In this document: in pieces, positions 1-64,000 of the stretch
Layout of the letters: the number at the start of each line of letters is the position of its first letter
Position numbering within the stretch: position 1 is the first letter of the stretch
From: Planctomycetota bacterium
GTDB taxonomy: Bacteria > Planctomycetota > B15-G4
Length of the DNA: 64,000 bases
Reading direction: 5' to 3'
NCBI GenBank assembly: GCA_038212275.1
Contig: JBBQUR010000002.1
Span: forward strand, 192,001 to 256,000
The notes under the pieces: model-generated
The model's input: the letters and a program-made list of their open reading frames with translations, nothing else
Told to the model about the DNA's origin: nothing
The model's database searches: none
Position numbers and translations under genes: made by a program

Positions 1-1
1 C

Positions 2-604
2 TCCGACTCCGAGAACGACCTGCTCTACTACCTGTCGGAGGTCTACCGCGTCCTCGACCGCTATCTGCCCGAGGCTTGCCTCACCTGGGACGGGGTCCCG
101 GAGCTGACCGAGTGGCTGGCCATCGTCATCGGGCAGGTGGACAGCAGCCTCGTGGACGAGTGGGCCGGCCCGCGCGCGGGTGTCGCGGCGCGCGACGCCG
201 ACGCGAAGTCGCCGCTCATCCCGGAAGACGTGACCACGCGCAGCAAGCTCTTCCGCCGCCTCGTGCGGAACGAGGCCTTCGGCTGGGTGCGCGCGCTGGC
301 CGCCGGGGACCCCGAGATGCTGGAGGAGATCGCCAGCGAAGCGTGCCCGCTGGCCCGGCTCACCGCTGCGCGCGCGGCCTACGTCGCGAGCCACGGCGAG
401 ATCCGCCTCGACGCCGCTGCGCGCGGCCCGACGCTTTTCTCCTACGCCGATGACCTCGGCCGCGTCGAGCAGACCATCCTCGATCCCGAGGAAGACCAGG
501 ACTGGGTGTTCGTCGGCCAGGTCGATGCCGCGGCTTCACGCGCGGCGGGCCGCGCCGTCGTGACGCTCACCGGCATCGACTGCCTCGGGGAGCCGGGCGT
601 CTGA
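2..604 (+). CDS. C-terminal part of a DUF3516-domain DEAD/DEAH-box helicase (5' truncated by the window)
   Basis: Frame open from base 2: SDSENDLLYYLSEVYRVL...LTEWLAIVIGQVDSSLVDEW...FRRLVRNEAF...EQTILDPEEDQDW, a pattern I recognise from the DUF3516 C-terminus. Confidence 0.7.
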   Translation, partial: SDSENDLLYYLSEVYRVLDRYLPEACLTWDGVPELTEWLAIVIGQVDSSLVDEWAGPRAGVAARDADAKSPLIPEDVTTRSKLFRRLVRNEAFGWVRALAAGDPEMLEEIASEACPLARLTAARAAYVASHGEIRLDAAARGPTLFSYADDLGRVEQTILDPEEDQDWVFVGQVDAAASRAAGRAVVTLTGIDCLGEPGV

Positions 605-650
605 GGCGCGCCGGCTCAGTCTCCCCGGGAGTCCGCAGCACGCTGGCAGC

Positions 651-1658
651 TCAGCCGCGCCACTCGGGCGAGACGTGCCAGCTGTTCAGCAGCGCCATGT
701 AGTTGCCCCGCTCGTAGTGCGAGGCGTCGGGACAGCGCGCCAGGTTCATGCTGCCGACGAGCTGCTGCATGGACTCGTACTCGTGCTCCTCCAGCCAGGT
801 GCGCAGGCCGTCCAGCACCGTGGTCAGGTGCCCCGGCCCGTGGCGCAGCAGCGCGGAAACGAGCTGCACCGCGTGCGCGCCGGCCATGAGCGCTTTGATC
901 GCGTCGGCCGCCGTGTGCACGCCGCCGCTGCAGCCCAGCGAGAGCGAGGTCGTCGGCGACACGATGGCCAGCCAGCGCAGGCGCAGCGGCAGCTCGCTGC
1001 TGTCCGACAGGTGCAGCGTGCGCTGGAGCTCCAGGTTCTCGAGGTCGATGTCGGGCTGGTAGTAGCGGTTGAAGAGCAGCACGCCGTCCGCGCCCGCGCG
1101 CTGCAGGCGCGAGACGAAGTGCGGCAGCGCCGTGAAGGACGGCGAGAGCTTCACCGCCAGCGGCAGCTGCACGGAGGCACGCACCTCGGCCACGAGTTCC
1201 AGCAGCCGGCGCTCGACGGCGGTCGCGTCCTCGTCGGGGTCGGTCGGCACGTCGTAGAGGTTCAGCTCCAGCGCGGAGGCGCCGGCCTCGGCCATGAGCC
1301 GGGCGTAGGCCGTCCAGCCGCCGGCCGTCGTGCCATTGAGCGACGCGATGACGGGCACCGCGACGGCCGCGCGAAGGCGCCGCACGTGCTCGAGGTAGGT
1401 GTCGGGCCCGAGCGCAAAGACGTCCGTCTCGGGAAACCAGCTCGTGGCCTCGGAGCTCTCCGCGTGGCCGTAGAGGTAGCGCGCCGCGCCCAGCTGCTCC
1501 CCCGTGATCTGCTCCTCGAAGAGCGAACGCATGACGATGGCGGACGCGCCGGCGTCCTCGAGACGCCGGACCGCGTCCAGGTCATCGGCCATCGGCGACG
1601 CACCCGGCATGAGCGGATGGGCCAGGTCGAGCCCGAGGTAGGTCGTGCGCAGGTCCAT
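651..1658 (-). CDS. Dihydroorotate dehydrogenase-like FMN protein (PFOR-associated type)
   Basis: MDLRTTYLGLDLAHPLMPGASP, SLFEEQI, LELNLY, VKLSP, LFNRYYQPDID, SGGVH, MAGAHAVQLVS; directly downstream of PFOR. Confidence 0.88.
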   Translation of the reverse strand: MDLRTTYLGLDLAHPLMPGASPMADDLDAVRRLEDAGASAIVMRSLFEEQITGEQLGAARYLYGHAESSEATSWFPETDVFALGPDTYLEHVRRLRAAVAVPVIASLNGTTAGGWTAYARLMAEAGASALELNLYDVPTDPDEDATAVERRLLELVAEVRASVQLPLAVKLSPSFTALPHFVSRLQRAGADGVLLFNRYYQPDIDLENLELQRTLHLSDSSELPLRLRWLAIVSPTTSLSLGCSGGVHTAADAIKALMAGAHAVQLVSALLRHGPGHLTTVLDGLRTWLEEHEYESMQQLVGSMNLARCPDASHYERGNYMALLNSWHVSPEWRG

Positions 1659-1661
1659 GGG

Positions 1662-5408
<3,747 letters not shown>

Positions 5409-5445
5409 GCACACGATGCTAGTCCTGCGGCGCGCAAAGCAGGAG

Positions 5446-5460
5446 GCGAGCTGCATGCCG
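5446..5460 (-). promoter_or_regulatory. Possible sigma-54 -24/-12 promoter upstream of nifJ (weak match)
   Basis: Minus strand CGGCATGCAGCTCGC = GG-N10-GC, about 38 nt before the ATG; the -12 element is TCGC rather than TTGC. Confidence 0.3.
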
Positions 5461-5529
5461 CGCGCTGAAATACTTGCGCCCCGCATGGGTGATACTTCGC
5501 GGAGGCCTGCGTGATTCTCCGCCCCTGTG

Positions 5530-6108
5530 TCAGGCGCGGCCGTTGCGCTCGGTGCGGGCCTGCGGCAGGACGCGCGCGGCCAGCAGCGTGAGCAGCGGCA
5601 TCGCGACGGCCCACTCGACCGCGACGGCACCGAGGGAGACGGTCGTGTCGCCACCGAGCGAGAGCGCACCGAGACGCGCACCGGCCGCGTACGACAGCGG
5701 GCCGCCCAGCGCGCCGAACAGCGCCGCGAGCAGCGGCCGGCCGAGCAACCAGCGCAGCGACGCATGGAGCGTGCACGCGAGATTCACCCACAGCGCAACC
5801 ATCCACGCGGGGGACAGCGCGGCACCGGCGGCTTCTCCTGTGCTGCCGGCGCTGGCACTCGAGAGCGCTCCGAAGCTCAGCCAGCCGAAGTGCGCCAGGA
5901 GCGAGTCGCACATCAGGCCGGCTGCGGCCGCGGCGATCAGCAGCAGAGCATGTCGGCGCGGATCAGCCGAACCCCGCAGCGTCAGCAGCGCGATGCCGCC
6001 CACCAGCAGCACGCCGGTGAGCGGCCGTCCCTCTGCCGCACCGAGCACGCACGCGAACCAGCCGAGCTGGAACAGCAGTGCGTTGCCGATCAGCCCTGCG
6101 CGCGTCAT
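5530..6108 (-). CDS. DUF2878-family membrane protein
   Basis: MTRAGLIGNALLFQLGWFACVLG...PAWMVALWVN...GALGGPLSYAAGARLGA; ATGA overlap with the upstream stop. Confidence 0.8.
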   Translation of the reverse strand: MTRAGLIGNALLFQLGWFACVLGAAEGRPLTGVLLVGGIALLTLRGSADPRRHALLLIAAAAAGLMCDSLLAHFGWLSFGALSSASAGSTGEAAGAALSPAWMVALWVNLACTLHASLRWLLGRPLLAALFGALGGPLSYAAGARLGALSLGGDTTVSLGAVAVEWAVAMPLLTLLAARVLPQARTERNGRA

Positions 6109-7466
6109 GCGTTGGCGCGCGCAGGCCCGTTGCCGCGCGGGAGCCTCCCCACCGCGGCGCCGCGGCCGCCGTGTCCGGCCCGTCGCGCACGCGGCTTGGC
6201 AAAGAGCATGTGCACGTCGCCGAGCACTCCCTCCGCGAAGCCGCCCTCGCAGTAGGCGAAGTAGAACTTCCACAGGCGCTGGAAGCGCGCGTCGTAGCCC
6301 AGCGCCTCGGCCTCGGCGCCGCGCGCGAGCAGCGCCTCCCTCCAGCGCCGCAGCGTGGTGGCGTAGTGCGGACCGATGTCGGTCATGTCGGCCAGGACCA
6401 TGTCCGTGGCGCGCCTGGCGGAAGCCGCCAGCTCCGAGACGCACGGGATGAAGCTGCCCGGGAAGATGTGCCGCCTGATGAAGTCCGTCTCGCGCCGCGC
6501 GCGATCGTAGAGCTGGTCGGCGATGGTGATCGCCTGCAGGAGCATCGAGCCGTCGTCCGCGAGCAGGCGGCTGCACTGGCCGAAGAAGGTGTCGAGATGC
6601 TCGTGGCCGACGGCCTCGACCATCTCGATGGAGACGAGGCGGTCGTAGCTGCCGGTCAGGTCGCGGTAATCGGCGAGCAGCACGTCCACGCGCTGCGACA
6701 GGCCGGCCTCCGCGATGCGGGCCGTGGCGAGCGCGTGCTGTTCGCGCGAGATGGTGGTCGTGGTGACGTGGCAGCCGTGCCGACCGGCGGCGTGCAGCGC
6801 GAAGCCACCCCATCCGGTGCCGATCTCCAGCACGCGCATCCCGGGGCGCAGGTCCAGCGTCCGGCAGATGCGTTCGAGCTTGTGGCGCTGCGCGTCGGCG
6901 AGCGACTCCTGCCCGTGCTCGAAGAGCGCGCAGGAATACATCCACGTCTCGTCGAGGAACAGGCCGAACCAGTCGTTGCCCAGGTCGTAGTGCGCGGCGA
7001 TGTTGCGGCGGCTGCCGCTGCGCGTGTTGCGACGCAGCGCGGACCACAGCGCGCGCGGCGGAGCGGCGAGGCGCGCCAGCCCGCCCTCCACGCCGTCGAG
7101 CACGGCGCGGTTGGCGACGAAGAGCCGCACGACCGCGACGAGATCGTCCGTGCTCCAGTCGCCGCGCGCGAAGGATTCACCCGCCCCGACGCTGCCCCCG
7201 AAGGCCAGCGCGCGCCAGAACTCCGGATCGCGGATCGTGACGACGGCGTGCGGCGCGTCGTCCGTGCCGGCGGCCGCGGACGCCGAGCCGTGCGCCTCGG
7301 CAGGCGCGGCGCCGAACACGTGCACGCCGCCGCTCTCGCGCAGCACGAGGCTGCCGTGGCGCAGCGATGCAAGTCGTCCGAGCACGGCACGCCGCAGCAG
7401 ACGCTGCCACGGCGTCGCGTGGCGCAAGGAAAGGGCGCTGGCAGTCGGCGAAGCTTGCGGAGTCAT
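6105..7466 (-). CDS. cfa: Cyclopropane-fatty-acyl-phospholipid synthase family SAM methyltransferase (UfaM-like)
   Basis: NIAAHYDLGN, MYSCALF, VLEIGTGWGG, SIEMVEAVG, FIRRHIFPG, WKFYFAYCEGGF. Confidence 0.9.
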   Translation of the reverse strand: MTPQASPTASALSLRHATPWQRLLRRAVLGRLASLRHGSLVLRESGGVHVFGAAPAEAHGSASAAAGTDDAPHAVVTIRDPEFWRALAFGGSVGAGESFARGDWSTDDLVAVVRLFVANRAVLDGVEGGLARLAAPPRALWSALRRNTRSGSRRNIAAHYDLGNDWFGLFLDETWMYSCALFEHGQESLADAQRHKLERICRTLDLRPGMRVLEIGTGWGGFALHAAGRHGCHVTTTTISREQHALATARIAEAGLSQRVDVLLADYRDLTGSYDRLVSIEMVEAVGHEHLDTFFGQCSRLLADDGSMLLQAITIADQLYDRARRETDFIRRHIFPGSFIPCVSELAASARRATDMVLADMTDIGPHYATTLRRWREALLARGAEAEALGYDARFQRLWKFYFAYCEGGFAEGVLGDVHMLFAKPRARRAGHGGRGAAVGRLPRGNGPARANA

Positions 7467-8527
7467 CGGGAGGATCTCTCCTGTCCGGGGCGTGAGGCGG
7501 GGCCCTCTCCCGGGCCCTCTCCCGGGCCCTCGCCCGGGCGCGGCCCGGTGTGCGGGTAAAAGGGCGTGCGGCGCAGGCGCAGCAGCAGCGCCTGCCAGTA
7601 GATGGCCAGGTGCACCTTGCCGGTCATGAAGGGGTGGCGCAGCAGGGCGCGCGCCAGCTGGCCGCCGTCGAGCGGATGGCGCTGGAGTTGCAGCGTCGCA
7701 TCAAGGACCACGGAGCCGCCGCGCGCGACGTCCATGTGCACGAGCAGGTGCTCGCCGGGTGCGCCGAAGCGCCAGTCGTAGTCCATGTCCAGCGGCAGGA
7801 AGGGCGAGACGTGGAAGCGCTTGGCGAAGCGGAAGCGCAGCGTGCGCGGAGCGCCGCGCTGCGTCGGGGACTCCGATGCGTAGAGCGTCGCACGCCGCGC
7901 ACCGGAGGGTGGCTCCGCGTCGCGTGCCGCGTCGAGCACGTAGACGTGGCGCTCGCTCCAGGGCGTGTTGGTGATTTCCGCGACGACGGCGGTCAGCGTC
8001 GTGCCGTCCGCATCGAAGCAGTAGTAGAAGCTCACCGGATTGAAGCAGTAGCCGAGGCACGCGAGGTTCGTGAGCAAGCGGATGGGGCCGTCCGGGCGGC
8101 GCCCCGTGGCGGCCTCCACGCGGTCGCGCACCGCGGTGTCCAGCGGCACGTCCACCGGCCCCAGGTAGTCCGCCCGCCGGAAGCGCACCAGCGCCACGCG
8201 CTCCGCCGACCAGAACAGCCGGCCCGAGAGCGCCGCGGGCAGTTCCGCCAGGTCGAGGTAGAGCATGAAGACGCGGTAGGTGAAAGCGCGCGCCCGCGGC
8301 AGGAAGCGTCGATGCCGCACCCAACCGGAATACAGCGCGCTCTGCCGCGCGCCGGGCGCGGCCTGCGCGCTCTGCGCGCTCTGCGTGCTCTGCGTGCTCT
8401 GCGTGCTCTGCGTGCTCTGCGCGCTCTGCGCGCTCTGCGTGGCCGGTATTCCCGGCCTGCGGGCCGTCGCGCCTGCCGGGTCCGGCGCAACCGACGCGCC
8501 CGTCGTCGCGGAGACGGGCGTGTTCAT
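7463..8527 (-). CDS. DUF1365-family protein (UfaO-like)
   Basis: LYSGWVRHRR, GYCFNPVSFYYC, VAEITNTPWSERHVY, KRFHVSPF, IYWQALLL; ATG at 8527 overlaps the upstream stop. Confidence 0.85.
   Translation of the reverse strand: MNTPVSATTGASVAPDPAGATARRPGIPATQSAQSAQSTQSTQSTQSTQSAQSAQAAPGARQSALYSGWVRHRRFLPRARAFTYRVFMLYLDLAELPAALSGRLFWSAERVALVRFRRADYLGPVDVPLDTAVRDRVEAATGRRPDGPIRLLTNLACLGYCFNPVSFYYCFDADGTTLTAVVAEITNTPWSERHVYVLDAARDAEPPSGARRATLYASESPTQRGAPRTLRFRFAKRFHVSPFLPLDMDYDWRFGAPGEHLLVHMDVARGGSVVLDATLQLQRHPLDGGQLARALLRHPFMTGKVHLAIYWQALLLRLRRTPFYPHTGPRPGEGPGEGPGEGPASRPGQERSSR
8363..8441. repeat. 9-bp tandem repeat (CTGCGYGCT, about 9 copies) encoding (T/A)QS in the DUF1365 N-terminus
   Basis: Read directly from the sequence. 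Confidence 0.9.
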
Positions 8528-9782
8528 GGCGCCACTCCGAAGGCGCGGCCGACGACGAGCGCGCTCTTCACGCCGTCCTCGTGGAAGCCCCAGCCCCAGT
8601 AGGCGCCGCAGTAATGCGTGCGCCGCACGCCGGAGATCTCCGCGTGCCGGCGCTGCGCCGCGACGGCGGTCTCGCTGAACACGGGGTGGTGATAAGTGAG
8701 GCGCCGCACCACGCTTGCGGGCTCGATCACGTCGCTGCGATTGAGCGTGACGCAGTACGCCTGCTCCGTGTCGAGGCCCTGCAGCCGGTTCATCCAGTAG
8801 GTGACGGCGGGGCGACCCGATGCGCCGGCGGGCAAGTGATAGTTCCAGCTGGCGCGCGCGGCCGGCACGGTCGGCAGCAGGCGCGCGTCGCGGTGCAGCA
8901 CCGTGTCGTTCTCCTGCCAGCCGAAGGCGGAGAGCACCGCGCGCTCCTCGGGACTGGCGTCGTCGAGCATGCCGAGCGCATCGTTCGCGTGGCACGCGAG
9001 AATGACGTGGTCGAAGCGCTCCGTGGCGCCGCGCGCCGTCACCTCGACGTGCCCGGCACGTCGTGCGATGGACGTGACCGGCGTGTTCAGGCGGATCGAC
9101 TCGCGCCAGCCTGCGGTCAGCGCTTCGACGTAGCGCGCGCTGCCACCGCGGATCACCAGCCACTGCGGGCGGTCGTCCACGCTGAGCATGCCGTGATTGT
9201 CGAGGAAGCGGAACAGCCAGCGCGCCGGCACGTCGAGCATGCGCCGCGGGTCGCTGGACCAGATCGCGGCGGACATCGGCAGCAGGTAGTGCTCGCGGAA
9301 GCCGCGCGACCAGCCATGCGCTTCGACAAAGGTGCCAAGCGTCGGGCCGGGATCCGCGGGCTCGCTCGCCACGGCGAGCAGCGCGCGCGCTTCGCGGTGA
9401 AAGCGCAGGATGTCGGCCACCATGCGGTGAAAGCCCGGTCTCAGCAGATTGCGGCGCTGGCAGTAGAGCGTGTTGAGTGACGTGCCGCAGTACTGCAGAC
9501 CGGTGCCCTCGTCATGCACCGAGAAACTCATGTCGCTGTCCTGCCACGCGACGCCCAGCCGGCGCAGCAGCGCACAGAACTCCGGGTAGGTGCGCTCGTT
9601 GAACACGATGAAGCCCGTGTCCACGGCGAGGTCCGCGCCGGAGCGTCCCGCGCCGGGCAGCGCGTGCGTGTGCGTGTGACCGCCGACATGATCGCCGCCC
9701 TCGAACACGACCAGCTCGTGCTCGCGGTGCAGCAGAAAGGCCGCGGTCATGCCGGCGATGCCGGTCCCGACGATCGCGATCC

Positions 9783-9786
<4 letters not shown>
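8524..9786 (-). CDS. FAD-dependent oxidoreductase, amine-oxidase-like (UfaD-like)
   Basis: MRIAIVGTGIAG Rossmann motif, GGHTHT, VDTGFIVFNERTYP, ASWNY, TYWMNRLQ, GAYWGWGFHEDG. Confidence 0.9.
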
Positions 9787-10777
<991 letters not shown>

Positions 10778-10781
<4 letters not shown>

Positions 10782-11821
10782 CTCGGCAGCTCGCTGCGTC
10801 GGAATCGATAGTGGGAGACCCACCATTGCTGCCCGCCCTGATATGCGAAGAGCTCGGCGCACGCCATGAAGAACACGCGCCAGCGCTGCAGCCAGCGGCG
10901 GGCGTCTCGCTCGCCGTAGGTGGCCACCAGCACCGGCATCACGGCGGACTTGCGCGCATCGAGCAGCGCGAGCCACGCTTCGGCGGTGCGCGCATAGTGC
11001 GTGCCGTTCACGACCCAGCGCTCCTCGACGACGAGGTCGCGGTCGAAGGCCGTGAGCAGGTCGTGGCTCGGCATCTGCCCGCCGGTGAAGAAGTACCGGC
11101 CCATCCAGTTGTCGTCGCCCTCCGTCTCGAAGGGATAGGCGCAGCTCCTGTGCGCGAAGACGTGCACGAAGAGCCGGCCCTCCGGCGCGAGCCAGCGCGC
11201 GATGCGTGCGAGCAGCAGTTCGTAGTTGCGCATGTGCTCGAACATCTCCACGGAGACCACGCGGTCGAAGCGCTCCGTCGTGTCGAAGACGTTCATGTCC
11301 CTGGTGAGCACGCCGAGGTTGGTCAGGCCGCGCTCGCGGCAGCGGGCCTCGATGTGCGCGCGCTGCGCGGCGGAGTTGGACACGGCAGTGATGCGACTGT
11401 GCGGGTAACGTTCCGCCATCCACAGCGAGAGACTGCCCCAGCCGCAGCCCAGCTCGAGGACGCGCTGGCCGTCGCGCAGCTGCGCGCGCTCGCAGGTCAG
11501 CGCGAGCATCGCGTCCTCGGCCTGAGCCAGCGTGCTGTCGGGGCGCTCGAAGAGGCAGCCGCTGTACTTCAGGCGCGGCCCGAGAACCTGTTCGAAGAAA
11601 GCGGCCGGCACCTCGTAGTGCTGGCGATTGGCGTCCGCCGTGTGCAGCGCGAGGCGGCTCTCGCGCAATTCCTGCATCCACGCCGACAGCCGCGCGGCGC
11701 GCTCCGCCGGACTGCCGCGCTGCTCGTCGGCCAGTCGCCGCGCGAGCAGCCGCCGGATCCCGAGCCGCACGCCCGCATCGGGCAGCAGGCCCTTCTCGAC
11801 GAGTTCCAGCGCGAGGCTCAC
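10778..11821 (-). CDS. Second Cfa-family SAM-dependent methyltransferase
   Basis: GTG start after [60 protein letters not shown]. Confidence 0.88.
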
Positions 11822-12639
11822 GAGTGCGCACCTCCGTGTGCCGGAAGCGTGTCGCGGCGCGGCGGCCGCGGGAAGAAGGCGGACGTCGTGCGCTGGTAGG
11901 CGCGGTAGTCGTCCCCGCGGCTCTTGAGCGCCTGCGCCTCCGTGGGCGGGATGCCCGTCACCTTGAGCACGAGGAAGAGGATGAGTGCCGGCGCGAGCAG
12001 TGTGACCCACCACAACGGCGCGCCCGCAGCCAGCGCGACGTAGCTCCACCAGTGGATCCACTCGAAGAAGTAGTTGGGGTGGCGTGACCACGCCCACATC
12101 CCGCGACGGCAGGTGCGGCCGCGGTTGGCCGGGTCGGCGCGCCAGCGGGAAAGCTGCCTGTCCGCGATCGACTCGCCGCCGACGGCGATGACCCAGAGTG
12201 CGATGCCGGCCATGTCCCAGCCGTCGCCGAAGGGCCGGCCCGCGCCCGCCACGGCGAGAAACGAGAGCGAGAGCATGACGTCGAGCACGCCCTGCACCTG
12301 GAAGAACAGGAAAAGCTTGCCCTGCGCGCTTGCGCCCCACGTCGCTCGCAGCGTCTTGTAGCGGCCCTCTTCCGGCTGGCCCTTGATGCGGTTGAGGAAG
12401 AGGTATGCCGCGAGGCGGAACGACCAGAGGCCGGCGAGCACCGCGAGCAGCACGCGCCGCTCCATCGACCCGCCGCCGAAGTGTGCGTAGAGCAGGGCGA
12501 GGATGCCGAGCCCCGCGGCCCAGCCCACGTCCACGATGCCGGCGTTGCCGGAAGAGCGCTGCCAGCTCCACAGCGCGCCCATGAGGACCATCATGGCAAG
12601 CAGTCCCCAGAGCATGAGCAGCGCGGGATCGGGGAGCAT
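11818..12639 (-). CDS. DUF1295 (steroid 5-alpha reductase-like) membrane protein
   Basis: [62 protein letters not shown]. Confidence 0.87.
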
Positions 12640-12998
12640 GCGCGACGGGTTCCGGAGCCGGCGGAGAGAGGCGACGCGGGCGCCTTCATAGCCGCTGCGC
12701 TGCGCGGAGTCCGAGACGATCGCCCCGGATCTTCGAGGCTCTCGTTGACGTGAAGCGTCAGGCGGCATGCGAGCTGGCATGGCATGCCTCCCGCGCAATC
12801 GGCTCTGGCGAAGGAGATTCCGTGCCGCTCACCGCGCGCCGGTTCGGACGCCGGCGACCACCACCGATGCTGCCCCGCCGTCGAGCTGCTTCGCGTCCCG
12901 GCGCGCCGGCAATGGATGGACGTGCGGCGCGGCATCGAGGCTATGTCTGGCGACCACCCGTGCCGCGTCGCGAGCGGCGCGCCCCGTGTCCGGAGTCC

Positions 12999-13601
12999 AT
13001 GCCGATGTGTTCACTCGATGCCCCATCGTCCCGCCTTTCGTTCGTCGGCTGCCGGCGAATCGGAAGCGGCGCCCTCGTCGTCGTGCTGACCGTCATGCTG
13101 GCCGCGATGTCCGGATGCGCGAACACGCCGCAGCACGTCGCCCCGCGCGGCGAGGTCTTTCCAAGCGTCACGGGCACGGCGCTCGACGGAACACGGCGCG
13201 CACTCCCCTCCGACCTTGCCGGCAAGCCGGCGGTGCTGCTCATCGGCTACGAGATGGAATCCCAGTTCGATCTCGATCGCTGGATCCTCGGACTGACGCA
13301 GGCGCAGACGCCGGCGCAGATTCTCGAACTGCCGACGATCGCGGGCATGCTTCCCGGATTGTTCGCGGAGCAGATCGATGGCGGCATGCGCCGCGGCATC
13401 CCGGAGGAGGACTGGGGCGGCGTGCTCACGCTGTACGGCGACGACGCCGCGGCGGTGAAGCGTTTCACGGGCGGTTCGGAAGGGCGCAATGGCCGCATCG
13501 TGCTGCTCGATGCGCAGGGTCGCCTCGTCTGGATGCACGACCGCGGCTACTCGGCGGGCAAGCTGCTCGAACTCGATGCGGCCGTGCGCGCGCTGCGCTG
13601 A
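12999..13601 (+). CDS. Hypothetical lipoprotein, possibly thioredoxin-like fold; start uncertain
   Basis: Hydrophobic stretch plus MSGC; FPSVTGTALDG...LPSDLAGKPAVLLIGY...IVLLDAQGRLVW resembles a redoxin scaffold without CxxC. Confidence 0.55.
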   Translation: MPMCSLDAPSSRLSFVGCRRIGSGALVVVLTVMLAAMSGCANTPQHVAPRGEVFPSVTGTALDGTRRALPSDLAGKPAVLLIGYEMESQFDLDRWILGLTQAQTPAQILELPTIAGMLPGLFAEQIDGGMRRGIPEEDWGGVLTLYGDDAAAVKRFTGGSEGRNGRIVLLDAQGRLVWMHDRGYSAGKLLELDAAVRALR

Positions 13602-13846
13602 CGGGCAGCGGCGTGTAAGACGGCACGCGTGACGTGAGTGCCTCCGGTGAAGGAACGCGCCGGATGGCGTGAAGGCTGCAGCGCGCGGCATGAGCGGCCT
13701 TCGTGCGCAATTCACTTCCGTTTCACGACGCGAACATCAGCGTGCCCGAGAGTCCCGCCTTCTCGTGGTCACGTCGCGTCGGGCGGCGTCCGCGAGGAGT
13801 TCCACACCACGAAGTCACCCACGCCGCACGCGGCGACGAAAGGAAG

Positions 13847-15463
13847 ATGATGATGAAGAGGAAGAGTTTCGCGAAGCCCCTCGGGAAGGCGCTGGCCGTC
13901 GGCGCGCTGCTCGGACTGGCCTCGACCGGCGCCTCGGCGCAGGTTTCGACCGAGCTGCCGATGGTGAACACGAACAGCGCCGCGACCGGCAACGGCTGGA
14001 CGGCCACGCCGATCTTCACGGTCGGCGAGACGATCAACAACTACCAGCCGGTCGGCATCATGGACGGCATCTTCGCGTTCAAGCGCTCGGCCGTCACCGC
14101 GACCGTGCTCGTCAACCACGAACTCGGCAGCACGGCCGGCGTTCCCTACACGCTGAGCAACGGCACGCAGCTCACCGGTGCGCGCATCAGCACCTTCTTC
14201 GTGCGCCGCAACGCCACCACCGCAGGCTCCACCGTCGGCCTGCTGCGCGCCAACCTCGCGTACGACACGGTCTACGACCGCGCCGGCGCCATCGTCACCT
14301 CGGCCGCCCAGATCAACGAGCAGAACCTCGCGCTCAAGGGCTTCGACCGCTTCTGCTCGTCGAACGGCGTCCCGAAGGGCGAGCACGGCTTCGAGAACGA
14401 CATCTACTTCGCGGGCGAGGAGAGCGGCAAGCCCTTCCTCCCGCACGGCGGCACGATGTGGGCGCTCGACGTGAAGCACCAGGAACTCTGGGCCGTTCCG
14501 GCGCTGGGCCGCGGCGCCTGGGAAGGCGCCACCGCGCTGGACACCGGCATCCCGGGCACCATCGCGCTCGCGCTGGGCGACGACACTGAGGGTTCCCCCA
14601 CCTACCTGTACATCGGCCAGAAGGGCGCGGCCGGAGACGGCAGCTTCCTCGACCGCAACGGCCTGAAGGTCGGCCAGCTCTTCGCGTGGAAGGCCGACAA
14701 CGGCGACCTGTCCCCGCAGAGCTTCCACGGCGTGGACTCCTTCCGCAGCGGTTCGTACGTCGCGCTGACGGTGCGTGACACCAACCTCGCGGGGCAGCCC
14801 GGCTACGACGCGTTGGGCTACGCCGACAACGACACGCTTGCGGCGCAGGCCGACGCGCTCGGCTGCTTCTCCTTCAGCCGCCCCGAGGACGTGGACACCA
14901 ACCCGCTCGACGGCAGCCAGTTCGTGTTCGCCTCCACCGGCCGCGGCCAGCTCTTCCCCGCGGACAACTGGGGCACGCTTTACGTGAACGACATCGACTT
15001 CTCGGACCTGAGCGCGGACATCGTGATCATCCACGACGCCGACTTCCTGCCCGTGCCCGACGCCGGCATCCGCAGCCCGGACAACGTCGACTGGGCCGGC
15101 AACGGCAGGATCTACGCGATGGAGGACAAGTCCACGAGCCCCGGCTCGCTCTTCGGCGCGGCCACGGGCATCGAGGCTTCGATCTGGCAGATCGATCCGG
15201 TCACGCGCGTGACCACGCGTGTCGCCGAGATCGACCGCTCGGTCGTCGCTCCGGCCGGCACGACGGATGCCGGCGCAGGCGAAATCGGCAACTGGGAATC
15301 GTCCGGCATCCTCGATGTCACGGACAAGTTCGGCACGCAGCCGGGTGAGCGCCTGCTCATCGGCGTCGTGCAGGCGCACGGCATCAAGGACGGCGTCATC
15401 GGCGGCAGCGCCGGACTGGGCGAAGGCGGCCAGCTGTTCTTCCTGTCGAAGGTCGGCAACTGA
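13847..15463 (+). CDS. Secreted PhoX-like (DUF839) alkaline phosphatase family protein
   Basis: Signal peptide ending ASA-Q; LVNHE, FDRFCS, ALGRGAWE, FSRPED, RSPDNVDW, WESSGI, VQAH. Confidence 0.75.
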   Translation: MMMKRKSFAKPLGKALAVGALLGLASTGASAQVSTELPMVNTNSAATGNGWTATPIFTVGETINNYQPVGIMDGIFAFKRSAVTATVLVNHELGSTAGVPYTLSNGTQLTGARISTFFVRRNATTAGSTVGLLRANLAYDTVYDRAGAIVTSAAQINEQNLALKGFDRFCSSNGVPKGEHGFENDIYFAGEESGKPFLPHGGTMWALDVKHQELWAVPALGRGAWEGATALDTGIPGTIALALGDDTEGSPTYLYIGQKGAAGDGSFLDRNGLKVGQLFAWKADNGDLSPQSFHGVDSFRSGSYVALTVRDTNLAGQPGYDALGYADNDTLAAQADALGCFSFSRPEDVDTNPLDGSQFVFASTGRGQLFPADNWGTLYVNDIDFSDLSADIVIIHDADFLPVPDAGIRSPDNVDWAGNGRIYAMEDKSTSPGSLFGAATGIEASIWQIDPVTRVTTRVAEIDRSVVAPAGTTDAGAGEIGNWESSGILDVTDKFGTQPGERLLIGVVQAHGIKDGVIGGSAGLGEGGQLFFLSKVGN

Positions 15464-15515
15464 TCCACCGAGCAAGGGCGGGCGCACAGGCTCCCGCAAC
15501 ACAAGGGATGTTTCT

Positions 15516-15557
15516 GCGGCGGGCGGTTCCCGGAAGGGAGCCGCCCGCCGCGCTTTT
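15516..15557 (+). terminator. Rho-independent terminator after the PhoX-like gene
   Basis: 16-bp stem GCGGCGGGCGGTTCCC/GGGAGCCGCCCGCCGC (one G-U pair), GGAA loop, then GCTTTT. Confidence 0.7.
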
Positions 15558-15707
15558 CGCACAGGCGAGCTGCGCCATTCGCGACGAGCTCGTCGAGTTC
15601 CCCTGGTGCATGGTCTGCCGAGTGCTGCCCGCGCCCTGTCCCTTCACGGGCTTTCCTGTCACGAGCATCGGGACTCCTGATTGGCGGCCGCCGCATGAGA
15701 AGGCTAG

Positions 15708-18141
<2,434 letters not shown>

Positions 18142-18217
18142 CCGGGCGAGAGAGGAGCCGCGCACCTTCGCGCGACACCGCAGACGCAGCGCGGCACGCG
18201 CCCTGCGGACGACGGCC

Positions 18218-19606
18218 TCATCGGCGGTGCTTCTCCGGCTTCTCCGGCTTCTCCGGCTCGTCCGGCTCGTCCGGCTCGCCCGGAGTGCCTTCGACGCGCT
18301 CCTCCGGCGCCAGGAAGCGGGCCGCCTCGCGCACCCGCGCCAGGTCCTCGGGCAGGACGAGCGAGGCTTCCGCCCGTGCGAGCGCCATCCGGCCGTGACG
18401 CCGGGCGGCGGCCTGCACGTCGGCCCGGCCGAGGGAGGCCAGCGCGTGCAGCGACTTCAGCAATCGCAGGGCCACTTCCACGGTCCCGGCCCCGTCGCGG
18501 GCCATGGCGGTGAAGGCATCGTCGAACAGGTCGTGCACCGAGAGTTCCGGCACCTCGACGCGATCGTACTTCGGCGCCTCGTCCGAAGCGGCACCGGCGC
18601 CGTCGTGGCTCGCGACGCGGCGAGGCCCGAGCCACTGCGCAAAGAGCCGCACCTGCGCGGCGAGGATGTCGATGGCCGTGCCCGGGTCGTTGACGGCCGG
18701 CGACAGCGCGCGGCCGGCGATCTGCGACATCACCACGAAGCCGAAGCGCGGGTCGGCGTCGAACTGCCGCTCCTTCCCGATGAGGAAGGCGTCCGCCACG
18801 GGATCGGTGTCGAGCGCGGACTCCGCGCTTCCATCGGCCGGCGGATCGGAGCTCTTGTCGACCCACGCCAGCACGCGCCCGGGGGCGGCAAAGGCGCCCG
18901 GCAGCGCGGCGACCGTCACGCCTCCGCCCGTCTTCTCGGCCCAGCGCTGGAGTTTCTCGACGTCCACGTGCTGCACGTAGCCCACCGTGGGCGCGAGCAC
19001 GGGCTGCTTGCGCTGCCGCACCGACGACACCGGCGCGCCGTGCAGGGTGGGCGCCAGCCGCCGCCGCTCCAGCGCGGCCGACGTCGCGTGCTCGACCTTG
19101 TCGATGGCGGTTGCCATCCGGCCGAGGCGCGCGATGCGATCCACCCAGCGCACGAACGTGAACACGACGATCCCGAACACGACGATGGTCAGCATGAAGA
19201 GCGTGAAGCGCCCCGCGACGCCGAAGTAGTCGTTCTTCAGGGAGGTCAGCGACACGATGCTGAAGATGAAGGCGCCGATGAACGTGGAGAGGGCGTTCTG
19301 CGAGACGTCGTCGGCGACCACCAGAGCGAAGGTACGCGGCGTCGCCGTGCTGCTGGCCGAGGCATAGGCAGAGACCATGGACGCCACCGCAAACGTGGCG
19401 ATCACCAGCATGCTGGTGGCCATGATGGACAGCAGCTCCTCGATCGACTCGGCCGTGACGACCGGCACGACCTCCTTGAGCCCCGTGCCATCCGCGAGCT
19501 TCGCGGTGAAGGCCCCGGCGATGGACAGCAGGCAGATGAACAGCGGCCGCACCCAGAGCCGTTCCCGGAATCGGCTCACGAGGAACCACAAGCGATCTTT
19601 CGACAT
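18218..19606 (-). CDS. DUF2254-family membrane protein
   Basis: Four N-terminal hydrophobic helices; ATPR, GYVQHVD, QFDADPRFG, IAGRALSPAVNDPGTA. Confidence 0.85.
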   Translation of the reverse strand: MSKDRLWFLVSRFRERLWVRPLFICLLSIAGAFTAKLADGTGLKEVVPVVTAESIEELLSIMATSMLVIATFAVASMVSAYASASSTATPRTFALVVADDVSQNALSTFIGAFIFSIVSLTSLKNDYFGVAGRFTLFMLTIVVFGIVVFTFVRWVDRIARLGRMATAIDKVEHATSAALERRRLAPTLHGAPVSSVRQRKQPVLAPTVGYVQHVDVEKLQRWAEKTGGGVTVAALPGAFAAPGRVLAWVDKSSDPPADGSAESALDTDPVADAFLIGKERQFDADPRFGFVVMSQIAGRALSPAVNDPGTAIDILAAQVRLFAQWLGPRRVASHDGAGAASDEAPKYDRVEVPELSVHDLFDDAFTAMARDGAGTVEVALRLLKSLHALASLGRADVQAAARRHGRMALARAEASLVLPEDLARVREAARFLAPEERVEGTPGEPDEPDEPEKPEKPEKHRR

Positions 19607-19767
19607 GAAGGATGACATCCCGGGCTCCCGTGCGTTGCGAATCGAGACGCCGTCGTCGCGTGCGGCGGATTTTCGCCGAGGCGGAGGCCCTGCGGGAGAA
19701 GGTAGCCTGCCGCGCGACGGCCTGCGCAGCGCCGGCCCGTCATCTCCCCTCCGGTCTCCCGCTCCCC

Positions 19768-20826
19768 ATGACCTTGATCCTCGGCATAGAAAGCTCCTGC
19801 GACGAAACCGCAGCCGCAGTCGTCCGCGACGGCGTGCAGGCGCTCGGCCAGCGCGTCGCCAGCCAGGTGGACCTGCATCGGCGCTTCGGCGGCGTGATCC
19901 CGGAGCTGGCCAGCCGCAGCCACCTCGAGGTCATCCTGCCCGTGATCGAGGACGCGCTCGGCGAGGCGCGCGTCAGCATGCGCGACCTCGACGCGATCGC
20001 GGTCACGGTGACGCCCGGCCTCATCGGCTGCCTGCTCGTCGGACTCTCCGTCGCCAAGGGCCTCTCCATGGCGACGGGCCTGCCGCTCGTGCCGGTGAAC
20101 CACGTGCACGCGCACATCCACGGCGCGCTCATGCCGGCGCTGGAGGCGCGCGCGGCGGCCGGCGAGCGCGGGCCCGATGGCGACAGCCCCGAGCCGGAGT
20201 GGCCGCTCGCGTCGCTCGTCGTGAGCGGCGGACACACCTCGCTGTATGCGAGCCGCGGGCCCGCACGGCACGAGCGCCTAGGCCGCACGCTCGATGACGC
20301 CGCGGGCGAGGCCTACGACAAGGTCGCCGCGCTGCTCGGGCTTTCCTATCCGGGCGGGCCCGTCATCGACCGCCTCGCGCAGCGCGGCAATGCCCGCGCC
20401 TTCGACTTCCCGCGCAGCCGGCCCGCGGGGTTGGACTTCTCTTTCTCGGGCCTCAAGACCGCGGTGCGATTCACCACGCACGGACCCAATGCGCGGCGCG
20501 GCGCGGCCGTGCGTCCCGACCTTCCCGTCGAGGACCTCGCGGCCAGCTTCCAGGCCGCCGTCGTGGACGTGCTCGTCGAGCGGCTCCTTCAATGCGCGGA
20601 GCAGATCGGCGCGCGCGGGCTGCTGGTGTGCGGAGGCGTCGCCGCCAATTCTGCGCTGCGCGCGCGCGCCGCAGAGGCCGCCGCGAGCGCCGGCCTGCCG
20701 CTCTACGTGCCGACGATGGCGCTGGCCACCGACAACGCCGTGATGATCGCAGGCCTCGGCCACTGGCTCTTCCGCGCCGGCGCCGTCGCGGACCTCTCGC
20801 TGGACGTCGCTGCGCGCGCCGACTGA
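19768..20826 (+). CDS. tsaD: tRNA N6-adenosine threonylcarbamoyltransferase
   Basis: ILGIESSCDETAAAV, GGVIPELASRSH, VNHVHAH, LVVSGGHT, TLDDAAGEAYDK, FSFSGLKT, TDNAVMIA. Confidence 0.96.
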   Translation: MTLILGIESSCDETAAAVVRDGVQALGQRVASQVDLHRRFGGVIPELASRSHLEVILPVIEDALGEARVSMRDLDAIAVTVTPGLIGCLLVGLSVAKGLSMATGLPLVPVNHVHAHIHGALMPALEARAAAGERGPDGDSPEPEWPLASLVVSGGHTSLYASRGPARHERLGRTLDDAAGEAYDKVAALLGLSYPGGPVIDRLAQRGNARAFDFPRSRPAGLDFSFSGLKTAVRFTTHGPNARRGAAVRPDLPVEDLAASFQAAVVDVLVERLLQCAEQIGARGLLVCGGVAANSALRARAAEAAASAGLPLYVPTMALATDNAVMIAGLGHWLFRAGAVADLSLDVAARAD

Positions 20827-20849
20827 GGACACGCGGCGTCCGCACGCTC

Positions 20850-21476
20850 TCAGGAGCGCCCGACCCTCGCGAGCAGGCTGGACATGTCGTCGGCGTGCTC
20901 CTCTTCCTTGGCCAGGATGCCTTCGAGCAGCCGGCGCGTCGTGATGTCGTCGGCGCCGATGTAGCGGATCATCGCGCCGTAGGACTCGATGGCGATGCGC
21001 TCGGCCACGAGGTTCTCGCGGATCATGTCGACGAGATCGCTGCCTTCCTTGTACTCGGAATGCGAGCGACTGGTCAGCGTGGCGGGCGAGAGGTCGGGCT
21101 CGCCGCCGAGCTGCACGATGCGATCAGCGAGTTGGTCGGCGTGGACCTGCTCCTCCGCGGCGTGCATCGCGAACTCGCTCGCGACCGGCTCCGCGGCGAG
21201 GCCCTGCGCCATGAAGTGGTGGCGCTTGTAGCGCAGCACGCAGACGATCTCGGTCGCCAGCGCCTCATTGAGCAGCTTGATCACCGTGGGAAGGTGCGCG
21301 CCATAGTCCTCGGTGACGGCGCCCTGCTCGATGTGCTTCCGGGCGCGCTCGCGAATGGCCGCGATGTCCGCGACGAACTCGCCCTTGCCGCTCTTCGCGG
21401 ACGGACTGCCGCCTTTCTTGTCGTCCGGGGAAACGCTCGCCTGATCGCCGTCGTGCCTGTGTTTGTGCTTGCTCAT
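20850..21476 (-). CDS. Ferritin-like (bacterioferritin-type) four-helix-bundle protein
   Basis: LNEALATEIVCVLRY, EEQVHAD...RIVQLGGEP, ENLVAERIAIESY, EEEHADD di-iron motifs. Confidence 0.85.
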   Translation of the reverse strand: MSKHKHRHDGDQASVSPDDKKGGSPSAKSGKGEFVADIAAIRERARKHIEQGAVTEDYGAHLPTVIKLLNEALATEIVCVLRYKRHHFMAQGLAAEPVASEFAMHAAEEQVHADQLADRIVQLGGEPDLSPATLTSRSHSEYKEGSDLVDMIRENLVAERIAIESYGAMIRYIGADDITTRRLLEGILAKEEEHADDMSSLLARVGRS

Positions 21477-21563
21477 GCTTCCAGTAACCCGAAGCGCTTG
21501 CGCAGGATGCGGGCGGGATCCGGATGTCGGGGCATCGAGGCGCGCCTTGCGCGTCGCGCCGGT

Positions 21564-22610
21564 TCACTTGTCCAGCGTGGCGACGAACTGCGTGAGGCCG
21601 TCGAGGCGCACGAACTCCAGCAGGAGCTGGTCCTGGCTCACGCGCGCCGACACGAAACCGCCGCCGGTGGAAGCGTAGACCGTGTTCGCGCCGTACTTCA
21701 CGGGCGTGGCATTCTCGACGCCGGAGGCCGCGCCGCTCACGACGAGCAGCGGGCCGCCCGGCTCGTCCAGCAGCTGCATCGAGTGGTCGTGGCCGCAGAA
21801 GTAGACGTCCACGCCGCCGGCCGAGAGCAGCGGCAGCACCTGTTCGATCATCTTCTTGGTGTCGCCGTGCTTGCCGTAGGAGTGGATCGGGTGGTGGCCG
21901 TAGGCGAACTTCCAGCGCGCGGTGGAGGCGGCGAGCGCGTCCTGCAACCACGCGAGCTGCGCGGCGGCGCTTCCGCCGCCCTGCGCGATCGGGTCCGTGT
22001 CCAGCGTGAAGAACTGCACGTCGGTGCCATCGCCGAGCGTGCGCGTGAACGTGGCGTACGGCGCGGACATCGTCCACTGGTCGCTGTGCGAGGTGTAGTC
22101 CACCGCCGCCGACACGCTGCCGAGGTGATCGTGATTGCCGAGCGATGCGTAGAAGGGCACGAGCAGCACGGGTGCCGAGTAGGGCGTCTCGAACTTGCTC
22201 AACCAGTCCGGATCATTCGGCGACGACACGCCGGCCGGGTAGATGTTGTCGCCGGTCGTCAGCACGAAGTCGACGCCGTTGGCCATCGCGTAGAGCCCCA
22301 TCGCCTGGGCGACCATGAACTGGCCGGGCTTGCCCGTGCCCTGGTCGCCGATCACGAAGAAGCGCTCGCTCGGGGCACCGGGCGGCAGAGCCGGAATGAC
22401 CACCGGCGGCAGGTTCTGTTCGAGCGAGGGATCCTTGGGCCCCGAGGCGCCGCCACCGCCACTGCCTCCTCCACCGCCGCCACCGCAGCCCGCGAGCAGG
22501 CCCAGCAGCATGACGCAAGCCAGCACCGCGGGCAGGAGCGAAGAGCCTCGCCACCGCAGCCGGAACTCGCCGGCAGGCCACGCTCGAGGCATCGCGGACG
22601 AACTCGGCAT
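21564..22610 (-). CDS. Metallophosphoesterase lipoprotein (purple/tartrate-resistant acid phosphatase type); start uncertain
   Basis: Lipobox LAGC plus poly-Gly; GDQG, GDNIY, GNHD, GHHP, GHDH motifs. Confidence 0.85.
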   Translation of the reverse strand: MPSSSAMPRAWPAGEFRLRWRGSSLLPAVLACVMLLGLLAGCGGGGGGGSGGGGASGPKDPSLEQNLPPVVIPALPPGAPSERFFVIGDQGTGKPGQFMVAQAMGLYAMANGVDFVLTTGDNIYPAGVSSPNDPDWLSKFETPYSAPVLLVPFYASLGNHDHLGSVSAAVDYTSHSDQWTMSAPYATFTRTLGDGTDVQFFTLDTDPIAQGGGSAAAQLAWLQDALAASTARWKFAYGHHPIHSYGKHGDTKKMIEQVLPLLSAGGVDVYFCGHDHSMQLLDEPGGPLLVVSGAASGVENATPVKYGANTVYASTGGGFVSARVSQDQLLLEFVRLDGLTQFVATLDK

Positions 22611-22907
22611 GTCGACCAACCTTTCGGACGCCGGCAGGGCAGGAGGATGACCGCGCACGCCGACGACGCGCACAGTGTGCCCCGCAGCGCGGCTTCCGAG
22701 GCATGGCATCGCCGTCACGCACGCTGGTGCCGACCGACACGCGCCGCAGCGCGCTCGCCCCGACCACCCGCCGATGGACGGCCTGCGCCGGGCCGCGCTA
22801 AGATCGGCGCGCTTTGCCCGGGGTCGTCACGAACCGCCGCGGCGAGCCCCGACATCCGCCCGGCGGATGCGGCCGCGACCCGTCCCTCGCCCCGCACGGA
22901 ACCGACC

Positions 22908-24065
22908 ATGGCCACCCCACGCCGGCCCGCCACCTGCCTGCTCGTCTTCGAGGATGGCGACACCTACCGCGGCACGCACTTCGGCTGGCACGGCGAGTCG
23001 TGCGGCGAGGTCGTCTTCAACACCGCAATGTCGGGCTACCAGGAGGTGCTCACCGATCCGTCCTACAAGGGGCAGATCGTGGTGATGACCTACCCGCTGC
23101 AGGGCAACTACGGCATCAACCCGGCGGACTCCGAGTCGCGCGGCTGCTACCTCGCGAGCTTCGTCGTGCGCGAGCTCTCGCCCATCGTCAGCAACCAGCG
23201 CGCCACGCAGGACCTGTCCAGCTATCTGGACGAGCAGAAAATCGTCGGCCTCGCCGGCGTGGACACGCGCGCCATCGTGCTCAAGGTGCGGCAGGTGGGC
23301 AGCATGCGCGCCATCGTCAGCAGCACGGACAGCGACGCGGCCTCGCTGCTGGCCAAGGTGCGCGCCTGGCCGGGCCTCAACGGCCAGGACGTCGTGAAGG
23401 ACGTCTCCTGCGAGAAGCGCTTCGCGTGGACCGAGGGCCTGACCGGCGCCTTCCTGCCCAGGCTGCCCGCGCCCGAGGGCAGCCGTCCGCGCCTTGCGGT
23501 GATGGACTTCGGCATCAAGTGGAACATGCTGCGCGGCCTGCACTCGGTGGGCTTCGACGTGACCGTGTTCCCCGCGAGCACCAGCGCCGCGCAGATCAAG
23601 GAGTTCGCGCCGGACTGCCTTTTCCTGAGCAACGGGCCGGGCGACCCCGAGCCCCTCGGCTACGCGATCTCCGCCATCCGCACGCTGGTGAACGGCGGGC
23701 TGCCCACCTTCGGCATCTGCCTCGGACACCAGCTCGTCGGTCTCGCGCTGGGCGGCAGGACCGTCAAGATGAAGTTCGGCCACCACGGCGCGAACCAGCC
23801 GGTCATGGATCTCACCACGGGCCGCACCGAGATCACCAGCCAGAACCACAGTTACATGGTGGACCCGACCACGCTGGACCTCGGCATGGTGGAGATCACG
23901 CACGAAAACCTGAACGACCGCACGGTCGAGGGCCTGCGCCACAAGGAGCTGCCGCTCTTCACGGTGCAGTACCACCCGGAAGCCGCGCCCGGCCCGCGCG
24001 ACGCCTTCTATCTGTTCAAGCGCTTCCGCGAGATGGTCGCGCAGCAGGGCGCCGCCGCGCGCTGA
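22908..24065 (+). CDS. carA: Carbamoyl-phosphate synthase small subunit
   Basis: GEVVFNTAMSGYQE, DPSYKGQI, LSNGPGDP, GICLGHQ, SQNH, VQYHPEAAPGP. Confidence 0.96.
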   Translation: MATPRRPATCLLVFEDGDTYRGTHFGWHGESCGEVVFNTAMSGYQEVLTDPSYKGQIVVMTYPLQGNYGINPADSESRGCYLASFVVRELSPIVSNQRATQDLSSYLDEQKIVGLAGVDTRAIVLKVRQVGSMRAIVSSTDSDAASLLAKVRAWPGLNGQDVVKDVSCEKRFAWTEGLTGAFLPRLPAPEGSRPRLAVMDFGIKWNMLRGLHSVGFDVTVFPASTSAAQIKEFAPDCLFLSNGPGDPEPLGYAISAIRTLVNGGLPTFGICLGHQLVGLALGGRTVKMKFGHHGANQPVMDLTTGRTEITSQNHSYMVDPTTLDLGMVEITHENLNDRTVEGLRHKELPLFTVQYHPEAAPGPRDAFYLFKRFREMVAQQGAAAR

Positions 24066-24084
24066 ACCCGGAGGCGCCGCCGCC

Positions 24085-25547
24085 TCAGTGCACGTAACCC
24101 AGGGCCTGGAGCTCTTCCATCACGTCGGGCGAGAGCTCGGCGGCCGGGGCGTGCGACTCGGTGTCGACCTCGAACACGGCGCGTCGACGCGCGGCGTCGG
24201 CGTCGAACTGCTCGAGCTGCGCCAGCATCGCCTCGGCCCAGGCCGGAAGCTTGCCGCTTGTGACGAGATCCACGCGCTCGCCGGGATCGGCAGCCAGGTC
24301 GAAGGCCGCGGGCGGAAGATGGGCCTTCACGATCACCTGGTGCTCGCCGAGCACCAGCGAGCGCCAGGCCTTCGACTCGCCCGCCACCGACAGCACGGGC
24401 GTGTCGCCGCCGCGACGCGGCGGGAGCAGGCTCGTGCCTTCCATGCTCGGCGGCGCGGGCAGCCCGACGGCCCACAGGATGGTCGGGGCGAGGTCGAGCA
24501 TGGGCAGCGTCCCCGCCACACGCACCGTCGCGGGCAATCCGCCCGGCGGCCGGATGAGCAGTGGCACGTGCAGCTCTTCCTGGAAGAGCTGGCGGTGCGT
24601 CGTGCTGCCGTGCTCGCCGAAGGCCTCGCCGTGGTCGGAGACGATCACGATCCAGCTGTCGTCGAACCAGCCGTTGTGCCGCAGCTCCTCGAAAACGAGC
24701 CCGAGCCGCGGTCGACCTCGCTGATCTCGCCGTCGTAGAGCGCCGCGAGCTAAGTCAGGTCCGACGGCGTGAGGTGATCCATGTCGTCTTCCCAGAAATT
24801 GCTGTGCAGCGCTCCCATGGTGTAGATGAGCTCGGGCTTCTCGAAGGCTTCGCGGAACTTCTCGAGCCGCGTGCGGAACGGGCCCTGAGAGTCCGGGTCG
24901 GTGAAGCGGTCGAACTCCACGGGCGGCACGTAGGGCGAGTGGACGTCGTAGGTGTGCACGAACAGGAAGGTGGGCTCGGCGCAGCCGCGGGCGATCCACT
25001 CGCTCAGCTCGGGCAGCTTGTGCTTGAACGGCTGGAGCCGCGACTCGAAGGTGTCGAAGCCGCGCGCGAAGCCCAGCTCGGGCGTGACGAAGCCACCGTC
25101 CGCCATGCCCAGCGTGCGGTAGCCGGACGCGTGAAGGATCTCCGCCAGCATCGGGATGGACGCGGGCGGCGCGCGCAGCTCGCGATGCTCCAGGGCATGC
25201 ACGGCCGGCGAGACGCCGCTGAGCAGGGTCATGTGCGAGGGCGCCGTGTTGTTGGACGCGGACAGGGCGCGCTCGAAGAGCACGACGCCGCGGGCGAACT
25301 CGTCCAGGTGAGGCGACGTCGGGCGCTCGAAGCCGTAGCAGCCCAGGTGGTCGGCGCGCAGCGTGTCGATGGAGATGAGGACGACGCTGGCGCGCGGCCG
25401 CGGAGCCAGCGGATCGGGCGGCCCGCAGGCACAGACACACGCGGCCAGAAGCAGCGCGCGGGCGCTCGACGCCAGTCGGCCAGCGCCGCGAGCTTCGTGC
25501 GCGCCGCCCACCGCTCCATCACCACCTGTGCCTCTCGACATGCGCAT
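24085..25547 (-). pseudogene. Sulfatase-like hydrolase/transferase disrupted by an in-frame TAG and a frameshift
   Basis: 5' frame LISIDTLRADHLG...TAPSH...HTYDVHSPY...DLT-TAG-LAALYDGEISEVDRG; the C-terminal half (LGLVFEEL...VSDHGE...LHVPL...DLAADPGE...LQALGYV) continues in another frame from about 24705. Confidence 0.8.
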
Positions 25548-25810
25548 GTTGCGGCTCAGGATAGGTCGGTCGAAGCATCCGGCCCTTCCCGTGTCCGGCG
25601 ACGGACCGCGGGCTGACTCCCGCGCCTGGCCGGAGCGAGTGCCGGGCCGGAGCACGCGCCGGGACATGCGCTCGCTCAGGCACGTGATCCGGCGCTCGCG
25701 TCGTGGGGATGCGGACACCGGTGTAGACTGCCGGCGTCGCCTCCGCGGTGCTCTCTCCCCACGGCCCCGAAGCCGTCCACCGCCGGACCTCCCGATCCTG
25801 AAGGACCTTC

Positions 25811-27637
25811 ATGGCCCACTCACGCCTGTCCCTCGCGGTGCTGTTGCTGCTCGCGGCCTCGCCGGCCGCGCAGCAGGCTCAGCTGCGGCTCGATGCGGCC
25901 GATCACGCGGAGAGCGCGCGAGTGCGTGCGCTCGTCGGAGACCTTGGAGGCCCGGAACTTCCGCCCGTCCTCGCCAACAGTCCGCGCGACCGGCTGGAGT
26001 TTGCGGACCGCATCCCCGTGTCGCCCGTGCAAGCGGCGCAGTACGCAGCCGGCGCGCCGCCGGCCTATCTGCAGGGCATCGTGCCCGCTGGCCCCGGCGG
26101 CACCGGCACCGACAAGCAGGAACTCTTCTGGTACCAGGTGCCGGGGAACTACGACCCCGACGGGCCGCACGTCCCGCTCGTCATCGCCTACCACGGTTAC
26201 GGCAACTCCGCCAACAGCGTCGCGGTGCAGAGCACCATCGACGAGGAGTGCAACCTTCGCGGCTGGCTCTACGTGGCGCCGACCGGCATCGACGACAAGC
26301 TCTTCGGCGCGCCGATCAGCCAGATGAACACGGCCGCCGCGGTGCAGTGGATGATCGACCACTTCCACGTGGACGCCGAGCGCATCTACATGGTCGGCTT
26401 CTCGCTGGGTGGCGGCATCAGCGCAAACTTCGTGGCGCGCCACCGCGATCCGGACGGGATCATGATCGCCGCGCTGGGCATCGTCGCAGGCAGCTACGAC
26501 TGGACCGCCTCCTACACGCTGGGCGCGCCCTCGCTGAAGGTGTGGCTCGAGAACTCCTACAACTTCAATGCGCCGCCGACGCTCGCCGCCTTCGCCTACC
26601 AGCGCAGCAGCGCGCTGCACTTCACGCCGGGCACCTATCCCGCACTGCCCGGCGCGCTGGACAGCACGCTCTCCATGGCCTCCAACCTGGGCACGACACC
26701 GACCTACGTCACCTGGGACCTGGCCGACACGCTGGCCGAGGTGCTCGCGCAGCAGCCGGAGTTCGTGGGCCTGATGTCGTCGCTGGGCGGCGTGGTCGAG
26801 AGCCACCCGATCACCGGCACGCCGGTCACGCACAGCTGGGCCGTGCTGGACGAGCCCGCGCTGTTCGACTTCTTCGAGCAGCACGCGGTGGTGCGCACGC
26901 CCGCCACGTTTCACGCGCTGGCCGACGGCGACGTGGCCGTGAGCTGGGCCGGTCTGCAGCAGTCCGCCCCGCAGGCCTTCAGCCGCGTGGACGGCGATGC
27001 GACGACGGCGCCCGCGACGCTCTGCGCCACCGGCCTCGACAACCTCGCGCAGCTCACGCTGCACGCCGACCGCGCGGGACTCTCCGGTCCGGGCCCCGTG
27101 CGCGTGCTGGCCGCCTCGGTCTGCGCGACTCCCACCCTGCTGCGCTTCGACGGTCTCGGCGCGCCGCCCGCGTGGTTTGCGGACCCGACCTCGGGCGCGC
27201 TGCTGCCCGGCGACTCATCGGAGCCGGCGACCAACGCGCTGCTGTTCCCGCTGCCCGCACTCGCTTCGTGGAGCGCCGACCTCATCACGCACCCGCTCTG
27301 GACCACGAAGCTCACGACCTCGCCCTCGCCGGCCTTGCCCGGCGGAGCACTGGCCGTGAACCTCGATGCGCCTGCCGGCGCGACGCAGGCCTTCCTGCTC
27401 GTCGCCCTCGACGAGGCGCTGGCGGTGGTGAAGGGCACGCCGCTGACCGCGTCGCTCGCGCCGCCGCTGCTCCTGGTGTCCCTGCCCCTCGACGCCGCAG
27501 GCAACGTGCAGGTCGCCGGCGCGCTGCCGAATGACCCGGCGCTTTCCGGCCTGGACCTGTGCTTTCAGTCCGTCGCCTTCAGCGGCGGCCGCGCCATCGC
27601 GTCGGTCAGCAACCTCTGGCGGACGACGATCCAGTAG
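25811..27637 (+). CDS. Secreted alpha/beta-hydrolase (esterase/PHB-depolymerase-like) with an extra C-terminal domain
   Basis: Signal peptide; PLVIAYHG, VDAERIYMVGFSLGG (GxSxG), THSW. Confidence 0.7.
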   Translation: MAHSRLSLAVLLLLAASPAAQQAQLRLDAADHAESARVRALVGDLGGPELPPVLANSPRDRLEFADRIPVSPVQAAQYAAGAPPAYLQGIVPAGPGGTGTDKQELFWYQVPGNYDPDGPHVPLVIAYHGYGNSANSVAVQSTIDEECNLRGWLYVAPTGIDDKLFGAPISQMNTAAAVQWMIDHFHVDAERIYMVGFSLGGGISANFVARHRDPDGIMIAALGIVAGSYDWTASYTLGAPSLKVWLENSYNFNAPPTLAAFAYQRSSALHFTPGTYPALPGALDSTLSMASNLGTTPTYVTWDLADTLAEVLAQQPEFVGLMSSLGGVVESHPITGTPVTHSWAVLDEPALFDFFEQHAVVRTPATFHALADGDVAVSWAGLQQSAPQAFSRVDGDATTAPATLCATGLDNLAQLTLHADRAGLSGPGPVRVLAASVCATPTLLRFDGLGAPPAWFADPTSGALLPGDSSEPATNALLFPLPALASWSADLITHPLWTTKLTTSPSPALPGGALAVNLDAPAGATQAFLLVALDEALAVVKGTPLTASLAPPLLLVSLPLDAAGNVQVAGALPNDPALSGLDLCFQSVAFSGGRAIASVSNLWRTTIQ

Positions 27638-27647
27638 GGCGCGCAGG

Positions 27648-30257
27648 TCATCCCGCTCCGCCCAGGAGGGCAGACACGATGACGATGACGATGGCGATGC
27701 CGAGTCCCAGCGCGAGGAAGCCGAACACGCGGAAGGCGCGCTCCAGCTCCGGCGGGAACGGGCCAGTGAGGTGTTTCTGAAGCTCGCCTGAAGCCAGCAG
27801 CCGCTCGTACTCCAGCGGCTTGTCGTGGCGCAGCTCTTCCAGCGGCATGCGGCCCGTGAACATGACCATGTCCATCGGCCACTTGTCAGGGCGCAGATGC
27901 GAGTTGAAGAAGTGGATCGTGAAGATGAACACCACGGCAAGCAACGCTTCGTCGCTGTGCACGATGGTCGCGACGTTGAGGAACCAGCCTGGCACGACGT
28001 GCGTGGCCGCTTCGGGGAACCAGAGCATCAGTCCGGTGAGGCCGATGACCGCGACGCCCCAGAACACCGCGAAGTAGTCGAACTTCTCCCAGTAGGTGTA
28101 GCGCTCGAAGCGCGGCCTGGGACCGCGGCCGACGAACCAGCGCAGCATGCCGCGCAGGTCGTTCCAGTCGCGGCGCCCGAACATGAGCGTGTCGGGAGCC
28201 GTCAGCATCGCCAGCCAGCTCCGCTTCCAGCTGCGCCGCTTGCTGATCAGGTCGAGCAGGTGCACGCAGAAGATGGAGATGAGCGCCAGGGCGCCGATGC
28301 GGTGCAGCACGCGCATGGCATCGGGGCCGCCGAGCACGGGCGCGATGGCACCGGCCCAGCGCGCGGCCGAGAACTTCAGCGCCATGCCCGTGACGGCAAG
28401 GTCGAAGAAGGCCAGCATCATCACCATGTGCTGGATGCGCTGCTGGCGCGAGAAGCGCCTGAAGAACCAGCCCTCGCGCGTGGAGCGCATCGCCGCCTTG
28501 CCGGCCTGCCATTCCTTGCGCGTGCGCAGCAGCTTCACCAGCCATGCGGCGCTGTGTGCCAGCGCCACCACGAGCGTGCCGACGAGCAGCAGCGTCATGG
28601 CCCAGAAGGTCCAGAACAGCCACGGGTAGTGCTCCCGGTCATGCGGCGTAGCGTGCGTGAGGTAGCCGGTGAAGGCGACATGCGCGCCCTCGTGGCACTG
28701 GCTGCACGTGTTCACGATGTGACTGCTGCCCAGCGTCGAGGCCGGGTTGGAGGGCGGAAGGATCGCGTGCGTACCGTGGCAGTCGTAGCACTTGGCGGCC
28801 ACCGAGGAGCCGAGCAGCGTGGCCTTGCCGTGCAGCGTCTCGAGGAAGGTCTCGGCTTGCTCGGCATGGCAGTTGCCGCAGCTCTCCGTGACAGCCATCC
28901 GGAAGTTCGTCCCGTCGGTGCGGCCGATGGTGTGCGCCGTGTGGCAGTCGTTGCACGTGGGCAGCCTGCTGTCCGTCTCGGTGTTGCCCCGCCAGTGCAC
29001 GCCCGCGTGATATTGCTCCTCGATGCCCTGGTGGCACGCGCCGCACGTGGCCGCCACGTGATCGGGGGCAATGGACGAGCGCGGGTCCGAAGGCGCCTGC
29101 ATGGAGTGCGCGGTGTGGCAGCTCACGCACGTGGCGGCGACCACGAGGCCGGAGTCCATGAGGGCCTTGCCGTGAATGCTCTCCGTGTAACCACCGACGA
29201 TGTCGGCCGGAGCACGCCCGGTGCCCGCCTCGGCCTCGAGGCGCCGCGAGGCCTTCTCGCCCTCGCGATGGCACGTCGCGCAGAGTGCGGGAATGCGGCG
29301 CACGAACAGTGGCGAGTCGGGCTGCGTGTGCGGCGCCGCCGCGTGAACGTCGTGGCAGTCGAGGCAGCGCGGCGCATCGCTCACGCCCTGCGCGGAGAGC
29401 ACTCCATGGATGCTGGCCGCGTACTCATCGACGACGGCTGCATGGCACACGGCACAATTCACCTCATGAGTGGCCGTCTCGCAGGGCCGAGTCGGAGAGG
29501 CCCGCACGTCGGCGTGGCACTCCGCGCAGGCGATGCCCGCGTGCATGCTGCCGGCATAGGCCTCCGCCGCCACGTGAAGGCCCGGCCGCGCCGGGCCGTC
29601 GCCGGCGTCCAGATCGGTGCGCGCGTGGCACTCCATGCAATCGGCGTTCGCAAGGCCGCCGGGTTGCGCCGGCCGCGCGTCGTGCGACGCGTGGCAGTCC
29701 GCGCACGAGGGAATGACGCGTGGCGTCTGCTCCCAGAGCTCCGGGGCCATGACCTGCGCGTGCACCTCCGGCAGGCGCGTGTGGCAGGCGCCGCAGGTTT
29801 CCGCGACGCGCTCGCGGCTGGTGCTCGACTGTGGCTCGTCGGACGGCTGCACATCGTGGCCGGTGTGGCACGACGCGCAGGTCGCGGCGTCGATGAGTCC
29901 CTTGGCCGCCCTGCCCGGTCCGTGGATGCGGTCACTGGACGCGAAGGGGGTTGCCTCGTCCTCGTGGCACGTGGCGCACCGCACCGGCGCCACCTCGGCC
30001 GCGTGCAGTCCGTCCGTGCCCGCGAGGTCTGCGTGGCAGAGCACGCAGTCCATCGGCCCGTGGACGGAGGCCTCCAGTTGCGAGGCATCCACGAAGACCG
30101 ACATCGGGCGGCCGTTGCGGCTGCCCATGAGCTCGGGGTCCTCGTGGCAGCCAAGGCAGTCCGCGTTTTCCTGCGCCGCGACGGGCAGCGCCGCCAGGAG
30201 CACGACTCCCAGCGCGCGGAGGAGGGCACGAAGGTTGAACCGCTCCGTGGTGAACAT
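27648..30257 (-). CDS. 17-heme c-type cytochrome fused to a membrane cytochrome b domain (CbcL-like quinol oxidoreductase)
   Basis: Signal peptide; 17 CxxCH counted; C-terminal TM helices with His (QRIQH, VLHR, IVHSDEA, TIHFF) and YTYWEKFDYFAVFWG. Confidence 0.88.
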   Translation of the reverse strand: MFTTERFNLRALLRALGVVLLAALPVAAQENADCLGCHEDPELMGSRNGRPMSVFVDASQLEASVHGPMDCVLCHADLAGTDGLHAAEVAPVRCATCHEDEATPFASSDRIHGPGRAAKGLIDAATCASCHTGHDVQPSDEPQSSTSRERVAETCGACHTRLPEVHAQVMAPELWEQTPRVIPSCADCHASHDARPAQPGGLANADCMECHARTDLDAGDGPARPGLHVAAEAYAGSMHAGIACAECHADVRASPTRPCETATHEVNCAVCHAAVVDEYAASIHGVLSAQGVSDAPRCLDCHDVHAAAPHTQPDSPLFVRRIPALCATCHREGEKASRRLEAEAGTGRAPADIVGGYTESIHGKALMDSGLVVAATCVSCHTAHSMQAPSDPRSSIAPDHVAATCGACHQGIEEQYHAGVHWRGNTETDSRLPTCNDCHTAHTIGRTDGTNFRMAVTESCGNCHAEQAETFLETLHGKATLLGSSVAAKCYDCHGTHAILPPSNPASTLGSSHIVNTCSQCHEGAHVAFTGYLTHATPHDREHYPWLFWTFWAMTLLLVGTLVVALAHSAAWLVKLLRTRKEWQAGKAAMRSTREGWFFRRFSRQQRIQHMVMMLAFFDLAVTGMALKFSAARWAGAIAPVLGGPDAMRVLHRIGALALISIFCVHLLDLISKRRSWKRSWLAMLTAPDTLMFGRRDWNDLRGMLRWFVGRGPRPRFERYTYWEKFDYFAVFWGVAVIGLTGLMLWFPEAATHVVPGWFLNVATIVHSDEALLAVVFIFTIHFFNSHLRPDKWPMDMVMFTGRMPLEELRHDKPLEYERLLASGELQKHLTGPFPPELERAFRVFGFLALGLGIAIVIVIVSALLGGAG

Positions 30258-30399
30258 GCCCCGCCCTCGCGCCGGTCAGCGTGCCTGCCGCACGAAGCGG
30301 CAGGCGCGCAGGAACCAGGCCGCAGCCGCCCCCGCCGAGAGGCCTTCCGCGCGCGGCCACACGGCCGCCGCGGGCACGACACCGGAGTCGCTCACGCCG

Positions 30400-31125
30400 T
30401 CACGGCTTGTCGCAGCTACCGTCGGCTGCGCCGTGCGCGCAGGCGCATTCGGTGCACGCGCAGGTCGCCGCCAGTGCGGCCTTGCGTTCGTCGGAAAGCT
30501 CACGGCGCGGATCGAGATGCCGGATCTTCGGTTCGTACTCGCGGAAGCAGAACTTCTTGAAGGTCGGGCTTTCCTTGTTGTGGCAGCCGACGCAGGTGGC
30601 CGCGCTCGGGGTGAAGACGATCTCGCCCTCGGGCACGACGACCTTCTCGCCATCCTTCGCCTTGGCGGCGGCGGCGAAGCGCGCCTTCATGTGCGCCTCA
30701 CCCGGACCATGGCACGACTCGCATTGCACGCCCATGTCGGCCTTGAAGCCCGAGGCGAGTTCTTCGGCCGGAACGCCGAAGGCCGTCACGTGGCACTTGA
30801 GGCACGCATCGGCCTTCTGCGGGTCTTCGATGCCGAGCTTGCTGGCGGCTTCCTTTGCCTCGGGCGACGCGAGGCGCGCGAAGGCCTTGCTGTGATCCGT
30901 GCCTTCCCACTGGGCGAACTGGTCGCCGCCCGCCTCGGACTTGTGGCAGTTCTTGCACTTGGCGGCGCCGATGTACTTGTTGGCACCCGCCGCGCTGGCG
31001 CCAGGAACGGCCGCGCGCACCGGCACGGGATCCAGGGATCCGGCAGCAACGAGACCGAGGGCACACGCGGCGACGACGAGTCCGCTCCAGAGGCTTGAAG
31101 ACAAACCGAGGCACTTCACGCGCAT
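30400..31125 (-). CDS. Tetraheme cytochrome c554-like protein with a Cys-rich C-terminal tail
   Basis: AGGAGGAG RBS; YIGAAKCKNCH, CLKCH, GVQCESCHGPG, CVGCH; tail CACTECACAH...C. Confidence 0.85.
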   Translation of the reverse strand: MRVKCLGLSSSLWSGLVVAACALGLVAAGSLDPVPVRAAVPGASAAGANKYIGAAKCKNCHKSEAGGDQFAQWEGTDHSKAFARLASPEAKEAASKLGIEDPQKADACLKCHVTAFGVPAEELASGFKADMGVQCESCHGPGEAHMKARFAAAAKAKDGEKVVVPEGEIVFTPSAATCVGCHNKESPTFKKFCFREYEPKIRHLDPRRELSDERKAALAATCACTECACAHGAADGSCDKP

Positions 31126-31203
31126 CTCCTCCTGAACAGGGCCATTCGATTCCCGGCGCAGTCTGTCCCGAAGGTGGGCGCAGCCGCGCAGGGAGAAATA
31201 TTC

Positions 31204-31220
31204 CGCAACCCTCGTGCCAA
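31204..31220 (-). promoter_or_regulatory. Sigma-54 -24/-12 promoter upstream of the c554-like gene
   Basis: Minus strand TTGGCACGAGGGTTGCG, an exact TGGCACG-N4-TTGC match about 80 nt before the ATG. Confidence 0.75.
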
Positions 31221-31238
31221 CTGCGGAGACCGCGAGCT

Positions 31239-32147
31239 TCAGTCCGGCGGAAGCGATTCGCCAGCCGACGCGACGCCTGTGTCGGGCCACGCCGGGAAAT
31301 ATCCCGCGGCTGCCGCTGCATTCTCATTGCCGCGGAGCGCCGCGCGGACGGCGGCCGCCCAATCGTCGTCCGCTTCGGCGGCCAGATCGGCGCCAAGCCG
31401 CCGGAGCTGCGGGGGCGTGCCGAACTGCGCGACCGTTGCCGCGGCCCGGCGCCGCAGGTCGGGCGGGATCTCGCGAGCGCTCACGCACTCCGCAAGCAGC
31501 GCCACGGCGGCCGGCTCCCGTGCGCCACGTGTCGCGAGGTCACTCAGCGCAAACTCGGGCAGCGACGCGTGTCCGGTGACGCGCGCATCCGGATCCGGCG
31601 GCAGGCGCAAGGCATGTGCAAACCAGGTCCCCGCCTCGGGCGAGCCGGTGTCCCGGAGCGCACGCAGCAACGCGACGCGCTCGGCGTCGGCATGACCGGG
31701 TGCGAAGACCGACGGAGCCAGCTCGGCAAGTCCGCCCCCAGGCTGTCCGGCGATGACGACGAAGTGCTGATAGAGCGCGCGCTCGCTCCCCGGCCGGGGC
31801 TGCCTCGGGAACTCGGCCTGATCGGAATCCGCAGGCCCGCTCGCCGCCGCGGGCCACGGCGCCTCGGCGTTCGGCTCGAGCGCAACGGCCTGCAGCGCCT
31901 CCGCGGCGACGGAGCCTGCACGGCGGTTCGCCATCGACGCCGCATCCGGCACATCCGGCACATCTGATGAAGGCATCGCGGCGCTCGAGACCGCCTGGCC
32001 CGACGCCTCCACTGCGGCCGGCGGACGCTGCGGTCCGGCGTCCGCCATCACCAGCGCGATGACCGCGGCGACCGTCGCCAGCACGGCAACGGTCGCTGCA
32101 AGCATCGCTCCCCGCGTGCCGGGTGCCCTGTGGGATGCCGTGTTCAC
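31239..32147 (-). CDS. Hypothetical protein: N-terminal TM anchor, Ala/Pro linker, helical C-terminal domain
   Basis: GTG start after GGGAGG, 10 nt after the decaheme gene stop; hydrophobic MLAATVAVLATVAAVIALV. Confidence 0.65.
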   Translation of the reverse strand: MNTASHRAPGTRGAMLAATVAVLATVAAVIALVMADAGPQRPPAAVEASGQAVSSAAMPSSDVPDVPDAASMANRRAGSVAAEALQAVALEPNAEAPWPAAASGPADSDQAEFPRQPRPGSERALYQHFVVIAGQPGGGLAELAPSVFAPGHADAERVALLRALRDTGSPEAGTWFAHALRLPPDPDARVTGHASLPEFALSDLATRGAREPAAVALLAECVSAREIPPDLRRRAAATVAQFGTPPQLRRLGADLAAEADDDWAAAVRAALRGNENAAAAAGYFPAWPDTGVASAGESLPPD

Positions 32148-32157
32148 GCACCTCCCG

Positions 32158-35100
32158 TCAACGCGGCTTGTGGACCAGCTCCACGGCGACTTCCTTGCCC
32201 TCGCCGTGGCAAAGGGCGCACGCCTCGGCGCCCGACAACGTCGTCTGCGTCTCGATATGCACCGTGGTCAGGTCGTCGTCGTGGCACGCACTGCAGACCG
32301 AGGCCCATTCATGCACTTCCGGCGTCTGGCCGCCGACGCCGGGGTAGTCGCGATCCGCGGGGCCCTGCCACAGCGTGTTCTCGGTGCCGTGGCACTTGGT
32401 GCAGTTCATCGTGCCGCCGGGGAAGGCCGGGAACTCGACCTCGTCGTACATCGAGGCGGCGCCGCCGAATCCGATCACCTGGTAGGTGCTGGCATTGGCC
32501 AGCTCCGCGCCTCGGTGAATCTTGTGAAGCATCGTGCGGAAATCGATGGTCACGCCGGTCGACGGAGGCGCCGACGTGGTGTCGTACTGCGCCTTGTCCT
32601 CGCCGCCCGAGACGCTGTGGCAGAGCAGGCAGGACTCCACGCCGCGCCGGCCGCCGCCGTGGAACTGCGTGTCGTTGTGGCACGCGTTGCAGTTGGCGGT
32701 GGACGAGATGATCTCGTGCGGCATCACCTCCGTGGCCGTGGCGCCGTACAGGAAGTTGAAGTCGACCGCGTTCGAGGTGCTCCGGTAGGTCTGCACCTCG
32801 CCCTGCAGGGCGACCTGCAGATTCTGCGAGAACCACAGCGAGACGACGCAGGTGCCGTCCACGTAGGGCCTGCCGACCCATTCGCCCCACTCCGGACCCA
32901 GCGTGTCGGAGTCATTGGGCGGCGGCTGGTAGAGAGTCTGCAGCGTGTCGCCCGCGTGCCTGCGGTAGCCGAAGACGCCGTCGGTGCGGTAGGTCAGCAC
33001 GACGCCGTTGCTGTTGGCGGCGAAGGGCACGACCGACGTGATCGTGCCGTTGGCGGCGTTCAGCGTGTACTGATTGCCGGCGCCCTCCTGCCGGAAGGTC
33101 AGCGTGGCCTTGCCCACCGCCGCGCCGCTGGCGTGTGCGTAACGCACCGGCGACTTGAACCACATGCGCGTCGCGCTCTCGACCCATCCCAGCTGCAGAT
33201 ACTCGCGGGTGCCCAGACCTGCTGCGCTGTCGAGCACGACGTAGGTCGTCGAGGCGGTCGTGTAGCCAGCCGTGGACGCGACGTCCACGTAGCGCGCGAA
33301 CGGCGCGACATCGGCACTGAGCGTCGTCGGGTTGGCCACGGCCGTCACTTCGGAGAGCGCCTGCCGCCCGAAGTAGACGGGCAGGTTGCCCGCCGTGAAA
33401 GTCTGCCCGACCATGCCGTTGCCATCGCCGAGGTACTCGGTCGTGAACTCCATCGGGAACGCGATCGTGTAGCTGGACGCGTCCGGCACGAACTCGTAGT
33501 AGATGCGGTCGGGCGTCGGGAGCGTGCCCGTGAAGGCCGTACGCCCCGCGATGATCCCGAAGAGCACCTGGCTCGCCGGGCCACCGAGGAGCCCCGACAC
33601 GCCCGTCTCGAAGACCGTCACGTAGATGGTGTTGCCCGCGGCGAAGGCCGTGCTGCCCGCCGCGACGAGGAACGCGACGGTGCCGTCATCGGAGGTGAAG
33701 GCGTTGCTGCCGCTCACCGTGCTGGGAAGCGTGCCGGAGCCCATGGCCCCGGTCACGGAGCCCGTGACCGTGAAGGCCTGGGGTCCGGAGAAGGTCACGG
33801 CGAGGTTCTGAGTCACGGCGTCGCTGCGGAGAATGAGCGCGGAGAGCGACGAACCGTTCGGGTTTGTGCTCTTGCCGTCCACCGGCTGCAGCGCGCCGCT
33901 GCCGAGGCTGCCGCTCACCGTGCCCGTGACGGTGAACGCCGTGGCCGAGCTGAACTCCACCGTCAGCGTCTCGGCCACCGCAGGGCCGGACGCGACGACC
34001 TTGCTCATCGCGCCCTTGCCCGACGCGCTCGCGGCCTGCAGGCGGCCCGCGAAGTCGTACGGGCTGAGGCTGACGTTGCTCGTCCCGGTGTACGGCATCA
34101 TGACCTGCTGGTTGTTCGTCGGGCCGAGGAGCAACGACACCGAGGCGTCCATCGCGGTCAGGCCGACGGGGTCGCCCTGCTCGGTGCCGAGGCTGAAGAC
34201 GAGACGGGGCGTGTCGCCCGCCTGAAACCTGCCGCCGGCTCCGGTGCCACCCACGACGTCCGTGATGTCCACGTCGATGCCCGCACTGATTGCCGGATCT
34301 TCGAGCGGATGGGCGTGACCGTCCACGACGGCAAGCGAGTCGCCCTCCGTGGCGTGGCACACGTTGCAGGAGCTGCTCGGATTGGCCGGCATGATGTCCT
34401 GATTGGCTGCATAGGGCCGGTTCCAGTCGATGTCGTCGTGGCAACTTCCGCACGAGGCGCGGCCCGGCTGCGACTTGTAGAGATCGCCCTGAGCGGGGGC
34501 CTGCAGTTCGCCGCTCCCATCCGGATCGCCGTGGCACTTCAGGCACGTGGTGGCGCCGGCGCGGATCGCGTCCTCCTGGGCCTTCTGGCCCGAGGTCAGC
34601 GCCGAGTAGCCGTAGTCCTTCGGGACATTCGACGTGAGGTTCGGCCAGACCGGGAAGCGGACGAACGAGAAGTCGTTCACGCTGTTCATGAAGCCGACCA
34701 CCTCATAGGGCGCCGGAGTCGCGTCATAGTTGCGCGTCCCGTCTTCGTTCGTCGCCACGCCGTTCACCGACGGCAGGTGGTTGGCGTTGTGCAGCTTGTG
34801 GATCATCACCCTGAAGTCGATCGACACTCCGGGCGTGCCGTCCGCCGCCGTCGCCACGTTCTTGTCCTCGGCGCCGGCCGTGTGACACAGGAGGCAGAGC
34901 TTCGCCTCGCGGCGCAGGCCGCCGTGCGCCTGCAGCGACACGTGGCACTGGTTGCAGTTCTCGGTGCTCACGACGTCGCGCGAGGCGATCGCCGGTGTCG
35001 TGCCGAGCAGGAAGTCCTTCGTGGCGTTGCCGACATCGCGGTAGATGGCGCCATCGACGGTGTAGGTCCAGGCCGTGTACATGCCGACGGTGTAGGTGCC

Positions 35101-35679
35101 ACCCAGCAGCGACTCGCCGGCCAGCTCGCCGTCCGCGGCCCCGAAGGACGCGCTGTCATTGAGCGGCGGCAGGTAAGCCTCCGGGATCGGCGTCGCGAAG
35201 GTGTACTTGTAGGTGGCCACCCCCACTTTCACCGAGGCTGTCGCCAGGTCGGACTTCTCCGCGAGCACCCGCTGATAGTTGAAGGAAGGGCCCGACATCA
35301 TGATGCGCGCGGTGCCCATCTCGGCCAGGCCCCACGAGGAGCCATCGTTCTTCTTGAGCGTGAAGGTGACCGACAGCTTGTCGCCCGGAGCGAAGTGATC
35401 GGAGTTCGGCTTGGCCGCCGACGCGCTCGGCGCCGCGGCGGACGGCAGTGAACCGCCGGACAGCTCGATGATCTGCAGTTGCACGCCCGGCGCGTCTTCT
35501 GCCGGCAGCAGCTGGGTGTCCTCCGGCGTCGGCTCGGCCGAACTGCCGCCCGATCCGCCGCCGCCGCCGCCGCTGCCGCCACCGCAACCGGCGAGCAGCC
35601 CCGCCGTGCAGAACACCACGGCCATGAACTGCGCGGGGACCGAGATTCGGAAGAAGGAGGGCAAGGCGCTGAACTTCAT
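32158..35679 (-). CDS. OmcA/MtrC-family decaheme outer-membrane lipoprotein cytochrome, unusually long (1173 aa)
   Basis: Lipobox LAGC plus Gly linker; 5+5 CxxCH in two domains, each with CNxCH...HGGxRR...CLLCH...IDFRxMxHKxH, separated by beta-rich domains. Confidence 0.88.
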   Translation of the reverse strand: MKFSALPSFFRISVPAQFMAVVFCTAGLLAGCGGGSGGGGGGSGGSSAEPTPEDTQLLPAEDAPGVQLQIIELSGGSLPSAAAPSASAAKPNSDHFAPGDKLSVTFTLKKNDGSSWGLAEMGTARIMMSGPSFNYQRVLAEKSDLATASVKVGVATYKYTFATPIPEAYLPPLNDSASFGAADGELAGESLLGGTYTVGMYTAWTYTVDGAIYRDVGNATKDFLLGTTPAIASRDVVSTENCNQCHVSLQAHGGLRREAKLCLLCHTAGAEDKNVATAADGTPGVSIDFRVMIHKLHNANHLPSVNGVATNEDGTRNYDATPAPYEVVGFMNSVNDFSFVRFPVWPNLTSNVPKDYGYSALTSGQKAQEDAIRAGATTCLKCHGDPDGSGELQAPAQGDLYKSQPGRASCGSCHDDIDWNRPYAANQDIMPANPSSSCNVCHATEGDSLAVVDGHAHPLEDPAISAGIDVDITDVVGGTGAGGRFQAGDTPRLVFSLGTEQGDPVGLTAMDASVSLLLGPTNNQQVMMPYTGTSNVSLSPYDFAGRLQAASASGKGAMSKVVASGPAVAETLTVEFSSATAFTVTGTVSGSLGSGALQPVDGKSTNPNGSSLSALILRSDAVTQNLAVTFSGPQAFTVTGSVTGAMGSGTLPSTVSGSNAFTSDDGTVAFLVAAGSTAFAAGNTIYVTVFETGVSGLLGGPASQVLFGIIAGRTAFTGTLPTPDRIYYEFVPDASSYTIAFPMEFTTEYLGDGNGMVGQTFTAGNLPVYFGRQALSEVTAVANPTTLSADVAPFARYVDVASTAGYTTASTTYVVLDSAAGLGTREYLQLGWVESATRMWFKSPVRYAHASGAAVGKATLTFRQEGAGNQYTLNAANGTITSVVPFAANSNGVVLTYRTDGVFGYRRHAGDTLQTLYQPPPNDSDTLGPEWGEWVGRPYVDGTCVVSLWFSQNLQVALQGEVQTYRSTSNAVDFNFLYGATATEVMPHEIISSTANCNACHNDTQFHGGGRRGVESCLLCHSVSGGEDKAQYDTTSAPPSTGVTIDFRTMLHKIHRGAELANASTYQVIGFGGAASMYDEVEFPAFPGGTMNCTKCHGTENTLWQGPADRDYPGVGGQTPEVHEWASVCSACHDDDLTTVHIETQTTLSGAEACALCHGEGKEVAVELVHKPR

Positions 35680-35765
35680 GATCCGAGATCCTCTTGTCCT
35701 GAAACCGGGTTGAAGGCGGAGTGCTCTCACAGGAAGCCGAAGGCACGCCCCTCGCGGACTGCTTG

Positions 35766-35781
35766 AGCAATTGGCGTGCCG
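35766..35781 (-). promoter_or_regulatory. Sigma-54 -24/-12 promoter upstream of the decaheme gene
   Basis: Minus strand CGGCACGCCAATTGCT = GGCACG-N4-TTGCT, about 87 nt before the ATG. Confidence 0.72.
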
Positions 35782-36045
35782 TTCGCTCAATGGAAATGAG
35801 CCTTGAATCGCCGGGGCGCACGCGTTCGGGAGCCTACTCGACATGTCGCGGCCAAACTTTTCCCACTCGCGGCAGCCTCGTCGCCTCGGAACGGAAGCGT
35901 GCGCATGCGACTCACGGCAGAGGCCTGCCTGCCCCCTGCCGACGCGTGCAGCAGCAACTCGGTCATGTCGCCGGCGCTGAGGCGTCCCGGGGAAAATCCC
36001 GCTGTCGTCACTGCATTCTCAGCTGCGGCTTCACTCGGCGCGGCC

Positions 36046-36125
36046 GCCTCGCTGGTGGCATGCCTCACTGGTGGCATGCCTCACTTGTGGCAGCCCTCAC
36101 TTGTGGCAGCCCTCACTTGTGGCAG
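36046..36125. repeat. 16-bp tandem repeat x5 (CCCTCACTTGTGGCAG) duplicating the last codons and stop of the 13-heme gene
   Basis: Units at 36046, 36062, 36078, 36094 and 36110, diverging stepwise away from the gene. Confidence 0.9.
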
Positions 36126-37153
36126 AAGGTGCAGTCGTCGCCGTTGTCCACGTGCGGCAACGGAGCGGAGATGCCGTGACAGGCCCGGCAATCCATGCCC
36201 GGGAAGTGGTTGGGCGGCTGGTCGGTGGCATCCAGGTGACTGGGCGTGCTCTTGTGGCACACCGAGCAGCTCTCGCTTTGCAGCGGGTAGTGACATGCCA
36301 TGCAGTGCGTGTCCTGAGGAGCGCCCCACGCGCCGCTGTTGTGACTCAGCGGCGGAGTGTCGTTGTGGCAACGCACGCAGGAGGACGGTTCGTGGCAGGT
36401 CCTGCACGAGTCGCGATCCATGTCGGCGACGACGCCGTGGCCGCGCAGTCTCCAGAAGTTGTTGTGACTGGCCGGCGGCTGGTCCTGGTGGCACTTGATG
36501 CAGGTCTGGTCCGTGTGGCAGAGGGTGCAGTCGTTCGCGGGCCCCTCGAAATCGCCGCGCACCGCAACGCCGTGTGTCGTCATCCACTGCTGACTGTGAT
36601 TCGGGGGCATCGTGTCCGTGTTGATCAGGCTGTGGCAGACCGTGCACGAGGTGTCCTGGCCGACGCTCTGATGGCAGCGGATGCAGTCGTCCATGCGCGG
36701 CGACACGGAGGGATCCACGAAGTCGTTGGTGAGGATCGGCTCGTGGCACGCTTCGCAGGAGGCGCCCGCGCCGACGTGCGTCGCGTGCGAGAACTTCACC
36801 TCGTCCGCCAGCGCCGAGGCGCGGGTCGCGCGGTAGGCATCGCCGTCGAAGAGCGAGGCCACCTGCCGGTCCGGCTCCTTCCCGGCATCCAGCTCCTCGT
36901 GGCACAGCGCGCACTGGGCCGGCTTCACGTCCTGGACGACGTCGCCGTCCTCGTACGCGGAGTGGCAGTCGCTGCAGCTCAGGCCTTCCTCGAGGTGCCG
37001 TTCGTGGCTGAAGGCAAGCGGCTTGTCGCTCAGGCCCAGATACTGCAGCACCGCGCAGCCGGTGATCGCGAGCACGGCCAGGGAGAGAAGCCTGGCCAAC
37101 CTGCCGCGCGAACCCGGTCGACGCCCATCCGTGAGTCTGTCTAGAAGCGCCAT
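36113..37153 (-). CDS. 13-heme c-type cytochrome (cytochrome c3/c7-like N-terminal half)
   Basis: ATG at 37153 overlaps the porin 3' end; hydrophobic N-terminus with ITGC; FSHxxH motifs; 13 CxxCH counted. Confidence 0.87.
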   Translation of the reverse strand: MALLDRLTDGRRPGSRGRLARLLSLAVLAITGCAVLQYLGLSDKPLAFSHERHLEEGLSCSDCHSAYEDGDVVQDVKPAQCALCHEELDAGKEPDRQVASLFDGDAYRATRASALADEVKFSHATHVGAGASCEACHEPILTNDFVDPSVSPRMDDCIRCHQSVGQDTSCTVCHSLINTDTMPPNHSQQWMTTHGVAVRGDFEGPANDCTLCHTDQTCIKCHQDQPPASHNNFWRLRGHGVVADMDRDSCRTCHEPSSCVRCHNDTPPLSHNSGAWGAPQDTHCMACHYPLQSESCSVCHKSTPSHLDATDQPPNHFPGMDCRACHGISAPLPHVDNGDDCTFCHK

Positions 37154-38682
37154 GTTGCCTTCGCCGTGAGGGTGTCGAAGTTGTCCACGTCGCTCACTTC
37201 GTGATCGATGCCGAGCGACCACGTGAGCGTCTTGTCCACGAGATACCGCATCGTCAGGTAGTAGTCGCGCACGTCCTGGCGATCCTCGTTGAGCAGGAAG
37301 TCGTTCTTGTACAGCGCGTAGAACGAACCGAGCGACATCCGGACGGCCTTGGTCCACTTCCGCGTGAGGTCGACGCCCCACGTCGCGTATTCGGTGTTGT
37401 CGTTGCCGTCCCAGAGCTCGCCGGTCACCGAGAAGTCCAGGTCTTTCGTGACGAAGTCGTGCGTCGTCTCCGTGAGGAAGTAGCGCGTGAACTCGTGGTT
37501 GAAGTCGCCCTCGTCGTCGCTGTTCTTCAGCTTCCGGCCGTCCAGTCCGGCGGTCACGTCGTAGCCGGCTTCGAAGGATTTGCTGGCCAGCACGCGCGCC
37601 TGACGGAAGGGTTCGTACTGCGTCAGCGTGGCGTAGTAAGGATCGAATTCCTCGACCAGGAACTCCTGCGTGCGAAGCAGCTCGTGATACCAGAAGTTCA
37701 CCAGCCAGCCGGACTCGGGGCGCACCCACGTCGCGCGCAGATCGAGATCGCGCGGCTTCTCCTCGAGCACGGAGTAGGCGCCTTCCACGTGCACCTCCTT
37801 GCCGAACTGCTGGCCGAGTCGCGCGGCGTAAAGGTCGTTGTTCTCCGAACCCAGCTGCGACTCGCCCTGCTGCACGCCGTTCTCGATGTGCAGCGCGTCG
37901 AGGCGCAGCTTGCCGCCCTCCCACGGCCGCACCTTGAAGTAACCGCCGACCACCTTGTTGCCCGACGACGACGACTCGTACTCGTAGTCGGACTGACCGA
38001 GGTAGGCGCCGTATTGCTGCCGCGCCGAGCCATCCGGCGCGGTCTCGATGGCCACGCCGTCGAAGCGCACGTACTCGGGCGTGTCGTCGAGCTGCTGGCG
38101 GCCGATGCGCAACAGGCTGAAGCCGTTCTCGTGGAAGTCCGCGTACGCCTCGTACAGGTTGGAGTGCACGGAGTTGGAGTAGGTGTCCTCCAGACCGCCG
38201 TACAGGTCCTGGTTGCTGTTCTTGTCGAGGTCCCACGCGGCCCGGGCCAGCACGTAGCCGGTCACCTCATCCTTGGCCGCGTCACCGATGCTCGTCTCGA
38301 GCAGACCGTAGATGTCCGTGTCGTGCGTGCCGCCCGTGGTCCTTTCCACGAAGCGCAGCCCGAACGATCCGTGCACCACGCCGCTCTCATCGATCTCGCC
38401 TTCCTTGCCATCGTCCGTGGTCGCGCCCGCGGCGGCAGATCCGTACGGCGAGGCAGCGCCGGCAGGAGTTGTTCCCGGCGCGCCCTCGTCCACGGAGACC
38501 ACGGCACCTTCGCTCCATGCTGCGGTGTCGCCCGTCTCGCCGGCGCCCGCTGCGCCTTGAGCAGGACTGCCGCCGGCCGGGCCGGCACAACCCGCCATCA
38601 GCGAGGCGGACGCCACGCCGGCAGCCAGTGCAAGGAGGAGGCCGTAGCCCCTGGGTGCCGATGATTCGCCGTGTCTGTCCAC
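37141..38682 (-). CDS. Putative outer-membrane beta-barrel porin of a porin-cytochrome complex
   Basis: Signal peptide with MAGC; alternating amphipathic strands (LYEAYADF, LRIGRQ, YGAYLG); acidic loops; C-terminal AKATWRF. Confidence 0.75.
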   Translation of the reverse strand: MDRHGESSAPRGYGLLLALAAGVASASLMAGCAGPAGGSPAQGAAGAGETGDTAAWSEGAVVSVDEGAPGTTPAGAASPYGSAAAGATTDDGKEGEIDESGVVHGSFGLRFVERTTGGTHDTDIYGLLETSIGDAAKDEVTGYVLARAAWDLDKNSNQDLYGGLEDTYSNSVHSNLYEAYADFHENGFSLLRIGRQQLDDTPEYVRFDGVAIETAPDGSARQQYGAYLGQSDYEYESSSSGNKVVGGYFKVRPWEGGKLRLDALHIENGVQQGESQLGSENNDLYAARLGQQFGKEVHVEGAYSVLEEKPRDLDLRATWVRPESGWLVNFWYHELLRTQEFLVEEFDPYYATLTQYEPFRQARVLASKSFEAGYDVTAGLDGRKLKNSDDEGDFNHEFTRYFLTETTHDFVTKDLDFSVTGELWDGNDNTEYATWGVDLTRKWTKAVRMSLGSFYALYKNDFLLNEDRQDVRDYYLTMRYLVDKTLTWSLGIDHEVSDVDNFDTLTAKATWRF

Positions 38683-38732
38683 TGTATTGCCCTGTGTCCC
38701 AGACTTCGGGAAGCGTGTCCGGGCGCCTCTGT

Positions 38733-38748
38733 CGCAACTGTCATGCCG
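38733..38748 (-). promoter_or_regulatory. Sigma-54 -24/-12 promoter upstream of the porin gene
   Basis: Minus strand CGGCATGACAGTTGCG = GGCATG-N4-TTGC, about 50 nt before the GTG. Confidence 0.6.
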
Positions 38749-38860
38749 GTGTCACGCGCGCGAAGGACCTGCGCTTCCGGTGCACTTGCGGGGCCCCCGA
38801 AGCGGCACCTGGTCCCGCGAATGCGCCCTCCGGCCGCTGCTCCACCGCTCGGATCGCGAA

Positions 38861-39343
38861 CTATTCCGCATCTCCTCTGGTGAACTCCACGCCGCGAGGC
38901 GGCGTCTCCGCGTGTCGAGTGAATCGGGAGTGATCTGCTCCTGACTCCCGAACCGCGGAGCCCGCACGCACCACCTTCACCTGCTGGCCGCAGAGCTCGT
39001 CCATGAGGCGCTCGAGCGCCGCGTCCTCGAACTCGTCCCAGCCCTTGCAGAGGTCGCGCTCGAGCAGCTGCGTGTCGCAACACAGCTCGGCCCCGAAGCG
39101 CCGCTTCCGCTCGACCAGCCAGGCGTTGGCGAGCGCCTCGAATTCCGCACGCGGGAGCTCGGGATGCCTCAGCGACAACCACCAGAAGCGCCGCTTGAGA
39201 TCGGCGTAGCTCCACCGGGCAAAGCCGTGGCAGAGCGTGCCGGTGCGTGCGGCAACCTCGCAGAGGCAGTGCTTGTCATCCACCTGTTCCGCGAGACGCG
39301 GGCGCAGAAGGTCGATGGCTTGCTCACGCGTGATGGTCTTCAT
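38861..39343 (-). CDS. Cys-rich hypothetical cytoplasmic protein (160 aa)
   Basis: GAGGT RBS; MKTITREQAIDLLR...HCLCEVA...LCHGF...LCCD...LCKGWDEF; protein-like composition. Confidence 0.65.
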   Translation of the reverse strand: MKTITREQAIDLLRPRLAEQVDDKHCLCEVAARTGTLCHGFARWSYADLKRRFWWLSLRHPELPRAEFEALANAWLVERKRRFGAELCCDTQLLERDLCKGWDEFEDAALERLMDELCGQQVKVVRAGSAVRESGADHSRFTRHAETPPRGVEFTRGDAE

Positions 39344-39601
39344 GGCGCTACCTCGGGCGATCGAGGGGAGTGAGGGTGATCGGATGCCACGGCAGCAGCC
39401 GATGCCAGCTGTCCCGAAGCAAGCAACTATCCATCCAGCGACTTCGCTTCGCTGCGCTCCCGCCCGGGCACGCGTCGAGCCGGCCGTCAGCGATCGCGAT
39501 CGGGTGCGCGACCTGCCCGTTCCAGTCGCTAGAATCCGCGCCTCGTTCGGCGGCGCGCTTCCCTGACGGAGCGCTCGGCGCGCGCTCACTCGGGAGACGA
39601 C

Positions 39602-40840
39602 ATGGCCAGCAAGCCGCGCAAGGGGCGCACCGCCGCCAAGAAGAAGAGCTCCTCCGCGCCACGCCGCAGCGCCGCGGGCAGTCGTCCGGGGACCAGCACC
39701 AGGTCGGCCGAAGCCGCCGCCATCAAGTCCCACGAGCACTGGCGCGAGCACATGGGCACGGGGCACAGCGACGGCCTCGTGCCGGTGCGCTCGCTGGACC
39801 TCTCGACCGTCTCCTCCGTGAATGACCTCGTCCGCGGCATGTCGGCCACGAGCTTCGGCGGGCGATCGCTGGGCGAGGCGGCCGACATCCTGGAAGTCAT
39901 GGTGCGCGACCCGGGCTGCAAGGTCGTGCTCACGCTCTCGGGCGCGATGACCATCGCGAAGCAGGGCCTCATCATCGCGGACATGATCGAGCGCGGCTGG
40001 GTGCATGCCGTCGTCTCCACCGGCGCGCTCATGTGCCACGGCATGGTCGAGACCGCCGGCATGCTGCACTTCAAGCACGACCCGACCATGGGCGACGAGA
40101 AGCTCTTCGCCAAGGGCTACAACCGCGTCTACGACACGATCGAGCTGGAGCAGAACCTCGACGACACCGAGAAAATCATGGCGAAGATCCTCGGCAGCGT
40201 GCCGGAGAACGAGCACGGCCTCCCCGAGACGCTCTGCAGCCACAAGCTGAACCGCCGTATCGGCGAGTACCTCGCGCGGCACACGAAGGGCCGCGGTCCG
40301 CTGCGCTCGGCCTTCGAGCACGACGTGCCCATTTATGTCCCGGCGTTCACCGACAGCGAACTCGGCCTGGACTACGGCACCAACAATCATCGCCGCCGCC
40401 TCGCCGGCAAGGGCCCGATCCCCTACGACCCCTTCCTCGACCTCGAGGACTTCCGCACGCGCATCGACAGCCACGAGACCTGGGGCATCTTCACCATCGG
40501 CGGCGGCGTGCCGCGCAACTGGGCCCAGCAGGTCGCGCCCTACATCGACATCCTCGGCAAGCGCCTGCCGGAGATGCGCCGGCCGCTGCGCCGCTACAGA
40601 TACGCGGTGCGCATCTGCCCGGAGCCCGTGCACTGGGGCGGCCTCTCCGGCTGCGACTACAGCGAATCCGTGAGCTGGGGCAAGATCGTGCCGCGCAGCG
40701 AAGGCGGCCGCTGGGCCGAGGTCAAGGACGACGCGACCATCGCCTGGCCGCTCATCGTGAAGGCCGTCATGGAGCGCGTGGATGGCGCGGGCGGCAGGCG
40801 CAAGCGCGCGGCATCCCCTCGTGCGGCGCCCGGGCGCTGA
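39602..40840 (+). CDS. Deoxyhypusine synthase-family protein
   Basis: SFGGRSLGEA, LTLSGAMT, VSTGA, PAFTDSELG, IGGGVPRNW, GGLSGC...ESVSWGKI, DATIAWPL. Confidence 0.9.
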   Translation: MASKPRKGRTAAKKKSSSAPRRSAAGSRPGTSTRSAEAAAIKSHEHWREHMGTGHSDGLVPVRSLDLSTVSSVNDLVRGMSATSFGGRSLGEAADILEVMVRDPGCKVVLTLSGAMTIAKQGLIIADMIERGWVHAVVSTGALMCHGMVETAGMLHFKHDPTMGDEKLFAKGYNRVYDTIELEQNLDDTEKIMAKILGSVPENEHGLPETLCSHKLNRRIGEYLARHTKGRGPLRSAFEHDVPIYVPAFTDSELGLDYGTNNHRRRLAGKGPIPYDPFLDLEDFRTRIDSHETWGIFTIGGGVPRNWAQQVAPYIDILGKRLPEMRRPLRRYRYAVRICPEPVHWGGLSGCDYSESVSWGKIVPRSEGGRWAEVKDDATIAWPLIVKAVMERVDGAGGRRKRAASPRAAPGR

Positions 40841-40965
40841 GCATCCTCATCGCGCTGGCCGGGTTGCCCGGCACCGGAAAGAGCACGCTGGCGCGCGCAC
40901 TCGCGGCGCAGGTCTCGCGCGTGATCGAGGCACTCGCAGCGCTGCCCACCGTCACGCACAACTGA
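40837..40965 (+). pseudogene. Remnant of a P-loop kinase (AAA_33-like) gene
   Basis: 42 codons: LSILIALAGLPGTGKSTLARALAAQVSRVIEAL..., Walker A intact but no further domain. Confidence 0.5.
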
Positions 40966-41024
40966 CTCACGGGGGCCGCGCGCCACACCGCCGGGGCAGC
41001 GCACCGCGAATCTTGAGCGTGCCC

Positions 41025-41870
41025 TCAGCGCGGCGCGGCCGCTTTCTCAGCGTCGCCGGCCGCGGGCGCAACACCACCCGTGACGCTGTTCCCGCCGACG
41101 CCGTCGGAGCCGTCCGCCGCGCGCGGCTTGGCCGGCTGCTCTTCGCCGCCGGACGCGTCGCTGGCCTTGTCCGTCGCCCTGTCCTCCACGCTGGCCTTGG
41201 CGTTCTTCTCGCGCAGCAGCTCGATGAGCTGCGCCGGGCTCTTGCCGGACAGCACTTCCTGGAACTGCGATCGGAAGTTCTGGACGAGGCTCACGTTCTC
41301 GATGGTGATGTCGATGATCTGCCACGCGCCGGTGTCCTTGTTCGCGCGCAGGCGGTAGTCGATGAGCGTGTCGCCCTGCTCCTTGGAGATCACCTTGGAG
41401 CGCACCGTCCAGTCGCCCTTGCCCTCGTCGCGCGAGTCGTAGATCTCGATCGTCGAGAACTTGGCCCCCTCCGCGTTGCGGTAGTAGGTGGCGATGAGGT
41501 GTTCGCGGAACTGCTTGCGGAACTCGGCCTGCTCCTCGGTCGTGAACTTGCCGTAGTTCTTGGCGAGCACGAGCTTGGACACGACCATCATGTCGAGGCG
41601 GTTGTCCACGATGTCGACGATGCGCTCGCGCCGCGCGTGGCTGTCGAGGGTCGGATCCTTCAGCAGCGCGATGACCTTGTCGGCCGTGTCCTGGATGACC
41701 GCACGCGCACCGTCGGAGGGCGCCGTCTGCGCGGCGAGGGGCTGCGCGGCCGGCACCATCGCCGCGGCGGTCCGGGCAAGGCACGGCGAGGCCAGCACCG
41801 CGACGAGCAGCGCGGCGGCGGGCAGGATGCGGACGGCGGACGCGAGTTTCGTGTCAGGGTCGGGGTGCAT
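41025..41870 (-). CDS. mlaC: Phospholipid-binding protein MlaC/Ttg2D
   Basis: Signal peptide; SKLVLAKNY...EFRKQF, IDYRL, WQIIDITIENVSLVQNFRSQF; operon context. Confidence 0.88.
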   Translation of the reverse strand: MHPDPDTKLASAVRILPAAALLVAVLASPCLARTAAAMVPAAQPLAAQTAPSDGARAVIQDTADKVIALLKDPTLDSHARRERIVDIVDNRLDMMVVSKLVLAKNYGKFTTEEQAEFRKQFREHLIATYYRNAEGAKFSTIEIYDSRDEGKGDWTVRSKVISKEQGDTLIDYRLRANKDTGAWQIIDITIENVSLVQNFRSQFQEVLSGKSPAQLIELLREKNAKASVEDRATDKASDASGGEEQPAKPRAADGSDGVGGNSVTGGVAPAAGDAEKAAAPR

Positions 41871-42660
41871 CGTCGGGCTCCGTAGCCAGGTCTTCGTCGT
41901 AGAAATCTTCATTAGCCTGCTGGGTTGCGGCCGGCTGCTGCGCCATCTCGCCCTCGATCGCGATGCGGCGACGCTGCAGGTAGGCGTTGCGCACGAACAC
42001 GTAGTAGTCGAGCGAGGCCAGCCGCGCCTCGCGCAGCGGCTGGAGCAGCTGCGCGCGCGTGTTGACCACATCCACGACGCGTGAGCCGATCAGGACCGCG
42101 TCGTCCACGTCCCACACGGCGTTGTACGTCACGACGTCACCGACGAGGCCGGCCGTGTCGCGCGGACTGGACGGACCGAACAGCGGCAGCACGAGGTAGG
42201 GCCCCGAAGACACGCCCCACACCGCGAGGGTCTGGCCGAAGTCCTCGGGCCGCTCGATCAGGCCCATGTCCTTCGCCGGGTCGAAGAAGCCCACGATGCC
42301 CAGCGTGGTGTTGACCACGAACCGCAGCGTCTCGGTGCCGGCGTCCTCGAACTTGGCCTGCAGGAGGTTGTTGAGCACGTGCACGGGCGCCGCGGCATTG
42401 GTGAAGAAGTCGTCCACCGAGCGCTGCACGCGCGGCGTCGTGATCTCGTTCCAGCCGCGCGCCGTCGGCTCGAGCACGTAGTCGTCGAGCTGCTCGTTGA
42501 ACCAGAACACCTTCCGGTTCATGCCTTCCCACGGGTCGGCCTCGCTCGTGGTGCCCGGCGCGGCGCACCCGACGAGCGGCAGCGCAGCGACGCACGGCAG
42601 CAGCAGCATGCGCGACGCACGCGACAGGCGCGCCGCCAGCCCACGTTCGCGAAGGCTCAC
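41854..42660 (-). CDS. mlaA: MlaA/VacJ lipoprotein
   Basis: Lipobox LVGC; DPWEGMNR, RFVVNTTLG, EDFGQTL, GPYLVLPLFGPSSPRD. Confidence 0.92.
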   Translation of the reverse strand: MSLRERGLAARLSRASRMLLLPCVAALPLVGCAAPGTTSEADPWEGMNRKVFWFNEQLDDYVLEPTARGWNEITTPRVQRSVDDFFTNAAAPVHVLNNLLQAKFEDAGTETLRFVVNTTLGIVGFFDPAKDMGLIERPEDFGQTLAVWGVSSGPYLVLPLFGPSSPRDTAGLVGDVVTYNAVWDVDDAVLIGSRVVDVVNTRAQLLQPLREARLASLDYYVFVRNAYLQRRRIAIEGEMAQQPAATQQANEDFYDEDLATEPDDAPRP

Positions 42661-43118
42661 TTCTCGTCTCCCACCGACGTGTTGTGGATCAACTTGCCGA
42701 TGAGACGTTCGAGCAGCACCGCGGACTCCGTGAACGGGATCTTGTCGCCGTTCTGCAGGAAGTCCTCTTCGCCGCCGAGCTGCAGCAGCAGGTAGCGGTC
42801 GCCGAGGATGCCCGAGGTCATGATGGAGGCGCTGCTGTCCGACGGGTACTTGCGCCCGGCGTCCACGTCGAGCTCCACGCGGGCGCGACCTTCCTCATCC
42901 AGCGTGATGGAGCGCACCTCGCCCACCTTCACGCCGGAGATCTCCACCGGCGCGCGCACCTTGAGGCCGCCGATCTCGTCGAAGCCCGCATAGAGAGTGA
43001 GCTGCGGCGGCCGGCTGAGGCTGACGCCGCCGACCTGCAGGGTGAGGTAGGCGATGGCGGCGAGGCCGACCAGCACGAACAGGCCGACGACGAAGTCGCG
43101 CAGCGGAGAGCGTTCCAT
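42657..43118 (-). CDS. mlaD: MCE-domain protein MlaD
   Basis: VGLFVLVG, FDEIGGLKVRAPVEISGVKVGEV, TSGILGDRY, LERLIGK. Confidence 0.92.
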   Translation of the reverse strand: MERSPLRDFVVGLFVLVGLAAIAYLTLQVGGVSLSRPPQLTLYAGFDEIGGLKVRAPVEISGVKVGEVRSITLDEEGRARVELDVDAGRKYPSDSSASIMTSGILGDRYLLLQLGGEEDFLQNGDKIPFTESAVLLERLIGKLIHNTSVGDEK

Positions 43119-43121
43119 GGG

Positions 43122-43895
43122 TCAGATTCCCCAGAGGGCCGTGACGATGTAGTCGAGCAGAAGCACGGTGACGGACGCCGTGACCACCGTCGAGGTGGTG
43201 GCCGCGCTGACGCCGGCCGAGTTGGGTTTCGAGGTGAAGCCGCGCCACGTGGAGATGAGGCCCACGACGACGCCGAAGACGACCGCCTTCACCAGGCTTC
43301 CGACCACGTCTTCGTGAAAGTCCACGTTGGCGTAGAGATTGCTCATGTAGCGGCCGCCGTCGACACCCATGAGCGACACGCCGACGAGATAACCGCCGCC
43401 CATGCCGCACGTGATGAAAAGCGCGGACAGCAGCGGCATGACGACGATCATCGCCAGCAGGCGCGGCACGACGACGAAGCTCATCGGGTTCACGGCCATC
43501 ATGCGCAGGCCGTCGAGCTGCTCGGTGGCCACCATCGTGCCGATCTCCGCGGTCGTCGCGGAACCCGCGCGTCCTGTCGCGAGCAGCGCGGTGAGCACCG
43601 GCCCCAGCTCGCGCAGCAGCGAGATGCCGACGACCGCGCCGAGCGAGTCCGTCGCGCCGAAGCGCTGCAGCGTGTTGTAGCCCTGCAGCGCGAGCACGGC
43701 GCCCACCGCCGCGCCGCTGACGCAGATGATCACCAGCGAGAGCACGCCCAGCTTGTAGAGCTCGTCGAAGAAGACGCCCATGCGGAACGGCGGCCGCAGG
43801 GCCTGCAGCATCGCGCTGCCGGAGAACGCCGTGAAGCGTCCGAGCTGCTCCACGAAGTTCAGCGCCGAAAAGCCGAGGTTCTGGATCGCCTTCAT
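43122..43895 (-). CDS. mlaE: MlaE ABC permease
   Basis: LRELGPVLTALLATGRAGSATTAEIGTMVATEQLDGL, VVPR, GVSAATTSTVV. Confidence 0.92.
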   Translation of the reverse strand: MKAIQNLGFSALNFVEQLGRFTAFSGSAMLQALRPPFRMGVFFDELYKLGVLSLVIICVSGAAVGAVLALQGYNTLQRFGATDSLGAVVGISLLRELGPVLTALLATGRAGSATTAEIGTMVATEQLDGLRMMAVNPMSFVVVPRLLAMIVVMPLLSALFITCGMGGGYLVGVSLMGVDGGRYMSNLYANVDFHEDVVGSLVKAVVFGVVVGLISTWRGFTSKPNSAGVSAATTSTVVTASVTVLLLDYIVTALWGI

Positions 43896-43902
43896 CGCGC
43901 GC

Positions 43903-44718
43903 TCAACCTTCCACACCCTTGGCGGTGAGTACGGCCTCGTCCACGTCCGCACTGATGAGGTTGGCGACGAGCGGGTCCTTGCTCGCGCGCAACTCCGACG
44001 GCGTGCCCTGGACGGCGGCCTTGCGCACCAGCACGAGCACGTGGTCGGCCATGCGCAGCGTGGACGGGACGTCGTGCGAGATCACGATCATGGTCACGCC
44101 CAGCGAGCGGTTGAGATCCTTGAGCAGGTTCTCGATGCGGCGCGCCGAGATCGTGTCGAGGCCCGAGAAGGGCTCGTCGCAGAGCAGGTATTGCGGGTCG
44201 CGGATGATCGCGCGGGCCAGCGCCACGCGCTTGAGCATGCCTCCCGAGAGCTGGCCAGGCAGCAGCCGGTCCTCGTCCGCCGACAGCCCGACGGCGGTCA
44301 GCTTGGCGTGCACGCGTTCGCGGATCTCCGCCTCGCTCAGCCGGGTGTGCTCGCGCAGCGGAAAGGCAAGGTTGTCGTACACCGAGAACGAGTCGAGCAG
44401 CGCGCCGGCCTGGAACATCATCCCGATCTGCTCGCGCACCGCGTACAGGCCGCGCTCGGCGAGGGTGGTGAGTTCCTTGTCGCCGACGCGCACATGCCCG
44501 GCCCTGGGGTGCAGCAGGCCGCCGATGAGCCGCAGCAGCGTGCTCTTGCCGGAGCCGCTGCCGCCGAGGATCACGGAGATCTGCCCGGCGGGGAAGCGGC
44601 ACGTCAGGTCATCGAAGATGACGCGGCTTCCGAAGGCCATGCGCACGTGGTCGAACGCGACCTCGCCGCCCCGCCCTCGTTGCGCCACCTGCGCGCCGTC
44701 CTGACCGTTCGCCGACAT
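43903..44718 (-). CDS. mlaF: MlaF ABC ATPase
   Basis: GGSGSGKST, FQAGALLDS, LSGGMLKRVALARA, DEPFSGLD, SHD. Confidence 0.92.
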   Translation of the reverse strand: MSANGQDGAQVAQRGRGGEVAFDHVRMAFGSRVIFDDLTCRFPAGQISVILGGSGSGKSTLLRLIGGLLHPRAGHVRVGDKELTTLAERGLYAVREQIGMMFQAGALLDSFSVYDNLAFPLREHTRLSEAEIRERVHAKLTAVGLSADEDRLLPGQLSGGMLKRVALARAIIRDPQYLLCDEPFSGLDTISARRIENLLKDLNRSLGVTMIVISHDVPSTLRMADHVLVLVRKAAVQGTPSELRASKDPLVANLISADVDEAVLTAKGVEG

Positions 44719-44823
44719 GCCTGCTCGTCGCTCCAAGATCGAAGGCGACGGTTATAACGTCGCGCGACCCGTCCGCACGAGCGTGGCGGCGGCATGTCGG
44801 CGACCTGTCAGCCAGGCGCCCCC

Positions 44824-46521
44824 TCAGCGGGGCTTGACGAGCACCACGCGCGTGTCGGCCGCCACGGCGTGCGTGCTGGCCGTGCCGTCCGGCCAGCGGA
44901 CCGAAACGACGGCCGACGCCGCCGTCGCGCCAAGGCCGAACCACAGGCTCTGGGGCGCCTGGCTCAGATAGTTGTTGCCGCACTCCATCGGCGCGACCTG
45001 CACGGGAAGCCCGGCGACCTGCACGCTGACCCGGGCCCCCACCGCCAGGCGGTTCATCCCGGGCTGGCGCAGCTCGACGTGCAACCAGTGACCGAGCCCC
45101 GCGTTGCTGCCGCGCCAGAGCCGCGGGCCGACGTCGTTGTTCATGACGAGCACGTCGAGTGCGCCATCGTGGTCGGCGTCGAAGACCACGAGTCCGCGCC
45201 CCTGGCTGTCGTCGACCAGTCCGAAGTCGGCGGCGCGATCCGTGAAGTGGCCCGCGCCGTCGTTCATGAACAGGCGCAGCGTGTCATGGTCGAAGATCAG
45301 CAGCTGCGGCACGAAGATGATGTTGCTGTACCAGCCGTTCGCCTGCACCAGGTCCACGTCGCCGTCGTTGTCCAGGTCCGCGAACTGCGCGCCCCAGCCC
45401 CAGCCGCCGTGGCGCAGCCCGGCGACGTCCGTCTTGTCGGTGAAGGTTCCGTTGCCGTTGTTCACGTAGAGGCGGTTGCCGGAGCTGAAGTAGCCGCCGA
45501 GCGGGATGGGCACGGGCGAGTCGATGGCGGTCACGAACCAGTCGAGGTCGCCGTCGCGGTCCACGTCGGCGATGGCGCTGCCCATGCCGTTCTCATCCGT
45601 GCCCACACCGGCGAGCTGCGTGATGTTGGTGAAGCTCCAGTTGCCGTTGTTGCGCAGCAGCCGGCTCGTGTGCACGTCGTTCGCGCACAACACGTCGAGG
45701 TCGCCGTCGAAGTCGAAGTCCACGAGGCGCGGCGTGAAGCCGTACACCTTGTCGAACTTGAACTGCGGCAGGTGGACCTCGCGGAAGCTGCCGTCGCCCG
45801 TGTTGCGGAAGAACTGGATGCGATGGCCGCCCCAGGTGAGCGCCACGAGGTCGAGGTCGCCGTCGGCGTCGAGGTCTCCGAAGGCAGCGCCGTAGCGCCC
45901 CGCGGTGGCCAGGCCGTTGGCATCCGGCGCCTTGCTGAACAGGCCGTGCCCGTCGTTCAGATACAGGCGGTTGTCGTGCTTGAGCAGCCCGGGTCCGGAG
46001 GGCGGGTCCGAGACGTCCGGCGTGGGGATCGGCCCCGTGCTGCTTCCGCCGCCTTTCATGGCGGTCTGCACGTCGAGCACGTTCTCGAACATGGTGAGGA
46101 AGAGGTCCAGGTCGCCGTCGCCATCTACGTCGGCGAGCACTGGCGAGCCGACCGGCAGGCTCACCGCGACTCCCGCGGCGGCGGCCACGTCCGTGAAGTG
46201 CCCGCCGCCGTCGTTGTGGTAGAGGCGCAGCGGTTGCGCGGAGCCCATCGGCACGACGAGGTCCTCCCAGCCGTCGCCGTCCACGTCGCCGACGGCGATG
46301 CCGCCCGTGAAAGGTTGCGTGACCGCATCGGTCGGCGACGCGGCGTACGCGCCAGCAATGCCCGCGACCGCCGTGGCCTCCGTGAAGGACTGCGCGGAGG
46401 CCGTGGCGACGAGCGACAACGCAACCAACGCCAGCATCGCCAGCATCGCCAGCAACAACGGCAGCTTCCGTTGCGACACGCGCACCAGCGCGCCGCGGGA
46501 CGCGAACTCGGAAGCATGCAT
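44824..46521 (-). CDS. Secreted FG-GAP repeat protein with a C-terminal ASPIC/UnbV domain (CRTAC1 family)
   Basis: Signal peptide; repeated DxDGDGDLD motifs and N-x-GxGxFTD; NRLAVGARV, YLSQ...LWFGLG, VRWPDG. Confidence 0.87.
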   Translation of the reverse strand: MHASEFASRGALVRVSQRKLPLLLAMLAMLALVALSLVATASAQSFTEATAVAGIAGAYAASPTDAVTQPFTGGIAVGDVDGDGWEDLVVPMGSAQPLRLYHNDGGGHFTDVAAAAGVAVSLPVGSPVLADVDGDGDLDLFLTMFENVLDVQTAMKGGGSSTGPIPTPDVSDPPSGPGLLKHDNRLYLNDGHGLFSKAPDANGLATAGRYGAAFGDLDADGDLDLVALTWGGHRIQFFRNTGDGSFREVHLPQFKFDKVYGFTPRLVDFDFDGDLDVLCANDVHTSRLLRNNGNWSFTNITQLAGVGTDENGMGSAIADVDRDGDLDWFVTAIDSPVPIPLGGYFSSGNRLYVNNGNGTFTDKTDVAGLRHGGWGWGAQFADLDNDGDVDLVQANGWYSNIIFVPQLLIFDHDTLRLFMNDGAGHFTDRAADFGLVDDSQGRGLVVFDADHDGALDVLVMNNDVGPRLWRGSNAGLGHWLHVELRQPGMNRLAVGARVSVQVAGLPVQVAPMECGNNYLSQAPQSLWFGLGATAASAVVSVRWPDGTASTHAVAADTRVVLVKPR

Positions 46522-46623
46522 GGTCGAGACTCCACCAGGACGCGATGACGACGAGCCGACGGCTCGCGCTTGCCGGCCGCGGATTGCCGGCGACCATCCC
46601 CCAGACCGGCGGGCCGTGCCGGG

Positions 46624-46707
46624 CGTCACGCCCGACGTCACGCCCGACGTCAGGCCCCGTGTCACGCCGGGCAGCAAGCCCGACGTGGCGCCCGCCTTCA
46701 CGCGGCG
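46624..46707. repeat. Degenerate 12-bp tandem array (CGTCACGCCCGA, about 7 units) in phase with the stop codon at 46698
   Basis: Two exact copies plus degenerate units. Confidence 0.6.
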
Positions 46708-46898
46708 GGCGACGGGCTGCGCTCGCCGTCCGTGCGCACGACGACCGTGCCGGCGATGCAGTCCGGCAGCGAGCGGCCGTTCTTGCCGTGGAACATCGTG
46801 ACGAGCTCCGCCACGATCCACAGCGTCGCGATCCAGCTCAGCCCGATGCGCTCGAGCACGCGCTCGTCCGCGGCGGAGCGTGCCTGTCCTGCGCTCAT
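46698..46898 (-). CDS. Small protein resembling the C-terminus of an RDD-family membrane protein (possibly a fragment)
   Basis: One TM segment then GRSLPDCIAGTVVVR, similar to RDD R-x-L-H-D-x-I-A-G-T-x-V-V; ATGA overlap with the upstream stop. Confidence 0.45.
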   Translation of the reverse strand: MSAGQARSAADERVLERIGLSWIATLWIVAELVTMFHGKNGRSLPDCIAGTVVVRTDGERSPSPAA

Positions 46899-47848
46899 CG
46901 CTCGCCGCCCCGCGACCGGCCGCGCGGCTCCGAGAGCACCAGGCGCAGCGCGCGCAGGAGTCGATACCGCGCCAGTTGCGTCGTGTCGCCGCGCCACAGC
47001 TGCAACCAGCTGCGCAGCCGCAGGCGATGCCGCAGCGCGTGATACTGCGGGCGCTCCGGCATGCGCAGCGAGAGCACCGTCTGCAGCACCGCGCGGTCCG
47101 GATAGCCGGCGCACACGGCCGCGATGCGCGCGTGCTCGTCCCCGGCGCGGCTGGCCTCCACGACGGAGAGCATGAAGGCGAGCAGCTCGATGGCCCGCGC
47201 CTCGGCCACGTCGTGCGCCGCATGCGGCTCGGCGAAGTCGAACCAGAGCAGCGCCGGCTCGGAGGTCGGCGTGGACCCGGGCGCGGCGCCTGACGGCGGC
47301 GCCGGCGCCGCAAACCTGGGCATGACCAGGATGTTGTGCGCCGCGCCGTCGCTGTGCAGGTCGGCAACGGACGTGGCGCGCGCGTGCCGCGCCGCGATGC
47401 GGCTCACGACCTGCGTGAGCAGCGGCGAGGCCAGCACGAGTTCCCCGACGCGGCTGCCGTGGCGCACGCCGTCGCGCGCGAGCGACGACTCGCGCAGGAC
47501 GTCGAAGAGCGTCGGCGCGGGCAGATACGGAAACACGAGCGACGGGCCGACGGCGACGACCTGCCCGTCGACAGGCAGCGACAAGCGCTCGAAGGGGCCG
47601 GCGCACGGCCACAGCACGGCCTCGCCCTGCGCGACGAAGGCCGCCTGCCCGTCGAGCTCGCGCTTCAGGCGCGCGCGCGACTCCTCCGGCGTGTCGCCCG
47701 GCGCCGCGTAGTCCTTCACGACGAAGCGCGCCTCGCCCGAGGCCGTCGGCTGCGCCACGAAATGCAGCGCATTGCTGCGGCGCCGGCCGCGGCCCGCGTG
47801 CTCGGGGCGGAAGCTGCGGAAGGCGGTCCCCGGTTCGAAGTCCGCCAT
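46895..47848 (-). CDS. Hypothetical protein with a protein-kinase-like fold (small-molecule/LPS-kinase-like)
   Basis: FVVKDY, RE, LHSDGAAHNILV (HxDxxxxN), WFDFAE. Confidence 0.55.
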   Translation of the reverse strand: MADFEPGTAFRSFRPEHAGRGRRRSNALHFVAQPTASGEARFVVKDYAAPGDTPEESRARLKRELDGQAAFVAQGEAVLWPCAGPFERLSLPVDGQVVAVGPSLVFPYLPAPTLFDVLRESSLARDGVRHGSRVGELVLASPLLTQVVSRIAARHARATSVADLHSDGAAHNILVMPRFAAPAPPSGAAPGSTPTSEPALLWFDFAEPHAAHDVAEARAIELLAFMLSVVEASRAGDEHARIAAVCAGYPDRAVLQTVLSLRMPERPQYHALRHRLRLRSWLQLWRGDTTQLARYRLLRALRLVLSEPRGRSRGGER

Positions 47849-47853
47849 GTGCC

Positions 47854-48465
47854 TCAGTAGCCCTTCAGCCGCTCCACGTGGAGCAGCTCGTCCCACGCGC
47901 CGCGGCGCAGATGCGCGAGCATCTGGTCCCACACCTTGTAGAAGACGCGCGAGAGCACGGGCTGCAGCTCGTCGTCGCGCAGCGTGAGCGCCAGCGCGGC
48001 GAGCCGCTCGCGGTAGGCGGGCTTGAGTTCGCGCTTGTCGAAAAGCGCGTGGCACAGCAGGTGCGTCAACGCGTCCGGGCCGGCGGGGATGTGAAAGGCG
48101 CCGCTCGCGTGCGGCACGCGTCGCGCGAACATGCCTTCCGTGAGCTCCGGGTCCACCGCCACCCACGGATGCCTGCCGTAGAAGGGCGAGCGGTAGCAGA
48201 GGCGTTGCACGAGGTCGAGCAGCAGTCCCTGCCGGTTGCGGAACTGCTCGTGAGGAAGCGCGCCGGCCAGCGCGCCGTCGGCGGAGGTCACGTGCTTCGT
48301 GAAGCCCGCGGCCTCCAGCCGCCTGGTGATCTCCGGCAGCGCCGCGCCGCGCACCAGCACGTCCACGTCGCCCTCGGGATGGTCGGGCAGCTTGTCCCAG
48401 TTGCGCAGCACGACAGGTTCGCCGCGGCAGCTCTCAAACAAGGCCAGGGCCGCGACGAGCTCCAT
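47854..48465 (-). CDS. Nucleotidyltransferase-like protein
   Basis: VVLRNWDKLPDHPEGDVDVLV (GDxD), LLDLVQ, HLLCHALFDK. Confidence 0.55.
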   Translation of the reverse strand: MELVAALALFESCRGEPVVLRNWDKLPDHPEGDVDVLVRGAALPEITRRLEAAGFTKHVTSADGALAGALPHEQFRNRQGLLLDLVQRLCYRSPFYGRHPWVAVDPELTEGMFARRVPHASGAFHIPAGPDALTHLLCHALFDKRELKPAYRERLAALALTLRDDELQPVLSRVFYKVWDQMLAHLRRGAWDELLHVERLKGY

Positions 48466-48471
48466 GCCGCC

Positions 48472-48675
48472 TCAGAGACCCTTCGCGCGGCGCAGCGCGG
48501 CGGCAGCCTTCGCCACCTCTTCCGCCAGCTCGTGGAATTCGCTCGGCACGAGTTCGAGGCGCCAGGCATCGGTCTGCAGGTGCACGTCGCCCGATTCGTT
48601 GTATTCGATGGTGAGCGTGCGCAGCGGACCCTCGCGCAGCTCGGCGCGGCCTAGGAGCGTGTGAACAATCCCCAT
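48472..48675 (-). CDS. Small hypothetical protein (67 aa), paralog of 48651-48911
   Basis: AGGAGG RBS; LTIEYNESGDVHLQTDAWRLELVPSEFHELAEEV. Confidence 0.6.
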   Translation of the reverse strand: MGIVHTLLGRAELREGPLRTLTIEYNESGDVHLQTDAWRLELVPSEFHELAEEVAKAAAALRRAKGL

Positions 48676-48911
48676 CTGCGGCGCCTCCTTTCCGGCGGCA
48701 GGCTGGCCGCCATCGCCTTGAGCTTGCCGTCCGCGATCGCGACCTGGTCGGCGAAGGCGAGGAAGTCGTTGATCGACAGATCGAGGCGCAGGTTGCGGTA
48801 GTGGATGTGAATGCACTCGCCGACGTTGTCCTCGATCTTGAGGCTGCGCTTGTGCCGCACCGGCTGCGTGCCGATCTTCCGGTGCGCGAGCTCGATGACC
48901 ATGATGTTCAT
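48651..48911 (-). CDS. Small hypothetical protein (86 aa)
   Basis: LKIEDNVGECIHIHYRNLRLDLSINDFLAFADQV. Confidence 0.65.
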   Translation of the reverse strand: MNIMVIELAHRKIGTQPVRHKRSLKIEDNVGECIHIHYRNLRLDLSINDFLAFADQVAIADGKLKAMAASLPPERRRRRWGLFTRS

Positions 48912-48918
48912 GCGCGGT

Positions 48919-49218
48919 TCACGACGAGAGGAATTTGTTCATCTGCGCGGCCGTCACGAGACCGCCGCGCTTGCGGATCCACTCCGAGTTGCCCGGCCCC
49001 CAGGCCTCGTCGGTGCGCACGACGAGGGCGCGGCAGCTGCAGCCGCCCGGCAGCGTGCAGCCGTCCTTGAGCGGCGGGCCCTTGAAGTCCTTCTCGGGCA
49101 GCCAGCAGGTGCCGTCGAGTTCCTTCGCCTTGCCGCAGCGCTCCGCCGCGGCTCCTGCGTGCCAGGTGTAGTAGGCCACCAAGGCTTCCTTGCCGAACTT
49201 CCTCGAGAACCAGCTCAT
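48919..49218 (-). CDS. Small Cys-rich hypothetical protein (99 aa)
   Basis: GGAG RBS, ATG at 49218; YYTWHA...ERC...ELDG...PP...C...CSC. Confidence 0.6.
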   Translation of the reverse strand: MSWFSRKFGKEALVAYYTWHAGAAAERCGKAKELDGTCWLPEKDFKGPPLKDGCTLPGGCSCRALVVRTDEAWGPGNSEWIRKRGGLVTAAQMNKFLSS

Positions 49219-49483
49219 CAGGGACTCCGGCGCGCGGGCCGCACCGGCGCGCACCATGCGCACCGATGCGATCCGCTGCCCAGCGTAGCGACAGCGGCGC
49301 GACCGGCCAACCGCGGGTCCCGCGGATGCGGAGGGCGCGGGCGGTCGACCCGAAAAGCTGCGGGTCGCGGAGAGCGGCGCCTTGGCGCGCGTCGCGCCGG
49401 ACCGGTAGGGTGGGACGTCCCGGCCGGATGCTTCGCGGGTGCGTTCCGGCGAAATCCTCACGGCTCCCTCCGCAGAGGCGCGC

Positions 49484-50536
49484 ATGACCGAGACTCGTGC
49501 CGACACGTCCGTTCACGACGGCGCACAGCATGCCAATGCCGGGCGCGGCGTCGACCTCATCCCCGCAGCCCCCGGGGACGTCGCGCCGGACGCGCCGGCC
49601 CTGGCGATCCCGCCCCGCGCCGTCTTCGTCGTGGGCATGCCGCGCTCGGGCACCACGCTGCTCACGCGCCTGCTCGACGGCCATCCGCAGCTCTTCACGC
49701 TGCCGCACGAGACGCAGGCCACGCGCTGGGTCGGCATGCGGGATCCGGCCGGTGCCTTCCTCGGCGAGTCCGCTTACGGCAAGTTCTATCCGGCGGGCAG
49801 CGAGGTGCGGAAGCGCTTCGAGGCGGAGCTCCGCGCGCAGCTCGGGGAGCGGACGGACCTGCGCTCCATCCTGCTCGCCATCGTGGCTGCGCAGCTGCGC
49901 ATGCAGCAGCCGAAGCTCCCCGCCGACGCCTGGGTGGAGAAGACGCCGCGCCACGCGCGCGACGTGCCCGCGCTCATCGCGACCTTCGGGCCAGCGACGA
50001 AGGTCATCGCACTGGTGCGCGACCCGCGCGCGACGCTCGCCAGCCGGCGCAAGGTCTTCCGGCGCACGTCGGAGAATCACGTGCGACACCTCGCGCGGCG
50101 CTGGGCCACGGTGGACACGCTCGTCAAGGAATACGCAGCGCGCTTCCCGCAGCAATTCCTGGCCGTCACCTACGAAGCGCTCGTGCACGACCCCGAGGCC
50201 GTCATGCGCCGCCTCGCGACGCACGTGGGCATCGCCTGGGATGCCTCGCTCGTGCAGCCGTCCTACGTGGGCGAGGAGTGGCAGGGCAACTCCAGCTACA
50301 CCGAGCCGGCCAAGGGCGTCACCACCGCCTCGCTCGCGCGCTGGAAGGACGAACTCTCGCCGGAAGAGATCGCGCAATGCGAGGACCTGCTGCGCCCGCG
50401 CATGGCAGCGTGGGGCTACGAGACGACAACGCCCGCGCGCCGCGGCCCGCGCCTGGAACGCGCCCTCATCGAAGCCGGCACCGCGTGGTATCTGCGCAGC
50501 TACCGTCGCGCCTGGGCGCGGGCCGGAGCGAGCTGA
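49484..50536 (+). CDS. Sulfotransferase family protein
   Basis: 5'-PSB loop VFVVGMPRSGTTLL...GHP, WVEKTP, LVRDPR...S, YEALVHDPE, RWKDELS. Confidence 0.9.
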   Translation: MTETRADTSVHDGAQHANAGRGVDLIPAAPGDVAPDAPALAIPPRAVFVVGMPRSGTTLLTRLLDGHPQLFTLPHETQATRWVGMRDPAGAFLGESAYGKFYPAGSEVRKRFEAELRAQLGERTDLRSILLAIVAAQLRMQQPKLPADAWVEKTPRHARDVPALIATFGPATKVIALVRDPRATLASRRKVFRRTSENHVRHLARRWATVDTLVKEYAARFPQQFLAVTYEALVHDPEAVMRRLATHVGIAWDASLVQPSYVGEEWQGNSSYTEPAKGVTTASLARWKDELSPEEIAQCEDLLRPRMAAWGYETTTPARRGPRLERALIEAGTAWYLRSYRRAWARAGAS

Positions 50537-50554
50537 GCCGGCGGATGCGCCGCT

Positions 50555-50943
50555 TCATGCCGGCGACGCGGCCTCGGCGCTGCCGGGGGTCGCCCCGCCG
50601 CAGACCTCGTCCAGAAGCTCGTACGCCCGCCGCAGGTGCGGGATGACGATCGAGCCGCCGACGATGAGCGCGATGTCCAGCGCCTCCACGATCTGCTCGC
50701 GGCTGGCGCCGACCTCCACGCCGCGCAGCACGTGGTAGCTGATGCAGTCGTCGCAGCGCAGCACCGCCGAGGCGACGAGGCCCATGAGCTCCTTGTGCAG
50801 CTCGTCGATGGCGCCGGCCTTGTAGGCCTGGCCATCCAGGTTGAAGAAGCGCTTCGTGACCTGCGTGCCCATGCGGTGCACGCACTCGTTCTGCCGCTCG
50901 CGCCGCTTGCGGAACTCCTCGGCGCGGCCCGCGCTGCCTCCGC

Positions 50944-50947
<4 letters not shown>
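50555..50947 (-). CDS. Carboxymuconolactone decarboxylase/AhpD-family protein
   Basis: GTGA overlap with the cbs stop; KRFFNLD, KELMGLVASAVLRCDDCISYH, VGGSIVIPHLRRA. Confidence 0.85.
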
Positions 50948-52323
<1,376 letters not shown>

Positions 52324-52575
52324 GTGGCGGCTCCTGGAAAGTTGGTGCGCGCCCGGCGCACGGGGCGCCGATTGTAAGGGGAGCGTGAAGTCCGGCGACA
52401 GCGGAACCGGCCGACTTCCCGCGCCGCGCGCCTCCGAGCCCCGCCCCGCGGTGCGCGGCAGTCCGCGGCCAGCCGTGTCGGGACACGTGGTGGCGCCACG
52501 GGACGCGCCGAGGGATTTTCACGCCTGCGTCGTCCGGCCTCCAGCAGCGACGGCCATTCGGCCGACGAAACCGGC

Positions 52576-53442
52576 ATGTCCAGCCCCGCCGAGCCTCTCC
52601 TGCCGCCGACTCAGGCCGCGGCGCGCCGCGCGCACGACGAGGCGCCCGAGGCATCACCGGACCGAGCGCCGGGCGAAGCACCGGGCGATCGGCCGGGCAC
52701 GGCGTCGGAGGCGGCAGCGGACACGGCGGCTGTCCTGGCTGCGATCTATCCGGCGCTCGCACACCTGCTCGGCCCGAAGCCCTTCGCCGCGCTCTGTGCG
52801 ACGGCGTCCGCTCGCAGCGCCGCGGCGGACGTGCAGCCGGGCAGGCTGATCCACGCCCTGCTGCTGCGCCGCGAGGCACGCACCGACGACCGCATTCCCA
52901 GTCGGCTCGCCGCGGACATCGCCGCGCTCGAGTGGTCCATCCATCGCCTGGCGGACCGGCCGCAGCACGCCGAAGCCGAGCGCCCGGCCACGCCGCGAGA
53001 TCTGCTCGCCGCAACGGCCGCAGGCTGCGGACCCGACGACGGCTGGCGCGTCGCCACGCTGCAGCCGTCCCGGCATTTCGACATCGTGCCGGTCGCCTTC
53101 CGGCTCGACACCTGGGTGCGACGCGTGCACCAGGGGCGCCGCATGAAGCGCATGCCGATGCGCGGCGAGCAGCACATCGTGGTGCATGCGCCGGACCGCG
53201 CATCCGGCGACGCAGGGGCGCCGGTGTGGTGGTTTGCGCTGCCGCCCGGGCCGGGGACACTGCTCGCGCATCTGGCGCTCGGCCAGCCCATCGGCGTCGC
53301 GGTGGCCAGCGCCGTCCACCGCGGCTGGATGGCCGACGAGGCGGCGGCGCTCGAGCAACTCGACGGCTGGCTGCGCGAGGGACTCTTTGCACGCGTGCTG
53401 CCGCCCGAACCGGCCCGCGACGCGCCTCCGACCGCGCGCTGA
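52576..53442 (+). CDS. Hypothetical protein resembling DUF2063 (HvfC/BufC-like) partner proteins
   Basis: LAAIYPALAHLLGPKPFAAL, LAADIAALEWS, LDGWLREGLF. Confidence 0.5.
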   Translation: MSSPAEPLLPPTQAAARRAHDEAPEASPDRAPGEAPGDRPGTASEAAADTAAVLAAIYPALAHLLGPKPFAALCATASARSAAADVQPGRLIHALLLRREARTDDRIPSRLAADIAALEWSIHRLADRPQHAEAERPATPRDLLAATAAGCGPDDGWRVATLQPSRHFDIVPVAFRLDTWVRRVHQGRRMKRMPMRGEQHIVVHAPDRASGDAGAPVWWFALPPGPGTLLAHLALGQPIGVAVASAVHRGWMADEAAALEQLDGWLREGLFARVLPPEPARDAPPTAR

Positions 53443-53488
53443 GGGCCCTCGCTGGCGACGGGCCGCGCGCCGGTTATCGTCGCCGCGC

Positions 53489-54820
53489 ATGGACGGCACG
53501 GTGCTCGCGATCTTCGCCTTCGTCTATCTGGGGATGCTGCTCGGCCACATCCCGGGGCTGAGGCTGGACCGCACCGGTGTCGCGCTGCTCGGCGCGCTGC
53601 TGCTCATCGTCACCGGCAAGGTGAGCGTGCAGGCGGCGCGCGATGCCGTGAACATCCCGACGATGGCGCTGCTCTTCGGCCTCATGGTGGTGTCGGCGCA
53701 GTTCCGGCTGTGCGGGTTCTATGCGGCGGTCACGCGGCGCATCGGCCTGGCGAGCCTCTCGCCCGCTGCGCTGCTCGCGCTGGTCATTGCGGTGGCGGGC
53801 GCGCTCTCGGCGGTGCTCGTCAACGACATCATCTGTCTGGCGATGGCGCCCATCCTCGTGGCGGTCTGTGCGCACAGACGACTGCAGGCGTTGCCCTTCC
53901 TGCTCGCGCTGGCCTGCGCCTCCAACGTCGGTTCGGCCGCCACGCTCATCGGCAACCCGCAGAACATGCTCATCGGGCAGACGCTGCGGCTCTCATTCGC
54001 CGGCTACCTGGCCGATGCCGCCGTACCGTCGGTGCTGGGACTCGGTGCGGTGTGGCTCGTGGTGCGCTGGCGCGTCGCGGGGCAGTGGTTCGTCGCCGAC
54101 ACCGCGGCGGGCGGCACCGGGGCCAGCGGCACCGAGGCGGGCGCTGCGACGACAGTCGCCGTGTCGGCGGGCGCTGCGACGGCGGGCGGCACCGGGGCCA
54201 GCGCGGACGCAGCGTTCCTCGGTGCGCCGCCCCTGGACCGCCGCCAGACACTCAAGGGCCTGGTCGTGATGGGCGCGCTCATCGTGCTTTTCCTCATCGG
54301 GAACTGGCCGCGCGAGCTGCTGGCGCTGGGCGCCGCCGCGCTGCTGCTGCTCTCGCGACGCGTGGCCAGCGCCGGCCTGCTGGCTCTCATCGACTGGCCA
54401 CTGCTCATGCTTTTCACGGGCCTGTTCGTCGTGAACCACGCGCTGGCGCAGGGCGGCGCACTCGCACGCGGCACTGCGATGCTGCAGGCCGGCGGCGTGG
54501 ACCTCACGCATCCTGCGTGGCTCTTCACCGCGAGCGTCGTGCTCTCCAATCTCGTCAGCAACGTGCCCGCCGTCATGCTGCTGCTGCCGTCCGCGACACA
54601 CGTGCTGTCGGGCCCGCTGCTGGCGTTGGCGAGCACGCTCTCCGGCAACCTCTTCCTCGTGGGCAGCATCGCCAACCTCATCGTGGTCGAGCAGGCCGGC
54701 CGCCTCGGCGTGCGCATCGGCTGGCGCGATCACCTGCGCATCGGCGTCCCCGTGACGCTGGTCACGCTGGCCGTCGCGGCGCTGTGGCTCTGGCTGCGCG
54801 CGGGAATGCTCGCGGGCTGA
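53489..54820 (+). CDS. Anion transporter, ArsB/NhaD (ion transporter) superfamily
   Basis: LDRTGVALLGA, LSAVLVNDIICL, ASNVGSAATLIGNPQN, SNLVSNVPAV, GSIANLIV; many TM helices. Confidence 0.88.
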   Translation: MDGTVLAIFAFVYLGMLLGHIPGLRLDRTGVALLGALLLIVTGKVSVQAARDAVNIPTMALLFGLMVVSAQFRLCGFYAAVTRRIGLASLSPAALLALVIAVAGALSAVLVNDIICLAMAPILVAVCAHRRLQALPFLLALACASNVGSAATLIGNPQNMLIGQTLRLSFAGYLADAAVPSVLGLGAVWLVVRWRVAGQWFVADTAAGGTGASGTEAGAATTVAVSAGAATAGGTGASADAAFLGAPPLDRRQTLKGLVVMGALIVLFLIGNWPRELLALGAAALLLLSRRVASAGLLALIDWPLLMLFTGLFVVNHALAQGGALARGTAMLQAGGVDLTHPAWLFTASVVLSNLVSNVPAVMLLLPSATHVLSGPLLALASTLSGNLFLVGSIANLIVVEQAGRLGVRIGWRDHLRIGVPVTLVTLAVAALWLWLRAGMLAG

Positions 54821-54832
54821 GGCGCCGCGGCA

Positions 54833-54931
54833 GGCAACGCCGGCAGCGCCAGCAGCGCCAGCAGCGCAGGCAGCGCGGGTAGCGCGGGCAACGCGGGCAG
54901 CGCGGGTAGCGCGGGCAACGCGGGCAGCGCC
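54833..54931. repeat. Intergenic 9-bp tandem repeat (GGCAGCGCG-like x11) between convergent genes
   Basis: Read directly; contains a 27-bp higher-order duplication. Confidence 0.85.
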
Positions 54932-54995
54932 GATCCGCCGCCGCCTCCGCAGGCGCGGACGGCGCGGCGCCTTGCCATGCGCAACAGGTCGATTC

Positions 54996-55580
54996 TCAGC
55001 TCGTCGCGCGGGCTCCACGCCGAGGGGCGGCATGCTCGCGCTCGAGCTCCAGCAGGCGGACTTTCAGCTCCAGGCCGCCGCCGAAGCCGCCGAGCTTGCC
55101 GCCCGCGGCGATCGTGCGGTGGCACGGCACGAAGAGCGGGACGGGATTGCTGCCGTTGGCTGAACCACACGCGCGGCTCGCGCGCGGATGCCCGGCGCGC
55201 GCGGCCAGTTCCGCGTAGCTGATCGTGCCTCCGTACGGCACGCGGCGCAGTGCGGCCCAGACCTTCTTCTGGAACTCGGTGCCACGCAGATCGAGCGGCA
55301 GATCCAGCTCGAGGCGCCGGCCCGCGAGGAAGTCGCGCACGGCGGCGATGGCCGGACCGTTGCGCCCCGTGCCCTCGCGGATCTCGGCCTTCGGCAGGTG
55401 CCGGTCGAGCCACGAGCGCACGTGATCGGCGGGCGTGCGGCACGTCGCATCGTCGCCACGAAGGTTGCTGCGCTCGCCGGGCAGCGAGCACGCGACGATG
55501 CCGCGCTCCGTGGACGCGAGGCTCATCGGGCCGAAGGCCGTGTCGAAGCGCGACAGGTGGACGATCTCGAGTGCAGACAT
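54996..55580 (-). CDS. ogt: Methylated-DNA--protein-cysteine S-methyltransferase
   Basis: GTEFQKKVW, VPYGGTISYAELA, ANGSNPVPLFVPCHR, LGGFGGGL. Confidence 0.92.
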   Translation of the reverse strand: MSALEIVHLSRFDTAFGPMSLASTERGIVACSLPGERSNLRGDDATCRTPADHVRSWLDRHLPKAEIREGTGRNGPAIAAVRDFLAGRRLELDLPLDLRGTEFQKKVWAALRRVPYGGTISYAELAARAGHPRASRACGSANGSNPVPLFVPCHRTIAAGGKLGGFGGGLELKVRLLELEREHAAPRRGARATS

Positions 55581-55779
55581 CGCGAGCCTCCGCATGCGGA
55601 ACCCCGGCGATTCTAGCGGAGCCGCGACCCCACCTGGCCGCCGCCTCCGCAGGCCCGCTGCCGTACACTGGCGCGACTCGCCGGGGCCGACCCGCACGGC
55701 GGTCGCGCGCCACGCGCTCATCCGGGTCCGACCCAGGGAAGCCCGCCAGCGATGCCGAGCCGACAGACTTCGAGCCGGA

Positions 55780-56829
55780 ATGCCCGCTAGGAAGGCTCGC
55801 GAGCGCCGCCTGCCGTCAGCCTGGGCCTCGCTGCCGGACGCGCAACTCCTCAAGCTGCGACTGAAGGACCTTCCGCTCGCCATCGAGGGCACGTGGCTTG
55901 AGGAATGCCTCGCGGACCTTCGCAAGGAGCTGGCCGAGCGCGACCTGCTCGTGCGGCCGCACGCGTGGCTCTCGGACGAATTCTTCAGCCCGGACACCAC
56001 GCCGGGCATCGCGCTGCCCTTCTATCTGGCGCACCCGCGGCTCATGCGGCTCGAGCGCGCGCAGATCCTCGACGTCGAGGGCGGCACGCGCGCGGAGTGC
56101 ATGAAGATCCTGCGGCACGAGGCGGGTCACGTCGTGGAGCACGCCTTCGGGCTGGCGCGCCGTCGTCGCCGGCAGGAGCTGTTCGGCCGCTCGTCCACGC
56201 GCTACCCCAGCACCTACCGCCCGAATCCCGCGAGCCGGAACTTCGTGCAGCACCTGCGGCTCTGGTACGCGCAGAGCCACCCGGACGAGGACTTCGCCGA
56301 GACCTTCGCCGTCTGGCTCGGCCCTCGCGCCACCTGGCGACGGCGCTACGAAGGCTGGCCCGCGCTGCAGAAGCTGGAATACATGAACGAACTCATGGAG
56401 GAACTCGCGGGACGCAGGCCGCCTGCGATGCGCCGCATCGAGGTCGATCCGCTGCGCTCGCTGCGCATGACGCTGGGCGAGCTCTACGCAAAGAAGCTGG
56501 CGCAGTACTCGGTGGACGCGCCGCGCATCTACGATCGCGACCTGCTGCGCATCTTCTCGAACGACGCCCGGCACCGCCGCTCGCCATCCGCGGCGGCGTT
56601 CATCCGCAAGCATCGGGCCCGCCTGCGCCAGCTCGTGTCCAAGTGGACGGGCGAGTACCAGCTCACGCTGGACGCCGTGCTCGACGCGATGGTGGAGCGC
56701 TGCCGCGAGCTGAAGCTGCGCGCCGCGGGCCCCGAGCGGCAGCTGCGGCAGGACTTCGCCGTGCTGCTCACCGCCAAGACCGTCCACTCGCTCTACAGCC
56801 ATTCGCGCCGACAGTGGTTCGCGCTGTGA
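55780..56829 (+). CDS. Putative zinc-binding metallopeptidase
   Basis: PFYLAHPRL, ILRHEAGH (HExxH), YAQSHPDEDFAETFAVWL. Confidence 0.8.
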   Translation: MPARKARERRLPSAWASLPDAQLLKLRLKDLPLAIEGTWLEECLADLRKELAERDLLVRPHAWLSDEFFSPDTTPGIALPFYLAHPRLMRLERAQILDVEGGTRAECMKILRHEAGHVVEHAFGLARRRRRQELFGRSSTRYPSTYRPNPASRNFVQHLRLWYAQSHPDEDFAETFAVWLGPRATWRRRYEGWPALQKLEYMNELMEELAGRRPPAMRRIEVDPLRSLRMTLGELYAKKLAQYSVDAPRIYDRDLLRIFSNDARHRRSPSAAAFIRKHRARLRQLVSKWTGEYQLTLDAVLDAMVERCRELKLRAAGPERQLRQDFAVLLTAKTVHSLYSHSRRQWFAL

Positions 56830-56842
56830 GGTCGATCAACCC

Positions 56843-57874
56843 ATGAGAAAGCAGCGCGTCCTGGTGCTCATGCACGCGGATCTCGTGCCGCCGGAGTCCC
56901 TCAAGGGCCTGTCCGAGCAGGACATCAGCCGCTTCAAGACCGAGTACGACGTCGTGTCCACGCTGCGCGCGAACGGGCACGACGTGCGGCCGCTGGGTGT
57001 GGTGGACGAACTGCTTCCCATCCGCGAGGCGGTCACGACCTGGAAGCCGCACGTCGTCTTCAACCTGCTCGAGGAATTCCACGGCGAGGCGGTCTACGAC
57101 CAGAACGTCGCGTCCTACCTCGAACTCCTGCGCGTGCCGTACACCGGCTGCAATCCGCGCGGCCTCGTGCTGGCGCGCGGCAAGGACCTCTCCAAGAAGC
57201 TCGTGCACTATCACCGCATCCCGGTGCCTGCTTTTGCGGTCTTTCCGCTGCGGCGCAAGGTGCGGCGGCCGACGCGCCTCGCGTTGCCGCTCATCGTCAA
57301 GAGCGTGAACGAGGACGCCTCCATGGGCATCGCGCAGGCCTCCGTCGTGGAAACCGACGAGGCGCTCGTCGAGCGCGTCGCCTTCATCCACGAGCGCATC
57401 GGCACGGCCGCCATCGCCGAGCAGTACATCGACGGCCGCGAGATCTACGTCGGCATGCTGGGCAACGACCGGCGCCGCGTGCTGCCCATCTGGGAGCTCG
57501 ACTTCGGCAACCTGGCGCACGGCGCGCGCAACATCGCGACCGAACGCGTGAAGCACGACGTGGATTACCAGGAGCGGCGCGGCGTGCTGCAGGGCCCGGC
57601 CGAAGGGCTCTCGCCGGGCGTGCAGGCGCGCATCATCCGCTCGGTCAAGCGCATCAGCCGCACGCTGGAGCTGGACGGCTACGCGCGCATCGACTTCCGC
57701 CTCGCGAAGGACGGCACGCCGTACTTCATCGAGGCCAATCCCAATCCCGAGATTTCCAATCGCGAGGAATTCGCGCAGGCGGCCGAGCACGCCGGGATCG
57801 AGTACCCCGAGCTGCTCAACCGCATCCTGGCGCTGGGCATTGCGCGCGCCCGGGCGCAGGGCCGCGCGCGCTGA
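56843..57874 (+). CDS. D-Ala-D-Ala ligase-like ATP-grasp enzyme
   Basis: VFNLLEEF, LELLRVPYTG, PLIVKS, EQYIDGRE, GYARIDFRL, IEANPNP. Confidence 0.85.
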   Translation: MRKQRVLVLMHADLVPPESLKGLSEQDISRFKTEYDVVSTLRANGHDVRPLGVVDELLPIREAVTTWKPHVVFNLLEEFHGEAVYDQNVASYLELLRVPYTGCNPRGLVLARGKDLSKKLVHYHRIPVPAFAVFPLRRKVRRPTRLALPLIVKSVNEDASMGIAQASVVETDEALVERVAFIHERIGTAAIAEQYIDGREIYVGMLGNDRRRVLPIWELDFGNLAHGARNIATERVKHDVDYQERRGVLQGPAEGLSPGVQARIIRSVKRISRTLELDGYARIDFRLAKDGTPYFIEANPNPEISNREEFAQAAEHAGIEYPELLNRILALGIARARAQGRAR

Positions 57875-57920
57875 GGCGCTGCGCGAGGCGTCGCGCGAGC
57901 CGGCTGCGTGGCGTCTGCGG

Positions 57921-59090
57921 TCAGCGCTTCCCTCGCAGGTCGCGCAGCGCGGCGAGCACCGGCTGCTCCAGCGCCGTCGCGACCACCGCGTGTCCGTCCA
58001 CGGCGAGGTGCTGATCGGAGGTCCAGTAGAGCGGCCGCCGGCGTCCCAGCAGTCCGGGTTGCAGCAGCGCAGGCAGCAGGTCCACCACCTCGATGCCGTC
58101 GGCGCGCAGCACCTCGGCGAAGCGCTCCGCCAGCCGGCGGTCCACGGCGAAGTCATCGTCGCAGAGCCTGAGCGCTCCACGGACCGGCTGCAGCAGGGAG
58201 AGATCCGTCAGGTCCACCTCCTCCTTGGGGGGAAGGATCGCCACCATGAGGCGGGCGCCGCGTTCGGCGCAGTATTCCGCCATCTCACGGTAGCACTGCG
58301 TGGTGGCCAGCAGCGCGGCCTCGGCCTCTCCCTTGCAATACGTGAAGGTGTGCACCTGGCTGGTGTTCTGGGCCATGCGCGCGCGCATGCTCGGATCTTC
58401 GCGCGCCACCTCGAAGCGCTTCTGTGCGTCGCGCGGCAGCGGCGTGCGTGCGCGGCGCGTCTCGAAGTCCGAGAAGGCCTGGGCATTGATGAAGTCGTTG
58501 CCCGTGTAGAGCACGCACAGGACGAGCTGCGGCTGCATGTCCAGCAGCACGCCGAGCAGCGCGCGCTGCTCGAAGGGGCCGGTGCCGCTGACGCCCGCAT
58601 TCAGCACTTCGCAGCGCCGGAACTTCAGTTTCGGTGCGAGGCGCTTCTCGAGCAGATTCGGGAAGGTCTCTCCGTTGGCGACGAGGCCGAAGGTGTGACT
58701 GTCGCCGAGGACCAGCACGCGAAGATCGGTGCCGTGAGGCGGACCGAAGACCGTGCGCTCATCCTCGCGGAAGCCCAGGTTGTTGGTGCGCAACGTGAAC
58801 TTGCCGCCGATGTGCTCGGGCCAGTTGATCGTCTCGGAGCGGTCCTCCGCCGCACGCACCACCGCCAGCGGGTCGTAGCGGGTCCACTTGGCGGTCGCAA
58901 GGCTCGGCAGGAGCTGCTCCACCGCAGCACGGTCCAGCGCGGCGCTCTTGATGGACGCGGACTCCACGCGCGGCGCCTCCACCGCTGTCGGAGCCGGCCG
59001 CTGCCCCTCCTGATGCAGCACCAGCAGGCCGCCGCACAGCAGCAGCGCCAGGATCACGATGACGATCTTGCGCCGCGCGTCCACTTGCAT
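57921..59090 (-). CDS. Membrane-anchored SGNH/GDSL hydrolase family protein
   Basis: N-terminal TM; TNNLGFR, LGDSHTFG, LNAGVSG, GND, DQH...GH. Confidence 0.8.
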   Translation of the reverse strand: MQVDARRKIVIVILALLLCGGLLVLHQEGQRPAPTAVEAPRVESASIKSAALDRAAVEQLLPSLATAKWTRYDPLAVVRAAEDRSETINWPEHIGGKFTLRTNNLGFREDERTVFGPPHGTDLRVLVLGDSHTFGLVANGETFPNLLEKRLAPKLKFRRCEVLNAGVSGTGPFEQRALLGVLLDMQPQLVLCVLYTGNDFINAQAFSDFETRRARTPLPRDAQKRFEVAREDPSMRARMAQNTSQVHTFTYCKGEAEAALLATTQCYREMAEYCAERGARLMVAILPPKEEVDLTDLSLLQPVRGALRLCDDDFAVDRRLAERFAEVLRADGIEVVDLLPALLQPGLLGRRRPLYWTSDQHLAVDGHAVVATALEQPVLAALRDLRGKR

Positions 59091-59101
59091 GGCGCGCCAG
59101 C

Positions 59102-61693
59102 CTAACCTCGATCGCGCCTCCGTCGCTGGACCCGCTTGTAGACCTCGAACCAGAGCACGCCGAGCACGCCGGCCGCGACGGCGATCGTCAGCTCCCCGAC
59201 GTGCAGCGCAGAAAAGCCAAAGAGCTGCTGCGTGAAGGGAAGCCACAGCAGCAGCGCCAGCAGCAGGAGCGTGCCGCCGATGATGGACCAGAGCGCGACG
59301 TTGCGGTCCCGGAGTCCGGCGATGGCGCCGTGCGTCCATGAGCGGTTCACGATGATGAGCCCCAGGTTCGCGACGACGAGCGTGGTGAAGGACATCGTCC
59401 GCACCTCCGGCGCAGGCAGGCCGTCGAGCACGCCCCACAGGTAGACGCCGAGCACCGCGACGAGAGCGACCGCGCCCTGCAGCAGGCTGATCGTCAGCAT
59501 GCGCCGCCCGAACATGGACTCTGCGACGGGTCGTGGCCCGCGCTGCATGAGGCCCTCCTCCTCCGCCTCGGCCTCGAAGACGACCGAGCACGCGGGGTCG
59601 ATCACGAGCTCCAGAAAGGCGATGTGCACCGGCATGAGCACCAGCGGCAGCAGCGCGCCGCGGAAGTGCGGGAAGAGCACCGGCAGCAGCGACATCCCGG
59701 CGATCGGGACGTGGACGGCCAGGATGTAGGCCATCGCCTTCTTCAGGTTGTCGTGGATGCGGCGTCCCGCGCGGACGGCGCCCACGATGGAGGCGAAGTC
59801 GTCGTCCGTGAGCACGAGCGCGGAGGCCTCGCGCGCGACATCCGTTCCGCGCTGGCCCATCGCGATGCCGATGTCCGCGGCCTTCAGCGCCGGGGCGTCG
59901 TTGACGCCGTCGCCGGTCATCGCGACGACGTCCCCGCAGGCCTGGAGCGCGCGCACGATGCGCAGCTTCTGTGCCGGAACGACGCGCGCGAAGACGTTGA
60001 CGCCGCCGATGCACGCCGCGAGCGCCCCGTCGTCCAGCGTGTCCAGCTCGGTCCCGCTGACGAGCCGGCCCGCCGGGTCGAGCCCGATCTCGCGCGCGAT
60101 GGCGAGCGCCGTCGCCGGATAGTCGCCGGTGATCATCACGATGCGGATCCCGGCCGAGTGGCACTCCGCGATCGCGCCCGGCACCGCGTTTCGGATCGGG
60201 TCGGCCAGACCGACGAGGCCGACCCACTCGAAGCGGTAGTCGTGCGCGAGGCCGGGCAGCGCCTGCTCGCCGCGGAACGTCGCGCGGGCGACGCCCAGCA
60301 CGCGCAGCCCGTCACCGGCCAGGCGCGTGACGTCGGCGAGCAGCGCGGTGCGGCGCGGCGGCTCGAGGTGGCACAGGTCGATGATGGCTTCCGGCGCGCC
60401 CTTCGCCGCGACGACGAGGTCGCTCCCGTCCGGCGAGCGCCACACGTGGGACATCGCCAGCAACTGCTCCGAGAGCGGGTATTCCCGCACCAGGCTCCAA
60501 CCGGCATGCAGGTGCTCCGTCCGCGCGAGGGTCCGCTCCGCCAGCGACTTGAAGGCCACGTCCATCGGATCGAACGGGTTCACCGGGCTGGCGAGCAGTG
60601 CGTACTCGGCGATCTCGTGCACTTCCTCCGGCAGCGTGGCGGCGCCTGGCTCAATGCGAACGGCGCGCTCGCCGGGCTGCAGTGCGCGCACCGTCATCCG
60701 GTTCTGCGTGAGCGTCCCGGTCTTGTCGGTGCAGAGCACGGTGGTCGCGCCGATCATCTCGATCACCGGCATGCGTCGCGTCAGCACGTGGCGCTTCGAG
60801 AGGCGCCACGCGCCGAGGGCGAGGAAGATCGTCAGCACCACCGGGAATTCCTCGGGCAGCATCGCCATCGCGAAGGTGATGCCGGCGAGGAAGGCGCCCA
60901 GCCAGTCGGCGCGCGTGAGCCCGTAGAACACCACGATCACGGCCGCGAGCCCCAGCCCGAGGATGGCGAGGCGCTTCACCAGGCGCGCGACATCCTGTTG
61001 CAGGCGCGTCTTGCCCGGGACCACTTCGTTCAGCGACCTGCCGATCCGGCCCAGCTCGCTGCGGCCTCCGGTCGCGGCGACGCGCGCCACGCCCTGGCCC
61101 TTCACCACGAGCGTACCGGAGAAGACGAAGGGCGTGCCGTCGCCGCCGGGCCGGCCCATGACGGTGTCGGCGGCGGCGCGGGCCTTGCGCACCGGGATCG
61201 ACTCGCCCGTCAGCAGCGACTCGTCCACGGTGAGGTTGCCGCTGTCGAGCACGATGCCGTCGGCCGGCACGCGGTCGCCCTCGGAGAGCAGCACGACGTC
61301 GCCCGGCACGACCTCGCGGCCGGGAATGCGGCGCTGCACGCCGTCGCGCACGACGAGGGCCCGCGGGCTGGCCAGGTCGCGCAGCGCCGCCAGCGCGCGC
61401 TCCGTGCGTCGCTCCTGAAAGAGCGTGATGCCGATGACGACGAACACGAACACGAAGAGCAGCACCGCGTCCCGCAAGCGCTCGGGCTCCTGCAGACTGA
61501 CGAGCAGGTTGAGCGAGCCGGCCGCGACGAGCATCAGCAGCATCGGCTCCCGGATCACCGAGAGCACGATCCGAGCCAGGTTGCGCGGCTTGGCGGACTC
61601 GATCTCGTTGGGGCCTTCGGTCGCGAGCCGCGACGCCGCCTCGGCCTCGCCCAGCCCGGTGACGGACGCTGCGTCGAAAGGCTCGGTCGTCAC
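59102..61693 (-). CDS. Cation-translocating P-type ATPase (type II-like)
   Basis: DESLLTGES, PEEFP, DKTGTLT, KGAPE, MITGD, TGDGVNDAPALK; start taken at GTG 61693. Confidence 0.93.
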   Translation of the reverse strand: MTTEPFDAASVTGLGEAEAASRLATEGPNEIESAKPRNLARIVLSVIREPMLLMLVAAGSLNLLVSLQEPERLRDAVLLFVFVFVVIGITLFQERRTERALAALRDLASPRALVVRDGVQRRIPGREVVPGDVVLLSEGDRVPADGIVLDSGNLTVDESLLTGESIPVRKARAAADTVMGRPGGDGTPFVFSGTLVVKGQGVARVAATGGRSELGRIGRSLNEVVPGKTRLQQDVARLVKRLAILGLGLAAVIVVFYGLTRADWLGAFLAGITFAMAMLPEEFPVVLTIFLALGAWRLSKRHVLTRRMPVIEMIGATTVLCTDKTGTLTQNRMTVRALQPGERAVRIEPGAATLPEEVHEIAEYALLASPVNPFDPMDVAFKSLAERTLARTEHLHAGWSLVREYPLSEQLLAMSHVWRSPDGSDLVVAAKGAPEAIIDLCHLEPPRRTALLADVTRLAGDGLRVLGVARATFRGEQALPGLAHDYRFEWVGLVGLADPIRNAVPGAIAECHSAGIRIVMITGDYPATALAIAREIGLDPAGRLVSGTELDTLDDGALAACIGGVNVFARVVPAQKLRIVRALQACGDVVAMTGDGVNDAPALKAADIGIAMGQRGTDVAREASALVLTDDDFASIVGAVRAGRRIHDNLKKAMAYILAVHVPIAGMSLLPVLFPHFRGALLPLVLMPVHIAFLELVIDPACSVVFEAEAEEEGLMQRGPRPVAESMFGRRMLTISLLQGAVALVAVLGVYLWGVLDGLPAPEVRTMSFTTLVVANLGLIIVNRSWTHGAIAGLRDRNVALWSIIGGTLLLLALLLWLPFTQQLFGFSALHVGELTIAVAAGVLGVLWFEVYKRVQRRRRDRG

Positions 61694-61897
61694 GGAGAGT
61701 CCTCTCGAGGCGCGCTCGAGCCGGCAAGCGCATTCACGGTTATCCGGGCGGCGTGCCGCCCGGCACTGCGGCCGCGCCGGCTGCGAGCCATCTTCCTCAA
61801 CCACGGCGCGGCCCGCGCGATACGCCTGTGCTGGCCCTCAGGCCGTGAGCGCCGGCCCTCAGACCCGTGTGCGTCGTCGGCGCCAGCTGCCTGGCAG

Positions 61898-64000
61898 CTA
61901 CAGCATCGCGACGGGATCCACGTCCACGATGACGCGCGCCTGGCGGCTCAGGCCGACCGAGGGGCCCAGGCGCCCGAGCACTGCCGACACCGCGCCGTCC
62001 GTCGCGCACTTGCACACGAGGTGCCAGCGGTGCTGCTCCGCGATGCGCGCGATCGGCGCCGGAGCCGGCCCCAGGATCTCGACGCCGTCGAGCGGCCCGG
62101 GGCCCGGCTCGGCGGGAGTGACGGCCGCGGCGGGCGTGTCGGCCGCGGCGTCCGCAGCGGACGGGCCGTGCGCAGCGGACGCGTCGTACGCGCCGGACGC
62201 GTCAGGCAACACCGGGCGTGACGGCGCGCCGAAGTCGAACTCCGCCGTGATGGCAGCGCCGATGCTCGCGCCGGGCGCCGCACGACGGGAGGCCGCAGTG
62301 TGCGCACCGCCCTTCGCCTCGCGGGCCGGCTCCGGCTCGCCGCGCAGCCTGCGCGCCAGCTCGTGTGCGCGCGTGCGCGCGTGGGCCTCGTCCGGTGCGT
62401 GGATGACGACGCGCACCAGTCGCGTGAACGGCGGGTAAGCGCTCTCGCGCCGCGCGGCCAGCTCCGTCGACGCGAAGCTCACATAGTCCTGGTTCACGCC
62501 GAGGCGGATGGCCATGTGCCGCGGATCGAAGGCCTGCACGACGACGCGCCCGCCCTTGGGGCCCCGCCCGGTGCGCCCCACCACCTGCGCGAGCAGCTGG
62601 AAGGTGCGCTCCGCCGCGCGATAGTCCGGCAGGAAGAGCGCGCTGTCCGCGCAGATCACGCCGACGAGCAGCACGTTGGGAAAGTCCAGGCCCTTGGCGA
62701 TCATCTGCGTGCCGATGAGCACCTGCGTGCGCCCCGCGGCGAAGTCCGCCAGCGCGCCCTCGTGCGCGCCGCGCCCCGACATCGTGTCGCTGTCCATGCG
62801 CGCCACCGAGGCGTGCAGGAAGCGCTGGCGCACTTCCTCCTCCACCTTCTCGGTGCCGTAGCCCAGCGGGAGCAGCGGCCCGCGGCAGGCGGGGCATTCG
62901 CGCGGCGGTGCCTTCTCCGTGCCGCAGTAGTGGCAGATGACGCGGTTGGCTTTGCGATGCAGCGTCATCGAGACATCGCAGTGCAGGCACTTGAGCGACT
63001 GCTTGCACTTGCGGCACAGCAGCACGGGCGACCAGCCGCGCCGGTTGAGGAAGAGCAGCACCTGCCCGCCGCGCGAGAGCGCATCGTCCATGCCGGCCTG
63101 CAGCGGATCCGACAGGAACGAGAAGGCCCCGCCGCGCCGCTGCTCCACGGTGAGGTCCACCATGACGATGTCCGGAGCGCGCCCGCCGGCCACGCGGTCG
63201 TGCAGCGTGAGCAGCCCGAGCTGCCCGTCCTGCGCCGCGTGCCAGGCCTCGAGCGACGGCGTCGCCGTGCCCAGCAGCACGATCGCGCCGGTGAGCCGCC
63301 CGCGCTCGAGAGCCACGTCGCGCGCGTGGTAGCGCGGCACGTTCTGCTGCTTGAAGGTGGTCTCGTGCTCTTCGTCGAGGACGATGAGCCCGAGCCGCGG
63401 CACCGGCGCGAACACCGCCGAGCGCGCGCCGACGACGACGTCCGCCTCGCCGGCGCGGATGGCGCGCCACTGCGCCGCGCGCTCGGCATCCGTGAGGTGG
63501 CTGTGCAGCACGGCGACGCGTGCGAAGCGCTGCCGGAAGCGCTTGACCGTCTGCGGCGTGAGCGCGATCTCCGGCACGAGCACGATGCCCTGCCGCCCGC
63601 GCGCCACCACCTCCGCGAGCAGCTGCAGGTACACCTCCGTCTTGCCGCTGCCCGTGACACCGTGCAGCAGGAAGGCGCGGCTGGCAGGACCGGCGGCAGC
63701 GCCCGCAACGGGGACCACGCCCGCTGCCGCGCCAGCCAGCAGTCCAACGCCACTCGCACCGCCGGGCACGGACACGCCGCTCGCCATCGCGCCGTCCAGC
63801 ACCGCGCCGTCCAGTGCCGCGCCGTCCAGCGCCGCGATGAGTCGGTTCGTGACCTCGCGCTGCGGCTCGGTGAGCTCCAGCGGCTCGGTGCGCTCCACGG
63901 GCGTCGCTGCCAGCGGGTCGCGCACGGCGGCGGCGCGACGCAGTTCGATGAGGCCGGCCTTCACCAGCGTCGCCAGCGGCGAGCGGCTCACGTGCGCCAG
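61898..64000 (-). CDS. priA: Primosomal protein N' (5' truncated by the window)
   Basis: LHGVTGSGKTEVY, VPEIALTPQ, GARSAVF, DEEHE, NRRG, four CxxC, GTQMIAKGLDFP, DVDP. Confidence 0.96.
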   Translation of the reverse strand: MAHVSRSPLATLVKAGLIELRRAAAVRDPLAATPVERTEPLELTEPQREVTNRLIAALDGAALDGAVLDGAMASGVSVPGGASGVGLLAGAAAGVVPVAGAAAGPASRAFLLHGVTGSGKTEVYLQLLAEVVARGRQGIVLVPEIALTPQTVKRFRQRFARVAVLHSHLTDAERAAQWRAIRAGEADVVVGARSAVFAPVPRLGLIVLDEEHETTFKQQNVPRYHARDVALERGRLTGAIVLLGTATPSLEAWHAAQDGQLGLLTLHDRVAGGRAPDIVMVDLTVEQRRGGAFSFLSDPLQAGMDDALSRGGQVLLFLNRRGWSPVLLCRKCKQSLKCLHCDVSMTLHRKANRVICHYCGTEKAPPRECPACRGPLLPLGYGTEKVEEEVRQRFLHASVARMDSDTMSGRGAHEGALADFAAGRTQVLIGTQMIAKGLDFPNVLLVGVICADSALFLPDYRAAERTFQLLAQVVGRTGRGPKGGRVVVQAFDPRHMAIRLGVNQDYVSFASTELAARRESAYPPFTRLVRVVIHAPDEAHARTRAHELARRLRGEPEPAREAKGGAHTAASRRAAPGASIGAAITAEFDFGAPSRPVLPDASGAYDASAAHGPSAADAAADTPAAAVTPAEPGPGPLDGVEILGPAPAPIARIAEQHRWHLVCKCATDGAVSAVLGRLGPSVGLSRQARVIVDVDPVAML

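Follow-up and report, generated by a model that had tools for sequence, protein, structure and literature searches.

A planctomycete locus that probably encodes a porin-cytochrome electron conduit with an OmcA/MtrC-family decahaem cytochrome

Six co-oriented genes on the minus strand (positions 27648-38682 of the window, the 64 000-nt stretch of DNA that was analysed) carry 44 CxxCH motifs (Table 1), and we hold with moderate confidence that they encode an electron conduit of the porin-cytochrome type that crosses the envelope of an uncultured planctomycete and works outward. In the mechanism that we propose, the 17-haem/cytochrome b fusion would trade electrons with the membrane quinone pool, the c554-like tetrahaem protein would carry them across the periplasm, the lipid-anchored 13-haem cytochrome, lying partly inside the 22-strand lipoprotein barrel, would take them through the outer membrane, and the surface MtrC/OmcA-type decahaem would hand them to acceptors that are insoluble or large (for example, Fe(III)/Mn(IV) minerals, humic matter, electrodes or partner cells). 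The parts are of known kinds, and their combination is common in Planctomycetota and not yet studied. The gene number, orientation and haem total given in the first-pass annotation are borne out by the motif count, and the CxxCH density of the locus is far beyond chance, as the 4.65-Mb genome holds 12 stop-to-stop frames of at least 80 aa with at least three CxxCH and four of these lie here. Unrelated genes flank the locus, with deoxyhypusine synthase and MlaCDE encoded at one end and a hydrolase, a sulfatase, ferritin, TsaD and KatG at the opposite end, and the cluster boundaries are therefore as first reported.

Table 1. Features of the locus, with positions in the window
Feature	Position	Strand	Basis
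Outer-membrane beta-barrel lipoprotein (predicted)	37141..38682	-	513 aa, 0 CxxCH, model and lipobox
13-haem c-type cytochrome	36113..37153	-	346 aa, 13 CxxCH, N-terminal lipobox
16-nt tandem repeat, 5 copies	36046..36125		Tandem Repeats Finder score 111, 93% matches
OmcA/MtrC-family decahaem lipoprotein (by profile)	32158..35679	-	1173 aa, 10 CxxCH, TIGR03507
Membrane-anchored protein, no family	31239..32147	-	302 aa, 0 CxxCH, one hydrophobic helix
Tetrahaem cytochrome c554-like protein	30400..31125	-	241 aa, 4 CxxCH, PF13435
17-haem/cytochrome b fusion	27648..30257	-	869 aa, 17 CxxCH, PF01292, six helices

The product of the first gene gave no Pfam and no NCBIfam match in profile searches and is, on the evidence of its structural model, a predicted outer-membrane barrel lipoprotein. 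It has a signal peptide, a lipobox (..LMAGC..) whose Cys32 is nearly invariant across 17 aligned homologues, and a C-terminus ending in ..ATWRF, and its AlphaFold2 model (mean pLDDT 81.1) places a disordered linker at approximately residues 28-93 ahead of a 22-strand barrel at residues 103-512. The Foldseek and VIA matches are outer-membrane barrels without exception, the best being 22-24-strand pores (FimD pore, Z 17.2; Cir, Z 16.6-16.7), and the family comprises 525 cluster representatives at E<=1e-3. The start of the 13-haem gene overlaps the stop of the barrel gene by 13 nt, and its product carries a lipobox of its own (..ITGC, G32-C33). All 13 CxxCH motifs are invariant in 56 homologues, as are, fully or nearly, 13 further histidines that are candidate distal ligands. 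The N-terminal half is similar to ActA from Alternative Complex III (8k9e_A, E 1.7e-23; Foldseek E 7e-4), and ActA-type subunits of that inner-membrane complex are the sole structural relatives, with none among solved trans-barrel cytochromes. An MtrA-like identity was rejected, as the DmsE/MtrA model gave 23.9 bits against a cut-off of 192.2; together with the absence of any MtrB-family match (PF11854) from the barrel protein and from the genome, this upholds the earlier view that the porin module is not MtrAB and sets the locus apart from the MtrCAB system of Shewanella oneidensis.

In 46 of 48 testable related loci the 13-haem gene has a barrel gene immediately upstream, with a 47th pair recognized by eye across a 555-nt gap between truncated matches, and nearly all loci with the pair are labelled Planctomycetota. 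Complex prediction of the two proteins without haems gave 0.32 (median of three runs; best of three controls, 0.00), with at least 54% of contacts agreeing and a partner pLDDT of at least 62. Of 157 solved complexes 116 reach the pass mark, as do 2 of 215 mismatched pairs, and passes at or below 0.60 comprise 18 of the 157 solved complexes and both passing mismatched pairs. The prediction lends weak support to an association. That the barrel is instead an ordinary substrate channel or export pore, with the 13-haem cytochrome a periplasmic redox protein outside it and no electrons crossing the outer membrane, seems to us very improbable. The weak complex prediction would suit such a pore, as would structural matches made up of transporters, ushers and porins and the likeness of the cytochrome to an inner-membrane complex subunit; it would leave unexplained the almost constant pairing of the genes with overlapping stop and start, the MtrC/OmcA-family lipoprotein that frequently adjoins the pair, and an arrangement and sizes that match accepted porin-cytochrome clusters as the available text of PMC4245776 describes them.

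In that text (Shi et al. 2014), an outer-membrane-spanning role is proposed for the two-gene pcc clusters of Kuenenia and Anaeromyxobacter, which consist of a porin and a 12-14-haem cytochrome of 338-344 aa. By these published descriptions, the 13 haems and 346 aa found here are close to the Pcc cytochromes of Candidatus Kuenenia stuttgartiensis and Anaeromyxobacter, and the 22 predicted strands fall within the 18-22 given there for Pcc porins. The order of barrel, periplasmic multihaem cytochrome and outer-membrane cytochrome lipoprotein is likewise that of the Geobacter OmbB-OmaB-OmcB complex. Unlike in Pcc, the barrel and the 13-haem protein both have conserved lipoboxes, and the pair is accompanied by an OmcA/MtrC-family decahaem, of which the available part of PMC4245776 reports none for Pcc clusters. 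A homologous pair without the decahaem occurs in a locus labelled Candidatus Anammoxibacter, and in two complete genomes the barrel is paired with a 14-CxxCH frame of 348-359 aa, again without the decahaem; anammox-type genomes have the two-gene core only, which fits the Kuenenia pcc cluster as outlined in 2014 (PMC4245776, available text). The suggestion that the host belongs to a lineage not known for such respiration does not fully hold for the phylum, since anammox planctomycetes have been shown to perform extracellular electron transfer (PMC7188810, available text).

The decahaem protein is assigned by its sequence to the OmcA/MtrC family (TIGR03507, 254.6 bits against a cut-off of 209.3; PF22113, 147.5 bits in two stretches; MtrF 3pmq_A, E 3.3e-8), in line with the terminal cytochrome first suggested. 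Its lipobox (..LLAGC) and 5+5 haem layout (CxxCH at 242-438 and 997-1154) would suit the proposed cell-surface terminal cytochrome, presumably exposed to the outside, and such a surface lipoprotein with two pentahaem domains, as well as the porin-cytochrome logic, is shared with MtrCAB. It differs from its MtrCAB counterpart in its length and in the unusually long middle domain, which sets haems 5 and 6 apart by 559 aa; 10 CxxCH are present in 29 of the 30 complete frames of homologues, and the same spacing is 353-390 aa in 26 frames and 550-562 aa in three. Among the 43 loci in which 3 kb or more of sequence follows the barrel/13-haem pair, 25 have the decahaem gene directly downstream of it, and four loci have this gene upstream of the barrel in the same orientation. 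The pair, often with an MtrC-type decahaem, therefore recurs across uncultured Planctomycetota and is not unique to this genome. Thus, of the claim that the combination was unrecognized, what stands is that no experimental characterization of this arrangement, of its barrel family or of the decahaem subgroup was found in the literature; the novelty itself is reduced by this recurrence and by a core resembling the Kuenenia pcc cluster. MtrCAB clusters have been described from three phyla in PMC8805035, in the main text of which 'Planctomycet' does not occur. Similar by description are the conserved syntenic clusters of uncultured peat Acidobacteriota and Verrucomicrobiota, phyla other than Planctomycetota, which in the available text of bioRxiv 10.64898/2026.05.27.727921 combine a divergent barrel with a periplasmic multihaem cytochrome and with surface cytochromes, MtrC-like or of other kinds; Planctomycetota appears once in the main text of that preprint, on sulfite reductase expression. 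The 16-nt repeat of Table 1 begins within the final codons of the 13-haem gene and extends into the 433 nt that separate this gene from the decahaem gene.

Downstream of the decahaem gene, the 302-aa protein (counted from a GTG start; the ATG at 32105 would give 288 aa) is Ala/Pro-rich, has a single N-terminal hydrophobic helix at residues 15-33 and matched no Pfam or NCBIfam family. HEAT-repeat clusters are among its ESM Atlas neighbours (0.92-0.93), a lead that it is possibly HEAT-like, and in 4 of 54 loci a homologue comes after the decahaem gene. The tetrahaem protein, with an N-terminal signal or anchor, matches PF13435 (61.6 bits, cut-off 20.8) and cytochrome c554 (1bvb_A, E 5e-10), and we propose that it acts as a periplasmic relay.

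The last gene encodes a signal peptide, a c-type domain at approximately residues 30-525 and six hydrophobic helices. The membrane histidines His568, 610, 652, 767 and 782 are invariant in eight homologues, and PF01292 is matched at 33.8 bits (cut-off 30.1); the match to the FdnI equivalog model TIGR01583 (E 7.9e-9) is below that model's cut-off, so the assignment passes at the Pfam domain level only. Judged by sequence, the protein has the architecture of CbcL (Geobacter sulfurreducens), MtrH and MtoC, namely a periplasmic multihaem c domain at the N-terminus, fused to a six-helix dihaem cytochrome b of HydC/FdnI-like kind, and to this extent the earlier description as CbcL-like is confirmed. 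The likeness to CbcL is one of architecture, with 17 haem motifs against nine, and lies within the 3-23 motifs that the available text of PMC6295460 gives for the family, two members of which are in Planctomycetes. A quinol-linked inner-membrane cytochrome is also found near mtr clusters where mtrH or mtoC is present (PMC6295460, available text), and we propose the fusion as the quinol/quinone entry point that would feed the conduit.

Whether the six genes form one unit bears on this proposal. We consider it quite unlikely that an outer-membrane module (barrel, 13-haem, decahaem and 302-aa protein) merely neighbours an unrelated periplasmic and inner-membrane module (c554-like and 17-haem/cytochrome b proteins) serving another respiration, for example of nitrite or another soluble acceptor. 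NrfA is encoded in the genome, and a terminator-like hairpin (31227-31202, minus strand) separates the 302-aa protein gene from the c554-like gene, in a sequence where such sites are not enriched (5 found, mean 4.7 in shuffled sequence). A CbcL-like gene lies within the covered flanks of the barrel in 5 of 54 related loci, and a single one of the 54 has the full set of five haem and barrel components. In the closest relative having the cluster (87% complete), the c554-like gene is followed by genes that do not encode cytochromes and the genome gave no CbcL-like match, and 6 of 12 barrel-bearing genomes of the order likewise gave none at E<=1e-20. Against a division into two modules, all six genes share one orientation and are 10 to 433 nt apart where they do not overlap, c554-like homologues occur in 20 of the 54 barrel loci, and a CbcL-like gene is present in 9 of 42 genomes of the order and in six of these lies within approximately 10 kb of the barrel gene in differing arrangements, which argues for selection on the linkage. 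The putative parts of a conduit that would act as one complex are present here; the word 'complete' in the first-pass annotation goes further than the scarcity of CbcL-like genes beside the barrel allows.

The host has the capacity for such a conduit. System II cytochrome maturation, which the first-pass annotation had suggested looking for, is encoded by adjacent ResB and CcsA genes on contig C27, and the genome has eight secretin matches; the secretins and the Mla genes in the window indicate an outer membrane. With the predicted barrel, the conserved synteny and the literature result above, all four points on which that annotation had staked its reading came out in its favour.

Electron flow is probably outward, although, as stated from the outset, its direction is not fixed by sequence, and CbcL/MtrH/MtoC homologues occur in Fe(III) reducers and Fe(II) oxidizers alike with no distinguishing feature (PMC6295460, available text). 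The same conduit could run inward, with Fe(II), reduced humics, cathodes or partner cells as donors at the surface and with delivery to the quinone pool via the cytochrome b fusion or to terminal oxidases, a reading that we regard as unlikely. Inward-running conduits have been proposed for Mto/Pio systems. The host has three COX1-family heme-copper oxidase genes and KatG, which would let it live with oxygen, and with NrfA these imply that extracellular acceptors are not its sole option and make inward flow conceivable. However, Fe(II)-oxidation gene clusters typically have no MtrC-type surface cytochrome (PMC4245776, available text), whereas one is present here and in 25 of the 43 related loci. 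For the locus itself, an RNA-library run from one compost study yielded 17 contig pieces (90-99% alike), a weak hint of transcription in compost, as DNA can occur in such libraries; the pieces cover the c554-like, decahaem, 13-haem and barrel genes in part.

The six genes follow one another in a single orientation, all on the minus strand, from 27648 to 38682 (see table), and a recount bears out the six genes and 44 CxxCH motifs that the first-pass annotation had reported there. Of the stop-to-stop frames with at least three CxxCH, 12 occur in the whole 4.65-Mb genome and 4 of these fall within the locus, which is flanked by unrelated housekeeping or hydrolase genes (deoxyhypusine synthase, MlaCDE, alpha/beta hydrolase, sulfatase, ferritin, TsaD and KatG). 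The GC content of the window is ∼70%. It dips to 0.675 and then 0.653 at 34001–38000 (0.69–0.73 either side), i.e. over the 5′ half of the decahaem gene, the 13-haem gene and the barrel gene, a dip that could reflect a foreign origin of the outer-membrane module or merely amino-acid composition. A tandem repeat opens in the last codons of the 13-haem gene (Cys-His-Lys-stop), copies them into the 433 nt that separate this gene from the decahaem gene and may be a slippage-prone or regulatory element. No Rfam match was obtained at E ≤ 0.1 across 27000–40000, no sigma-70-like promoter match was found at the locus, and the number of terminator-like sites there is no different from chance level.

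Features of the electron-transfer locus (window coordinates)
Feature	Position	Strand	Properties
Barrel gene	37141–38682	minus	513 aa, 0 CxxCH, lipobox, C-terminal ..WRF
13-haem gene	36113–37153	minus	346 aa, 13 CxxCH, lipobox; start overlaps barrel stop by 13 nt
16-nt tandem repeat	36046–36125		5 copies, 93% matches, score 111
Decahaem gene	32158–35679	minus	1173 aa, 10 CxxCH as 5+5, classical lipobox LLAGC
Anchored-protein gene	31239–32147	minus	302 aa, 0 CxxCH, one N-terminal hydrophobic helix
c554-like gene	30400–31125	minus	241 aa, 4 CxxCH, N-terminal signal or anchor
CbcL-like gene	27648–30257	minus	869 aa, 17 CxxCH; ∼six hydrophobic helices after haem domain

The barrel protein was matched by no Pfam or NCBIfam model. 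PF11854, the model of the MtrB/PioB barrel, gave no match to it at E ≤ 0.01 and none in the host genome (91% complete), and judged by its sequence the protein is not a member of the MtrB/PioB family. An exhaustive HMMER search recovered 525 cluster representatives at E ≤ 1e-3, 224 of them at E ≤ 1e-30, with conservation over approximately residues 100–513; word-based searches, in which low-complexity words dominated the candidates, returned 4 proteins from the barrel alone and the same 4 from a 105-sequence alignment. The nearest named homologue is labelled ‘Planctomycetota bacterium’, and the ESM Atlas relatives are exclusively unannotated clusters, mostly from Planctomycetota with one from Nitrospirota. 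An AlphaFold2 model built on the 105 homologous sequences (mean pLDDT 81.1) contains a signal helix, is disordered over residues 28–93 and forms 22 β-strands from 103 to 512. Its Foldseek matches are outer-membrane barrels without exception, and a search independent of Foldseek ranked 22-strand TonB-dependent receptor barrels and 24-strand usher pores at the top (Cir: Z 16.6, rmsd 4.7, 369 residues aligned; PapC: Z 15.9), with a Z of 17.2 to the FimD pore in a second structural look. MtrB does not appear among the best 50 matches of either structural search, an absence that is compatible with some likeness to MtrB. The lipobox Cys32 is almost invariant in 17 close homologues. The lack of a family match, the 22-strand model, the barrel-only fold matches and the kept Cys32 thus identify the protein as a predicted lipid-anchored, large-lumen barrel of an unannotated family.

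The 13-haem protein encoded next to it is strongly conserved in its haem-binding features. All 13 CxxCH motifs are invariant among 56 aligned homologues, as are, entirely or nearly so, thirteen further His, as many as bis-His coordination of 13 haems would require. The six closest sequences all keep the N-terminal G-C lipobox. On the MtrA/DmsE model TIGR03508 the protein attains 23.9 bits against a cut-off of 192.2, and MtrA carries 10 haems whereas the host partner has 13. The N-terminal half of the 13-haem profile leads to the ActA pentahaem subunit of Alternative Complex III (8k9e_A, E 1.7e-23; 6f0k_A, 1.8e-22), and no MtrA-named chain is present among the 32 PDB sequences matched by the profile at E ≤ 0.01. 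ActA chains are also the only fold matches of the AlphaFold2 model (pLDDT 76.8) at E below 0.01; MtrA is not among its fold matches, which leaves room for a likeness to MtrA. Eight haem motifs stand close together in the C-terminal part of the protein, and we read this part as a candidate wire. Prediction of the barrel and 13-haem protein as a complex gave a score of 0.32 (median of three runs; best of three controls 0.00). Of 157 solved complexes 116 clear the pass mark, as do 2 of 215 mismatched pairs; passes at 0.60 or under comprise just 18 of the 157 solved complexes plus both passing mismatches. At least 54% of contacts agree between the runs, with a partner pLDDT of at least 62, and the prediction lends weak support to an association of the two proteins. 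Two of 50 complete homologous frames (at fetched locus L078 and one other) contain 17 CxxCH. At fetched locus L096, barrel and cytochrome lie within a single stop-free frame of 1262 codons (7249–11034), which may be a fusion or merely an open upstream frame in GC-rich DNA.

The first-pass annotation had regarded the combination of genes as unfamiliar from model organisms. It is less singular than thought, as its core pair is widespread across the phylum. Within the order of the host, the barrel is present in 12 of 42 genomes and is followed by the 13-haem gene in all eight loci fetched from relatives. The decahaem gene lies downstream, upstream or is missing in these eight, and the positions of the c554-like and CbcL-like genes vary. 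Of 41 genomes of the order, host included, 10 have a strong decahaem match (three extra matches are weak and to the low-complexity N-terminus). The CbcL-like gene is found in 9 of 42, in 6 of which it lies at most ∼10 kb from the barrel gene. Related loci were also gathered with an alignment of the six closest 13-haem sequences; of 54 from named genomes, 53 carry planctomycete-lineage labels and one Acidimicrobiales. In 46 of the 48 with sufficient upstream sequence, a barrel gene immediately precedes the 13-haem gene, the remaining two showing a 555-nt gap between truncated matches and a weak partial match, respectively. With flanks bounded at 10 kb and by contig ends, the decahaem gene is found anywhere in the locus in 31/54 cases, the c554-like gene in 20/54, the CbcL-like gene in 5/54, the anchored-protein gene in 4/54 and all five haem and barrel components together in 1/54; a decahaem gene directly downstream is seen in 25 of the 43 loci whose downstream sequence extends to 3 kb or more. 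In a sampling of the phylum, the barrel profile has matches at E ≤ 1e-10 in 84 of 401 genomes, and in 57 of the 244 that are of high quality. Two complete genomes from another family contain only the barrel and a 14-CxxCH frame of 348–359 aa, and a locus labelled Candidatus Anammoxibacter likewise holds a bare homologous pair (identity 27% for the barrel, 32% for the cytochrome).

These bare pairs match, in a comparison by description, the two-gene pcc cluster of Candidatus Kuenenia and Anaeromyxobacter, which the accessible part of Shi et al. 2014 (PMC4245776) presents as a porin-like protein with a periplasmic cytochrome of 338–344 aa and 12–14 haem motifs. In that same part of the paper, Pcc porins have 18–22 strands; the 22 predicted strands, the 13-nt gene overlap and the conserved pair found here fit the Pcc description, and the 13 CxxCH of the host cytochrome fall within the 5–14 haem motifs of Pcc periplasmic cytochromes. 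Because the bare pairs fit the described two-gene cluster, the core module of the locus is most likely of the known pcc kind, the anammox form of which was already noted in 2014. A porin-cytochrome complex has been invoked in electrode-dependent anammox, its genes being named in supplements only as far as the accessible text goes (PMC7188810). MtrCAB clusters are reported from three phyla in a paper whose main text, in the form available, does not contain ‘Planctomycet’ (PMC8805035). In their available portions, a lake survey (bioRxiv 10.1101/2022.03.26.485925) and a subsea-tunnel survey (PMC10732223) list unspecified Planctomycetota ‘novel clusters’ or PCC hits and leave the architecture undescribed, and a 2026 preprint, likewise available in part, reports divergent porin-cytochrome clusters from Acidobacteriota and Verrucomicrobiota that are analogous to the present one (bioRxiv 10.64898/2026.05.27.727921). 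The accessible portions of this literature describe no planctomycete locus in which the barrel/13-haem pair is accompanied by an MtrC-family decahaem.

The decahaem protein resembles its MtrCAB counterpart. It passes the NCBI OmcA/MtrC model TIGR03507 (254.6 bits, cut-off 209.3), is matched by PF22113 (MtrC/MtrF domain II/IV) over two stretches with 147.5 bits and aligns to MtrF (3pmq_A) with E 3.3e-8. The predicted surface lipoprotein of the OmcA/MtrC family, with its two pentahaem domains and lipobox, is thus represented, whereas the 13-haem protein does not correspond to the periplasmic MtrA/DmsE-family decahaem, nor the barrel, by sequence, to MtrB/PioB. Exactly 10 CxxCH are retained in 29 of 30 complete homologous frames from related loci. 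The distance from haem 5 to haem 6 is 559 residues in the window copy, compared with 353–390 in 26 frames and 550–562 in three, and the middle domain, large already, is therefore taken to be a long variant. The ∼195 additional residues relative to most homologues lie between haems 5 and 6 (residues ∼530–735), and the long form is common to fetched loci L031, L045 and L058. In some relatives (fetched loci L038, on contig 2 of genome G014, and L061) two decahaem paralogues flank the barrel/13-haem pair, one on each strand.

The c554-like protein has 4 CxxCH, gives 61.6 bits on PF13435 (cut-off 20.8) and aligns to 1bvb_A with E 5e-10; it stays far under the cut-off of the Nitrosomonas equivalog NF043010 (46.3 versus 400) and is assigned as a tetrahaem member of the cytochrome c554 family. 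The CbcL-like protein has a signal peptide, 17 CxxCH within residues 34–522 and six hydrophobic segments, and PF01292 (cytochrome b) matches it slightly over cut-off (33.8 bits, cut-off 30.1). Five His of its membrane region are invariant in 8 homologues, and the FdnI equivalog TIGR01583 gives just 35.8 bits against a cut-off of 115.85. An N-terminal multihaem c domain and a C-terminal six-helix cytochrome b define the CbcL/MtrH/MtoC architecture, to which the 869-residue protein is accordingly assigned from its sequence features; the accessible part of a survey of that family gives 3–23 haem motifs, a range that includes the 17 found here, and two Planctomycetes homologues (PMC6295460). For the anchored protein, which has no family match, a HEAT-like fold was put aside, the ESM Atlas lead being its sole indication and the recognition value lying under the usual threshold.

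In the proposed path, the 17-haem/cytochrome b fusion would oxidise quinol, the c554-like tetrahaem protein would ferry electrons through the periplasm, the 13-haem lipoprotein inside the 22-strand barrel would take them over the outer membrane and the MtrC-type decahaem would hand them over at the cell surface. Sequence leaves the direction unset; having an MtrC-type protein at the surface speaks for flow to the outside, and the oxidases of the host (three heme-copper oxidase genes) keep an inward flow conceivable. The host also encodes an NrfA-type nitrite reductase and several further multihaem proteins. For cytochrome c maturation, adjacent ResB and CcsA genes provide System II in the host genome (91% complete, 40 contigs), so that the failure to find CcmE of System I there is immaterial. 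Eight secretin-family matches are also present.

We consider the finding real and coherent, with every part of the locus of a known kind. What is new is that in non-anammox Planctomycetota an MtrC/OmcA-family decahaem is recurrently paired with the core, that both core proteins are predicted lipoproteins and that, in the host genome, a 17-haem CbcL-type protein is encoded alongside the core. Beyond this, we suggest tentatively, and with slightly less than even confidence, that the lipid-anchored 22-strand barrel and 13-haem protein constitute a planctomycete-wide lineage of trans-outer-membrane conduits lacking MtrA/MtrB-type parts, which has repeatedly recruited differing surface and inner-membrane modules, here a doubled-middle-domain MtrC/OmcA decahaem and a 17-haem CbcL-type quinol oxidase. 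Soils, sediments, lakes and wastewater harbour abundant Planctomycetota, whose non-anammox members are regarded as polymer degraders, aerobic or fermentative. If the suggestion is true, many of those in soil, sediment and sludge would be able to respire minerals, humic matter or electrodes, an ability so far unrecognised, and the conserved barrel-based conduit would extend the range of possible metal, humic or electrode respirers by a large group, visible only in part to marker-based tools. The locus also implies that a non-Mtr barrel and wire can be partners of an MtrC-type surface cytochrome, which bears on the modularity of conduits and their spread between phyla. The host genome lends itself well to a test, since one 11-kb stretch contains the parts proposed for the outer membrane, the periplasm and the inner membrane.

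KatG-type catalase-peroxidase and ferritin-like genes (window 15723–18110 and 20850–21476) lie at most 12 kb from the cluster, consistent with a host that encounters both oxygen and iron. On contig C1 of genome G000 (228011–232015, fetched locus L097), a second 10-CxxCH protein of ∼1335 codons has LVIVD repeats and C-terminal EF-hand motifs and is unrelated to the MtrC-type decahaem; TPR-fused multihaem proteins are encoded elsewhere in the genome (fetched loci L098, L100 and L101). In one compost RNA-library run, 17 contig pieces that are 90–99% alike cover parts of four locus genes, and the 17-haem/cytochrome b gene and most of the anchored-protein gene are uncovered, which has no bearing on their expression. 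As DNA can occur in RNA libraries, these pieces hint only weakly at transcription of the cluster in a relative. No habitat claim was based on the small shares in runs X4 to X6. Activated-sludge metagenome contigs (runs X3 and X4, one study) are 90–99% alike over much of 27400–38900, which suggests that sludge, in addition to sediment, is home to a close relative with the cluster.

Follow-up and report, generated by a model that had tools for sequence, protein, structure and literature searches.

An OmcA/MtrC-family decaheme cytochrome of the Planctomycetota with nested beta domains inserted in domain III

Work on outer-membrane cytochromes has been done almost wholly in Shewanella, and how such cytochromes find and hold a solid electron acceptor is still debated. 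In OmcA/MtrC decahemes, beta-barrel domains I and III flank the heme domains, and the hemes pack as a staggered cross. An MtrCAB-type conduit is encoded by adjacent genes, including those for the periplasmic decaheme MtrA and the 26-strand porin MtrB. According to the accessible text of PMC7198977, heme C5 in domain II of Shewanella MtrC docks on MtrA, and heme C10 in domain IV stands ~90 Å above the bilayer. Shewanella cytochromes also share a conserved CX8-15C disulfide in domain III, which gates flavin binding beside heme 7 (accessible part of PMC4486940).

Here we describe a cytochrome gene of this kind in a 64,000-nucleotide stretch of planctomycete DNA, the whole of which we call the window. 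Its product carries a large insert in domain III. The MtrC-type cytochrome itself belongs to a known family; what is new is a nested ~70-aa module within the insert and the occurrence of this module in phage, hook, and G8/CEMIP proteins. A search of open full text, with subscription journals and supplements outside its scope, returned no description of the insert, including in the accessible portions of PMC8805035, PMC10732223, and the preprint 10.64898/2026.05.27.727921.

The decaheme lipoprotein and its neighbors

The gene product is a lipoprotein of the OmcA/MtrC decaheme family, presumably exposed at the cell surface (Table 1). With the OmcA/MtrC model TIGR03507 the protein reaches 254.6 bits, above the cutoff of 209.3, in two stretches because the insert splits the match, and PF22113 matches twice (E 3.6e-43); the family assignment made in the preliminary description is supported. 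Profile searches also match MtrF, OmcA, UndA, and MtrC chains in the PDB (3pmq, 4lmh, 3ucp, 6r2q). The lipobox follows a hydrophobic stretch. There are ten CXXCH motifs, five before the insert and five after it, and the 11 conserved non-motif histidines outside the insert are enough in number for ten distal ligands. Domain I aligns with the parts of domain III that lie before and after the insert (BLASTP, E 5e-4 and 1e-5), as had been proposed from the letters of the sequence. We rejected misassembly, a frameshift, and an intein, since none of them fits one uninterrupted open frame (GC3 0.89 from stop to stop) with an architecture that returns on independent contigs in 93 of the 120 best homologs.

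As in Shewanella, the decaheme gene adjoins a gene for a periplasmic multiheme cytochrome. However, this neighbor has 13 CXXCH motifs where the Shewanella MtrA type has 10, and on the DmsE/MtrA-type model TIGR03508, with its cutoff of 192, it reaches just 23.6 bits. The 513-aa lipoprotein encoded beyond it has no family match in Pfam or NCBIfam; judged by position only, it is a possible outer-membrane porin partner. A search of sequencing runs with sampled words gave no RNA data set among the matches listed; the DNA data set that contains every sampled word is a sediment metagenome, which may be where this DNA comes from.

Table 1. Features of the insert-bearing cytochrome gene and its upstream neighbors (positions in the window; i, insert residue number)
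Feature	Position	Strand	Basis or remark
Whole gene, 1173-aa OmcA/MtrC-family decaheme lipoprotein	32158..35679	-	Open reading frame; stop codon 32158-32160
Signal peptide ending in lipobox LLAGC, then Gly/Ser linker	35584..35679	-	Inspection of translation
Domain I, N-terminal, beta-barrel type, aa ~60-236	34972..35502	-	Aligns to both insert flanks in domain III
Domain II, hemes 1-5	34345..34971	-	CXXCH at aa 242, 262, 379, 410, 438; PF22113 match
Domain III core before insert	34096..34344	-	Alignment to domain I, E 5e-4
Insert as first delimited, 388 aa, i1-388, protein aa 529-916	32932..34095	-	Anchor motifs in translation
Unit 1, N-terminal half, i~13-68	33892..34059	-	Unit HMM 2-35 at protein aa 564-597, iE 4e-9
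Unit 2, complete, nested in unit 1, i~88-167	33595..33834	-	Unit HMM 2-71 at protein aa 618-695, iE 1e-26
Unit 1, C-terminal half, i~175-205	33481..33573	-	Weak in window protein: unit HMM 43-56, iE 7.7
C-module, apparent outer domain, part 1, i~211-249; invariant E220, P239	33349..33465	-	Structural alignments span i211/214..372, only 71-81 residues aligned
C-module, apparent inner domain, i~250-335; invariant E298, near-invariant R318, H321	33091..33348	-	Structural matches, conservation
RYAH motif (R318, H321)	33133..33144	-	Kept in 90% or more of 73 aligned rows
C-module, apparent outer domain, part 2, i~336-376	32968..33090	-	Last strands correspond to domain I hairpin
Domain III core after insert	32710..32931	-	Alignment to domain I, E 1e-5; holds the single non-heme Cys of domain III
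Domain IV, hemes 6-10	32161..32709	-	CXXCH at aa 997, 1017, 1093, 1129, 1154; PF22113 match at 993-1171
Periplasmic multiheme cytochrome, 13 CXXCH, upstream neighbor	36113..37153	-	CXXCH count
513-aa lipoprotein, upstream neighbor	37141..38682	-	Without Pfam or NCBIfam match

The insert, its repeat unit, and relatives of the unit

The insert is delimited by two pairs of anchor motifs. In domain I, 29 aa separate the end of GPSFNYQRVL (ORF aa 194) from the start of YLPPLNDS (ORF aa 224); in domain III, 388 aa separate the end of GPTNNQQVMM (ORF aa 583) from the start of YQPPPNDS (ORF aa 972). All of these lie where the preliminary description had put them. Domain I-like sequence starts again at insert residue ~373, which leaves ~360 aa of truly extra material, the length first estimated. 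It is because of this extra material, predicted to form four domains, that hemes 5 and 6 are 559 aa apart; the corresponding distance is 176-204 aa in four MtrC of canonical size from the same phylum and ~174 aa in MtrF (from alignment). The insert is heme-free and Thr/Ser/Gly-rich, as had been noted: it has no CXXCH and no Cys at all, and Ser plus Thr make up 22.9% of it (18.1% of the mature protein) and Gly 11.9%.

Folded alone with AF2, the insert gives a confident all-beta model (pLDDT 93.6, pTM 0.90), which agrees with the beta-rich character first ascribed to it and speaks against disorder, a possibility raised at the same time. Four compact beta domains in two nestings appear to make up the insert, which expands one loop of domain III. 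Neither the insert nor its halves match a family in Pfam, NCBIfam, or PHROGs. In Pfam, the insert has no match even at E <= 10, no known adhesin, Ig-like, or carbohydrate-binding (CBM) model matches it, and the best hit of unit 2 is Fn3_arc at E 0.12. A structure search with the insert alone had been recommended. Foldseek returned nothing from the PDB at E <= 1e-3, and other structural comparisons gave middling matches to FlgK/FlgL and phage decorations, the best at Z 7.8, a range that may reflect common arrangement alone.

The duplication first noticed by eye is real, since the two repeat stretches are 49% identical over 39 aa (E 2e-10). The repeat is a ~70-aa module without a Pfam model, and it carries a second copy of itself in one loop, a clear case of a domain inserted into its own copy. 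Across the long class of homologs, the unit HMM matches an N-terminal half, then a full unit, then a C-terminal half. The last of these, faint in the window protein, recurs at the equivalent place with iE 8e-4 to 0.7 in 10 of 11 long-class loci (L002-L009, L013, L014; L008 has no listed match). Among seven intermediate-class proteins, three (P0094, P0104, L010) have a contiguous and significant unit; the seven include P0137 and P0162, whose matches were not listed, as well as L011, with the C-terminal half of the unit only, and L012, whose match is not significant (iE 0.064). P0094 and P0104 are without most of the nested unit (i72-144 and i155-174), with i145-154 still aligned. Structural alignments to FlgK/FlgL span i7/13..203, yet only 84-90 residues are aligned.

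The C-terminal module of the insert looks like one domain inserted in another, going by the aligned ranges from structure searches only. Residues i250..339 align without a break with decoration domains from the tail tube, baseplate, and tail tip of phages (Z 6.7-7.6). By sequence, the module was seen only in these cytochromes: tblastn against 50,697 phage records found no match, and the ESM Atlas scores of 0.79-0.86 are leads at best.

The unit has a much wider range. A profile built from 6 units, searched against 5.8e9 sequences at E <= 1e-3, found 112 proteins, 64 of them non-cytochromes: 12 tail sheath proteins, 19 G8/CEMIP proteins, 4 FlgE, 1 gpD-like head decoration protein, 1 phage tail protein, 2 invasin/Big_1 proteins, and 25 without Pfam matches. 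Four of seven tested proteins from the Pfam-less group match phrog_687, a virion structural protein. The tail sheath protein P0166 has three tandem copies of the unit (pairwise E 2e-14), most of the other matched sheath proteins have two, and the unit of a G8/CEMIP beta-helix protein is 39% identical to unit 2 (E 7e-12). In the gpD-like P0242, the unit interrupts the gpD (HDPD) fold, with the 116-position profile spanning aa 10-214. The nearest ESM Atlas clusters to i30-206 are small phage proteins (scores 0.90-0.91). A word-based search with unit 2 alone found cytochromes only, and tblastn of unit 2 against the 50,697 phage records gave one weak match, which lies in the Ralstonia jumbo phage RsoM2USA and is a hypothetical protein (E 6e-4). 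The best structural matches of unit 1 are FlgK/FlgL outer domains (4ut1, 5ziz, 7c7z, 9go6; Z 7.0-7.8, rmsd 2.5-3.2, 84-90 residues). However, identity is only 10-16%, the Z scores are middling, and the unit profile has no significant match to PDB sequences (best E 0.068).

The unit is a promiscuous extracellular module, found on the outer face of tail sheaths, phage heads, virion proteins, and flagellar hooks, and also in G8/CEMIP-type proteins. The early impression of a likeness to phage structural proteins therefore holds for the unit, whose homologs sit in tail sheath, head decoration, virion structural, and tail proteins. Its delimitation defines a ~70-aa domain, absent from Pfam, that cytochromes share with phage virion decoration, the outer domains of flagellar hooks, and G8/CEMIP proteins.

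Distribution and conservation of the insert

A wide occurrence of the insert among annotated MtrC/OmcA proteins had been named at the outset as a refuting observation, and by that measure the insert is not unique to this protein: 93 of the 120 best homologs have the full insert, 2 are without one repeat unit, and 25 have the C-terminal half only. A class of ~960 aa is without i6-206. Some insert-bearing homologs are annotated by their source as OmcA/MtrC family. Among sampled genomes, we found the insert in 22 of 401 from the Planctomycetota and 8 of 301 from another phylum, probably the Myxococcota; eight genomes of the Planctomycetota encode MtrC of canonical size that has no insert. Both of our trees separate the insert-bearing family, with 100% support, from the insert-free L025-L028, which stand as its outgroup. 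In the FastTree tree (74 rows, insert-free columns), a minimum of three class changes suffices. The IQ-TREE tree (43 rows), which includes Myxococcota-labeled long forms, places those forms at the base and has four class changes. The two trees differ, and the order of events may have been either stepwise gain or loss from a long ancestor.

Mean identity to 51 long-class homologs, which reach down to ~45% overall identity, is 46-61% for segments of the insert and 54-59% for the heme domains; by this measure, the insert and the heme domains are equally conserved. Since phage and hook decoration domains tend to vary, such conservation fits a specific interaction better than generic decoration.

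Possible roles of the insert and comparison with known systems

What might such an insert do? In our preferred explanation, the protein would be the outermost cytochrome of a porin-cytochrome electron conduit, and the insert its non-redox surface arm for attachment or lateral contacts; we give this explanation as a whole, arm included, about an even chance. One loop of the second beta-barrel, domain III, would have been expanded by ~360 residues. The heme wire is unchanged, with its 5+5 CXXCH motifs and conserved His for ten distal ligands, and electrons therefore most likely do not pass through the insert. The insert would instead stand out as a rigid arm that faces outward on the half of the cytochrome farther from the membrane, a placement suggested by analogy with Shewanella MtrCAB. 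The arm would hold the cytochrome to a solid or polymeric partner (a mineral, extracellular matrix or glycan, or a neighboring cell) or to neighboring copies. Several observations count against this explanation: the insert matches no known adhesin or carbohydrate-binding family, its structural matches are middling, its conservation is unusual for decoration domains, and the near-invariant R318 and H321 may touch a heme propionate or a cofactor, in which case the insert would itself belong to the redox machinery.

Of the alternatives, the one that survives best, while still unlikely, makes the insert a shield or gate over the domain III/heme 7 region, where it would sterically control the access of flavin, oxygen, or soluble acceptors in place of the redox-active disulfide of Shewanella. 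The flavin-gating CX8-15C disulfide is indeed missing. Exactly one Cys lies between hemes 5 and 6, at ORF aa 999 (protein aa 944), so that this disulfide cannot form, as was pointed out at the start, and among 127 ten-heme homologs, domain III has no Cys in 64 and one in 36 (at most one in 100). The C-module also has near-invariant E220, E298, R318, and H321, as expected of a defined site. The conservation of the insert would suit a gate as well. However, the Cys pair is also missing from 4 of 4 insert-free MtrC of the Planctomycetota, and therefore disulfide loss and insert gain are not coupled. In addition, Pfam searches with the insert match no flavin- or nucleotide-binding family.

Lateral self-association is a more doubtful reading, in which the insert would build a surface array or filament, with the unit lying between polymer subunits as on sheaths, hooks, and capsids. 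The annotated non-cytochrome contexts of the unit are mostly helical or icosahedral assemblies (12 tail sheath, 4 FlgE, 1 gpD-like, 1 tail protein, 4 phrog_687), the structural resemblance is closest to FlgK/FlgL outer domains and to decorations of the tail tube or baseplate, and high conservation fits a protein-protein interface. Against this, nineteen unit-bearing proteins are G8/CEMIP-type enzymes, which are not known to polymerize.

It is improbable that a second redox protein, for example a paralogous outer cytochrome (compare MtrC-OmcA), or an electron shuttle docks on the insert. Two insert-bearing genes do lie close together in several genomes (e.g., G352:C40, G391:C242, G010:C145, and G376:C2), and the insert is well conserved, but in the genome of the window the insert and the unit are each limited to this one copy, and the gene neighborhood is not conserved among relatives. 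Least probable is a tolerated passenger without a function of its own, i.e., mobile decoration domains in a permissive loop: the unit recurs as a loop insertion in unrelated proteins, and forms carrying two units, one, or none have all been retained, but the insert matches the heme domains in conservation across the long class, has invariant residues, and is kept in two phyla.

These proteins represent a large, so far uncharacterized MtrC-type clade in two phyla little studied for extracellular electron transfer, whose members combine an intact heme wire with a conserved, well-folded, probably non-redox appendage. The natural two-, one-, and no-unit variants could serve as a ready-made deletion series.

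Among the closest known systems are the canonical-size OmcA/MtrC L025-L028 (frames of 723-805 aa), which come from the same phylum, match TIGR03507 end to end at 392-466 bits, have ten hemes, and likewise have no Cys pair in domain III; they differ from the window protein in having no insert and a heme 5-6 spacing of 176-204. Shewanella MtrC, MtrF, and OmcA and the undecaheme UndA (4lm8-type structures) resemble it as lipoproteins with 5+5 CXXCH motifs and two PF22113 domains, each after a beta domain, that pass TIGR03507. In contrast to the Shewanella type, the window protein is without the CX8-15C disulfide of domain III and has no [ST]-P-[ST] motif anywhere, and its heme 2-3 spacing is 117, compared with 49-71 in the comparison cytochromes.

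Phage sheath, gpD-like, phrog_687, and FlgE proteins have a ~70-aa unit that is homologous by sequence, sits in a loop of a host domain, and can be repeated. Here, however, a redox protein takes the place of a polymer subunit as host, and the copies are nested where those of sheaths are in tandem, with the unit well conserved among the cytochromes. A bolder reading, which we regard as rather unlikely, is that phage- or flagellum-type decoration domains were captured and, in nested form, lock neighboring copies together or the cytochrome to a solid acceptor. If this is true, the ~70-aa unit would represent a new and widespread family of extracellular insertion domains, with members in phage virions, flagellar hooks, glycan-active enzymes, and redox proteins, and Planctomycetota and Myxococcota would build a conductive cytochrome layer on a principle unlike that of Shewanella MtrC/OmcA or the cytochrome filaments of Geobacter.

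An MtrC-like lipoprotein and its gene neighborhood

The insert-bearing protein belongs to the OmcA/MtrC family, and its domain insertion is conserved, nested, and of phage type. It scores 254.6 bits against the family model TIGR03507 (cutoff, 209.3), matches PF22113 (MtrC/MtrF domains II/IV) twice, and has 10 CXXCH motifs, five on either side of the insert. Its likely start codon is followed by a hydrophobic stretch and then by a lipobox, LLAGC. With a profile of this protein and 66 homologs, the solved chains of MtrF, OmcA, UndA, and MtrC were matched through the heme domains only.

Judged by heme counts and family matches, the cluster around the cytochrome (window 27648-38682, minus strand) differs from textbook mtrCAB. 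In a relative, a Planctomycetota MAG (L013; 1-4252, 8951-9745), the genes before the long-form cytochrome encode an Fe-S-type protein, a membrane protein of 466 aa, and a protein with four hemes. No barrel-candidate and 13-heme pair stands before that cytochrome, and a c554-like gene follows it. Since the preceding genes are unlike those in the window, the partners of the cytochrome vary from genome to genome.

Features of the MtrC-like gene and its surroundings (window positions)
Feature	Position	Strand	Remarks
Open frame with the insert	35844..32158	-	Single long frame
MtrC-like gene	35679..32158	-	Likely start, Met at 35679; 1173-aa lipoprotein precursor
Insert	32932..34095	-	388 aa, in domain III
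513-aa lipoprotein		-	Upstream of MtrC-like gene; without family match
13-CXXCH periplasmic cytochrome		-	Upstream of MtrC-like gene
302-aa unknown protein		-	Downstream of MtrC-like gene
Four-heme c554-like protein		-	Downstream of MtrC-like gene
17-CXXCH protein fused to cytochrome b561-type membrane domain		-	Downstream of MtrC-like gene

Boundaries, fold, and internal architecture of the insert

The motifs quoted in the preliminary description were all found where it had placed them, and its account of the insert was borne out: the spacing between the anchors is 29 aa in domain I and 388 aa in domain III, the duplicated unit is real (two repeat stretches 49% identical, E 2e-10), Ser+Thr are enriched (22.9%, versus 18.1% in the rest of the protein), and the insert is free of heme motifs. 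It also has no Cys. When domain I was compared with the heme 5-heme 6 interval by BLASTP, both insert flanks aligned (E 5e-4 and 1e-5). Domain I-like sequence picks up again at about insert residue 373, so the truly extra material amounts to about 360 aa.

The insert is predicted to be folded. Modeled alone with AlphaFold2 from an alignment of 73 rows, it had a mean pLDDT of 93.6 and a pTM of 0.90, with 24 strands and no helices; disorder, which the preliminary description had named as evidence against its view, is not what the model predicts. Confidence is poor over the first ten residues only, and residues 161-180 fall below the rest. A Foldseek search of the PDB with the insert gave no match at E <= 1e-3, and a search of BFVD gave ten phage or giant-virus proteins at that threshold, with low TM-scores throughout.

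The first half of the insert holds two copies of a repeat unit of about 70 aa, and unit 2 sits inside a loop of unit 1. Three observations, taken together, establish this arrangement. First, an HMM of the unit, built from six copies in the window protein and three non-cytochrome proteins, matches the window protein as a half, a full unit, and a half: positions 2-35 at aa 564-597, the entire unit at aa 618-695, and positions 43-56 (a weak match) at aa 704-717. The N-half and full unit recur in all 11 loci tested from the long class (heme 5-heme 6 spacing of >520 aa), and the C-half in 10 of them (iE down to 8e-4; none for L008). Thirteen of 15 newly found cytochromes likewise have the N-half and full unit, while P0207 and P0216 have no N-half. 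Second, one contiguous significant unit is found in P0094, P0104, and L010 of the intermediate class; L011 of this class matches over the C-terminal half only, and the match in L012 is not significant. Third, a contiguous FlgK/FlgL domain of about 90 residues aligns structurally across insert residues 7/13 to 203.

The second half of the insert, the C-module (residues ~207-388), is present in all classes. Its invariant residues are E220, P239, and E298, and G223, R318, H321, Y343, T353, and Y369 are nearly so. Residues 250-339 contiguously match decoration and insertion domains of phage tail tube, baseplates, tail tip, tailspikes, and the P22 coat I-domain (Z 5.1-7.6; all Z values in the structure searches were <= 7.8, rated middling by the tool). 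Other structure matches cover only 71-81 residues, yet span 211/214 to 372. From these aligned ranges alone, the C-module is read as a predicted inner domain nested in an outer one.

Relatives and distribution of the insert

The unit has no matching Pfam, NCBIfam, or PHROG model and no relative among the sequences of solved chains. Pairwise, it matches a tail sheath protein at E 2e-14, in which three copies stand in tandem, and a G8/CEMIP beta-helix protein at E 7e-12 (39% identity). A six-unit profile found 112 proteins at E <= 1e-3, comprising 48 MtrC-like cytochromes and 64 others: 19 G8/CEMIP proteins (one fused to a GH5 cellulase), 12 tail sheath proteins, 4 flagellar hook FlgE proteins, 2 invasin/Big_1 proteins, 1 lambda gpD-like head decoration protein, 1 phage tail protein, and 25 without Pfam matches, among which 4 of 7 examined match phrog_687 (virion structural protein). 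In the gpD-like protein, the gpD fold is split by the unit; in the tail sheath proteins the unit comes ahead of the conserved sheath domains, and in FlgE it lies at the D2 domain. The ESM Atlas clusters closest to it consist of small phage proteins (scores, 0.90-0.91), a lead only. Thus, the phage-like character that the preliminary description gave to the insert holds for the unit, with its tail sheath, gpD-like, and phrog_687 relatives. The C-module was found in these cytochromes only (insert search of representative proteins; phage records). The MtrC-like gene is the only one with the unit in the window's own genome.

The jumbo phage RsoM2USA of Ralstonia (L031; MG752970.1, 226174-227745) encodes a hypothetical protein, RsoM2USA_359, with one unit copy (42.5% identity over 71 aa, E 6e-4), and the neighbors of this gene are all annotated as hypothetical. 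P0170 shares about 540 identical residues with the tail sheath protein P0166, after which its sequence is unrelated and of low complexity; it probably represents a copy with a frameshift, from a short contig.

Commonness among annotated MtrC/OmcA proteins had been named in the preliminary description as evidence against its view; the insert is in fact common in close relatives. Among the best 120 of 257 homologs, the heme 5-heme 6 spacing places 93 in the long class; it is about 474 aa in 2 and about 350-373 aa in 25. In the alignment, the ~960-aa class is without insert residues 6-206, and P0094 and P0104 are without residues 72-144 and 155-174. Mean identity to 51 long-class homologs is 46-61% in insert segments, 54-59% in heme domains, and 45-51% in barrel cores; the insert is comparable to the heme domains and thus is not a fast-evolving decoration. 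The classes cluster in trees made without the insert columns; with canonical-size proteins as the root, long forms of a second phylum fall at the base. In the full-length alignment A1, identity of the listed ~960-aa homologs to the window protein is 54-64% for domains I, II, and IV but only 24-40% for the core of domain III and the C-module; hit ranking may explain this, as may a change in domain III that is faster or class-specific. Seven long-class proteins (P0089, P0100, P0120, P0124, P0129, P0131, and P0139) are extended N-terminally, with 4-11 Cys at regular spacing ahead of domain I; the window protein has no such extension.

Among 1.84 billion representative proteins, the insert had only 53 matches (30 with heme motifs, 19 short heme-free pieces, and 4 non-cytochromes). 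It was matched in 22 of 401 sampled genomes of the window's phylum, including the window's own, and in none of 10 genomes of the window's family. TIGR03507 was matched in 44 of the 401, 8 of which have end-to-end matches in frames of 723-840 aa; four such proteins that were fetched have a heme 5-6 spacing of 176-204 aa and no insert. G376, from the window's family, has two genes of the ~360-aa-spacing class; by BLASTP, one matches the C-module and the other does not at E <= 1e-3. Outside the phylum, the long form was found in one MAG labeled Deltaproteobacteria and placed under Myxococcota by NCBI, and 8 of 301 sampled genomes of the MAG's phylum matched the insert. Byssovorax, Polyangiaceae, and Kofleriaceae are among the source names of other hits. 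A 2047-aa open frame in a genome of the window's phylum (G256:C2:576178-581640) holds two MtrC-like proteins in tandem, possibly a fusion or a missed stop codon.

No description of the insert or unit was found in the open full-text literature. In an Mtr survey (PMC8805035, in part), neither Planctomycetes nor domain III is mentioned, and PMC10732223 and the preprint 10.64898/2026.05.27.727921, also in part, gave no description of the insert or unit.

Possible roles, compared with Shewanella cytochromes

Domain III of every Shewanella-type outer cytochrome holds a CX8-15C motif, whose disulfide gates flavin binding near heme 7 (PMC4486940, in part). As the preliminary description observed, the window protein has a single Cys between hemes 5 and 6, so formation of this disulfide is ruled out. 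Among 127 ten-heme homologs, domain III holds no Cys in 64 and one Cys in 36. Four insert-free proteins of the window's phylum also have none, so the lack of the disulfide does not depend on the insert.

All ten heme motifs are preserved, and 11 conserved non-motif His outside the insert are available as distal ligands, so electrons probably take the same path as in MtrC. The Shewanella complex has heme C5 (domain II) docked on MtrA, with heme C10 (domain IV) ~90 A above the membrane (PMC7198977, in part); by analogy, such docking would put domain III and the insert on the membrane-distal half. The rigid, four-domain beta appendage, made in part of modules that decorate surfaces in other proteins, would most plausibly serve for attachment or contact, as an arm. 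Alternatively, the insert could be a steric gate near heme 7, an element for lateral self-assembly, a docking site for a partner, or a passenger insertion. Near its heme 10, Shewanella MtrC has a hydroxylated PTPTD motif that is a proposed hematite-binding element (PMC7198977, in part). In contrast, the [ST]-P-[ST] motif is absent throughout the window protein (32158-35679), and contact with solids may thus rely on other surfaces.
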